DNA of 64,000 nucleotides from Nymphaea colorata (GCF_008831285.2 NC_045138.2:1302001-1366000); one strand, 5' to 3'; positions 1-64,000 are shown, counted from the stretch's first letter. Made by a program: numbers and translations. The notes: generated from the letters alone by a model not told the origin.

Positions 1-166
1 ACTTTTTTTCTCCTTGAAAGAATTTGCCAGTTTTTGGGTTCACGATGTACAAACGTTTAAAAAATAAAAATTTCAGGCATATCGTGTGTTTTTGCTTGGC
101 CACTTCCCAATCATTTGCCATCAAAATGGTCTGCCAATCACTTAGTGAAGCCAAAAAATTTTAGTT

Positions 167-2366
167 GGAATTATTAATGTGCAAAAATAAATAAACTTTA
201 CAAGGCTGATGTTGGCAGTTGGGAATTATAAAATATGATATAGAAGTGTCCAAGCTGTGTCCTGTACCTGCACCCATGTCTAGTAGTGTCAGAATGAGTT
301 GAGGGTCCTTCCAAGTGTAGTCTGTTTCCATAAAAGATGACATTCCATAAAGGATAACATTCACTTTCTCCTTCATCTCTTAAAGAGCCATTGTGACAGG
401 AGACATTGTGGAAACCATATATTTAGTCACAAAAAAACAGGCTCTTCTAAGCACCCTTTACATGCGTAAATCTCAATTCAACCGGCCTGTGTTAGGTTTT
501 AGCATATATATAGATTGTCACAAAAAACGCTGTTTTTTTAAAAAAAGCGCGTATTTAACGCCAAAAACAGTTCTGTCGTATAATAATCGTACTATTCTCG
601 TTTTTTTTTTTAAAAAGTCAAAAAACAAAAAACGCATATAATACCCGTTTAATACCCGTATTATACGTTATTTTCCCGTTTTTTGTCGTTATTTTCTCTT
701 TTTTTGCCTTTTTTTATTAATTATTATTTTTTATAATTTTTAAGATGTATTAAATGTTTAATTTTTAAAAAAAAATTACCGAACTTTTCCCGTTTTATTC
801 CCGATATATAAAACTTTACCGTATTATACCCGTTTTTTTTTCTCACCGTTTAATACCGGTCCCCGTTTTTTGTGACAATGATATATACATATATTAAAAA
901 GCTGTAAATAAACCATAAATGCATGCAATGGCTATCGCGACGGTTTAAAAAAATAAACAATACAAAACAAGAAAGGGTGAGAAGAAGAAGATCATCATAC
1001 ATTGAGAAGACGGCGCCGGGAGGAAAAGCACAAGAACCTCCACGAACAAAGCGCCAGAAAATCGATACCTGAACCAGAAATCCTTCAAATACACAGGCTC
1101 AGAGCGTCGATTAAAACCCAAAACATGATTGGCGGTCACGCTACGTGAAAGAAAGGCATAAGTAAGACGAAAAGGAAGCAAACACATTTCAGCGCTTCAA
1201 CAAACACACTCGTAGAAAATCCTAAAACTTCAACGCTTTTTAGAGACAAAACACGGAACACAAAAAAAAACTTCCAAATTTCGCGCATTCTTTCTGTTCA
1301 GTAACAACAGTTCTTAAAGTTCTTAAAGCACACAGAAAGCAACCGAATAAAAGCAGCACCTCACAGAGCAAAGTAAACCAACGAGAGAGAGAGACAGAAC
1401 GATGCGCACCTCAGAGCTCCAATTAATGGCTTCCCTTGGAGTTAAAGAAGCCTGGAACAACTCAATCGTCAGAGAGAGGGAGAGAGAGAATTGAGATGTG
1501 AATGGGGCTTCTTACTCGACTATATAGGATGGAAGAGAATGAAATCGACAAGCAAGGTTGCAAATGCCACTATTTCATACTATGGTTTTTCACTTTAGGG
1601 AAAAGGGAAAAGTTAGATGATAAATCAAACCACAATTGGAAAGAATTTCGGCACCCATGGAGTATCAACCCTTATTTGGAGCACCTCACAGAGCTCCAAA
1701 TAGTGGCATTTGCAACCTTACTTGTCGATTTCATTCTCTTCCATCCTATATAGTCGAGTAAGAAGCCCCATTCACATCTCAATTCTCTCTCTGACGATTG
1801 AGTTGTTCCAGGCTTCTTTAACTCCAAGGGAAGCCATTGATTGGAGCTCTGAGGTGCGCATCGTTATCTCTCTCTCTCTCTCTCTCGTTGTTTTACTTTG
1901 CACTGTGAGGTGCTGCTTTTATTCGGTTGCTTTCTGTGTGCTTTAAGAACTTTAAGAACTGTTGTTACTGAACAGAAAGAATGCGCGAAATTTGGAAGTT
2001 TTTTTTTGTGTTCCGTGTTTTGACTCTAAAAATCATCGAAGTTTTAGGATTCTTCTACGAGTGTGTTTGTTGAAGCGCTGAAATGTGTTTGCTTCCTTTT
2101 CGTCTGCCTTTCTTTCGCGAAGATTGACCGCGAATCATGTTTTGGGTTTTAATCGACGCTTTGAGCCTGGGTTTAATCGGTCATCTTTTATGGTCATCTT
2201 TTATGGTCACAGAGTACACTTGGAGGGACACTCAATTCATTCTGACACTACTAGACCTGGGTGCAGGTACAGGGCACAGCTTGGACACTTCTATATCATA
2301 TTTTATAATTCCCAACTGCCAACATCAGGCATATAAAGTTTATTTATTTTTTAGCGTTAATAATTC
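167..2366. repeat. Nested long inverted repeat (outer arms ~167-340 / ~2195-2366; inner arms ~1095-1575 / ~1698-2168; ~120-nt loop)
   Basis: GTTGGCAGTTGGGAATTATAAAATATGATATAGAAGTGTCCAAGCTGTG (~210) is the reverse complement of ~2275-2325. TTCTGTTCAGTAACAACAGTTCTTAAAGTTCTTAAAGCACACAGAAAGC (~1292) is the reverse complement of ~1929-1977. Opposite-strand ORFs 161..376/2137..2385 and 945..1187/2085..2336 share peptides. Confidence 0.95.
513..880 (-). mobile_element. Non-autonomous MITE (hAT-like), TIR ATTGTCACAAAAAACG
   Basis: Termini GATTGTCACAAAAAACG ... CGTTTTTTGTGACAATG, with ATATATA on both flanks. Homologous in reverse orientation to 52396-52724. Confidence 0.85.
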
Positions 2367-3303
2367 GACATATTTGATTGTTTAAATCTATATGTGCAAA
2401 ACATTAAAGTTATTGAATTAGTGTCCTTCCTACCAAAACATTAAATCTATATGTTGCCCCACTGTTGGACGTGTCCTGCTCGGTAATCTGCTCGTCGTGT
2501 CCCGAGCGTTTTTCGACATAGCATCCGCTTTTGCTTGGCATGTCTCGCGTCACATGAAGGCATGTCGCGCTTGAAACAAAGCTGGTCGTGCTCCTTCCGC
2601 GTCGCCTAGGCCTTGTCTCTCCCTTTTAAGTGTGTCCCTCCTTGCAAGAAGTCGTGTCCCACCACAAGATGCTTGAACCTCACTGCATTCGGTCAAACCT
2701 TGCCAAGATTCAGCATGGGCCGGGCTTCCTTGGCGTCTTCTGGCTATAGTTAACCTCCCTAGCGAAACACTGTGCTTTTCCGCAGTCACTTCGGCCACGG
2801 CTGCCTCGACATCTCTCAATTAGGCTCCCTTTGCTATTTGCTGCGAACGCGGCAAGTCATCCTCCATCTACTAATATGCCCAGTCCACATCCCTTCCCTT
2901 AACCTCTCTTGCGTGCGAGAAGGCCTTGCGAAGGAGCGAGAGGCACTTTAGCCTCCCTTGCGTGCGGTCAAACAGGAGCCTACGCCCAAAAATTCCTCTT
3001 TTTTTCCCTCACAGTTGCCCTTCCATGGGCACTAGTGGGGCGGATACGGCCAGCTCTCTTTGAGTCTTTTTATCTTTTTTTAATTCCTTCTCCCAGATTT
3101 TCTGTTGACTCTAATTGGTATAAACAAGTGGCTTCCATAACTTATAAAATTTCATGAAAAATTCAATAAACTATGATCATTTGGCTTTATAAGTTCTTCA
3201 TTATACATCAACAGACTTACATAAGAACGGATTTCTAGGGTTTAAATAAAGGGATTCCCATTCACATGACTTAACCATGTGTACTATGTATTCGACTTGT
3301 GCC

Positions 3304-3720
3304 TTATGTTTTTAGGTCTTTGAAGAGAAATTTTTCAGATGCATCAAATATGAAATTCCTGATTAATTGTAGGCAGTGAAGCTGATCATCAATAAGAACC
3401 ATTCTGTGATTTGGATATGTCTTCCAGCCTGTTTCATTAAAAAGAACAGAAATACATGCCCCTGTTCCTCGACTTCCTACTTCACTTAAAACACACACGG
3501 GGAGAAGTTTTTGCCAATGTCACAAATTTTTCTCTTGTAAATGCTGGAGCAGGAAAAATTATGAGACCATTAATTTTTGTTAGCATGGAAAACAACCTCG
3601 GCCATATTAGCTCTATAATAGAAAAGGTATTCGGCGATGCAGGAAATGCATCTGAAAAAAATGGCCACTTGAAATTTGTAATATTCCATAAGGGTCGGTC
3701 TAATGACATACCATATTTTT
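3304..3720 (-). pseudogene. Unidentified degenerate coding segment (two overlapping ORFs joinable by a frameshift)
   Basis: ORFs 3482..3709 and 3304..3498 read as a continuous protein-like sequence (...TREKFVTLAKTSP / CVLSEVGSRGTGACIS...). Family not recognised. Confidence 0.3.
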
Positions 3721-4359
3721 GGTGTTAATAATGTTTCTTCTGAAATATTTCTAGAAAACGTCTAGTTTCAAGATCTCATCAACTTTTGGCATGAACCACA
3801 AGTTGGGCCAGAGCAAAACAAAATTATATGGAACAGAGGGCCATGTTTCTCCGCACACTCAGCTCTGTGCCTTGATGTTCGCTATTGCAAGACCTGGCTG
3901 TTTATGCTCTCACCATTTCAAGTTAGCCATTAATTACTACTTCAAACTTATTTGAAGATTAGTCAAAAATGTATTTAATTAAGCAGAAAATTGAGGAGAT
4001 CAAGATCAACAGGGGGCTTGAGACAAGGTGGGTCCAAACAGAAGGACTTGGTAAGAGACAGCATATCACATCAAATATAGTCATGATGATGAACCCTAAA
4101 ACTACAAGAAAAAATAACTTTAACCAACCACATTAAGTTGCCTTGATTTGGACTGCTGCCCAGCTGGGCCATCCCAAATAAGTTCCCTTGGTTAGTTTGC
4201 CTTGCCTTTAAATATGCATCCAAAAGGGATTTGATTGCATGCTTGGTCTCTAAAAAGAAGTCAGTTTCTCTATAAAGTTGCTTCCAGCAAGCCATCTGGG
4301 GTGATGGGTGGGTCGGATTTGGATCCAATTGTAACCATTGCTGGATCTAGATAAAACCG

Positions 4360-4890
4360 AGGATCTGTCAAAACATGCCTTTTAATTCAACCTCAGATCA
4401 AACACAACAAAAGGAAAAAACAAGATGAAAGATCGAGAGATGATAATGAAATGAGAAGCACAAAAAAAATAAAAAAAGAGCATTGATATCAAAGAAGAAG
4501 AAGAGAAAGTACAGAAAACGGTATGAGGTATCTCTCTCTCTCTCTCTCTCTCTCTATGATACCTGGATTGGTCAAAGCTATTACTCGAGCTTCTATATAT
4601 CCTTGCAATCTCTTTCATTGCACCTAGGGGTGAAGATGTCTTTCTTTTTTAGGATGTATTTTTCAATAAAATTATATTACGACAAAGAGAAAATATTGCC
4701 TCTATTGCTGTATTATTTCTGGGAAAATGTGAGATCTTTGAAGACAATTGTATCCATAAAAGATGCCATTTGATGATATTTTAAGATATTGTGGATGTGA
4801 CAGTTCATTTTGAATAATAATGTGCATAGAAACACACGATCAGAGAATACGTTTAAGATATGAGATAATTTACAAGGATTGAGGAATTCA
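4360..4890 (+). repeat. ~530-bp dispersed repeat (possible solo LTR or TE fragment), copy 1
   Basis: Reverse-complement match to ~45494-46016. ORF peptides are shared (e.g. WIGQSYYSS...HLGVKMSFFFRMYF). Contains a TATA-like CTATATAT. Confidence 0.85.
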
Positions 4891-6729
4891 TTGCCCAAGG
4901 ATTTAAGGATTATAAAGGTAGCATGTCAAACCCCCCAAGGAACCATTAGCAAACAGGATCAAAATTTAGATTTAATCAAGCAACTGAATCATGCTCAAAT
5001 TTAAGACTAATCACAAATCTAGAGTCAAAATTGATCAGAAGATTCAGAACACAATCAAATAATTGCTGAAATTCTTAAAACTTTGGATGAAAAAATATGT
5101 ACTATGGACCTCAGAAGTACTTTATTTACCTCTCTTTCTAACTCAAATGACATAATGGATGGTCTGACCAGCGAAGATTGCTCCAATGGACAATAGCTTC
5201 TACAGAAAACAACTCGTGATGAATGACACTTCCTCTTCTCAAAACCAAAATTATGATGCTCCGATGGTCACCAACTCTGGCAGAGGATGGCAGGTGGTGG
5301 TCATTCCTGCAGGCGATAGGTACAGCAACAATTGAGCCGACAGATGGCAGCTAAAGTCAAAGACGATGGAAAATGCTAGGACAAAAAAAACAGCAGACTG
5401 AGGTTGCCGCAGAAGGTGTTGTAGTTGAGTGAGATTTTGTCTATACCAGTGAAAACAATTTCCAATATAGATCTGCATCCACCAAGCACCCAAACCATCC
5501 TCAATATAGGCTCTTTGCTATAAGCCATTTTTCTGGTGGTGGATGAATCAGGGGCACAGCAGCTACATCACTGTTTGTTGAAAATATTACTGATGATTTG
5601 CAAAGGATAACTAATTGTCTACTTGATAACTGAGCAAACTTTTCTTAGGAGAAAGAGGTCTTCTCCAATATATCACTTCTCAGTTCTCGCCACTCTTTAG
5701 AAGCACTTTTTTCACGATCCCAAGGCACACTACCTAGAAAATTTGCTTTCCTGCCTGTTGCAGTGGTAGTCGTAACCCTAGATCAGTGACTAAACCACCT
5801 AAACAAGTAGTTTCTTAAATAACTATCTAGTAAAAGACTTAGCTAAGATACAGATAACCAAAAGGAGTAACTAAAGACCAACAAATGAATACATTCTATA
5901 ATTTGTAATAACTATTCTTTAGACATTGTACCAAAGCCTCCTGTACACCATATTCAAGCTTCAGCTTATCTTGTTAACATGATGTCATGGACAGTCTTAT
6001 TTGTATTATCCCCAAAAGTTTCACTTGCATCCAGATACCGACTCCATCATAGACTGCATATGTCTGTTTTATAGATTTCCAAACCTTTTCCTTTTTCTTT
6101 TGGTTTGACAACCGGGTGCTAGGTATAATATTAGATTGAGCCCAAAAGGTATACTCCAGATATTGGACTCTAAACCTCCTTCAACCTGCTAAACCTTATG
6201 CTCAACCTTTAGCTCGTTGGATGAAACCAATATATCTTCATCCTATATTTTTCTCGTCAAACACAAGTAGTCACAGAGCAGTTACCAACCTTTTACCAGC
6301 ATTTTGCATAATTTTTTTCCACTCTTGAAACCATATTGTTCAAAAAACTAAATTCTACTTAACACTCACCTAGATATTACCAGCGGGGCATCTCATAAAA
6401 ACATAACCAATTAAGTCAACATGAAGCACCTTTGTCCTGCAAGAAACAATTAGAAACAGTAACAACAGGTGACTGCAGGAGATCGCAAAACAGTAAAAAG
6501 CTCAGTGGCTTGCCCGTGAATCACTACTGAAGACATGTTCACCAAAACTAACATCATGTAACAAACAAATCTCGCAAAACCTGAAGCAAGTGCGAAGCAT
6601 GAAGTGAATATCGTTTATGGAAAACTTAATTAAGACATGACCCACTACAAGTAGCAGACAAAAGCTACTTTACTAATAAAAACAGTTTTTTTCTTTTCTT
6701 TTCCTTTTTTCCCCTCCTTGCAAATAGCT

Positions 6730-7056
6730 ATTGATAAGCATTTTCTTGGCTTCTTTTCAGCAGGATTTAGTATTTGAGAAGAGCACAACAGCGTTATCAA
6801 ATTCACCACAATTACTTGGTGTTGAAAATGTTGTTACGAGCAGCTTGTCAGCAAAGAAAGCATAGCCTTCTTCCACAACCTGAAATAAATGACACATTTG
6901 CAGACCTACAACCTAAGTGAACCAGATAGAAATTAAGAAGAACAATAGATCATAACCTGGTGAGCACGGCAGATAACGTGCTCCTCTAGAAACTCTGTGA
7001 CTTTTGTCAGTGCCAAAGGTATAGGAGACTCAACCTGTGTCATTTATTTCCCCTCG
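6730..7056 (-). pseudogene. Fragment of a type-1 Ser/Thr protein phosphatase (PP1/TOPP) catalytic gene: two degenerate C-terminal exons plus intron
   Basis: Minus strand reads GEINDTG*VSYTFGTDK..VTEFLEEHVICRAHQ | GT-AG intron 6880-6956 | [30 protein letters not shown]...[10 protein letters not shown]. This matches the PP1 consensus GENDRGVSYTFG...ICRAHQVVEDGYEFFA...FSAPNYCGEFDNA...FQILKPAEK. It has a stop, frameshifts and deletions. Confidence 0.9.
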
Positions 7057-7315
7057 CTGAAATGTGGAAATTGTAGGCAGAAAAGAAAGGGAAAATGGCA
7101 GGAAATAGAAGGAAATGTCTGATTCGAGTTCCCCTCGCCCGTGGAATTCCCTTTGTGATTGAAAAAGAGAGGAGAACTCGAGAAGAACAAACCTGCAATC
7201 GAGCTGCAAACAGCAGAAGAGAAGAGAAGAAGCGTGAAAATAAAGTCCGCGAACTCCCTGGGTCCAGCAGAGCCCTCCTTCTCTCCCTCTCTTTCTCTCG
7301 ATCAATGATGGATTG

Positions 7316-7351
<36 letters not shown>

Positions 7352-7517
7352 GGCTCAAATGTGAGCTACCGTTTGCTGCTGGAAATACACTGGTCAGGAG
7401 GAATTTTTCTATTTCATCAAAAACGGGAAAAGAAAAGGACCGTTGGGTGGGCTAGTTGTGCTTCAAATCTTCGGGGGAGGAGAGGGAAAGGTCCAGAGCG
7501 GGAATGATGAATATTTC

Positions 7518-9180
7518 TGTCAAGAATTATGAAGAGGGGCAAAAAACAGAGTATCGAGAGTTTAGAGAGACAGAGAGCAAGAGAAGAACAAGATTACGTG
7601 GTTCGGCAATACTGCCTACATCCACCAAGAAGGAGAAACAAATTTCATTAAACTGGTTTTTGTCTTGTGTTACATCGATGCTATGCTCTTCTTTATATAG
7701 GCAGGGGAGAGGCATGGGATAAGGATAACAATTCCTTAGCCATCAAGAGAAACTTGAGATAACAAAGAGAAAACCGAGATAGCAGCTAATCATTAGAGAA
7801 AAATTTGAGATCTCGATATTCAGATTTGTTGCCTATCCAAGAGAGATCTTCGCTGGTTCTGCCTCATCAAGAGAGATCTTCGCTCGCTGGTTCCACCTTC
7901 TTCCTTAATAAGATAATAACAATCTCCCCCTCAAGTTGGTGCACACATGTCTATCGGTCCCAACTTGTGAATTATAATTTGATGTTTTTCCTTTACCAAA
8001 CTTTTGGTAAATATATCGGCCAATTGCTTGTCGCTTTTGACATGAAATGTTGGAATAGTTTTATCTTGGATCTTCTCCCAAATGAAATGGCAATCAATTT
8101 CTATATGCTTGGTTCGTTCATGAAACACCGGATTAGCTCCAATGTAGTTATAACAACCCGACCCACTCCCGGGCTCGGGCCCCTGGTTCGACGGATCCCA
8201 ACCCGCCCCCTAGCAATTTCGGTTCCAATCCTAAAAAGGCTAGGAACCAGGACAATCATCTCATTAATAGCCTCCCATTATAAGCCCTTGAAGATTCCTC
8301 ACAATCTTCGATACGGGACTAAACATCTGGGGTGTTACAATCCACCCCCCTTAAAGCACACGCGTCCGCGCGTGTGGGACCCCAGGTCCGAGTGTTGAAA
8401 CTGCTCTGATACCACTATAACAACCCGACCCACTCCCGAGTTCGGGCCCCTGGTTCGACGGATCCCAACCCGCCCCCTAGCAATTTCGGTTCCAATCCTA
8501 AAAAGGCTAGGAACCAGGACAATCATCTTATTAAAGCCTCCATTTATAAGCCCTTGAAGATCCCTCACAATCTTCGATACGGGACTAAACATCTGGGGTG
8601 TTACAATCCACCCCCCTTAAGGCACACGCGTCCGCGCGTGTGGGACCCTAGGTCCGAGTGTTGAAACTGCTCTGATACCATTATAACAACCCGACCCACT
8701 CCCGGGCTCGGGCCCCTGGTTCGACGGATCCCAATCCGCCCCCTAGCAATTTCGGTTCCAATCCTAAAAAGGCTGGGAACCAGGACAATCATCTCATTAA
8801 TAGCCTCCCATTATAAGCCCTTGAAGATTCCTCACAATCTTCGATACGGGACTAAACTTCTGGGGTGTTACAATAGCGGTCATGTTGTCACACATCAAGT
8901 TCATGAGTCCATTAGTTTCAATATTCATATGCTTTAGTAAGACTTTAATCCATATCAGTTCACATGTGCATGCTGCCATGGCTCTGTATTCGGCTTCTGT
9001 GCTTGACCTGGCAACTACTGATTGTTTTTTACTCTTCCATGTGACAAGATTACCTCCAACAAGAGTGCAATATCCAGAGGTTGATCTCCTATCATTTGGG
9101 TCGCCTGCCCAATCAGCATCACAATATCCAATGACATCTAATGTCTAACCTCTCTTCATTAAAACTCCTTTCTCTAGAAA
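7518..9180 (-). mobile_element. Truncated Ty1/Copia retrotransposon (end of RT, RNase H, PPT and probable 3' LTR 7518-7921)
   Basis: Minus strand reads IGYCDADWAGDPNDRRSTSGYC...SSTEAEYRAMA...CDN and NPVFHERTKHIEIDCHF...QLADIFTK. PPT TGAGGGGGAGAT is followed by TGTT at 7921, and the LTR probably ends TGACA at 7518. Interrupted by the TRIM array. Confidence 0.9.
8149..8872 (-). mobile_element. Tandem-array TRIM: 3 LTRs (8149-8339, 8416-8605, 8682-8872) and 2 internal segments of 76 bp
   Basis: Three ~190-bp near-identical repeats. Each internal segment has a PBS TGGTATCAGAGC (tRNA-iMet) and a PPT AAGGGGGGTGGAT on the minus strand. Confidence 0.93.
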
Positions 9181-9599
9181 TACGATAACAGACCTGCATT
9201 CAGTTTTCCTAATCAGATCTGGATTTTCTTATGAAATCCAATCGGCCAAATCGGCATATGAATCAAACGTTAGATTATATATTAGTGTGGACACCCTAGT
9301 GATACCCAAATATAAAGATTCGGGTCACTCGTTGGAAGAAAAATCCAAACCATTGATGCTCTCACACCATACTCCACGTGCTGCACTAAAACTTTATTGG
9401 ATGCTCGTGGATGTTGTCCATATCCTGACTACACTCTGAGTAATCGTCTTTTAACTATTAACTAGTGGGAAATTTAGGGCATAAATATTCCTTCTACGAG
9501 CTGCACTTATTCGTTTTCTTTTATACAAGTCAAGTGAAGGGCAGATTATGCAGGAAGTTACGAATGTAATAGAAGTGAGCCGATCTCAGCTGGAGTTCA

Positions 9600-12500
9600 G
9601 TTAGGCCTAGGCATTGGGCCGGCCCGGGTCGATAAGGAGTCCAGCTGGGGCCCATCCGACACCCAAAACCCAAGCCTGGACCTGACCTAACATCCTCAAC
9701 CTGGGCCCAGGCTTAGCCTGACACCCAAAACCCAAGCTTAAACCCAGTCCAGCTCAACCCGATTAAATTCAAAGTTTATTTTTAATGTAAAATACTATAT
9801 AAATATAAATAATTGTAATAAAATATTATAATTATAATTATATATATATATATATATGTTAATGAAATTAACATTGAAAAATCTTATCGAGTCAAACAAG
9901 GCTTAGTCAAGCCCACCCGAGCCGGCCCCGACACCTTTTTTTTTGGGCCCGAGTTGGGCTAGGTACCCAATCCGACACCCAGCCTTAAGTTCAACTCACG
10001 CATTGTTTGGCTCAATTCATTTAAACCTGTGTTACTTGATTCTCTTTTTTTTAATGAAAATAAAACCATGGAAAGAGTGTTAAAAATTCATAAAAAAAAC
10101 ATTGGCATGCAAAGATTAATAAACAGGAAGACACGAGTCAAGTCGAGCTTGAACTCGAACTCGACTCTTTTATAATTCATAACTCAAGCAAGTTCAAGTC
10201 GAGCTCAAGTTGAGCATACACAAACAAGTTCAAGTCGAGTTCAAATTGGTTCGATTCATTGTATATCCAAGCAATATAACCAATGTGCGAGTGAAAGAGT
10301 GCATGTGACCAAAAAGTCTAGTTGCGATCAACTGGTTCAGTCTACATCTAAGTGACAGACCTCTATTGAATACTAACAATCGACCACTTTTCACACCTGA
10401 AATTTATATGTAAATTTTAAACATTTTAGCTTAGCATATATAAAAATTCTCAAATTTTTTATTACAGCTTCGGTTAAAATTGTGAAACTATAGTTTGATC
10501 TATGCAACGAAAAATTACTGGCTCCACCAAGGCTTGCTTATTGGGCCGACCCGACACTTAAAACCTGAGCCCGATTCTGGCCCGATTAAAACTAAAAAAT
10601 ATGTATATTAATATAAAATAATACATAAAAATAATTAATCTTAATAAAATATTATAATATATAATAATCAATAACATTAATATTAAGAAAAATCTTATCG
10701 GGTCGAACCGGGCTTAGTATGGCCTACTCAAGCCGATCCGCTAAGTTATCGGGTCAACCCAATGCCTTTTTTCGAGCCCATGTCCAGCCAGGTATTGTGT
10801 ACACGACCCAACACCCAGGCTTAGCTCCACCCTCTTGATCTAATGGCTGGGGTCCTGATATTGGCACACACATGTCGAGCATCTGCTGTCCTACAAATGA
10901 TTTAGCTTACCACCATCTAGTTCTTACTTCAATGCGATTGACTTCAACTGAACAAACCCTTGTTTTCTGAATTTAAACATCTTTGAATGACTGTTTCTCA
11001 GATTTAGTTCTAGATGCATCTTCCATGATACTTTCACTAGAAATTATCCAAATTTTTTTATTATGAACCTTAACCAACTAACTAAATTATAATGTGGAAT
11101 TAATTAGCTTAAGACAAAATGGACTTGATATTTCATACCACCATAGGGGAAATTAAATGAAATAAGACGACTGCAATCTCTTAAATGTGTCACAGTTTTA
11201 ATATTAGTCTCTTTCTCTGTTATCTAAAACATGAGAATACATTATTGTTGCCAACGGCGTAGATACCGGACCACTTGGGTGAGGGATATATATAGTGGAT
11301 ACCAAGCCACTTGAGTAAGGGATAAAAACCATATAACACTAATTTAATATAAACCATGCTTTAGTTTAAGTATTGTTGTAAAAAAAATCATTTTTACTAT
11401 CCAAATTTTGATGTTGTAAGAACAGTTTATTTTTTTATTATTAAACATTATTTAAGTAAAAAAATAACCACTAACTTAAGGTATGTTTGTCACCAAATTA
11501 CTCTTAAATCATATCATAACCATAAGGTTAGATTGCAAAAAAATAAATAAATAATAATAATAGTTGATTTTAAGGGGTTTGGTTTTTTTTTTTTTCTTTA
11601 TGTAAGTGATCTAGTTACAACACAAATTTGATACCAATAAAGCAACACCTGAATAGGCAGATGCACTTGTCTGTGTGGAAGTGCATGAATATAAAATCAG
11701 ATGATGTTTTAAATGGGTTGGATCAGCGACGTCTAAATACATAGTGATTGAAAATGACAAGACACTCACGCAAGATGGCCCAGCCGATAAGAAGTCGGGC
11801 TCGGGCTGGCTTGGACCGACACCTGAAACCTAGGTTTGAGCCCAGCCAGGGGCGGTCCAAAAGGGCCCCTTCATGGGCCCTAGCTCCCACCTTTTTTTTT
11901 AATTTACATGTAATTTTAGAAAATTTCACTTGTCTTACATAAAAATTTTGAAAAATGATATTTCGGCCTATGTTAAAATTTAAAAACTTTAATTTGGTTT
12001 TTCTCATAAAAAATTTTGGCTCTGCTCTTGTCACGTATAACCAATCAACAAAGGCATAAAAACAATGAAAGGGACATAAAAAGAAATAGCAAACGAAGCA
12101 AGGATACAAAATGGTAAAGAACAGTAACCATAACAAGAACAAAAGCAAGAAGAGGAAGGAAGAGAAAGAGATAATCAAAAGAAGACAACATCATGCCGCC
12201 AATTCAAAGCATGAGGTGGACATTTGCCTTGACAATGCATTTGATAGAAGCAACACTTGCTGTGAGTTTTTGAGCATTCTGTTGTTGCGCTCTTCCCAAA
12301 CCTACCACAAACAAATGAACCAAGACACTACCACATTAGCTACCAACTAGTAACCCTGAAAGGCTTATCCTAACTCAATACGTCTTAATATCATCATGAT
12401 AGCACCTTTCAAAAAAATATTAATCCAAGAAAATCTTCCGATCAATGTATAAATTAAATTTTATGAAATTTTAAAAAAAATTGAATAAGCTTTCCTAACT

Positions 12501-12970
12501 TTTATAATTGGATTCATACATTAGAATTTTCCCAACTTGTATAATTTGATTCATACATTAGAATTTTAACATAACATATTTAATGTCTTTTACTTATTTT
12601 ATATAATTATGTTTCTGAAAACAACTTAAACATTATGATGCACATTCAAAGATCCTATCAAATGAGTAAAAATTAAAAATCAGTCGCTTAAATATGGTCA
12701 TTATAGGGGCAACGTTAGCAAGTTTGTAATGCTTTTAGTGACAGACTTCACACACACACATATATATATATAAGAAATTGGTATATGACAAATTATCTCG
12801 ATCTTTTCAAGGTGAAAGGTTAAAGGAAAATTAATGAGAAAAAAGAGATAGAATATTTGTTTTAGTAAGATAACATTGAAAATGAATAACAATATGATGC
12901 CTTATGGGTCATGCATCTAAGTGTCAAGTACCTATCAATTTCTTACTCTTTCTCACACACTCACACATTT

Positions 12971-13031
<61 letters not shown>

Positions 13032-13500
13032 TGACTTTCTAGTTTTTCAGAGTCACCCAACCATCTAATTAGGGTCATCGATCTAACATAATAGTAAGTC
13101 AAAAGAAATCAAAGAAAGAAGTTATGGATATTTTGGTTATTTAATATTATTCTAGACTTTTTCCTTTTAATTTTTCTCTCAATATCTATATGTTTCAAAT
13201 AGACGGCTCTTATTAGATGGTTGAATGACTTTGAATATAAAATTAAATGAAACAATGGAAATTCTGGAAAAAAAATGAAAAATCATAAATTCACGTGAGC
13301 TTGTTTCCTCACCATGTAGCAACAGCTAAGCTGACCAAAGACCTGTTGCCAAGAAAACAATAATAATTAACAATATAATAACAATAATTAAAAATACAGC
13401 CCGCTAGATTTAAGATCATGCTTTTGGCAGTCAGAGAATAAAACATGTAGAATTTCGTGCTTCAAAACGCCACGATCGACACTGGACTGCTCTTTCATGA
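9600..13500 (+). repeat. Multi-kb non-coding module, copy A (includes several embedded MITEs)
   Basis: 9860-11265 matches 46338-47750. 11290-11760 matches 49570-50100. 13235-13500 matches 53735-54000. 10735-11760 and 12030-12580 match 39290-42600 in reverse complement. Confidence 0.85.
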
Positions 13501-13833
13501 TACATGTAGATGTTGCAGCACAAGATCTCAAGTTTATGTCACCAGCATATGCTCAACTTAGCTGGAGCAACTATTTGCAAAGTCAAATTCAGCAGAAGAA
13601 GAAGGCAAATAAGGATAGGTAGGTTCGCTTTGCACTTCTTCTTTGTAGTATGTGTAGTACAACCTCAGATAGGCTTTGAAGGTTAACTGGGTTTTTACTA
13701 CGATGGTGTCTTACGGTATGCAACAAAAATATGAAGTCTGATGAAGATAAAATAGAAATATTTTGTGCTTCAATTTTCTTGTCTGAGGTAACACAAGTTT
13801 TAATCTTATGTCGATTTATTCACCTTTATCTCC

Positions 13834-14180
13834 TTAATTTATGGATAGTGATGAAGGATGTGGATGGAGAGGAAGTGGTGGAGGAGGAACCCCTCCTCCA
13901 TAGACCACCTGCGCTGCCCGATAGACGGCCCCCAACAGACGGTGCCCACTGCCTCCTTCCTCCACCATCAAAAGCAAAGCGGAGGTGGACAGCAGGGGGG
14001 TGAATCCCGCCTCCCCTTTTGGAAATTCTCTACCCACGATGGGTAGAAGCAGGGGGAAACGCCGGGTGGCTGCCCCTGCCGTGGCGAGCCTCTTTGTGGA
14101 CAATGCCCGGCGCATGGCCTCGATGCCATCTAGTGAACCCACCGGCAACGGCTGGGAGAACTGCACCGCTGGGAGAGGAT
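13834..14180. other. GC-rich, exon-like segment of unknown identity
   Basis: GC-rich island with several overlapping ORFs, next to (TA)n(TG)n(GA)n. No family recognised. Confidence 0.25.
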
Positions 14181-14196
14181 AAATATATATATATAT

Positions 14197-14242
<46 letters not shown>

Positions 14243-14934
14243 GAGGGAGGGAAAAAGAGATTGAAAATTTGGGCTGTTCCATTTTAGATCAATAGTTCTG
14301 ATCAATGGCGTAGCCACATGTGGACTGGTGGGGCAGTTGCCCACCAAATTCTTTAAAATTTCTTATATTTTACATTGACAAATTTAATATTTATTTTCAA
14401 ACATATATGAGCTCCTTGAAATATAAATGTTTTTAAACAGATATGCCCCAACTAATTTTTCTAGCTCCGCCTTTGATCCTGATTGAATTGATGTTCCTAA
14501 GCGTATAGGAACAACAGAGTCAGTATATATATATATATAGACTCTGTTTCTAGGCACCCATTTTGAAACGAGCTCAAAACTAGTATTCCTGTCAACGAAC
14601 ACGGGCAAGCCCGTCACTGGATAAAAGCAAGAAATGGCTTCTCACAGAATAAAAGCCCGTCATTGATTTCTCTATTTCTCTTCAAGGAGATCCAAATGGC
14701 ATTCCAGTCAAATGCACTCACCTGCTTTTCTTTCCTAATGCACTGCTTATTATTATTGTTATTATCAAATCCTACAGCGCTGGTGGATTGCACTGCTATT
14801 GTGGATCTATACAAGCGATTCCACATACATTGAAAGATTGGGTATACTAGGCCGTCCATTTTCACCGTGAAAGGCTACAGCGGCATTAAGCACTACTACT
14901 GATCTCCATCAATACCGGTGAACCTGTCAATGCT

Positions 14935-15060
14935 AGGCCGAGTAAATATCAAAGACCAGCTGGCCTACTTTACTAAAGCTTTGGAAAAGGAAGTGTTTCA
15001 TACGGAAAGTAAGTGTCGAAAACTTGCATTCCAATTTGAGGGGGAGTGTCAAGCAATGTT
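14935..15060 (+). mobile_element. Degenerate Copia 3' remnant (RNase H end, PPT, LTR start)
   Basis: Reads ...KDQLAYFTKALEKEVF... (QLADxFTKAL-like), followed by TTGAGGGGGAG-TGTCAAG. Confidence 0.6.
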
Positions 15061-17611
15061 TTAATGGATACAAACATATCAATGTGCAGGTGATCGCATT
15101 ATAGCTACACAATGTGCAGGTGATCGCATTATAGCTACAGATAGGGGTGGGCATCGGGCCGGCCCGGTAAACATGGGCCCGAAACCTGGGCTTCGGCCCG
15201 ACCCTGCCAGGCCCGTTTGATAATAATAAAATATTTTTAATTATAAAATATTTTTTTAATAAGAAAATACTTATTACTAAATTAAAAATTAATAAAAAAA
15301 AATTAAATATTACAAGGCCAGATCGTGTCAGGCCGGGCTGACCCAGGCCAAAGCATCGGGCCCAGGCCTGGCCAGGGCCAGGGCCATGTTTTTCTGGGTA
15401 AATATTGCTTTCTACTTTGTAAATTTCCACGAAATTGTACATTTAGTAAATTTTAGCATCAGTTAACCATCATTATAAAGTTGTTCCCATAAAAATATCA
15501 TCTTGGGCCAATACTTGAACCAGTTCGACACTCTCGTTATCAACAAGAGTCCAACAAAGTCTTGAGCTCCATTTATTTCTGATAGAAAAATGAAATTATC
15601 ACCGATGTAGATTTAGATGTGAAATACATCTATGGGTGTTCACAACTTCATGGCATGAGTGGCAACAGTGACATGGGATGACGACAAAGCTTGGTCTTGT
15701 TTCCAACACTTCTGCTGATCAGTTTGATCGGGAACCTTGCGTATGATTTAAGTTTTTGGTAAACGTCCATGCCACATAAATTTATGAAATTGGAAATCCT
15801 TAAGTTGTTCTGAAAGCTCCTTAATTGTGTTTTTTGATGCATAAATATGAATTTGATTGTCACTCATTTCGTTAATCTGTTGGGATTAGTAAGTAATGCC
15901 ATATCAATCGCACAAAGTCATGTGAGTAGCTGCCTATTAAAGATGGTCTAATTTGAACTTTGGTTTTAGGAAAGGATTTGCTTTACCAACTCGGAAAAGC
16001 AAACATGTTGACGGTGTTAGATGTACCAAATATGATAATATGGCCTTGAGAAAATTTATTGCACATTTCTCATCTCAAACTTCATAGGATGCTGAATAAA
16101 CTAAAAAAATTTTATTGGCCGTAATGCCCAGTTTCCGAGCAATATTGTCATGCAAAAGGTGGCTTCTCTGAGAATACAATACTGGCAAATAAGATGGCCG
16201 TTATAAAATATTATTGAGCTTCTTCACTTGACAATCTCTTATAATTTGGAAGAAAATAAAGAAAATCATCTTTATTTGTCACTGGAATTAAAGCAAACAG
16301 TGCTGGGATCAACACCAAAAGAAAATAGTCAGCAGCAATACATAAAGTTTGAAATGAAAGCATTCCCAAGAGAACTAAAATTAAGGATTAAACAACACAA
16401 AGCGCAGACCCATGAACAGAAAAACGAAATAGAAAATTTTTATTGCACCTCATGAAGAAAAATGAAAATATCAAGAAGACGAGACCATCGAAAGTGTCCC
16501 ATGAATTAATAACAATATTCACATAATCTTTTCATTATCAAGTGCAGCAGTGGCAACGAAATTGCGGGAAGGTTATTTTGTTCGAACATTTGAATCCAAG
16601 AACCAGCAGCTTGCTTGTGAAGTACCCGAAATTAGTCAAACGCCGAGCCTAACATTTAGCTGCCACTGCCAACCAAAACAAGAAGGAATTAGAAATAACG
16701 AAGAAAGTTAAGATAAAAAGTTTACTGGAATTTCAACCACAGATAGACCAACTTCATGGCTACATCTGTCATATAGGAATCCGGTGATAGGGAATGCTGG
16801 TGCAGGACCACTTTCCTACTATCGATAGAATGCTCATGCATCTGTAGGCTTTAAGATGAGGTACTTCTGGAATGCAGCTTTGGTGCTCTCCTCTTGCCAC
16901 ACCAATCCTTCCCACCATTCCTTTTCTCCCTGGACACTTCTCACCTTCCCGCAATTTTGAGCATCTAGAGGAAGCTTCTTTAACAATGGTCATTTGCCGA
17001 CCTCTACGGATGCCAAGGCTTTGAGTTTCAAAACACCGTCATATATGGTGGCTAACTTTTGTAAATTGTGGATGCTGAAACTTGTCAACTTGCGGAAGAC
17101 TTCATCTCCAACTTGTCCTTCAATAACATTCTCCACCTATGGGCAGTTTAAGTGAACTAGGTTCTGCAGTTGTTTCAACAACTCATACATAAAGATGATC
17201 TTCAACGCTTTACAGCCTTTAATCGTCAACTTTTCTAGCTTTAGAAAGCTTATATGTGCCTCCATTTCCACTTAACATGTTCTAGCATTGGCAGGTCCTC
17301 CAGCTGAAGTAAATGCAAGTCTGGAAATATAACCTTTTTGGGGTCGGTTCCTCTAATAATTTTCTTTAATTCTGGACATGATTGCACCATGAGTGCCTTC
17401 AATCTTTCTCCTTCTTCTGCCTTTTATGAATCAATCCCCTCAAAATTACCGCAACACTGTATCGCCAATCCTTCAAGGTGACAGATCAGTTTGCTATCCA
17501 TAAGCCTCTGTGCTTTCACCACTTCCATTGATGGTAAGCTCCACAGGACTCAAATTTTATCTTTTGCAAGGTCTTCTAGATTTGGTCTTCCTTGCGATTG
17601 GCCAGCGGAAG

Positions 17612-20600
17612 TGTTGAATCTTAAGCAGCGGAACGGCGTCTGTGAAGTAGGTCCACCACCAGCAGCGTGTCAAATGCAAGACCTGTGAGCAAGAGAGGAA
17701 GAAAGAAACAAGAGAGAAATTGATTTTGGGGGTTTGCTTCTGAGAGACGCGCAGTTGATTTCTCAACCTTATGGTTAGATGAATAGAGGCTGGGCTTTAT
17801 AGACCGCCTCTCAGGATTTCCCCAAATCCCAGCTACGGTTATGGAATGAAGACTTATGGTAAGAATTAAAACGGAAACTTTAATATTTGATTTATTTCCT
17901 GTTTTAATTTCATAACTGCAGGATCTCCTTTGCAGTTATAGAGGGAAAGGGATCGGGCTCAAGGCCACTACCCAACATCTCCCACTTGGCCATGAGACCG
18001 ACAGTTTGCTTCCACTTTATGTGGGTTTTCTGTTTCTAAGTCACGAGGTTTTCCATTATTGGTTTGTCCATCGTAACTTTTCAAATATATCTCAACCCCA
18101 TATGAGCTACATGCTTGGTAAACAAGTCTTCTGATATTCCCTTGGTAAGGGGATCTGCTACCATGTCATTGGTAGGAATGTATTCAACTGAGATTTCATT
18201 TTTCTCAATCATTTCATGAACATAATGGTATTTCACCATTATATGTTTACTTTTCAGGCTCACAGCTCCATTTTTCATAAGTGATATTACTGTCTGATTA
18301 TCACAATATAGTTGAACTGGTTCATGATCAAGATCTAATTTCAAGTCTTTCAAGAACCGATTTATCCAGACAGCAAATGTGGTAGCAACATTACATGCTA
18401 CATATTCTGCTTCTTGTGTGCGTTGAGCAACACATCCCTGTTTCTTACAGGACCAGGCTATCGCTCCACCTCCAAAGAGGAATACATAACCAGATGTAGA
18501 CTTACTATCATCTTTGCATCCTGCAAAATCCGTATCTGAATAGCCAACTAAGGTCAGCTCATCAGCTTGGTAGGACAATTTTAGTCCTTTTGTTCCTTTA
18601 ATATACCGAAAAATCCTTTTGACTGCTTGCCAATATGGCCATCCGGGATTACTTTGATAACGACTTACCAGACCGATAGGAAAACTTATGTCAGGTCTGG
18701 CACAGAACATTAGATACATTAGACTACCAACAGCCTGTGCATAAGGAACATGTAATTTCTGTTGTTCTTCTCCAGGACAATCGTTCCTGCTTAGATTTGC
18801 TCCTTTAGCTATAGGGGTTCCGATTGGTTTGCAATCTTGCATTCGAAATTTCTTTAAGATATAATCAATATATCGTTCTTGGCTCAAACTTAGAATTCTT
18901 GGGTCTCTATCTCGAGTGATCTTTATTCCTAATATGTATGAAGCTTCACCCAAGTCTTTCATTTTGAAGTTTTTGTTCAGCCAAGTCTTCGTTTTGACAA
19001 TCATGTCGTTATCATTTCCAGTTACTAATATGTCATCAACATATAATGATAGAATACAGAAAAGGCTCCCACTTTTTCAAACATACACCCAGTGATCCAG
19101 TTGGTTTGCAACGAACCCAAGTTTTGTAATTGCTTTGTGAAAAGCAAAATACCATTGTCTAGGAGATTGTTTCAGTCCATACAACGATTTATTCAACTTG
19201 TACACTTTGTCTTCTTTTTCCTTGATGACATATCCTAATGGTTGAGTCATATATATAGTTTCTTTCAACTCACCATTCAGAAAAGCAGTCTTTACATCCA
19301 TCTGACAAATATCTAAGTCATAGAATGCCGTAATAGCCAAAATTGTTCTGATTGAAGCAAACTTTGCAACCGACGAATAGGTCTCTGAATAATCAATTCC
19401 TTCCTTTTGGGAAAAACCTTTCGCTACCAGTCTGGCTTTGAATTTTTCGACTGATCCGTCAGCTTTATACTTCTTCCTTAGCACCCATTTACATCCAATG
19501 GGTTTTCTGTCATTAGGAAGATCTACTAATTCTCAGACTTTATTCTTTTCTGTGGATTCAATTTCCTCATCCATAGCGTTCACCAATCTGATGATTCATG
19601 CGAATTTATCGCATCGTCATATGTCAGATTGTCAGACATTTCATCAATATCTGCTAAACAGCATAACTCCTCTGCAAGATATACATAATAATTACTCAAA
19701 TATGAAGGTGGAGCTCTAGGTCTTTTACGACCTAACAAAGTCTGAGTTGATAAGTTATTTGTATCAGTTGGTTCATTGCCTAACTGTTCTCCAGTCGGTT
19801 CATTACCATACTGTACACCAGACATTTCATGCTCAGTTGGTTCATTACCAAACTGATCTCCAGTCGGTTCATTACCATACTGTATTCCAGAAATTTCATG
19901 CTCAGTTGGTTCATTACCGAACTGATCTCCAGTCGGTTCATTGTCAGACTGATCTCCAGTCGGTTCATTGCCAGACTGATCCACAGTTGGTTCATTACCA
20001 AACTGTATTCCAATCAATTCTTGCTCGGTTGGTTCATTGCCAAACTGATCCATAGTTGGTTCATTACCAAACTGTACTCCAGTCGGTTCATTGTCAGACT
20101 GATCATCTGAATAAATCAGATCCTCCAGTAGATCGTTATGATCTTTCACTGGATTACTATGATTGTTATTTAGTTCTTCAAGTAACTCCACATCTCTACT
20201 TTCTATGAGACCCATAGTAGAATGATATAATCTGTAGCCTTTGGATTCTTTTGGATATCCAATAAACACACAACTTACTGATCTGTTATCCAGTTTATCC
20301 ATTTTTGGATCTAAAACTTTTACATGTACTACAGATCCCCATCTCTTGAGATGTCTTAAGTCTGGTTTCACACCAGTCCATCTCTCATAAGGAGTGGTTG
20401 GGACTGCCTTGCAGAGCACTTGATTTATAGTATAGATGGCTGTTAACTCAGCCTCTCCCCAAAAAACTTTGGGTAACTGTGCACCTGTCAACATGGATCT
20501 CACCATGTTCAAGAGGGTTCTGTTACACCTCTCAGCGACACCATTTTGCTGCGGTGTCCTAGGCATTGTTCTTTGCCTATTAATTCAAAGGTCTTTGCAG

Positions 20601-22179
20601 TGTTCGAAGAATTCATTTGATGTATATTCACCTCCTCGTTCAGACCTTATAACCTTGATGTTTTTCCCAAGTTGTCTCTTGACTTCAGATTTATATTCCT
20701 TGAATTTTTCAAGTGCTTCTGACTTATATCTAATAAGATAAATATATCCAAATCTTGAAAAGTCATCAATAAATGTTATAAAATATAACTTTCCACTATG
20801 TGTTTGGACTCTAAAATGTCCACAAATGTCGGTGTGGATTATTTCCAATAGATCAGTGGCCCGAATTATTTCAGATGGAAAAGGTTTTCTTGCCATCTTT
20901 CCATATAAACACGCCTCACATTTTGTGAAATCATTTGCTTTAATGTCAGGTATAATACCTTGTTGTGCTAGAATCTTCATCTTGTTGATCATGCCATAGA
21001 TTTGTATTCACATTCATCGCACAATCAATATAAGCAGAACTAGAAGATTTATTCATATCATTGAGTTTGAACATACCATGTTCCTTAACATATTTTTCAT
21101 CAAACATGGTCCTTCCATGTTTTCCCACTGTGACTTTCCATGGAACAAAACGAACTTCAAAACCTTTTCCAGTCAAAGCAGGGACTGACACTAAGTTCCT
21201 CTGCATAGAAGGAACATACAAGACTTTAGTAAGAATGACGCTTGTACCCCCAATATTCAGTCGATATGTGCCAACTCCCATTACATCACAGTATGAGTTG
21301 TTACCCATATAATCCTTTTGCATTCCTGGACTTAGGTTTTCCATACGAATCATGCCTTCTTTTGTTTTTGCAATGTGACGTGTAGCTCCCGAGTCGACCC
21401 ATCAACCAGTTAGATCTCCATCTGCAAACAAACACTCTGACACAACATAAATGACTTCTTCATTGTATTCATCATGATCTTTTCCTTTGTTTTTGTTGTT
21501 CTGAATCTTGTTGTCCTTCTTGTTCAAGAATTTTGTCCTGCAGTTCTTCTTGATGTGTCTAGGCTTCCCACATCTGTAGCATTTCACTACAGTTCCTGCA
21601 AAATTTCCTTTAAACTTGCCATCGGTTTTCTTTTTAAAGTCTTTAGACCTTATAGGCGCAAGATTTGTTGGTTTTTCTTGCGGAATTTAATACGAAATTG
21701 CGTGGTGGTACCCTCCAAGTTCTCATAAATTGCTAAAAGAGGGTTACAGTAAATTGTTTTGCAATTTTGGTGGAAAATAGAGATTTTTATGTACAATTAC
21801 ATACTGATACCAATGTTGAATCTTAAGCAGCGGAACGACGTCTGTGAAGTAGGTCCACCACCAGCAGCGTGTCAAATGCAAGACCTGTGAGCAAGAGAGG
21901 AAGAAAGAAACAAGAGAGAAATTGATTTTGGGGGTTTGCTTCTGAGAGACGCGCAGTTGATTTCTCAACCTTATGGTTAGATGAATAGAGGCTGGGCTTT
22001 ATAGACCGCCTCTCAGGATTTCCCCAAATCCCAGCTACGGTTATGGCATGAAGACTTATGGTAAGAATTAAAACGAAAACTTTAATATTTGATTTATTTC
22101 TTGTTTTAATTCCATAACTGCAGGATCTCCTTTGCAGTTATAGAGGGAAAGGGATCGGGCTCAAGGTCACTACCCAACA
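17612..22179 (-). mobile_element. Ty1/Copia LTR retrotransposon with both LTRs (17612-17977, 21814-22179), coding-defective
   Basis: 366-bp LTRs with TG..CA ends and ~6 mismatches; 5-bp TSD GGAAG; PBS TGGTATCAG; PPT AGTGGGAGA. Domains: Zn knuckle (CYRCGKPRHIKKNC), protease (DSGATRH-like), integrase (HTDICG, PQQNGVAER), RT (QMDVKTAFLNG, LYGLKQSPR) and RNase H. Multiple frameshifts. Confidence 0.97.
19765..20100 (-). repeat. In-frame tandem repeats in the Copia integrase-RT linker (27- and 42-bp units)
   Basis: Encodes about 10 copies of a GDQFGNEPT-like peptide. Confidence 0.9.
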
Positions 22180-24498
22180 GGAAGTACATCCTTTTGAATC
22201 TGTTTTCCAGAGACCGTAGCTTCGGAACATGTTGAGTACTTCTAATAGAGGCATATTAGAAAACAAATTCTGTGGTATTTTACAAAGCTTAAAAGTGAAG
22301 CCCATCCTAAGGATCCTCAGCTTTTTCCAATTTAGAAAACCATCAGGCAATTCTTTGACACCCGTCAAATATAAGTCTAGCACTTGAAGCTCAGGAAGAT
22401 CTACTACGGCGGCTATGTCTTCTAACATTTTGCAACCGTAGAAGTATAGAGCCCGAAAAAACTTTTTAGTTTGGTAAGAGAATCAGGCAGCCTCTTGATC
22501 ATGGTTCCGTTGAGGTTGAGTATGTCTAGTGCAAGCATAGAATCAAAGAAACTACACGGAATTGTTTTTATTCCCACACACCGTTCGAACAACAAAGTTT
22601 TCAGCTGCGGACTGACTGGCCTGTCTGGAAGTGTCTCTGTTTAAGTCCTCATCAGTGATATTCTCTTCTCTTTCTTCCAATCTTCCTCTGTTGGTGCGTT
22701 ACTCACTCTCCTACCTGTCTTTGTAAGACACATGGGTCCATATCCGGACGATGAGATGTACACAGCCAGGTCCCTGATCAGGTGATAACCTGGGTTTTCC
22801 AACAAGTTGGCATTTTTAAGCCTCAAGATTATGGTTTGACCCTTGTTGACAATTTTCTTGATGCTCATCTCGTCGCCTATGTAACCTTCGAAGTGCCAAT
22901 TTATGCTCGAGAAATATGTGAAAATGATCTCGTCCTCAAGAAACACTGACAAATATACGAAGCATTTTTTTGTTGTCTCATCCAAGAAATTGTAACTTAA
23001 CTTTAGAAGGTCAAAGACCCTTTGCTGCGTACCTTTGGTCTCGCCTGTGGATTGTTTTAGAGCTCTCAAAGTATCATCCCACACCCCGGCATCTTCATTG
23101 TTCATCAGGGCCGCTCCAATTGTGGCGATCGCTATCGGCAGACCACCGCACTCCCTAAGGACCTCCATTGCAATTTTTTCTATAGTTCGCTGTTTGATCA
23201 CATCCTGTCTTATGAAAGAATAGGGAGATCGCATCTTTCCAGCACATGGCTTCCACCTTGATGTTTCTGCGAGTTTGCATGGCATCGCATGCATCAAGGG
23301 CTCTACTTATGACCACAACTTTGCTTCCATTCACTGGATCAGGAACTCCCAACACTCTAATATCAACAAGTACTTCCTGCCATTCATTTTTGTTAAAATC
23401 AGTCCTTCTCCTTTGCTTAGATCTGCTCCTTCAGCTAAAGAGTGCTTTAGGTAGCGGGCAATCTTCTGTTGCAGGCGTTCGCAGTCGGGATCTTTGCCTA
23501 CTACAATGTGCATGACGTAGTCGAACTCTTTAGCTTTGTTGTGCACATGCTTCATGATAATAGCCTTGCCGACTTCCCCCATTCCGTGGATGCCGATCCT
23601 TGATATCCTGGCATCTTGTATGCTGCCCAAAATTTCCTTAACGAAGCGACTAGCAGTCTCCTGCCCAATGGTTCCAGGTTCAGTGGCACTGTCCAATTGA
23701 TTTCTCGAGGCCTTGACACATGTTCCACCTCCAATCGTGCATTCTCTATATGTGCAGCCACCTCCTTGTGTTTGCGCTCAGCTTCTTTCCCCCGTCCGTA
23801 GCAGTACAAATAGCTGGGCAAGGCACGGCAATAGGTGTACGTCAATTGGGTGTTCTGGAAGTCTTTGAAAATGCAATCTGCTTCATCCTTTAGCTCCCGA
23901 GTCTTCTTCTGCCACTCTTTTGCCTCCTGTCGAATATCTCTACCTTTAAGATTTTCATCGCTTACCAAGTTGTTTACACGCACTTCTATCTTTTTGAGCT
24001 TATTGTTTTCCCTTCCCAGAGTTTCATAGTTTGTTTCATGGTTATTCAGGTAATCCACATGCCTCCTTTTGTGGATGTACATCCATTTGAGCGACGCAAT
24101 AAGGCATTCACAGATGGCATCGGATGGAATGGGGATGCAGCCGTTGGCCATTCTGATCCTTCTCCTTGGTCCGCCCTTAAACCTGCAAGATGCTAGCAGC
24201 CAGCATATCTCTCTACATTCACAGAGATGCAAATCAAAGGCTGGAAGACAAGGAGAAAGGAAGTGCAAGTAAAAATGTATCATGTTTCTTTTTAATAATA
24301 AAAGGGGAACATTACTTTTGTCATTATAAAATTATTATATGAAATCTTTAGAGTTGATAAGAAACGTTAGGTGTATGGAGTTGTTTACAAGTAGGGCTAT
24401 GCATGAGCCAAATCTGGGTTTTGTATTTTTTTATTATTTAAAAACATTATTTAAGTGAGAAAATGACTATCAAAAAGCAATGAACAAGACTTCCTTTC

Positions 24499-25106
24499 GG
24501 CCCTGTTTAGGTGGAGGGAAATAGAAGGATTGAACAATCAATCCTTTGTTTGGTTGACTAGTTAAAAAGAGGGAAAGGAAAGAAAAGTAAAAAATTTGTT
24601 TGGTTGCAAAGGAAGGGATAAGAATGGAAGGGAATGAAAATGATGCTCTAATGTAAATTCAATCCCTTCAAAATTGGAGGGATTGGGAAGGAAAGGAAAA
24701 GTCTATTCCTTTCTACCATGTAGACCCTTGACCTTGCGTGGCTCTTTCTCTCTCTTCCCGCTGTTGGTCAAGACTCCGACAGGTGCAGAGTCTGTTTTTC
24801 TCTCCCTTCCCACCACTGCTCAAGACTTAGATGGTAACCTTCCCCATTCAGACCATACCGACCATCGCCACCGTTGGACAGGGGGTTGCTGTTATTCATT
24901 GTGTTCCCTGTACACCTCCAGAATTGAATGTTAAGAGTGTTATTGTAAAGTAATATAAATTCTATCATTTCTTTTCATTTCTATCCAAACAAGCTTTATA
25001 ACCACCTCTTTCCTTTCTTTTCCTTTCCTTCCTTTCCTTTCCCATTCCCTCTCCCTCCCTTCCCTTTCCATCCCTCCCTTCCCTTTCCCTCCATCCAAAC
25101 AAAGCG
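24499..25106. mobile_element. Tourist/PIF-Harbinger-like MITE upstream of the NLR
   Basis: Termini GGCCCTGTTTAGGTGGAGGGAA ... TTCCCTCCATCCAAACAAAGC. Confidence 0.7.
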
Positions 25107-26147
25107 CAGTTTCTCTGTAATCCTACCCACTTCTATCAACTCCTTTGGGGTACATTGGATAGCCAGATAATTTTGGACGATAAGATTTACTATGGAGGAC
25201 CTTTTATCTGCATCACATTAAAGCTATACAACTTGATATTTTCATATGTCCAATTACAAGTATAGCCCTCTTAAGGGTACATGTGTAATTGCACCTTAAA
25301 AGTGGACTCCACCAGTCGTTCAGGATTACACCCCCGCGGCTATTTAAGGAGCCCACTTTTCGCCACCCGATCTTTCTTGGGCGCTTGGCTTTGGGAGAGA
25401 ACAGAGAGCGAGAGAGAGACAGAGTGTGTCCACTCCTCCGATCTCCCTCTCTTGGGTGCAGGGTCTTAGGGGGCAATTCGATGGATAATTATGTTGAGTG
25501 TAGGGACAGTGCACCTTAAAATGGTTCAAAAAAAGCAAAGATTTTTATTTTTTTCGTTCTTAATTTTCATATTTTTCTTGGTCTGTCCTAATTCCATTTA
25601 ACTTCATGCTTGCAGACATTTGATGAAACTTTTGGACAACAATCTACATAGAGACATTGCCGGCTCATAGAAGATATTATAATCATTAAGACAAAAATAC
25701 TGGTTTTACTGGCCAAATAAAATAGGCAAGTAAAGAAAAAACACCATGATCAGGTTAATTTCTATAAGATTCCAGTCCCCTTGGACAGGCCACAGATCAA
25801 ATTTTATACAAAGATTTTGCTATTTTTATACTGCAGATCTAAATCCCAATGTATCTCTGTCTCAGGTCCAATTCATTTCAATGAGCGGGAAGAAATTCCA
25901 CTACCGGATTGAGAGTTAAAACCCCTAACCACATGCATTGCTTCCAGCCCAAAGGCATATGGAGTATGTAATGCACATATCATTCACAAATGACCAGCCA
26001 CCTATCAGACATTGGCCCACTCGAATGCGTTGAGGTTAAGGGCAAATCCAATCCATTTCATGTTCCATATGATGGACCTGATGTCGTCTTCAATGAGTAG
26101 TTGAATTATAAATCTTTAAAATCAATCATCAACTCTTTACTTCAAGA

Positions 26148-26216
26148 GGTGCAGCGTAGCTGGTCTGGTTAGCAGACTAATGAAAGTCTAATCGTTGGTT
26201 CGATTCCTCTAAGTAC
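26148..26216 (+). other. tRNA-like relic (tRNA pseudogene or SINE head)
   Basis: A-box-like TAGCTGGTCTGG, AGACT/AGTCT stem and B-box GGTTCGATTCC. Acceptor stem does not pair well. Confidence 0.35.
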
Positions 26217-29200
26217 TACTCATATAGACTGCAACATAAATGTGTTACACTTTAGTTTGTCAAAGTAATCATATACCCCCGGGGAAAGAAGAAAGGGGAA
26301 GTTTCTACCTCTCTTCAAATCGACAATCCAATACTCTTTGATCTCAAAATTAGATTCAGATGAGACACTGGCTTCACATTGCAACCATGCGCATATGAAC
26401 AGGTCCAGCTCTACTCGCTTCAGTCGTCCCAACTAAGTTAATTTGTGCAGCCTCAGAGCAAACTATGATCATCAAGTAGACTACAATCATTGGGCACAAT
26501 TCCTTGAGTTCTCCAGAGGTTCTGAAAAGCAATTTTTTTATGTCCTTGCATTTCTCTCGTGCAGCACACTCCTTTTTTTTTCTTCCAGTTGCCAAAGAGG
26601 CCCCGCTACAAGGAACACTAGCACAGCTGAGAAAAAGTGGTGGGGAGGGAGACGTTTGGGTCCCTTCTTTTCACTAAGATGCTTGCTAGGGTCTATGCTT
26701 GGTGCAGTGGCTAGGGGCTTGTTGAGGCTTGAGTATAGCCAGTTTCTACCACAGTATGAAATATAGGTCGTATTTTCAGGTTTTAGCATATATATACATA
26801 TATTAAAGCTGAAATCTTTCGACCATATTTTAGAACTCAGTTAGGAGAGCTGAGAGTTAAAAACTCCTTGTTCAGGACAGCGATGGCACAGCAGTGTGGC
26901 TTCTCATGAGTTTTTGGTTTTAACTTTAAGTAGATGGTTTAACTTACTATACATTTTTAACAGTATAAGGTATGCAGCTAAGGCCTCTTGGAACTGAATA
27001 GTTCTAGTGAATAGAAGACAGCTCCTTATCCCTTCCTGGCTGCATTACGTATTTGACCTCACAGCATGCATAGGCATTCCACCTACCGACCATTCTAATT
27101 GTGTGCACCACTAGTTTTCTGAATAAACCTCCGACTAATTTCCTGCAACAGAAGTCTTCTGATGGTTCACATAAATGCTTGTTTCTTTTTACTTTGATTA
27201 CTGTACATAGTTGGTTGGCTTTTGGTTCAAGAGATTGGAAAGATGATCATATTTGGTTGGTAATTACTATTATGTTTTGTCAGTAGGTTAACCATCATGA
27301 TTCATGTCTACTTTCTTTCTATATTTATCTCCGCTACAACTACTGGCCATCATCAAAGTTAACATCGACATTGCTGACAGATGCATTTTTGTTAATCATG
27401 CACGACAGTTCAATTTACAGGTTTTCATTATCAACAACATTAATGCAAAATTAATTGATGGTTTTCTGGTCAATCCTTGATATATTTCATGGTGTCCCAC
27501 TTTGCATCACTAAAATTTTTACAAACCAGTAGATTTCAAACGTTTATCGTAAGCCAAAAATTAAGAAGGCTCATCAAAGTACTTTTCAGCTTAAGATTAA
27601 GAAATCAGATTGAGATCAAGAGGAGAAGGTTCAGTGGCTGCCAAATCTTAGAAAAAAAAACACGAATCATTCATAACTCTGATAATAAGCATCCAGAATG
27701 AAATTCAGAATGAAATTTGAGAAGTCAGACCACGTACTCGGATTATCTGATTGTCATAACTCATGATTCCAATCCAAGGACGGGCTTCGATGGTGGATTC
27801 AATACATCCATATGAGTAACATGCATTTGGTAATGAAGTGGAGATCGATAGTTGCATTGGATATATACAGATATATATAACGAAAGTTACTAAGTAAGGT
27901 GGTGTTTGATAGCCTCAAGGTTTCATTAAAAGGTGTATATTATAAGATATTCAATTTAATTAGACTAAGAATTTTAGTAGTGTGGACCTCAATTTCATGT
28001 TACATATAAAAAAACTGTGGATTTAAGGTCAGTGAGGGAGAAGTAGAAGTATTGATCATTAAATCTTTAGATCTGAAATGTTGGGTGAAACAAACACACA
28101 TTAAGCATATCACATTTAAGGTGGTACCATTTTCAGATTGATACTTTTGAAACTAAATCCGAATCCAAATTTGAATATTACATCTCCATTTAGGGCCCGT
28201 TTGATTGCCGGGGGAAAAATCGTGGAGCGGGTAAAAAATGTACGGCCGCGTTAAATTTCACCCCATTGCTGTTGAGTGCATAAATGCAGAGGAATTCACC
28301 CTACAAAACTCGTACGATCGCTGTATTTTTCACTCGTTAAAAAGTCCGTGGTGAGAGCCCGAGCTCGGACTTTTTACCATGGATATTTCTCCTCTTTCCC
28401 CTCCTTCGCCTCTTCATCTCTCTTCTCTCGGTCTCTCGTTCCTCTCCTCTCGCAGCTCTATCGCTCTCTCCATCCTACCCCATTTTCTCTCATCTTTCCC
28501 CTGCATCACCTCTTCCCCTCTCCTCTCTCAGTCTCTCGTTCCTCTCCACTCTCATCCTCTCTCGCTCTCTCCATCCTTTCCCGTTTTCTCTCGTATTTCC
28601 CCTGTGCCGCTTCTTCCCCACTCCTCTCTCGGTCTCTCACCCTCTCTCTCCAGCCTATTTCATTTTCTCTCCTCTTTCCCCTCCATCACCTCTTCCCCTC
28701 TCCTCACTCGGTCTCTCATTCCTCTCCTCTTTCGCTCTCTTGTTCTGTCTTTCCTCTCCTCTTTCGCTCTCTCTTTCTTCACACGGGGGACTTCAGGCAC
28801 CATCTTCAACTAGAAATTTCTGTTCTTCCCTCTTGGCTGCTCCATTACTAAGGTATGTGTCAATTTCTCAGTCACTGGTAACAGCTATCTGTGTTTACTT
28901 CAGCTACATGTGTTTCCGTTGAATTTAACAATGATATTAGGGCTACAACATCAATCGGACATATGTGGTCATTTTTTTACTTATCTAGCTAGGAATTTCA
29001 TTGAATTTGCACATCTTTGATGACTTTGATGATTGTCATGAATGGCTGTGACTGCACCAAGAGTAACCACGAATAGGAGCACAAGAAATAAATATGTTCT
29101 AGCAACCAAGAAAAATTCAGTTACAAATCTACAGGTGTAAGGATCTTAGTCTTGTTGCAGGTAACAGAAGTTAAAAAAAAAAATCTAATAGCAGATCTTT

Positions 29201-30092
29201 AACAGATAATTCTGATTTATATACAATGAGTTTAGCGAAGGGGAAAACAATTGACACTCAGAATAGCATATCTCGACAGAGAATTCTGATTTATGCAAGA
29301 CGAGTTAAAGAGAGGAAAAAAAATTGGATACCCAGAGCTGTTGCTTGGTTCAGTGCTTGGACTGTCAGCTACGAGGTCAGGGGATCACATCTTTGTATCA
29401 TCCACTGAAAAGCCAGAAGCTTGAAAATCATCTCCTGTACAATCTTCCAAACACACTATGGGAGCACTTGACTCAGTCCTTCATGTATGCAGTATAAGAT
29501 ATTGACATGTGAATGGCTACAGCTTCTACCTTTTGCACTTCTGAATTTATAGAGGAAAATTATGATAAACTGATAGAAGTAGAGAATACAACTTACTAAG
29601 GAACTGAGTGGGAGGACTGTGTCGCATGCTGTTTTAACAGTTGTTTCGGTGTTGATGTTTCATTTCCTAAAAACTGGTGTAGTTTGGCTACAATGTGTTG
29701 GTATGTGTTTAACAAGCACATAAATGGCTAGAGAAAGGAAATATTAGTTGGTCATAGTAAAATGGATGAACATATTTATAACTTCATATATTATGATTTC
29801 TTATGTTAAAGCATCATAACATGGGAGGGCTAGTGTCCACAGTTTTATATTTCTTGAACCAATCTGAACTTATGTGCTTGTACAAGAAATTTCTGTCGAT
29901 TGATCTGATAGACCAAAGCCTGACATTGCATGATCTAGTGTTCGAAATCCATAAAGGCTGCAAATGAAGCAAGCCATTAGTGTTCTTGAATAGACTAGCT
30001 TGGGATCCCGCGTGCTTGAGAAACCATCATTGCAGAGCATATGTGCATCATTCCACAAAATCAATATCTTCAATGGTGAAACGGGTAAGTCC

Positions 30093-30797
30093 TCAGTAAA
30101 GCAAGGCTAAGGCTGTCATTGCTACCGACAAGTGTCGGGTCCCATTATGCCCCCATACCCAAAAAAGATAGGCAATACGAACATCTATGTGGTCACTTTC
30201 ATTGGTGAAAAGGGTCACTCTTACTGTACAAAGCATCATACGATGTTTAATTCTTCTTATGGCTTTTCGAGATAAAGTGGAAGACTCAACATAAGCTCCA
30301 AATTCTTCATACAAGTTTTTCAAGTTGATACTTTGGCTCTCATGGTTTTCTACTAGAGACCAAGTTTTTCGTCCGATAAAATGGGCTATAAGGTCATTTG
30401 CATTAACCTTGGTCGGGTTCATGAGGAATTGTTTCTCTAATGGTTCATTTGGGTGACAAGTTGGGGTAGGGAGGTCTAGTATTTCGGTAAATTCATCTAG
30501 TATTGTCATTTCTCCCCGTGGAAACCAAAAAGAGGAGGTCCTTGAATTCCAACGTTCGGCGATTGCATGCACCAAATGTTCATCAACTGACTGCATTCTT
30601 CCAGCTTCCACTGTCTCTAGCCCAAATTCTTCAAAGTAAGAAGGAAACATCCGAGAGAAGGTGAGATGCCAAGACTGATACCATTCAGGAGCCAAAGGTT
30701 TAGACTCAAGAGAGATGTACGTAGACCATTCAGGTCCTTCCCCGAAGAGGATATGATCATATGGGAATGTGACGCCACGTTGGAAAGAATACATCAT
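30093..30797 (-). CDS. Plant mobile domain (PMD / aminotransferase-like, MAIN/MAIL-type) protein, probably retrotransposon-borne and truncated
   Basis: DEHLVHAIAERWNSRTSSFWFPRGEMTILDEFTEILDLP matches the PMD motif DxxLIxALxERWxxxTxxFxxxxGExTxTLxD. Confidence 0.8.
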   Translation of the reverse strand: MMYSFQRGVTFPYDHILFGEGPEWSTYISLESKPLAPEWYQSWHLTFSRMFPSYFEEFGLETVEAGRMQSVDEHLVHAIAERWNSRTSSFWFPRGEMTILDEFTEILDLPTPTCHPNEPLEKQFLMNPTKVNANDLIAHFIGRKTWSLVENHESQSINLKNLYEEFGAYVESSTLSRKAIRRIKHRMMLCTVRVTLFTNESDHIDVRIAYLFWVWGHNGTRHLSVAMTALALLY

Positions 30798-31594
30798 GAA
30801 GGATGACTCTAAAGGACAAAGATTGAATTAGAGAAAAGATTGACTAGGTTGACCAAGACAACATAAAGTAGAGATATGCAATGAGGTTGTGAAACATCAC
30901 ACAAGGTTTTATGCACATCCATATGTCATTTGAAATAATTTTTGTAGAAAAATTGGTATAGGAACCTAATTGTGATAATTTTGTGTCACGATAATCCAAT
31001 GTCAAGTTATATTTATATACTTTAGCTAAATGACTTAGTACTAGCATAGATTCTTTCTAAGGCAACTAAGGGTAAGGTTCATCAACTTCTACTTGATCGC
31101 TCGTCGATATACCATAAATTACCACTCATGGTACTAACGAGGGGGCTTTCCTGCCCAATGTGTGGTCTAGTTGCAAAGCTTAGTCTTGTGCTACCGCTAA
31201 AGACCAAGCCCGACAACATGATGACCGGGATAAATAGGTATGAGAAATTTTGAAATATGAGCAATCATGTAAAATGAGTTGTCTCTAATGCAATGCTGCC
31301 TATGATGTTGATTAAAATAAATAGAAGAGCGAACATTGTTTTCAAACAACTCTTAAATTGAGGAGGGTTGTATTTGATCATAGATCTATGTGAACAAGCT
31401 TGATCCTCCTTAATAGTCTTATATGCAAGAAAGTAAATACAATCACCAAGAAATGTAATGAAATGTCGATGGGGTCAAGGCCAAAGTTGCGAACATGCTT
31501 TATCATCGGCAATGTATGAGATGTTCAAGTTTATGAAATTTGCATCAATTATAATCATAGTCAAACAATGACGGGTCCCATCATGGTCGTCATC

Positions 31595-34500
31595 TGTTTG
31601 CATCTCAAAATTTTTTTGGTTTTAAAGTGCTTCCAGAAAAATGAGGTTTTGTTTCGAAATAGGAAAGAAATGGACTCGCCCATCAGTACGAGGATCAACC
31701 GTTCTCGGCGCTTTTACCGGGGGTAATCAATCCAAGAGCTATGTTTATTACTGATGCATTTTGTTTAATTTAAACATCTTTTTTATCCTATATGTGGTGT
31801 AAAAAAATATTAAAAGTTTGATGTTTCAAACTTTTGAAAAGGTTTTTGAAGAGTTGCTTGAGAATGTGAAATGTTTTGAGAAAGCTAGAAGGAAATCCTT
31901 GTGAATATCATTGGAAAGCTTGAAAAATCATTTTGAAATCATTTTAGTGTTCTCTTAAGACTTTAAGTAAGTTTGAGATTTTGCTCTAATTCGGTTACCA
32001 CCTAGTTAGAGCTCCATCTCATCTTGCTTAAGTTGTTTCGGAGAGGTGCTTGTGATCATAAGTAAAATAAAGTGGGTGAGAATGGATGAATGTATTAATC
32101 CTATATGATTGAAAGAATGTAAAATGTTACTACCACAATATTCATCTAAAGTCATTCCTACCACAACATACATCTAAAATTTTTGTTGTTATAATTATTG
32201 TATATAAGAAGGAAAAAGTTTTGAAAAGGAATTGAGAATGTAGACCATTAAGCATGATTCCAATGTTGAGTCATTACTTGGTTTGTGGTTTAATGAAATT
32301 GGTAAATAAAAATATAAGAATGTTAAAAAGAATACAAGAGATAAAACACTCTTATGAAAAGAAAGAGAGAGAGATAGAGAAAGACATGCATATATGTATA
32401 CATACCATCACATATACACATATATGAAAGCTTAAGAGGAAAAGATGTATTGATTTGAAGAGAAAGAGAGGATTTAGAGGAAAAAAAAAATATGCATACG
32501 TATATATGGGTATGTATAAGAAATTTTATAAGAGAAGATATTTGTATTGAAAAGAAAAATAAATATTTGAAAGAGAGGAAATAGAAGACATGTACATACG
32601 TATTCATGTACATATAAAAATTAATAAAATGGAAAGTGAAAGCATAGAGAGAGAAAGATGGAGGGATCATCATGTTGGCATAGATGCATATAACATGTAT
32701 ATACATCCATGTTTACACAAGATTAAAAATTATGGAATAACTTAAAATTACTAACTTCAAGTTTAATGTGGGCCGGAGGGGAGCTCGGACTCATGCAAGA
32801 GTCTAAGCTAAGTTCCTATAGCCATATTAGAAGGTTTCTTTTGAAAATGTTTTGGAAAATACGGTTTATATATATAAATATAAAATGTTATTACTTAGTT
32901 TGTTACAAGGGACATATTTCTTTCACCATTGGGTATGAAAGAAAAAAAGCAATATAACGAGGCATTCGTTAGGGTTCCTAATTGGATGATTAAGAAGGAA
33001 ACTACACGTAATGACATGAAGATGCATTTTTAACATATACATATTCGTGAGAGCTTTCCCAGGTTGGACAAGTCCCAACTTCAAAATTCAACATGAAAAT
33101 AAAGAGTTCCCAAACTACACTCTCATTTCCACCATACATTCACATGTAAATGAAAAACCAAGCAACTATGCATGGATAATATATAGACAATTATTCAAGG
33201 AAAGAAAGAGAGGAGAGAGAGAGAGAGAGAGGTTGATGGAAAGAGAAAAGTTCAACCAGGAGGGAGGTTATGATCTAACTACGAAATGATATAACATCTC
33301 ATCTTTCCATGCTCCCAGTGCACTTGAGCATAGCCTCTTGTCTCTAAAAGAGGTTGAGTGCTATCTCTTTTAGCCATGTGGAGATGAAAATGAGAAAAAA
33401 TGAAAAAAAAAATAATGCTATATTCAATAAAGAGAAAACATGATTTAATCATGAAATGAAAGATCATCTTATCTTTCTATGCTCCCGGTGCACCTGAGCA
33501 TAGCCTCTTGTTTCTAAAAAGAGGTTACGTACTATCTCCTTTGGTCATGGGGACATGAAGATGAAAGAAAATGAAGAAAGAAATAATGCTATATTCAATA
33601 AAGAGAAAACATGATCTAATCATGAAATGAAAGATCATTTCATCTTTCTATGCTCTCGATGCACTTGAGCATAGCCTCTTGTCTGTAAAAAGAGATTGAG
33701 TGCTATCTTCTTTGGCCATGGAAAGATGAAGATGAGAGAAAAATAGGAGGAAGCAAAACAAGTCTATATTCAAGAAAGGAAAGGACAACAACAACAAGAT
33801 TATATTTGAAAAAATGAATAACATGATTTAATTATAAAGTGAAACATTATCTCATCATCTTATGCTCCTGGTGCTCTCAAGTATAGCCTCTTGACTCTGA
33901 AATAGAGAGTGAGAGTTATCTCATATAGCCATGGGGAGTTGAAAAAGAAATGAAAAAATAAAGAATTGAGTGAGGTTTGGATTACATACCTCTAAATGAG
34001 AAAGATTTAGAGAAAATGAACAGCTTAGCTTGAATATCCCCTTGAATGAAGCTCCATGATGATGCCTCCAAGAGAGTTATAGTCTTTTTCAAGTTGGAGA
34101 AGAAAAGAGAGAGAGAGAGAAAGACAAAAACCCTAAGTCTTTAAGTGAGAAATACTCTAGGGTTTTTCACGAGGACCACTCTTACAAGAGGGGTGGGGGG
34201 GGGGGTTAGGGAGGGTGGGGGGTATTTATAGATATTTTGGGGGCAGAGGGTGGGGGGTACTTATAGATATTTTGGAGCCAAGAAACCAAAATTTGAATTT
34301 TTTTGAATTTCATAACATTTTCATTCGAATATTACATAATTTTGAATAATTTTAAAAAAGAAATGATTTAAAATGAGTATTTACAGGCCATTAGCCCTCT
34401 AAAAACATTTTCAAAAGTGGGCTGGGCTTTTGCCCACCCAAAAGACCAAAACCACCCCCCTATAGGGCAGTTTTTTGTTAAAAAGGAAGGGTGAAAGGGG

Positions 34501-35104
34501 AAGACGACAGCGCCTGGACGCACAGCGTCGGGCGCTATCGCACGCGAGGCACCGTTGCCCGACCACGCGGTTGGGCGACGAAAGCGCATCGCGCGACTGC
34601 GACAACCCGCTCACGCACGGTCGCATGACGCGGTATCGTGCAATCGCGCGGGCGTCACTCTTTCGCGTGCACTGTCGCGCGACTGCGGGTCGCAAGACGC
34701 GCAAAAAACGTGATTTTTTTTAATTTTAAATCAAATAAAATTTAATAAATTGAAATAATTTTTTTTACATACATAAAAAAACATTTTTTAAATTAAAATG
34801 TTTAAAATAAGAGTTTTGTTAAAAATGAGCACTCAACCCCGCTTCGAGTCGCTCCAGACTCGTTTTAAATTCAATTTAGGTTCAGTCGCTCGCCAAAGGA
34901 AATCAAAGGAAAATTTAAAAACATATTTTGGTGTGAGAATGGGAGCTTAAAACAATGCAAAGGTCTGTGCATGCACGATGCTCAAATTTTGTCGTTTCGA
35001 ACGCGATTCGAATTTTGGGTCTAAAATGCCCTGTTTGGATCCAAACTTGGGTTTTGGATATAATTTGGACCTTCAAAAATTTTGAAAAAATTTGGGGTGA
35101 TTAC
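31595..35104 (+). mobile_element. Probable long LTR of a Ty3/Gypsy (Ogre/Tat-like) element
   Basis: Ends AAATTTGGGGTGATTACA. The start TGTTTGCATCTCAAAATTTT loosely mirrors it. GGACTCGCCA lies near the start; internal tandem repeats and a CG-rich block are present; an antisense PMD ORF lies upstream. No second LTR is seen and the left boundary is uncertain. Confidence 0.55.
33290..33950 (+). repeat. Tandem repeat, ~170-bp unit x4
   Basis: ATCTTTCYATGCTCCC..TGCACTTGAGCATAGCCTCTTG recurs at ~33301, 33471, 33642 and, diverged, ~33855. Confidence 0.9.
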
Positions 35105-36323
35105 ATTGTCCAAATCCAAACATGTCAAACTTGATCTATAGTTTTCTAGTTACATGTATGGGTTTAATTCCAAGTCAAATTAGACAAATTTGAAGTTAAT
35201 TAGACTTTGCAACAAGTCCATATTTGGTCAGGACCCTATCCCCTTACTTGGACCTATATTTGGATTTAATTTCAAATTCTCATAAAAAAGTTAAGCAGAT
35301 GTAGCTCAAGAGCCCATGCCAGCTCTAGCATCAAGGAGTATAGTGTAGCTAACCAGGGTAAGGATATGTGATTAGACATGTCTATAGTTTGACTTTCATA
35401 AACACTATATTTCTGTATTATGGACCCTAAGTTGAAAGGTACGCTGTTGTCATTATTGATACTTTGTCAGGGAGGAGGTAAAAATTTTTCATGAGGGGGG
35501 CATAATTAAAGTTTTTAAATTTTAACTAAGGCCCAAATATCATTTTTCAAAACTTTTATATAAACAAGTAAAATTTTCTAAAATTTACATGTAATTTTTT
35601 TTTTTTTTTTGAGGTGGGGCCAGGGCCCAAGCGTACCCTACCTTGGCTCTGCCGTTTCTCTCTGCGGTGAGTCATAATCTTCTTGCCAAATAACAAAACA
35701 GTAACACTTTAAATTGCAATTTTTGAGTTGGCCAATATGTAAACATAATGAGCAAATAATATGAAATAAACATTCATGTGAGACTGGTGTATGCAATTAT
35801 CTGCTATGTGAAACCAATTATATGCATATGAAAAAGGAACAACAATATATTAAGCAGAAATTTAACATATATCTGAACTCCCATTCTAACCTCTACAGAT
35901 ATATCCCGTGACTCTTTAAATTGACAGTTAGTGGATCAGCAGATCTGGATCTTATTGTATGGACATGAAATTTACAAAAATTCAGTTATGTAGATCAGGA
36001 TCTTGCTACATTTTACTTTATGCCTTAAATAGGTACAAGAGTCTGGACAAAATAACAAAAAAATGATTCAATAACATTGTTCTTAAGTTAATTATTTTTT
36101 GAATTTGATGTTTTTTTTATAAGACATAAAATTGAACAGCTCATATAACATCAAAATTTTAATTATGGAGTAATCCTGATTTTTCGTAAAAAAACAAGTT
36201 TTACATCAAATTAGTTTTTTATAAACATATTAGGATGTTTTTATTTTGTTTAAAATATCTTTTAAGCAAAAATTTAAAGGGTCTCATTTTTATCTCTGAT
36301 CTATAGGTCTGTTTCTACCAATT

Positions 36324-36414
<91 letters not shown>

Positions 36415-36423
36415 GTGTGTGTG

Positions 36424-36796
36424 TGAAAAATTGGTAGAAACCAGAACTATAGGTCAGAGACAAGTCAAACCCTTTAAACATGATATTTAAAGTTTTTTTT
36501 AAGATCTAACCTTGTGAATATGATATTGAGGATATGTTGATGCAAAATATATATTAAGTTGATCATTTTTTAAGTTTTTATAGTAAGAAAAAATGAATGG
36601 CTCTCATAACATCAACATTTTGAGAATAGAAAAATCAACATTTTTGATAAAAGCAACTTGTTTCAAAGCATATTCTATATCAAAAGAGTTTTTATATATA
36701 TACTAAAATGTTTATATTTTATTTAAAATATTTTTTTATCAAAAAGATTAAAAAGTTCTAGTTTTCGTCTGTAACTTAATTGTCTGGTTTCTACCA

Positions 36797-36800
<4 letters not shown>
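36424..36800. mobile_element. Microsatellite-embedded MITE
   Basis: TIRs AATTGGTAGAAACCAGA ... TCTGGTTTCTACCAAATT, flanked by (TA)n(TG)n and (CT)n(TA)n. A related end lies at 36290-36328. Confidence 0.75.
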
Positions 36801-36883
<83 letters not shown>

Positions 36884-37992
36884 TATAGATATATATATAT
36901 ATATTCTCGTGTATGGGATATTATATTGGCTTCCAATTATAGTCTCAAGGGTTCAGATTTATGGTGACAGTTTGTAACTTGAGCTTCAATAGTTGGAGTC
37001 GTTGTTGATGCCAATGTAGCACATGAGTCCAAAGACAATGTGAATTGTTGCGGTGGGGAAAGGGGTGGGGGTGCTTCACATCTTTTTTTTTTTTTTTTTT
37101 TTTTGATTGGTGGCTTGTTAACCTCTCAGTCACCAGAAATTTTAATGACAAATAAATACTTTTTAATTGGTTTCTCATTTTATCCAAATTCCATTTGTGG
37201 TAGATCTCTATGTTAATGTTATGTTGTTAACACGGAAACAGTTGGAGCCCACCGTTTAATCGAAAGAGTATTTTTCTTTTCTACATTTTGTATGAGATTT
37301 TTTTTTTTAAGATTGTAGTTTTCCCTTATAGAGGAAGTGTCTTGTATTTATTCCAATAATTGTATTTTAGTTATTTCTAAATCATAACACATGATCCCTT
37401 TAGGGTCATAATATATAACCGAACTTACTTCTTAATATTACAAATATATCATAAAAATAAAAATATCTAAAGATAAAAAGTGTGCAAAGTATACAGAACC
37501 CATGTTGAGGTGCCTTACTCACTGTCAGTGTTTATGTTCTTTTTTTTTCTCTTATGATGTGTTTGTTTCACAAATTATCGGTGATCTGAGATTCATGGAT
37601 TCAAAGTCGCACTCTCCCTTCATCTAATCTTTAATCCATGGTTTTTAACATGTAGCATCGATTTTAGATCCATATTAATGAGATCCTCCGAACCTTTTAG
37701 ATCCCTTATCAAGGAAGCACACTAGGTGAAGTCCACCAATTAAATAATCAAATGACTGATTTCAAATCCATGCCACATCTAAGAACAATCATGGATATGC
37801 GGTCCGAAAGGGTAAGGAATTCGGACTATAGATCTGCAAATTTGATATCCTCAGTTATTAGAGATTATCATAGATCTTAGATACAGAGCAAGCCTGCAAG
37901 CATACCTTAAAGAAATTTGGATTTGCGTACCAGTTGGAATTACTTCTCTTATGTCTCGTATCCTAATCTGAATTTGAGTTTTGATGAATTGG

Positions 37993-38077
<85 letters not shown>

Positions 38078-39289
38078 ACTTCATAAGTTCTCAAAAGTTT
38101 TGAATATCACTTCGTTTGGAAGACAAGGCACTTTAGATCTGTTTCTACACGATCGTCTAAGTGGGTCGAGGCCGACAAAAAAGTTTGTATTATTTTATGA
38201 AGGAAAGCATACAACGTGTTTGAGTCTACTCCATATTGTTGCGTATTTGAGATAATTCATCGAAAAAATTTATCTTTCTTTGGATGAGTAAGGAGAGTAT
38301 TTTATCCTACCGCCCAGTTAGAGGGACGAGACTCCCATCTTTCCCTTCATCCCTCGAAGTGTCATATTTGCTTTCAGTGCTTTAAAGTGATGTCTCTGTT
38401 ATGTTTTAACTTACATATTAGTACTCCTCCATCACAATACTAGAAATTGACATTTTCAGGTTCAAAACAAAGAATGTACGACAGAATAACAAAATAATTT
38501 GGTTTATATACTGTTTATATTGGCAGCTTGCTTATGCAATATGAACCCCTAGCTGGTCGGCAGCTGGTCACGTGTTAAAGTGACATGAGCACTAGACCCT
38601 TTGTGCCAATGATGTGGAGTACTGTGCTAAGTAGTCGACAACATGGGTTACATTGTAGTGGTAGAGCCACATATAGTTAGCGGTGGGTAGTTTCCCACAC
38701 TAGCCTTGTATTTTTTTTTTTTGGCATTGATACATCTCATTTTTGCACATTAATATATAAATGTGCTCCTAAAGATTTGAGTGCCTAAATTTCTTGGCTC
38801 GAACTCGGCTTGCGTGTCTTGAAAGAAACTCAAACTCCACTCAAGCTCGACTCGAGTTTTACTCGAATTTGATTTCATTAGCTCGAAGTCTACTATGCTC
38901 GAGTTCTTAAAACTCGAACTCGGCTTGATTAAGCTCGAGCCGAAGATTGGCTTTGAGCCGAGCCAAGCATTTCATTAATTTTGTTTTTTTTTAAAGGAAG
39001 AGGTATCACATGACTTGAAAATACTCAATTCAAAACCATATATATATATATATATATATAGAAAGAGGGAGAGAGTGAGTGAGTGAATGATGATAACAAG
39101 GGCAGTTTGTTTGAAACGTATAGTTATTGAGAGAAAAATAGGAAGAAAAAAATTTAAAATAATATTAGATGACCAAAATATCTACAATCTTTTTTTTTAT
39201 TTCTTTTAGCCGTCCATCGTGTTAGGTGTGTGCATCATAACGTTTGAGTTGCTTTTCACAAACATAATTATATAAATAAGTAAACGGCA

Positions 39290-41583
39290 TGAAATATATT
39301 ATTAAAAAGTTAAAATTGTGATGTATGAATCAAATTATAATAGTAGGGAAAGCTTAAATCAATCTTTTGTAAAATTTTATAAAATCTAGTTTATACATTG
39401 ATCGGAGGATTTTCTTAGATTAATATTTTTTTGAAAGGTGCTATCATGATAGTATTAAGGAGTATTGAGTTAGGTTTATCCTTGGAGGGTTACTAGTTGG
39501 TAGCTAATGTGGTAGAGTTTTTACCCTTTTTTTTTCTCTCTTCCTCTCCGTCTTTCTCTTTTTTACCATCTGTTCCATCCGCAATGGTTGACAATTTACC
39601 TGATGTCTTGGTTCATTTGTTCATGGTAGGTTTGGGAAGAGAGCAACAACCAAAAATATTCAAAAACTCACAGCCAAGTGTTGCTTCTATCAAATGCATT
39701 GTGAAGACAGATGTCTACCTCGTGCTTTCCTTTGCATTTGCTGGAGGATGTCTTTTTCTTTTGATTATCTCTTTCTCTCCTCCTCTTGCTTTTGTTCATG
39801 TCATGGTTACTTTTCTTTATCCTTTTTTTTGTCCTTACTTTGTCTTCTAATCTTTTTTTATGTCTAATTTTTGTTGATTGGTGATGCTGACAGAGCTAGA
39901 AATTTTTCATGAATAAGGTCAAATTAAAGTTTTTAAATTTTAACAGGCTTCAAAATATCATGTTTCAAAATTTTTATATAAGACAAGTGATTTTTTTTAA
40001 AAAAAATTACATGTACATTTAAAAAAATTAAGTGCCGCCGGGGCCCATGCGGGCCCCCCCTTTCGCCCATGATGCCCGGTCTCTAGAGTTTTGTCGTTAG
40101 TAAATTTCTTTGTCAGTTCTCTCTCTCTCTCTCTAGCTATTTTGAACACCATAATGAAGATTAAGCATCATAATTGAGATCGTTGTCGTAAATTAAATGC
40201 ATCGCGTTGTTAGCAATTTCAAGATAACATAAAAAAGGATGATTAAAACCATCGCGTTGTTAGCAATTTCAAGATAACATAAAAAGGGCTGATTAAAACT
40301 GTAGAGCACCTAAGAATTGCGATTAATTTATTTGATCTTCTTTGTTCTATGTGTTATGAATTATTAACGTGATTTTGTCTTAAGCTAATTAATTTTGTAT
40401 TATTTAGTGAGTTGGTCAGCTTTTATACTAAAAAAATCCCTTTTTTTTTTGGCAATATCATGAAAATTGAAAAAACTGTCATCCAAACACATTTTTAATT
40501 TCTGTGTCTAATCTGCCGATGAAGCCAATGGTAAAAAGAAAAAACTAACATAAATTAATGTGATGTGTAGGATTTATTAAATAAAAAAAGTTTTAAAACA
40601 ACATAAAAGATCACTTCCATGGCTCACAAGTTTTAAAAACAATATCAAAGACCTTCAGTGTTCAAAGTAGCAAATTGGATTCGAATCGGATCCATGTAGA
40701 ACTAATACAAAATTTTACTTCCTCTTTGGGTGGCTGAGTTTCACAATGAAAACACTAGGGATGTCGATGGTGCATAATGTAATGTTTGATTCATTTTCAG
40801 ATTCGACTAGTTTAAGCTTTTTAAGAAAAAGTTAGATTGGATGGTAAATTGGATATGGATTTGTTGCATGATTTTCTTTTCAATTTGGACTGGATATCCA
40901 AGCCTTTTTCATTCTTTCAAAAGACAAATTGTAAGTCAGGCCCAATCCTGGCCTGACACCTGAAATTCAGGCCCAGCTCGGGTCGGGCCCAATCAATTTA
41001 AATTATAAAATATATATTTTAATATAAAATCATATATAAATAATAAAATTATAATAAAATAATTATATATTTAAAATAATAAAATATACTTTAAAAATTA
41101 TTATTGGGCCCATCTGGCCCAGTCCCATAACATTTCCAGCTGACAGGTTGCCATTTTTTTTTTAAGGCTCGAGCTCAAACCCAAGCTAGCGGAGGGCTTG
41201 AACCCAAGGTAGGCGGAGTACCCAAGGTAGGGGGAGTATCAGGTAACCCATGACGTCCCAATCTTAATAAATTGTCAACCTCCTACTCAATAAAAAATAA
41301 AAAACATATGTTGTTAAATAATAGAATCGACCTCTCTCCAGCCAGTGCATGCATCGTTCCAGCCAACCGTTTTGGAGCAGCTGCCGATGGCTGGCAAGCA
41401 TAAGTTGGGTTGCAAATAAGTCACATCTCGTTTGAGGGTCTTGCCACTTTCAATCCCTATGCATTTAGCTGTGGCTGATTCAACCCATTTAAAACATCAT
41501 CTGATGTTATATTCATGCACTTCCACACACACAAGTGCATCTGCCTATTCAGGTGTTGCTTTATTCAGATCAAATTTGTGTTG

Positions 41584-41636
<53 letters not shown>

Positions 41637-42064
41637 AAGAGAGAGATTGGTAAAAACCAGACCAGGTAGATAAAGAAAAAAAGCAGACCCCTTAACATCA
41701 ACTATTGTTATTATTATTATTTTTTTTGCAATCTAACATTATGGGTATGGATATGATTTGACAGTAATTTGGTGAGAAACATACCTTAAGTTAGTAGGTT
41801 TTTTTTTCTTAAATAATGTTTTCTAATAATAAAAAAAATGAACTGTTCATACAACATCTAAATTTGGATAGTAAAAAGATTTCTTTTACAAAAATACTTA
41901 AACTAAAGCATGATTTATATTAAATTAGCATTTATATGGTTTTTATCCCTTACTCAAGCGGTCTGGGGTATCTACCAATATATATATATATATATAAACT
42001 GATTTATCCTAAATTAGTGTTTATATGGTTTCTATTTCTTACCCAAGTGGTTTGGTATGTACCA

Positions 42065-42114
<50 letters not shown>

Positions 42115-42600
42115 GTGCTCTGGTATCTACGTCGTTGGCAACAATAATGTATTCTCATGTTTTAGATAAGAGAGAAAGAGATTAATATTAAAACTGTGAC
42201 ACATTTAAGAGATTGCAGTTGTCCTATTTCATTTAATTTCTCCTATGGTGGTATGAATTGTCCAATCCATTTTGTCTTAAGCTAATTAATTCCACATTAT
42301 AATTTAGTTAGTTGGTTAAGGATCATAATAAAAAATGTGGATCTTTTCTTATGAAAATATCATGCAAGATGCATCTAGAACTAAATCTGATAAACAGTCC
42401 TCCAAACATGTTTAAATTTGTTGAAGTCAATGGAAGGAAGAACTAGATGGTCGTATGCTAAATCATTTGTAGGACAGTAGACCGCTCATCATGTGTGTGC
42501 CAATATCAAGTGGAGCTAAGCCTGGGCGTTGGGTCGTGTACCCAGTTGGCTCGACTAGGGCTCCATAAAAAGGCACCGGGTTGACCCGATAACTTAGTGG
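39290..42600 (-). repeat. Multi-kb non-coding module, copy B (inverted)
   Basis: Reverse complement of 10735-12580, 47230-47750, 49570-50720 and 53355-53550. Confidence 0.85.
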
Positions 42601-43113
42601 ACCTGAACTGAACCTACGGTAAGATACTCTGAAAGTGTCTTAATTTACATAACCTTTTCTTTGTCATGCTTGTATTAGGATAATATCGTCAGATTATTTA
42701 CTTTTTCATGCTGTCAGCACTTCTATTCTTGTTTGTTTGTTAATTATTTGCTGCTAGGCAGGAAAATGGATTTACAAGTCAGGGTATTGCAATGTTTCTT
42801 CTGCAAATGTGCTGCTGTTCGAGGGGCTTATCATTACATTCTTGTGTCGAACAGCAACTAGAATTTCTTCCATAACTATTCCTGTTGTCAATAATTGCAG
42901 TCCCTTAATGTAGAGATCCTTAGATGGTCTGATAAATACCAGCAGTGATCTGCCCACAAACATGATGTGCAGAACACATACGAAGCACTCCTATTTGAAG
43001 CACATGTATCAACCTTTTGAAGCTACTATTTTGTAACTGTTTGGGACATTTTGTTGGTTTTAGGTGGTGCATGTGGTTTTAGAGTGCAGGTTTGTAGACT
43101 TACTTGTCTGCAG

Positions 43114-43470
43114 GTGGTTGTGTCAACAAAATGTCCCAAATCTGCTAAGCAGTATGTGTTGGAAGGAGAAGCTAATAAAAGCTCCTTAACCATTAGAAAA
43201 GACAACCAGAAAAGCTTATTCAAAAAGGCATTTGTCTTATACTTTATTTGAAGGTATGCATTATTGCAGTTATTTCTTTGACAAATTGTGCATTATGCAG
43301 TGCCTAGCTACTGTCATATTTTTGTGAATAATGACTGATGATGCTATCTGATCCATCTGCTGGCAACAAAATGATAAGGATTTTGCTTTCCCTCAAAATA
43401 TTCAGAAGCTTGTGAGAATTACTCTCCATCTGTTGCATTTCCATATACACCTAGAAGATATACAAAAGAG
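43114..43470 (+). pseudogene. Fragment of an organellar HSP90 (HSP90-5/HSP90-6 type): two degenerate exons plus intron
   Basis: CAG|VVVSTKCPKSAKQYVLEGEANKSSLTI...LIQKGICLILYLK|GT, then NDKDFAFPQNIQKLV.NYSPSVAFP.YT...|GT. This matches VxVSTKSPKSDKQYVWEGEANSSSFTI...LIPRGTRxTLxLK...PERIQKLVKNYSQFVSFPIYT. Frameshifted. Confidence 0.85.
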
Positions 43471-45111
43471 GTATGCGCCAATTGGTATCCTGGTTAATCT
43501 CATTTCCTGAGAGATGAGGCATTGATAGATGTAGTTTAATCTTATTTTATAGCTACCAATATATTACTTTTCATATAAAAACTTATTGCCAGATCTAATT
43601 CGCAAACTTGTTCTAAGATAATATCAATTGAATGGGGAATTGAAAAATTCCACCAAACACTAATTCACTGTCACCATACTTGATATGCTGAATTGCTCAT
43701 CTAGTCACTCATGCAAATGGAAAACTAATTTCATTAGTAGTGGGATCCAACACTTAGTTGATCAGTACAACAGTTAAAAGCACATACTTGTATTTGTAAT
43801 GAAATAGTGGTTTTTGTTTTTAGATTTGTAGAAAGTAATGTTTTGCTGGGAAAAAAATGCCTTAGCTGGTCCTGGTGTGGTGTGATACTTTTTGACACCG
43901 TTATGAAGGAGCTATTCTCTTAGTGGCCCTCTAGCGAGTCCACTGATTCTACATAAAGCCGAAGGTGTTGCAACTCAAGCATCCATGTGCTTTTTCCTTT
44001 TACTCTGTCAAAGAACAAGTAGATTATCTTGTTTCAAAGATCATGTTCTTTTTTCTTTCTGAATGCCCTTTCTTAGTTTGCTTTAGGAAATGCATGAGCT
44101 TGGATAGTGTTTTTGTTAAAGAAATTATTGAAATGTCACTACAGTTGTAATATTTTGAGATGCATGAACTCCCCCTAGTAAAGTTTTGTTAATAATATAT
44201 TATAATTAAAAGTTTGATTAGGTAGTCATTCTGTTCCAGTAATGCCAATGAAATTTTTCATGAAGTAGGTAAATTCTATCATTTTTCTGCTCAAAAATTT
44301 AATATTTTGTTCCTGTTAGATACGTGGTTTAGATGAAACAGTGCAAATGAAAGCTAGCCAAATTGTGTGGTTTATATTTGATGCTCATTTCTTGAACACC
44401 AACCAGAGTCACTTGTTCAATGAAGAAATGCTACCTAATCCCATTTCCATTGTTCATTTTATCAAGTGAACAAGTCACGGAGAGAGCATGGTTTGTCTAG
44501 GAAGTCTTTACCATGGGAAAAGAGTCCAAGCATTGATCCTCCTTTGAATTGTCACTCACAAAAATCTCAGCAGAATCATTATGAGAGTCTTAAACAAATC
44601 ACATTGGAGCATCCTGTTTGAAAGGAACAATACTTAGATAGTCTCAAATTTAACAGCAAGAATAACAAATGAACACAATTGAAACCTTTAAATGTCATCA
44701 TTCTAAAAAAAAAAAGGAAAAAGGCTTGTCATTGCATGTCATATTCAAAGCAACACAGTAAAAGGTAATTTTCTCACACATGACCTGAACAGGATACTTC
44801 ATTGGCACCAAAGTCAAAATGGTAGACTAAGTACAGTACAACAGCAGATGAAATGGTAAAAATGTAGTATAGACTTTAGAGTAATTTCTATAGCATGTTT
44901 GGCATTAAAGGGACCATAAATCCTGGAAAAGTAAGCTAAAAGTTGCTTTATCTTCCAAGTGTACTAATGAAGCTCTTTGCTTGCTCCTGAAGCATAGTAA
45001 CTAAGAGGCATGAGGATGATCATGTGGACTCGTTCAATTCTCTGATATATAAGATGATGCCTTGCTCTTGTTTACCAGTATCCATCTAATTATTTACAAT
45101 TTTATGTGTAT

Positions 45112-45469
45112 CTATGACACACAGACACGGCTAAACTGCCCACGTACCCATGTCAACACTCAGACACTCGGATCTCGACACGGGACACGGCTGGGACACG
45201 CCAAAAAATTAAAGTTATTAATTTAATATTTTTTTTCATTTTATCATTTTTTTGTGATGCATCCAATTGTTTCCATGAATAATCCTTTCAAATACTCAGC
45301 ACTTTTGTGATAAAACAAACTTTCTTATGAGATTCTAAGAGTGAACTATTAATTTAATGTTTTTTTTATTTTACCATTTTTGAGAATATAAAATTTGTCG
45401 TGTCCACGTGTCCAAAAATTTTGAAAATTGCCATGTTCCCATACCCGTACCCATGCCCATGTGACATAG
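45112..45469. mobile_element. hAT-like MITE
   Basis: TIR CTATGACAC / GTGACATAG; 8-bp TSD ATGTGTAT/ATGTGCAT. Confidence 0.8.
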
Positions 45470-45493
45470 ATGTGCATGGTGATGCCTAGTGCA

Positions 45494-46016
45494 TGAATTC
45501 CTCACTCCTTGTAAATTATCACATATCTTAAAAGTATCATCTGATCGTGTGTTTCTATGTACATTATTATTCAAAATGAACTGTCACATCCACAATATCC
45601 TAAAATATCATCAAACGGCATCTTTTATGGATACAATTATCTTTCAAAATCTCATATTTTCCCAAAAATAATACAGTAATAGAGGCAATACTTTCTCTTT
45701 GTAGTAATATAATTTTATTACAAAATACATCCTAAAAAAGAAAGACATCTTCACCCCTAGGTGCAGTAAAAGAGATCTCAAGGATATATAGAGGCTCGAG
45801 TAATAGCTTTGACCAATCCAGAAAACAAAGAGAAAGGGAGAGAGATACTTCATACCGCTTTTTGTACTTTCTCTTCTTCTTCTTTTATATCAATGCTTCT
45901 TCTGTGATTCTTTCATGCCTCTCATTTCTTATCAACTCTCCATCTTTCATCTTTTTTTTCCTTTAGGTTGTGTTTGATCTGAGGTTGCATTAAAAGATGT
46001 GTTTTGAGAGATCCTC
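45494..46016 (-). repeat. ~530-bp dispersed repeat, copy 2
   Basis: Reverse complement of ~4360-4890. Confidence 0.85.
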
Positions 46017-46247
46017 AAAGGAGGAGAAAAGTTTGCTGAGCTAGGGATCTGCCAACTAATTTTAGTGCCACAATAAGCCCCAGGAAGAACCACAGAAGCA
46101 GTTCCCTGCAGAAATTATACAACAGAATAAAGTAGCAGTAGATTTTACAAAACTATGTGTTCAGCTTTCTACATAATTCTAAACCAGGTTGTCTAAACTT
46201 GTGTAATAAAAAAATCACACACTGCAGAAGCATGCCATGCCACATGC

Positions 46248-46338
<91 letters not shown>

Positions 46339-47813
46339 ATGAAATTAATATTAAAAAAAAATCTTATCGAGTCAAACAAGGCTTAGTCAGGCCCACCCGA
46401 GCTGGCCCCAATGCCTTTTTTCAGGTCCGAGTCGAGCCAGGTACCCGATCCGACACCCAGCCATAAGCTCAACTCGAGTTCGGCTGGGTTATGTATTGCT
46501 TGGCTCAATTCATTTAAGCCTGTGTTACTTGACTCTCTCTCTCTCTCTCTTTTTAATGGAAATGAAACCATGGAGAGTGTTAAAAATTCATAAAAAAATT
46601 ATCGGCATACAAAGATTAACAAACAGGGAAGACACGAGTCAAGTCGAGTTTGAACTCAAACTCGATTCGACTCTTTTATAACTCATAACTCAAGCAAGTT
46701 CAAGTTGAGCTCAAGTTGAGCATACACAAACAAGTTCAAGTCGAGTTCAAATTGGTTCAATTCATTGTATATCCAAGCAATATAACCAATATGTGAGTGA
46801 AAGAGTGCATGTGATGAGAGAGTCTAGTTGCGATTAACTGGTTCAGTCTACATGTAAGTGACAGACCTCAACTGAATACTAACGACAACGACCACTTTTC
46901 AGACGAAAAAATTTGTATGAAAATTTTAAAAATTTTAGTTTAGCATATATAAAAATTTTGAAAGTTTTTATTACAGCTCCTCTTAAAATTGTGAAACTAT
47001 AGTTGATCTATGGAACGAAAAATTGCTGGCTCCACCTAGGCCTGCTTATCGGGCCGACCTGACACTTGAAACCCCAGCCCGATCCTGGACCGATTAAAAC
47101 TAAAAAATATGTATATTAATATAAAATAATACTCGTAATAAATATTATAATATATAAAAATCAATAAAATTAATATTAAAAAAAATCTTATTGGGTCGAA
47201 CCGTGCTTAGTCTGGCCTACTAGGGTCGGTCCACTAAGTTATCGGGTCAACCCGGTGCCTTTTTTTTTAGCCCGGGTCCAACCAGGTACTGGGTACACAA
47301 CCCAACACCCAAGCTTAGCTTCACCCTCTTGATCTAATGGCTGGGGTTCTGATATTGGCATACCCATGTTGAGCGGTCTGCCGTCCTACAAATGATTTAG
47401 CATACCACCATCTAGTTCTTCCTTCGGTGCCATTGACTTTAACTGAGCAAACTCTTGTTTTCTGAATTTAAACATGTTTGGAAGACTGTTTCTCAAATTT
47501 AGTTCTAGATGCATCTTCCTTGATATTTTCATAAGGAAAGATCCGAATTTTTTATTATGAACCTTAACCAACTAACTAAATTATAATATGGAATTAATTA
47601 GCTAGACAAAATGGACTTGATAATTCGTACCACCATAGGGGAAATTAAATGAAATAAGACAACTGCAATCTCTTAAATGTGTCAGAGTTTTAATATTAAT
47701 CACTTTTTCTGTTATCTAAAACATGAGAATACATTATTTCCAATGGCGTAGATTTTGTCAATTTTAATATATATTATCAAATCTCAGTTTGACATCTAAT
47801 GCATCTTACTGAC

Positions 47814-48174
47814 AGTGGTGGAGCCAGCATTTTTTCCGTTAAGAGACACTTGAATTGGTAACATAAGTTTGGTGTGGGCAAGAGCGGAACCAGAGTTTTT
47901 TCGGAGGAGGGCCGAATTAAAGTTTTTAAATTTTGGCAGGGGCCAAAATATCATTTTTCAAACTTTTTGTATGAGACAAGTGAAATTTTCTAAAATTTAC
48001 TTGTAATTTTTTTAAAAAAAAGGTGGGTCCAGGGCCCATGCAGGCCCCCTTGGGTGTGGGCATAGCATGTAATTTTTGAGTCCTCACAATGTGATCTTGA
48101 GATGCTATAATAAGATTTTTGTTTGGCTGGTGTGGGCAATTGCCCACACCTGCCAACAAGTGGTTCTACCACTG
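47814..48174. mobile_element. MITE with a nested second MITE (~47880-48060)
   Basis: TIR CAGTGGTGGAGCC / GGTTCTACCACTG. The inner element resembles 11847-12030, 35468-35655 and 39890-40070. Confidence 0.65.
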
Positions 48175-49368
48175 CTTGCTGCCTCAAATCCCATTGAGAA
48201 GTTCTTGCTTTGGCACAATCAAGATGGCGTATCCTTGTGCGCCACTAAACTGTCGATTGAACATCACAACCGGCAACGGAGACAGGTATAGGGTAGGTTG
48301 CAAAGTGTATCTGAAGGTAGAAGCAGCCGAAGGATTGAAGTTCTCCCCCTTCTCCTCGCTGACTACTTCAGGACATGAGTGGACCCATAGTACACCGTTT
48401 ACTAGAGCACCGCACCATTTGCAGCCCAAAAGAGTAGTGCCTACGTGAATTGAACTGAAAATCAGGCTCTCACCAGCCCGCCAGTTTGACTAACTATGCT
48501 ACACCATTGAGACTGAAAATTGCTGCCTTCACTTGCTAGTCATAAAAGAGGAATACTTCCTTTACTTTAATTTTTTGAACATAAGTTCAAAAGGAAGTCT
48601 TTCTTGAATGGGATATAAATCAATCAAATTTGGACAACCGATTTCAAATAACCTTGATATAGAGAAAAAGAATTAACATATGATTAAGGAATCAGATCAA
48701 ATTCAGATATAAGAAAAAAATTGATTGGATGTGGATACGATTTTAAAAACTATCGAATCAGGTTTTGATCTGGATCTGGATTCAGTTTCAAACAAATATC
48801 TTATATCCATTATCCATACATTTTGGAAGTTAATTCTTAACATATATAATATGGTTGGGATTCAATTGCGCATTTGAAAGTCAGATTTGGATTTGATGCG
48901 AAAAATAAAAGTCGGTTTCGAATCAGATTCGGGTTGTGAATTTAAAAATTGGGTTATGATATAGTAGACTTTTATATGTTCGTATTAAAAATTAAACATG
49001 TCAATACCCAATAAATCAAATATGGTAAAATATACATCCAATTCAAATTTGAACTATTGACATCCGTGGGCTTGAACCTTCTTTAGCAATGTTAAATCCC
49101 TTTGTATGAGTCAATTTCAGAAAAATTGCCCAAACTTGATCACTTAACAAGTCTTGTTTGAGCTGAGTCAATTAAGCTTAGTTGACCTGGAGGAGGCTCC
49201 TTGACCACCACAATGTCTGGTCTTCGTGTGATGACTATATGCATTTCAATATAAGCTGGTTTCCAATTCACATCTGATGACTCCCATTGTGATAGCATGT
49301 TAATTGTTACCTAATTTCGACTTAATTAATTAAATCTTCTCCTATTGCTCTTTTTCTCTCTCTCTCTG

Positions 49369-49408
<40 letters not shown>

Positions 49409-49885
49409 CTACCAAACGAACCAAATATAACTGGTCTGCTAAGGGATGAGATTGGCTTCCTTATTATTTCCCTTGGCCTCAACTCTTCCTTGTAGCATTG
49501 AGATGAGCAAAAGGATAACTCTCTCTCCCCTTGATCGCTCAACTTCTAGCATTGAGATGGAGTATATATATAGTGATTGATAGATACCAGATTACTTGGG
49601 TAAGAGATAAAAACCACATATACACTAACTTAATATAAATCATGCTTTAGTTTAAGCATTTTTATTTAAAAAAACTACCCAAATTTTGATGTTGTGAAAA
49701 TGGTTATTTTTTTATTATTAAAGAAACGATTAACTTAAAGTATGTTTCTCAACAAATTACTTCTAAAATCATATTTTATAACCATAAGGTTAGATTGCCA
49801 AAATAATACTAATAATAACAATAGTTGATTTTAAGGGGTTTGGCTTTTTTTCTTTATCTAATTGGTCTAATTTTTACCAATCACA

Positions 49886-49965
<80 letters not shown>

Positions 49966-51963
49966 CAACACAAATTTGATCCCAATAAAACAATCTTGCC
50001 TTGTCCGTGTGGAAGTGCATAAATATAAAATCAGATGAAGTTTTAAATGGATTGGATCAGCGACAGTTAAATTGCAAAGTGATTGAAAATGACAAGAGGC
50101 TCAAACCAGATGTGACCTATTTGCAGCCCATCTTATGTAGCTGCCCCAAAACGGTTGGCTAGAAGAGAGCATGCACGGGCTGCACAGATGTCAATTCTAT
50201 TTAAAAACATTTTTTTTTAATTTTTTAGTGAATAGGAGGTTGACAATTTATTATTCAAAAAAAAAAAAAGACCAGAAGCTCTACATACAACAAATCCATA
50301 TCCAATTTACTAATCCAATCTAAATTTTCTTACAAAAGCAGACTAGTCGAATCTAGAATGAATCAAACATTAGATTATGTCTGCACCATCGACATCCCTA
50401 CTCAATTCTGTTTTCATTGTGAAACTCAACCACCCAAAGAGGAATTAAAACTTTGTATTAGTTCTAGATAGATCCGATTCAAATCCAATTGCTACTTTGA
50501 ATACTGAAGTTCTTTTATGTTATTTTAAAACTTGTGAGCCATCGACGAGATCTTTCATATTATTTTAAAACTTATTTTTATTTAATAAATCGTGCACATC
50601 ACATTAATTTATGTTGGCTCTTTTGACCATTGGCGTCATCGGCAGATTCTAGACACAGAAATCAAAAATGTGTTTGAATGACCGTTTTGTTCAACTTTCA
50701 TGATATTCCCGAAAAAAATCGAAATTTTTTTTTCTTTGTATTATTTAGTGATAACAGGATTTGCTTTGTCATGCAAATACTCTACACCTCTAGCTGCACC
50801 AACTACAATCTTCATACTAGTATTCCACTCAAGAGGTCTTCTTCCAGGTTGGACATCTGAATTGAACAAAAAAAAAAGTGCAAATTAACACTTGCATTCT
50901 TCAGCAATTGAGTTTCTGACAATAACATCTGTTCAGTCTCGGACCCAAAGAACTCGACACAAGCTTACAAATGAACCAAACAGAGGTGCATGTAGAAAAC
51001 ATGAAAACCAGTATATTCATTAAAATGCAGGTCAATTCAGAAACATCTTCACATCTACCAGCCTAACACCAGAAAAAAAAAAAAAAAAAAGCCTAAGAAG
51101 GTTCAGATCACAAGTGCGATATCTCATGTTACTTGGTTGAATGAAAACACTAATTTGAAGAGCACAGGAAACATCTTCAGAAGAATATGAGTTGCAAAAA
51201 GCAAATCAATTTTCAAGAGAAAAATTCTACTTTGGGTAGACTTGGTATTTTATCCAACCAAGAAGTTGACAATAACAAACACGTAATTTCTTGTACTAGT
51301 GCTTCTCTCGTGGACATGGCTTAGTTACCATGCTTTCAAGCATTTATCACAATGACAAACATGGCTTAACTAGCATAGAAAGACAAGATGATCAAACTGT
51401 TATGTTCTCAAACAAATAGCTGATACAATTTCAAAAGAATAGTGAGGCTAGAAACTCGTCTAAAGAAGGATTCAGAAGTTACAAGGGCCGTGATACCACA
51501 CAAATACAAGCATTTTGATGATTTAGTTGAGAGTCAGGTGCAAACATTTTGCTCTACAAGAAGACAACAATCCAAGAACAAAAATCAACCAGCATTTTCA
51601 CGTACAATTGAAACATGACACGTACTTCACCAAGGCAAGAAACCAACGAAAATCAAAAGGAAGAACAATCTAAATTACCAAACAGATGGTCTTCCATGCT
51701 GCCAATTGACATGTATTCATACACCAAAAGCCTCTGATCAACATCTGCGCAGTATCCAATCAGGTTAACAAGATTGGAATGGTGCAAAAGGCTTTTGGTG
51801 TATGAATACATGTCAATGGGCAGCTTGTTAAGCCTTTTGCACTATTTCAATCTGGAGGTGCTCATGTTAAGCCTTTTGCACCATTCCAATCAATGAGCAC
51901 CTCCAGATTGAAATAGTGCAAAAGGCTTAACAAGCTGCCCATTGACATGTATTCATACACCAG

Positions 51964-53330
51964 AAGCCTTTTGCACCATTCCAATCTTGTTAACCTGATT
52001 GGATACTGCGCAGATGGTGATCAGAGGCTTTTGGTGTATGAATACATGTCAATGGGCAGCTTGGAAGACCATCTGTTTGGTAATTTAGATTGTTCTTCCT
52101 TTTGATTTTCGTTGGTTTCTTGCCTTGGTGAACTACTTGTCATGTTTCAATTGTACGTGAAAATGCTGGTTGATTTTTGTTCTTGGATTGTTGTCTTCTT
52201 GTAGAGCAAAATGTTTGCACCTGACTCTCAACTAAATCATCAAAATGCTTGTATTTGTGTGGTATCACGGCCCTTGTAACTTCTGAATCCTTCTTTAGAC
52301 GAGTTTCTAGCCTCACTATTCTTTTGAAATTGTATCAGCTATTTGTTTGAGAACATAACAGTTTGATCGTCTTGTCTTTCTATGCTAGTTAAGCCCATTG
52401 TCACAAAAAACGGGAACGGGTATTAAACGGCGAGAAAAAAAACGGGTATAATACGGCAAAGTTTTATATATCGGAAATAAAACGAGAAAAGTTCAGCAAA
52501 TTTTTTTAAAAAATTAAACATTTAATACATCTTAAAAATTATAAAAAATAATAATTAATAAAAAAACGAGAAAATAACGTATAATACAGGTATTATACAG
52601 GTATTAAACGGGTTTTTTGACGTTTGTTTTTTAAAACGGGAATAGTACGGGTATTATACGGCAGAACTGTTCTTGGCATTAAATACGCGTTTTTTTAAAA
52701 AAAAACGGCGTTTTTTGTGACAATTTAAGCCATGTTTGTCATTGTGATAAATGCTTGAAAGCATGGTAACTAAGCCATGTCCACGAGAGAAGCACTAGTA
52801 CAAGAAATTACGTGTTTGTTATTGTCAACTTCTTGGTTGGACAAAATACCAAGTCTACCCAAAGTAGAATTTTTCTCTTGAAAATTGATTTGCTTTTTGC
52901 AACTCATATTCTTCTGAAGATGTTTCCTGTGCTCTTCAAATTAGTGTTTTCATTCAACCAAGTAACATGAGATATCGCACTTGTGATCTGAACCTTCTTA
53001 GGTTTTTCTTTCTTTTTTTCTGGTGTTAGGCTGGTAGATGTGAAGATGTTTCTGAATTGACCTGCATTTTAATGAATATACTGGTTTTCATGTTTTCTAC
53101 ATGCACCTCTGTTTGGTTCATTTGTAAGCTTGTGTCGAGTTCTTTGGGTCCGAGACTGAACAGATGTTATTGTCAGAAACTCAATTGCTGAAGAATGCAA
53201 GTGTTAATTTGCACTTTTTTTTTTCAATTCAGATGTCCAACCTGGAAGAAGACCTCTTGAGTGGAATACTCGTATGAAGATTGCAGTTGGTGCAGCTAGA
53301 GGTGTAGAGTATTTGCATGACAAAGCAAAT
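51964..53330 (+). pseudogene. Fragment of an RLCK-VII (PBS1-like/PBL) receptor-like cytoplasmic kinase gene, mirrored on the minus strand at 50759-51795
   Basis: [38 protein letters not shown] | GT-AG intron 52080-53232 | [33 protein letters not shown]. Covers about kinase subdomains III-VIa only. Confidence 0.93.
52396..52724 (+). mobile_element. MITE (same family as 513-880) inserted in the right palindrome arm
   Basis: CATTGTCACAAAAAACG ... CGTTTTTTGTGACAAT with duplicated TTAAGCC. The left arm (~51360-51372) shows the empty site. Confidence 0.92.
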
Positions 53331-54892
53331 TTGTATTATTTAGTGAGTATTTTCAACTCACTAAATAATACAAATTTAATTAGCTTAAGACAAAATCACG
53401 TTGATAATTCATAACACATAGAACAAAAAAGATCAAATAAATTAGTCCCAATCTCTTAGGTGCTCTACAGTTTTAATCATTTCTTTCATGTTATCTCGAA
53501 ATTGGTAACAACGCGATGCACTTAATTTACAAAAACGGTCTCAATTTTTGATGTGGTTTCCATTTTCTAACTACAAAACTTTGGACAGCAGGCATGAGGG
53601 GGCAGAGCCAAGCGGGGCTCACATGGGCCTTGGATCCAGATTAATTTTTTTCAATTTATATATATATATGAGATTTTGAATTGAGCATTTATTATGCTGT
53701 CCTATCTTTTGACAGTCAAATAGGATAAGGTCGGTCAAAACACATAAAATTCAATGAAACAAAGGATATTCCGAAAGAAAAAATGAAAAATCATAAATTC
53801 ACGTGAGTTTGTTTCCTCACTCGTCTAGCAACAGCTAAGCTGACCAAAAACCGGTCTCCAACAAAACAAAAATATAATTAACAATAATTAAAAATACAGC
53901 CCACTAAGATTTAGGATCATCCTTTTGGCAGTCAAAGAAGAAAACATGTAGAATTTTGGGCTTCAGACGCGACCATCGACATTGGACTGCTCTTTCTTGA
54001 TATTCATAAATAAACGGGAATATCGATCGCCATTCCTCTAAACGCTACCTGAATTGATGTTCCGTGTGTTCTCGAGAGAGATTCATGGCGGATTTTGGGC
54101 ACCAATTCATTTCTTTTATCTTTCCCATGATGAGAGGTTCCTAATCCTACGTCTTTTTACTGTTTTCTCTTTTTTTTTTTAGTCTTTTAATGAGGTGTAG
54201 GTACACTTATTAATTAAATTGACTAAATTTTGCATCTTGAGAGTCGAACTCTTGACCTCTTTAAGTCAAAGTTGTTAGGGCAGCTTGATTATATTTGAAT
54301 TAGCGTAGTTTTGTTAATACCAAAATTGGAAATGCTACTCTCAATTTTTATTGGTGCTAGGAAGCTGTGCAAGAAAAGTAAGTGTTTATGAAAAATAGAT
54401 AATTTTGTATTTTAATTGTTGTCTTGAGGGAAATCCACTTATAGATATATGTAAAAAAAATGCTTGTATTTTTTCTATGTTGGAGATGAAAAAAAAAAAG
54501 AAAAAAGAAAATCGATAATTTTATATTTGGTCTATTTTTGGGTTACCGAAGATTAATTGCAATACATTTCCAATATCACTAAACGTACATGTCCTGTTTA
54601 GCAGGTTTTTGTTTGCTCCATCTCTCATCAAAACAGGTCCAAAATTTATGAACTGATGAAAAACGGGTTACATTAAACGTCGTTTGGCAGCAGCAGCAAG
54701 AACACTCCATGAGTGTTCCTATGAACCTATTCTAAATATTAACGTAAAATCTTGTAATACTTTAACTATTGTTCCTGAAATATGCTTTAATTTATGGAGC
54801 AGTTCAAGGAACACTTCATGATGTCACCAAATATTAAGGTAAATTCATAGAACACTTGAACTATGGTTTCTTAAATATGCTTTAATCTATGG

Positions 54893-55182
54893 TAAAGCTG
54901 GGCATTGGGCCGGGCTGCCAGCGGGTACTCGGTACTCGGACCCAAGCCAGGAAAAAAGGACACCAAGCTAGCCCAAGAAAGCCGACTGGGTCCGATAAAT
55001 TTTTTAATATTTTTTATCAATATATATATATATAATATTTTATTACTATTAATTATATTTATATATTATTTTAGATTAAAAATATGTTTTTTAATTTAAT
55101 CGGGCTGGACTCGTTTTTTTTATGGCTGGACCAAGCCCGGGCCTGAGTTTTGGGTGTCAGGCCCGGCCCATACCCAAGCTTA
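54893..55182. mobile_element. hAT-like MITE (GGGCC-rich family)
   Basis: TAAAGCTGGGCATTGGGCCGGG ... CCCGGCCCATACCCAAGCTTA; 8-bp TSD ATCTATGG/ATTTATGG. Confidence 0.8.
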
Positions 55183-55284
55183 ATTTATGGAGCAGGAATA
55201 TTTCCTCAGTGTTTACACTTTACATGAACCTACTCCAAATATGAAGGTAATTCATATAACACTTGAACTATTGTTCCTTGAATA

Positions 55285-56274
55285 TAAAGGTGAACATGAG
55301 CCAAGTCGAGCTCGTGTTCAGCCAGCTCGAGCTCAGCCCGACTAATGAAATCTCGAGCTCGACCAAAGCAACTCCAGCTCAACTCGGCAGAATTTGATGA
55401 GCTCGAGCTCGATTAAGCTCGACAAACTCGACTCACTGCTTCCCCTTGAAATCATGGAGATCTACCACCGGACCACCACTATTGTCTTCACCACTGCCAA
55501 CACCAACCATTGGCATTTTCACCTGCTTCTCCCCCACCCAGAATCCACCTTTACGCCCAGCAATGGTTAGGGGGCTTCCGCTCAAGCTAGTGTTTCTAAA
55601 ACCCTCACCCGAAAAACCCACATTTGGGCATACCCTCGCCCAAGCCAGGAAGTGAGGGAAACCCTCGCTTGGCCAAAACCTTCAGCCAAGCGAGGGTTTC
55701 ATAAAGCCTCCCTTTTGGAAAAACGGAGAGAGAGTGTGAGATCAAAGAGGGAGAGAGAGAAGGGGAGAGTAGAGGGAGAGGCTTGCACAAAACTAGAGAT
55801 ATATATATATATATATATTAAAGAGGGGAACAGAGAAGGGGAGAGTAGAGGGATAGGAGAAGTAGAGAGCAAGAGGGTGTACCTTAGTGTTGATGTTGTA
55901 GCCTGCAGTTTGAAGAATCGGTGGCCGGTGGGGGTTCATGAGAATGAGGGAGAAAACTAGTGAAGAGAGAGATATGAGAAGCCAGCAAGTAATAAAATTG
56001 CAAAGAAGAAGAAGAAGAAGAAGAAGAAGAAAGAGCGGAGAGAGAACGCACAGGATGAAATGAAACGTAAAATGAAAAAAACAAAATAAGTATTGCTTTT
56101 GCTCGAGCCGAGTCGAGCTGGCTCGACTAAAAAAAACGAGTTGAAAAATGAGCTGGAGCTTTGCTCAATAAAAAAAATGAGTCGAAAAAATGAGCTCGAG
56201 CTCGGCTCGAACTCGATTTCGAGTCGAGTTTTAACGAGCCGAGCTCGAGTTGCTTGGCTCGTTGTTCACCCCTA
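55285..56274. mobile_element. Non-autonomous hAT element (CTCGAG-rich subterminal repeats)
   Basis: TAAAGGTGAAC ... GTTCACCCCTA with a perfect 8-bp TSD CTTGAATA. Confidence 0.88.
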
Positions 56275-56685
56275 CTTGAATATGCTTTGGTCTCTGGAGG
56301 ACTTCAATGAACACCCACAAGAGTGTTCTTTTGCCAAACGACTTTTTAGAAATTAGATTTTTCTCTCAGTTCATACGATGTATTCAAACTCAAGATTTGA
56401 CGTCAGATGTTAAGCTGCTCTGCTGGTTCCTAACTTTAAAAAGCTATTGCAAACCTGCCAATTAAAGGTTTATGGTTAGGTTCCTCAGACGAAATGGGAA
56501 CACTTATCCCTTGAAACTTGGGATAGTTTATCACAGGACTCTCGTAAAATATGCCAAATCTGGTTGCAAGTGGTTCAGATCTGGTCCCAGCAGGATGTTG
56601 TTTCGCTAGGCCTGGGAAACTAGCTAAACAAAGTTGTCATTTGCTTATAAGAAACCTGCTGGAACTCGTAAAATCCACACTGAAT

Positions 56686-56716
<31 letters not shown>

Positions 56717-57300
56717 TTAAAAATTTTTGGAGTCCATAAGCATTGGATCCAAAAATGAAATGTTGACCATAATTGCATCTTTCTTATAACAAAAACATGG
56801 TACTATTGAAAGACGTGCACTATAAAAACATGTATGTATATAGAAACATGTATCCTAGAAATAACATTGAAACATTCACTGATTAGAGCGCGAAGAATAT
56901 ACAACCCTTCAAAGATGCACCACCTTGGGTTTTCCGCCCATTTGTTTAGTCGATATAAATTGTGATTCGTATCTTGTAGATATTCTGATGTGCATGCTAA
57001 TGCATTTTGTTACTTGATTCATCTAAAGATTTGTTGTTTGTATGACACAGAAGCCCATCCCACTATATATATTAATACCTTTTGGGGTGAGCAGGAGGCT
57101 AATCCCAATATCTGAGTGAAGCGGAAAGCCTCTTCTTTTTCTTTGATCCTCCAAGAGGCTATAGCTACTTTTGATGCTTTAGAGTGATGTTCTTGTTGTA
57201 CTTGTAGTTGCATATTTGTGTTTTGACACCACAAAAGTAATTTAAAAATTTTCATGCATCCTATAAAAGGGCCTTCCTAGTGAAAAATTCATGGTGCCAC

Positions 57301-57571
57301 CCCAAACCCCAACAACATAATATTTCGCAGGACACTTGCAGTTCACCTATTAGTGAAACCGCGTTGTTCCTAACCCAAACAACATAATGTTTGGTAGGAC
57401 ACGTGCAGTTCACCTACTAGTGAAACACCGCGTTGTTCCTAACCTAAACAACATAATATTTCACAGGACACGTGCAGTTCACCTACTAGTGAAACACCGC
57501 GTTGTTCCTAACCCAAACAACATAATATTTCACAGGACACGTGCAGTTCACCTAGTAGTGAAACCGCGTTG
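57301..57571 (+). repeat. Tandem repeat, 67-69-bp unit x4
   Basis: AACAACATAATATTTCACAGGACACGTGCAGTTCACCTACTAGTGAAACACCGCGTTGTTCCTAACCC repeated. Confidence 0.92.
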
Positions 57572-57900
57572 TGGATATCATGGGCAATTGTCACACCAGC
57601 CCTTGCATTAGTACTTCATTTTTTATCTTTTTGTCTACATATGAGTACCAAATTTAAATTATTATGCATTTTATAATAATTAAAGTAGTTATAAATGTGA
57701 TTATCGCTTCCTTGTTACGCAATTAGGTTTGTGGTTTTGGTTTATTAGTGGTAGCATAATGGGCAATTGTATTTGTTCAACTATCATTTTGCTGTATTTA
57801 ACATTCAATTTTAAAACCAAGTTTTTGTTTCCTATTGTCATCCAAGCAGAGAAACCAGGTTCTGTAGGTTTTAAGAAGGTGTCATCCCAACACCCTTTGA

Positions 57901-58302
57901 AGGGCTGTTTGATGGATTAGAGATATGGAATGAGAAATAAGATCATGGAAACTTATTTCCAAGAAAATGGAATGGAAAATTTCCTTCCCATTCCATTTGT
58001 GCCGAGTGTGTGAATGGATTGGAAGATGTTTCCTAAAAACATTCTTCTTGACTTGACAGCATGGAGAAGGTAAAAGCAAGAAAGGTAAAAAAACAAACAT
58101 TTTCCATGCACCTTTCAACTGTCATTTTTTTGTCTAGAAAATCTAGTCCAACCCCTTGGGGTGGGACTAAGTTTCTGGAAATGTCTTTCCAAATCACCCC
58201 AACGTTTTTTTTTTTTTTTCATCCCATGTTTATGAATAAAAATTATTTTTAAAAAATTTGAATTTTATTTCCATCACCACTGCCCATCAAAAAAAGAGAC
58301 CT
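57901..58302. mobile_element. Tourist-like MITE
   Basis: GGGCTGTTTGATGG ... CCCATCAAA termini. Confidence 0.55.
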
Positions 58303-59442
58303 TATAGTTATAGCCTCTCATAAGGGACGACGTGTTATGGGGCTAAAATAATGAAAATGTTTTTAAATCATAGTCACAAACAATGCGTTTTTTTTTTAAA
58401 TAAAACTAAAAAAATGTGATAAATTAAATGGCATTTAAAACTTATAAAAACACGTTTTTTAAAAAAAATGTTAAAAACAAAAAACGTGTTTTTCACTTTT
58501 TCTTTTTTTAATGTCAAACACTTTTTTTTTATTTTGTATTTGTTGCAAATATATTTTTATTAGTTTCTGAGTTATTTTATTTTTTTATCTTTTATTTTTA
58601 AAAAAAATTACTATATTTTTCTCTCTTTCTTTTATTTTAAATCGAAATCCGAAGTCATGGACGCCAAGGAACTCTCCTCTCTCCCCGAGGACGCTGAAGA
58701 AGAGCCGCTGTCGAACCTTCCTCCGTCGGCGTCCCCGATCGTCCGCCGATTCCGTACGATCTTTCCCTTTTTCTTTCATTTTTGCGTTTCACGTCCTTTC
58801 GTTTGCGTGGTTTCAGGAGAAGTCTCCAATCATTGTCCTCGAATTGTTTTCCAGATTAGAATTATCTCTGATTTACGATGTAGTCAGTTTTATTTTCTTC
58901 TGTTTCTGCATACTCCGAGAAAAAAAGGAAAGGTTGATGTTTGATACCTTCCCCGAGCTTCCACTGTTCAGTATGCTTTTGATTGCCGTCGTTAGACTTC
59001 ATGTTTAAGCTTGTGGAATCAATATGTGCGCTTCATTCGAGGGAGGTCGTTCGAGGATGGGACACCTTTATAAATGAATCTGTCTCTCGGTCTCAACATA
59101 CTCGACGAGTCTCAATTGTTTCGAATTTTTTATTTTTAGAATGGGATATTTACAGAATCCCATGAAGACAGAAGTTATTTATTTTTCTAAAACCTTTTAT
59201 AAGTTTTATTCCTGATCTAATCGAATATCGACCGATCCAATCAGAAAAAAATAGATATGAAAAAAAGTTTTATATTTGATTACGGCATCCGATAGGATTC
59301 AAATTCAGATATACATAAATTTGATACTTCTTTTTCTAAAAAACGCTTCTTTAAAGATTCTTGAGGCATCCAATTTACTCATGATGGTTTTAATTAATGG
59401 GTCATGTTTTCTTCCATCACACACACATCAAATCTCTCTTTT

Positions 59443-59477
<35 letters not shown>

Positions 59478-60510
59478 GTTTTGGATCCCAAAAGCAGATT
59501 CTAGTTTTCAGCCCTAAGGCAAAAATGTATATAACAAATAACATATATATATTGAAATACATATATACGCACATATAATATAATTTATATAATTTATATA
59601 TATTATAATATGTATATACATATGTTACATTATTATTATAATACTTGTTATTATATTACATACATGTATAAGTTAATATACATATTATAATAGTTTATAA
59701 GGTTAGCGATATCAATATATCCGATTTGAATTGGATATCAGATCTGAAAAAATTGGATGTAAAAAAAAATTATTATAAAAAATCGAATCAGATTCAGATT
59801 TAATAAATGACATTCGATCACATTCGAGTTCAGTTTTGGATATACATAAAGATCCAATCGGATTCTGATCGAATTTATTTTTAAAAAAATATCCAATATC
59901 TAATGCTATCAATTTTGAAAATTAGCAAAATTCAAATTTAGATTCAGATATAAATATAAAAATCGGATATGGATTGGATTCAGATTGTAAAACTGAATTT
60001 CGGATTGACTTTTCTTTATTTGAATTTGAATATGAATATGTGAATATTCGAAAAAATAGATATTATTAAGAATATATCCGATCCAAATCTCATCCGTTGA
60101 CATCCCTATATACAATGTCATAAGTATTCATATTATATATACGTATATATGTCATTATAACATATATAATGTATATAATATTATAATAGTTTTTTATATT
60201 ATATAGTAACACATTATAATATAGTTATATAAAATATTAGAAGGTCCGAAACCAAAATATTCCTGATTGAAAAAAGAATCGACATAATTCAAAAAGTTCC
60301 ATTAAGACTCAAATTAAAAGAATGAGACGGAAAAAAGCCACACCACAAAATAGTTCTTGTTAGGGACTCCAACACATGAACAGGGCAGTGTGTTTGTCCT
60401 TTAATTGACGGCACAATCTTGAAGATCTGATGTCCAAATCAAATTTTTGTAATCAACATTTGGATAACTAACCATCTTTGTTTTCTTAGCCTATAATATT
60501 CAATTTAAAT

Positions 60511-60864
60511 CATAGTCACCGAAAAAAAAGACGCAATAAATTAAATGGTCGTTCAAAACTTTAAAAAACGTGTTTTTTTTAAACGTTAAAAAAACATGTT
60601 TTTAACGTGTTTTTTCAAAAAAAAAAATTATTTTTTAGTTTTTTTAATGCCAAACAATTTTTTATTTTTTATTTTTGTTTGTTGCAATTCCACTTATTTT
60701 GTGATGTTTGTATTATTAGTTTCTCACTTATTTTATTTTTTCTCTATTTTTAAATTTTTAAAATGCTTGTACTTTTTTCTTTTTTTCTGTTTTTTTTAAG
60801 TTCTTTGTATTATACATAAGAAAAACCTCACTTTTAAAATTCCGAGAAGTTATTTATAACTATG
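60511..60864. mobile_element. hAT-like MITE; a truncated relative lies at ~58369-58640
   Basis: CATAGTCAC ... ATAACTATG with near-TSD ATTTAAAT/AATTAAAT. The 5' half is similar to 58369-58620. Confidence 0.65.
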
Positions 60865-62168
60865 AATTAAATATTGTATATTGATTTTTCGTCTTGAGAC
60901 CAAGACGACCCAAATGATCTGTATCCAAAATGGTTCAGTTAAAGTTACAACAAATTCGGGCCCGATCCATTTGCGTCTGCGTTCATGCCAAAGAAATCAT
61001 GAAGCTAATTGTGTTCCCATCTGAAAACAAAAGATAAGAAAGAATGTGATGTTTGTTTCCTTTAGCTCTTGATATTTATCTTTTCTCATTTGCCGACAAA
61101 GAGCTCCGTGTAAAAGAGATCGAGTGTTTGCCACCAGATTGAATTATCATTTGCATAATGGAGAATTGAAATTAGCGGGCCCAGCTAAAAGCAGTCTAAA
61201 CCATCGCCAGTGTCCTTAGGGTGGCCATTGAAATGCTTATGTTAAAAGCACCTTAAACCGTTTATAAAAGCATCACTAGTTATTGCTGCACCACAGATAG
61301 TCACTAATACTCTTTCGGCGACTCTTTTTTTAGCCATAAACTTTTTAATTTTTAGTCATCCGACAACATTTAATATCTCAAGAGCTCCCCTAGTTGTGCA
61401 CACACACACATGCAAATATAACTGGTAGAGATCTATTTAATTCCTCATTCAACCATCAAAAAAACTAAAATTATCATAAAGATCACTAATATCAAATCAG
61501 ATTGAACACCTTCCTATCGTGTTACAAGTTTCATTTTATTTTCAAGTTAAAATTCTGATGGATACTTCTTCCTTTGAAAAGCATTTTACGTAGCAAAACA
61601 TGAGACATCCAAGGATAACACCTTTCCAATTTACGTGAAGAAAGCCCGTTAAATGTCACTGAAAGCACCATAAATTGTCGTTAAAAACATAATAAACTAC
61701 GTTGTATCATTTTATATATATTTATATTGTGCGTGCCATTACATATATTACATATATAAGGTCCCGTTTGATGAACAGAAATTTTATTGTGCATCCAGGA
61801 AAACTGCAAGTTTTTGTACAATTTTTTCTTTTCAAATCACACACAAGAAAAATTACCATGGTAAATTAGATAGAACAGAATAATTTTTACCATGGATTTT
61901 TTTTTTCCATAGTAACTTTAACGTTTCAAAGTTCACCTTGACATCAAACTGGACCTAAAAGCGAAATGAAAAATAAAAAAATGACATCAACCTAATGGTG
62001 GCCTGTTCTTAAGAGGTCAAACACATACACAGGGTGTTCGTCTTTAGACGGACAGCAAAGTCTGGAATATCTGGTGGTCAAATCGAGTTTTTTTAAATCA
62101 TGGGAAATTTAAGACTAGCCATTTTACTTTCTTAGCTTATAAAATCCAAGTTAGACATTGTATTTATC

Positions 62169-62203
<35 letters not shown>

Positions 62204-64000
62204 GAAAAATATTGTATTGGTGAAACTAGAACAGTAAGAGAAAAAGTGTACCTGTGAAGCTTTTGCGTGATTGATAGAGTTCTCCTGTCCATTGCAAGCA
62301 ACTTTCTCCATCGTAAAGGTTTTTTAGTACCTAGCAAAAGCAATTTTTAATTGGTATACATCATAGTTAAGAGATACAAATCATTCATGTCTAATGTTGA
62401 CACGAGGCACACACATAAATACTGCATGAACATGCGCGTGCACACACACACATAGGAGCAAGGGCAAATAATAACATCAAGATGGTAATCCTGACCTTAC
62501 CAATGCAACTGCCCATTGTTTGCCATCTCCACAATCAATGCAAGTAGCTGTGATGCCACAACATATTGGCATTTTATTACATATGCAGCAGATGTCAACT
62601 ACCAGTTAACTATAAATGAAGGTGCTGAAAGCAACATCTTGTTTCTTGCTCTTTTCAACAGAAAGTGTAGAGACAAATAAAGGAAATGCCACAAATTCCC
62701 AATGGCATCCTTCAATGAATCCCCAACATTATAGGCTCCTTTTGATGCAAAGGAAGTTTTTTGCACGGTAAAATTATCAATGTATGGAAGGAAGAATTTT
62801 TAGTTGAAAAAAGTTGGCCCTAGAGAGGTCCGACTTTTTTGCATGGGAAGTTTTTCCAAATTCACTTTTTTGAGTGGGAAGTTTTTCCAAATTCAATAAA
62901 AAAACGCAGCGTAAAATTTACTATGTTTGATGTGCATGAGAAAACCATACAAACATTAAAAAAGTTGGGTACTTAGAAGGAAAGCGGAGATCATGAACAT
63001 TTACGAAGTCGAACGTTAGGGGCTTTGGATTGCCCCTGATCTGAAACCCTCATCATTTCAGAACCATTAACTTGAGATTAGATATTCTCATTTGAAATTA
63101 AATCGACTTTTTGCCAATTTTAAAAGGTAAAATAAGGATTTCAAGTACCGATTTTAGGTCGGGTCAAATACCTTTAACTTGATGAACCAAAGACTATGAT
63201 AGATCTTCTACATCAGATCCACAACAGATGCAAGAATTTTAAATATGAAGTAATCAAACGGAGCATGAGTCACAACTTAGTACAAGGCCACAAGCCCACT
63301 TTGATGATTTTAATTTGAGTTAGCTGGTACAGAAATTGTTTAATTTTCATAAGAATGTAAAATAGCACATTGGATAAGCACGTAAATATGTGAAAGAATA
63401 TGTTAGGCAACTATTTGTTAACTTTCCAAAGGTGCGTGGGAACTTACTATTTGTTCAAATATAAGCCACCTTTTTTTGTATTTTTTTCTAATTTTCGTTT
63501 TCTTTCACTTTCCTCCTACACTATAAGCCACCTTTTTTTGTATTTTTTTCTAATTTTCGTTTTCTTTCAGTTTCCTCCTACACCCAATTGCGCTCATACA
63601 AATTTTCTAAATCACAAAGCACTAGAAACCTAAATTAATTTATTAGGTTCTTTGTGGACTTACATTAAGTCAAATTTCTTGTCTGATTAACCAAAATTTG
63701 TTATGATGATCGGCAATTGGTCTAGAGAAGACCTGGGCATCAGGTCGGGCCGGCCTGGCTTGGCCCGACACGGGAAACCTGTGCCTGTGCCTGGGTCTGA
63801 TACTCGATGCTCGAGCCCAGCCTGGCCATATTAAAATAAAAAATAACTTTTAAATATAAAATAAAAGTTTTTGAATTTAAATTATATTTTAAATAATAAA
63901 ATATAATAATAAAAAATTAAAACAAAATAATTGGGCCGAATCGAGCCTACTCGGGCCAGCTTTTTTGGGCCCGGGCCCGATCTAGCAGGATACCGGGCAC

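Follow-up and report, generated by a model that had tools for sequence, protein, structure and literature searches.

A palindrome derived from a PBL21-like kinase gene within a dispersed repeat of Nymphaea colorata, with joints that point to a probable break-repair origin

A palindrome with arms of about 1.1 kb was analyzed in a window of 64,000 nucleotides from Nymphaea colorata (GCF_008831285.2 NC_045138.2:1302001-1366000); the window is this whole stretch, and positions are counted from its first letter. The palindrome is confirmed as a real sequence structure. By its sequence, it belongs to a known kind of gene-derived inverted repeat; it is young, and its origin can be read with unusual clarity. 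It consists of an exon-intron-exon segment of a PBL21-like kinase gene duplicated in inverted orientation within a dispersed repeat. It probably formed by one DNA-break repair event, and it is probably either silent or a weak producer of siRNAs, most of them 24 nt long. A sequence-only reading of the same DNA had recognized the palindrome but overlooked the record of its origin at the centre, at the outer ends, and in an empty related site.

Structure and fidelity of the palindrome

The repeat finder resolved the arms (50759-51865 and 51893-53330) into four collinear inverted pairs, and the 64-kb window contains one copy of the palindrome. A global alignment over about 1,107 paired bases shows 98.9% identity between the arms, with 12 substitutions and, in two A-runs, small indels, in line with the earlier description of near-perfect ~1.1-kb inverted arms that are about 99% complementary. 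A 336-nt alignment gap, present in the right arm only, corresponds to a 329-nt MITE plus a 7-nt duplication. The left arm takes in about 8 more nt of the donor exon, reaching 50752, and has a gap of 3 nt close to its outer end. The loop, the right arm, and the MITE are located as follows:

51866-51892, no strand: unpaired loop of 27 nt (repeat finder and RNA fold)
51893-53330, plus strand: right arm, mirror of 50759-51865, with an exon piece at 51964-52079, the intron, and an exon piece at 53233-53330
52396-52724, no strand: MITE of 329 nt, absent from the left arm, with terminal inverted repeats of ~17 nt and a duplication of 7 nt

When either strand is folded as RNA, pairing is predicted for about 2,440 of its 2,651 bases, in helices of up to 252-277 bp; this agrees with the earlier claim that the locus would form a hairpin if transcribed. 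For the central 381 nt, the folding z-score was -43.7, and none of 100 shuffles equalled it. The palindrome is not a product of chance.

It is very improbable that the palindrome is an assembly artefact, with a second arm or a centre produced by fold-back reads or by the head-to-head joining of two haplotypes. The 12 arm differences and the right-arm-only MITE with its own duplication argue against such an error, and on these grounds the locus had rightly been held not to be a simple fold-back read artefact. Further evidence came from public sequence runs, of which 7 of the 24 listed were compared; the kinds (DNA or RNA) of the contig runs are guesses. In run X1 (organism A, DNA by guess), a 125-nt contig at 50691-50815 with 1 difference spans the left junction, contigs match both flanks with 0 differences (50411-50719 and 53451-53944), and left-arm letters are carried at 52133 and 52137. 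Support for the left junction is limited in its independence, because X1 may be the source sample of the window. The two flanks also join as a single repeat in a related copy (see below). On the side of an artefact, no piece among those listed for X1 spans the right junction, the centre, or a joint between MITE and arm; 51866-51937 is uncovered among the listed contigs, and such a contig hole proves nothing.

The donor kinase gene and its intron

The upstream exon piece matched Pfam family PF07714 (on 51965-52078), and its best solved-structure matches (PDB) were PBL2 and BIK1. The N. colorata protein XP_031476137.1 (P0007) showed 100% identity over this piece. Over the downstream exon piece it shares 32 of 33 residues, and the paralogue XP_031484153.1 shares 29. 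Both water-lily paralogues clustered with PBL21-named kinases (support 100/98) in a tree built from 33 rows selected among the database matches. These matches identify the donor as the counterpart of XP_031476137.1, an RLCK-VII kinase of a PBL21-like clade; the RLCK-VII/PBL origin proposed before is thereby upheld. The captured fragment corresponds to about residues 123-202 of 405 in the donor protein and includes neither the promoter nor the 5′ part of the donor gene. As it ends upstream of the catalytic loop, it cannot make a kinase. The left arm carries the fragment in antisense:

50752-50856, minus strand: downstream exon piece, donor residues ~166-202 by translation; the donor continues in loose ends at 50757
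50857-51678, minus strand: intron of 822 nt, GT..AG on the minus strand, skipped exactly by 44 reads of RNA run X21
51679-51794, minus strand: upstream exon piece (SLLHH...EDHLF); the donor continues past 51794 in loose ends

This arrangement bears out the earlier account of two partial exons with an intron between them, but not its statement that the intron is complete: the arms hold 822 nt, and donor contigs of runs X1 and X3 have 274 letters where the arms have only 52137-52138. Contigs of organism B stop at the same intron point as this donor segment, and their ends suggest that a 274-nt intron segment was lost in the copy. Compared with the X3 donor contig, about 2% of 815 intron bases of the right arm differ, but only 1 of 214 exon bases (P about 0.05-0.08 for this contrast under a uniform rate). 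This might indicate, weakly, that the copied template was a different working allele of the donor. The donor intron seen in the RNA runs also differs from the arms by ~2%.

Intron-keeping donor contigs were present in X3, X7, and X10 at roughly one-tenth of the spliced depth (52.1 vs 382.4 in X3; 5.7 vs 51.6 in X7). Two X21 reads connect 50859 with 51622 through 18 other letters, which may reflect an alternative splice form.

Template switches at the centre

Adjoining the antisense copy, the centre is made of short pieces in sense orientation:

51795-51827, plus strand: switch piece 1, sense re-copy of the exon, with a 6-nt microhomology at 51789-51794
51828-51853, plus strand: switch piece 2, sense re-copy from further upstream, with a 2-nt microhomology and two C-to-T changes found in both arms
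51853-51891, plus strand: switch piece 3, sense copy EVLMLSLLHHSN, with a 1-nt microhomology taken from the donor loose end; donor loose ends at 51853 and 51891

The loop consists of the last 26 nt of switch piece 3 plus one base. Its size is near that claimed before (27 nt vs ~26), but it is no plain loop, since 51789-51891 comprises three re-copied sense exon pieces. All three switch joints are mirrored in the right arm; being present in both arms, they must precede the fold-back. Switch pieces 2 and 3 reach up to ~13 nt upstream of the end of the antisense copy, and sense pieces lying upstream of the antisense stop favour a double-stranded DNA template. Retention of the intron does not by itself prove such a template, because intron-keeping donor contigs coexist with the spliced joint in X3, X7, and X10. 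The claim that the copy was made from DNA rather than from cDNA is thus likely to be correct, owing to the upstream-reaching sense pieces and not to the intron on which it had been based.

Insertion site and outer joints

On both sides, short fillers separate or overlap the kinase-derived sequence and a dispersed repeat:

49563-50734, plus strand: left flank, dispersed host repeat interrupted by the insertion
50735-50751, no strand: left filler, 17 nt that repeat the right flank in inverted orientation and 53331-53347 in direct orientation
53327-53348, no strand: right filler, 21-22 nt that repeat the neighbouring right flank in inverted orientation, with an overlap of 3-4 nt with the kinase end
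53354-53546, plus strand: right flank, where the same host repeat resumes

Within the window, the left flank is matched in two parts (50284-50731 by 40870-40430 at 85%; 49563-50253 by 41992-41265 at 76%) and the right flank in one (53354-53526 by 40414-40242 at 91%). In this related copy, the equivalents of the two flanks lie 15 nt apart (40430 to 40414) with no insert between them, and loose ends in run X2 represent additional empty copies of the host repeat. By these alignments, the two flanks are halves of one dispersed repeat, from which ~15 nt were lost at the insertion site relative to the related copy, itself not a true empty allele. An inverted match of 17 nt occurred in 1 of 1,240 random window pairs used as a control, and the right filler pairs with 53356-53377 as a small hairpin. 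The 17-mer is not a plain target duplication, because it has the opposite orientation in the empty related copy.

The deletion of ~15 nt, the microhomologies of 1-6 nt, and the inverted flank copies of 17 and 21 nt are features of TMEJ scars. In Arabidopsis, hallmarks of TMEJ described in the part of the source available are microhomology deletions and flank-templated fillers in forward or reverse-complement orientation, with templates sometimes located on other molecules (PMC10923293). The locus resembles these plant break sites in its small deletion, its microhomology, and its reverse-orientation pieces templated by the flank. Unlike those fillers, the insert is 2.2 kb long, stems from another gene, and is folded back, which exceeds the examples in the available part of that study (PMC10923293). 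Polymerase theta is a candidate only, because the fillers presented there adjoin engineered breaks and include no kb-long palindrome in the portion seen.

In the break-repair origin that we consider probable, a broken end within the repeat would have primed synthesis on the donor gene, of which ~1.1 kb would have been copied antisense. Three template switches at microhomologies of 1-6 nt would have followed, after which the new strand would have folded back on itself to yield the second arm. Rejoining to the other broken end would have left the inverted flank copies at both joints and the loss of ~15 nt. Polymerase-theta-type end joining or break-induced copying would be the likely machinery. 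A two-step route, by which a small hairpin formed first and the insertion took place at a staggered break, would fit equally, because the 17 nt of the filler also stand in direct orientation at the two ends of the insert.

RNA-templated formation, in which a LINE-type reverse transcriptase copied unspliced donor RNA and the cDNA folded back and inserted with a 17-nt target duplication, is very unlikely. It would account for the identical 17 nt directly repeated at 50735-50751 and 53331-53347 and for the left arm, which runs antisense from the downstream exon in the direction of a first-strand cDNA; intron-keeping donor contigs do occur in runs with the spliced joint (X3, X7). However, a poly(A) tail is absent, the empty related copy carries the 17-mer in the opposite orientation, and the sense pieces of the centre, ~13 nt upstream of the antisense end, would require the other strand of the donor or a second cDNA. 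A processed retrocopy was rejected, as the 822-nt intron is kept and the tail is absent.

Extremely unlikely, too, is gene capture by a transposon (Pack-type or foldback) with the arms as long terminal repeats of a mobile unit. Pack-MULEs and Helitrons commonly take up gene pieces, according to the accessible part of a published account (PMC10004981), and the insert does sit in a dispersed repeat. Against this, transposon-type termini are absent around the palindrome, the insert is missing from related copies of the repeat in the window, and the left-arm loose ends in X1 run into the donor gene, none of those listed leading to another arm insertion site. Pack-type capture in particular was discarded for the lack of transposon termini and for the inverted 17-mer in the empty related copy.

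Age of the fold-back and presence in other samples

As the MITE is found in the right arm only, it was inserted after the fold-back. The divergence between the arms is 1.1% (95% interval 0.56-1.9%). With assumed substitution rates of 1.3e-8 to 3e-9 per site per year, the fold-back would be about 0.4-1.8 million years old. Nine changes could be assigned to one arm, seven to the left and two to the right, an unevenness that is not significant (p = 0.18).

A second copy of the MITE is located at 511-880 (81% identity). Each copy is compatible with a 7-nt duplication if one terminal change is allowed. In X1, the family reached high depth and had many insertion sites elsewhere, and further copies appeared in RNA-like runs.

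Contigs of run X2 (organism B) carry none but donor letters at 50785 and 51643; contigs show presence and not absence. The locus may be polymorphic. In X1, contig depths were ~10-20 for hairpin-only, 40-51 for donor-only, and 64-68 for shared intron sequence. Although depth does not equal copy number and one hairpin-only contig with a depth of 46.8 fits poorly, these values hint that the hairpin is on fewer chromosome copies than the donor.

Transcription and silencing potential

For raw RNA run X21, ~6% of the run was read and 221 reads were aligned. Three sites distinguish both arms from the donor; there, the reads carried the donor letter in 99 of 100 (50785), 8 of 8 (51643), and 7 of 7 cases (51667), leaving a single read at 50785 without it. 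At five sites changed in the left arm only, the donor letter was likewise found throughout (99/99, 86/86, 65/65, 72/72, and 72/72). Depth over 50000-50703 in the left flank was 0 in the ~6% of the run that was read, from plants that may lack the locus. Runs X3, X7, and X10, whose kind is guessed, gave donor-type contigs with the spliced joint in all and no cover of 51866-51937 or 53378-54000. None of the hairpin-type letters or joints was listed in X21, X3, X7, or X10, which may derive from non-carriers. X22 yielded 0 aligned reads, which is uninformative. None of the 24 runs listed bears a small-RNA label, and no indexed run returned as holding the sequence is recorded as RNA, which says nothing about expression. 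Detecting long hairpin precursors in wild-type tissue is difficult, as stated in the available part of PMC10827316. The RNA results are therefore weak tests, because the plants may lack the locus and long precursors are hard to detect.

Without the MITE, 285 of the 1,102 nt of the right arm are exon-derived, and ~74% of the stem is intron. Perfect matches to the two donor exon pieces were found for 153 of 1,082 right-arm 21-mers (~14%). With a stem that is mostly intron, most siRNAs would hit the donor intron and could act only via methylation or on pre-mRNA.

A Pfam scan was performed on 149 stretches: 147 of the 207 ORFs of at least 55 aa that remained after filtering across the whole window, plus the two exon pieces. 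It revealed no other gene among the ORFs scanned in 36-64 kb, where short exons would be missed. At gathering thresholds, Rfam gave 0 matches in the 64 kb. TATA-like words near the element were rejected as promoters, as they lie in (TA)n runs or in the host repeat.

With no captured promoter and no gene nearby, small RNAs from the break-repair palindrome, if any, would come from Pol IV or from stray read-through. Mostly matching the intron, they would lead to methylation of the donor rather than to targeting of its mRNA.

An active endogenous hairpin of the same origin, transcribed by Pol II in carriers and giving rise to 21/22/24-nt siRNAs that lower or methylate the donor in trans, is unlikely, though the most credible of the alternatives to a silent or weak locus. 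Favourable points are the long stem predicted for either strand, the 153 right-arm 21-mers perfect to donor exons, and a centre that repeats exon sequence. Precedents are IR71 and Mu killer (PMC10827316) and the ARR17 fragments of poplar (PMC9636151), as far as the accessible parts of these sources go. On the other side, hairpin letters, joints, and flank cover are missing from what was listed in X21, X3, X7, and X10, where the donor is spliced; the promoter and the 5′ part of the gene are absent from the captured piece; roughly three-quarters of the stem is intron; and the locus lies in a repeat-rich region with no neighbouring gene found in the scanned ORFs. The stronger proposal of the sequence-only reading, silencing of the donor kinase in trans by the palindrome locus, appears doubtful. 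Equally doubtful is a newborn hairpin gene that segregates in water lilies after a single break-repair birth and produces siRNAs by which a PBL immune-signalling kinase is tuned in carrier plants.

If the locus is polymorphic and makes siRNAs, it would amount to a naturally occurring knock-down allele for an RLCK-VII kinase of an early-diverging flowering plant. A silent palindrome would be ordinary raw material. Plant genomes contain many inverted repeats, and the window itself holds a second, older one.

Comparison with known inverted repeats

The locus is a long inverted repeat able to fold back, as are endoIR loci such as IR71 and IR2039 of Arabidopsis. With these it shares a near-perfect fold-back of more than 1 kb, which DCL2/3/4 would process if it were transcribed (PMC10827316 and 10.1101/238691, in the parts available). 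An endoIR-siRNA locus is transcribed across both arms and gives a population of RDR-independent siRNAs of 21-24 nt. Transcription and siRNAs have been demonstrated for IR71, according to the same partial sources, whereas those of the palindrome are hypothetical. It further differs from endoIR loci in being built from one identifiable kinase gene and in consisting of about three-quarters intron.

An inverted piece of a founder gene is also the starting point in the inverted-duplication origin of MIRNA genes (proto-MIR; MIR161, MIR163, MIR822), as outlined in the accessible parts of PMC10004981 and PMC2582634. Unlike a proto-MIR, the palindrome has no captured promoter, a stem of ~1.1 kb, and an ectopic site in a repeat, and its joints still record how the duplication was made. 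MIRNA hairpins are short and imperfect, typically <300 bases, in the part of 10.1101/238691 available. MIRNA genes also yield a precise miRNA/miRNA* duplex. A MIRNA gene was rejected on size, with a stem of ~1.1 kb that is 98.9% paired, and the window has no Rfam match. The label proto-MIRNA that had been suggested would apply only in the loose sense in which any long gene-derived inverted repeat could be so called; in size the locus is no MIRNA. The inverted-duplication model holds that such repeats arise, and a locus with its joints, its donor, and an empty related site would show how, base by base, through break repair, template switching, and fold-back.

Like maize Mu killer, the palindrome is an ectopic inverted partial copy of a gene. 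Mu killer is reportedly transcribed by read-through from a flanking gene. The Y-linked partial ARR17 repeats of poplar are ectopic inverted partial gene copies as well, but these yield 24-nt siRNAs that methylate the donor promoter, whereas the fragment analyzed here is from the middle of the gene (PMC9636151, as far as available). Primate miRNA hairpins that arose by template switching were likewise formed in one step; in the portion of 10.1101/2023.04.19.537475 available they are short and local, in contrast to a palindrome that is kb-scale, ectopic, and target-derived. No literature on this locus or on an RLCK-VII-derived hairpin was found in a search that took in few subscription papers, with supplements outside its scope.

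Other features of the window

The second, older inverted repeat spans 168-2366. Its inner arms (1091-1575 and 1698-2172, 92%) enclose a 122-nt spacer, and its outer arms are located at 168-358 and 2180-2366 (89%), with ~730 extra nt on the left side that include the MITE copy of the same family. By eye, the inner arms contain lookalikes of a TATA box, a CT-rich leader, and a 5′ splice site, all facing outward. This repeat gave no Pfam match above the cut-off and no Rfam match. A 15-nt piece in its spacer, considered as derived from the palindrome arms, was dismissed as chance level (36 of 400 controls).

Three patchwork blocks (9796-13502, 39094-42603, and 46270-54002) have nested dispersed repeats in common at 70-90% identity; one of them hosts the palindrome. 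An LTR retrotransposon at 17612-22179 has 366-nt direct repeats that are 98.4% alike, with RVT_2 and rve domains in broken frames. It lies at the LRR end of a broken NB-ARC/LRR resistance-type gene (22138-24331, minus strand, several frames). A 244-aa ORF (30093-30827, minus strand) has a weak Plant mobile domain match below the cut-off (PF10536) and is likely a transposon remnant. An Atlas search with the ORF at 58564-58941 returned scores of at most 0.80, including a weak F-box lead at 0.75 that is not evidence; the ATG-started ORF at 58658-58941 lies downstream of a CT-rich stretch. Finally, a tandem array of ~67-nt units that are roughly 90% alike occupies 57302-57572.
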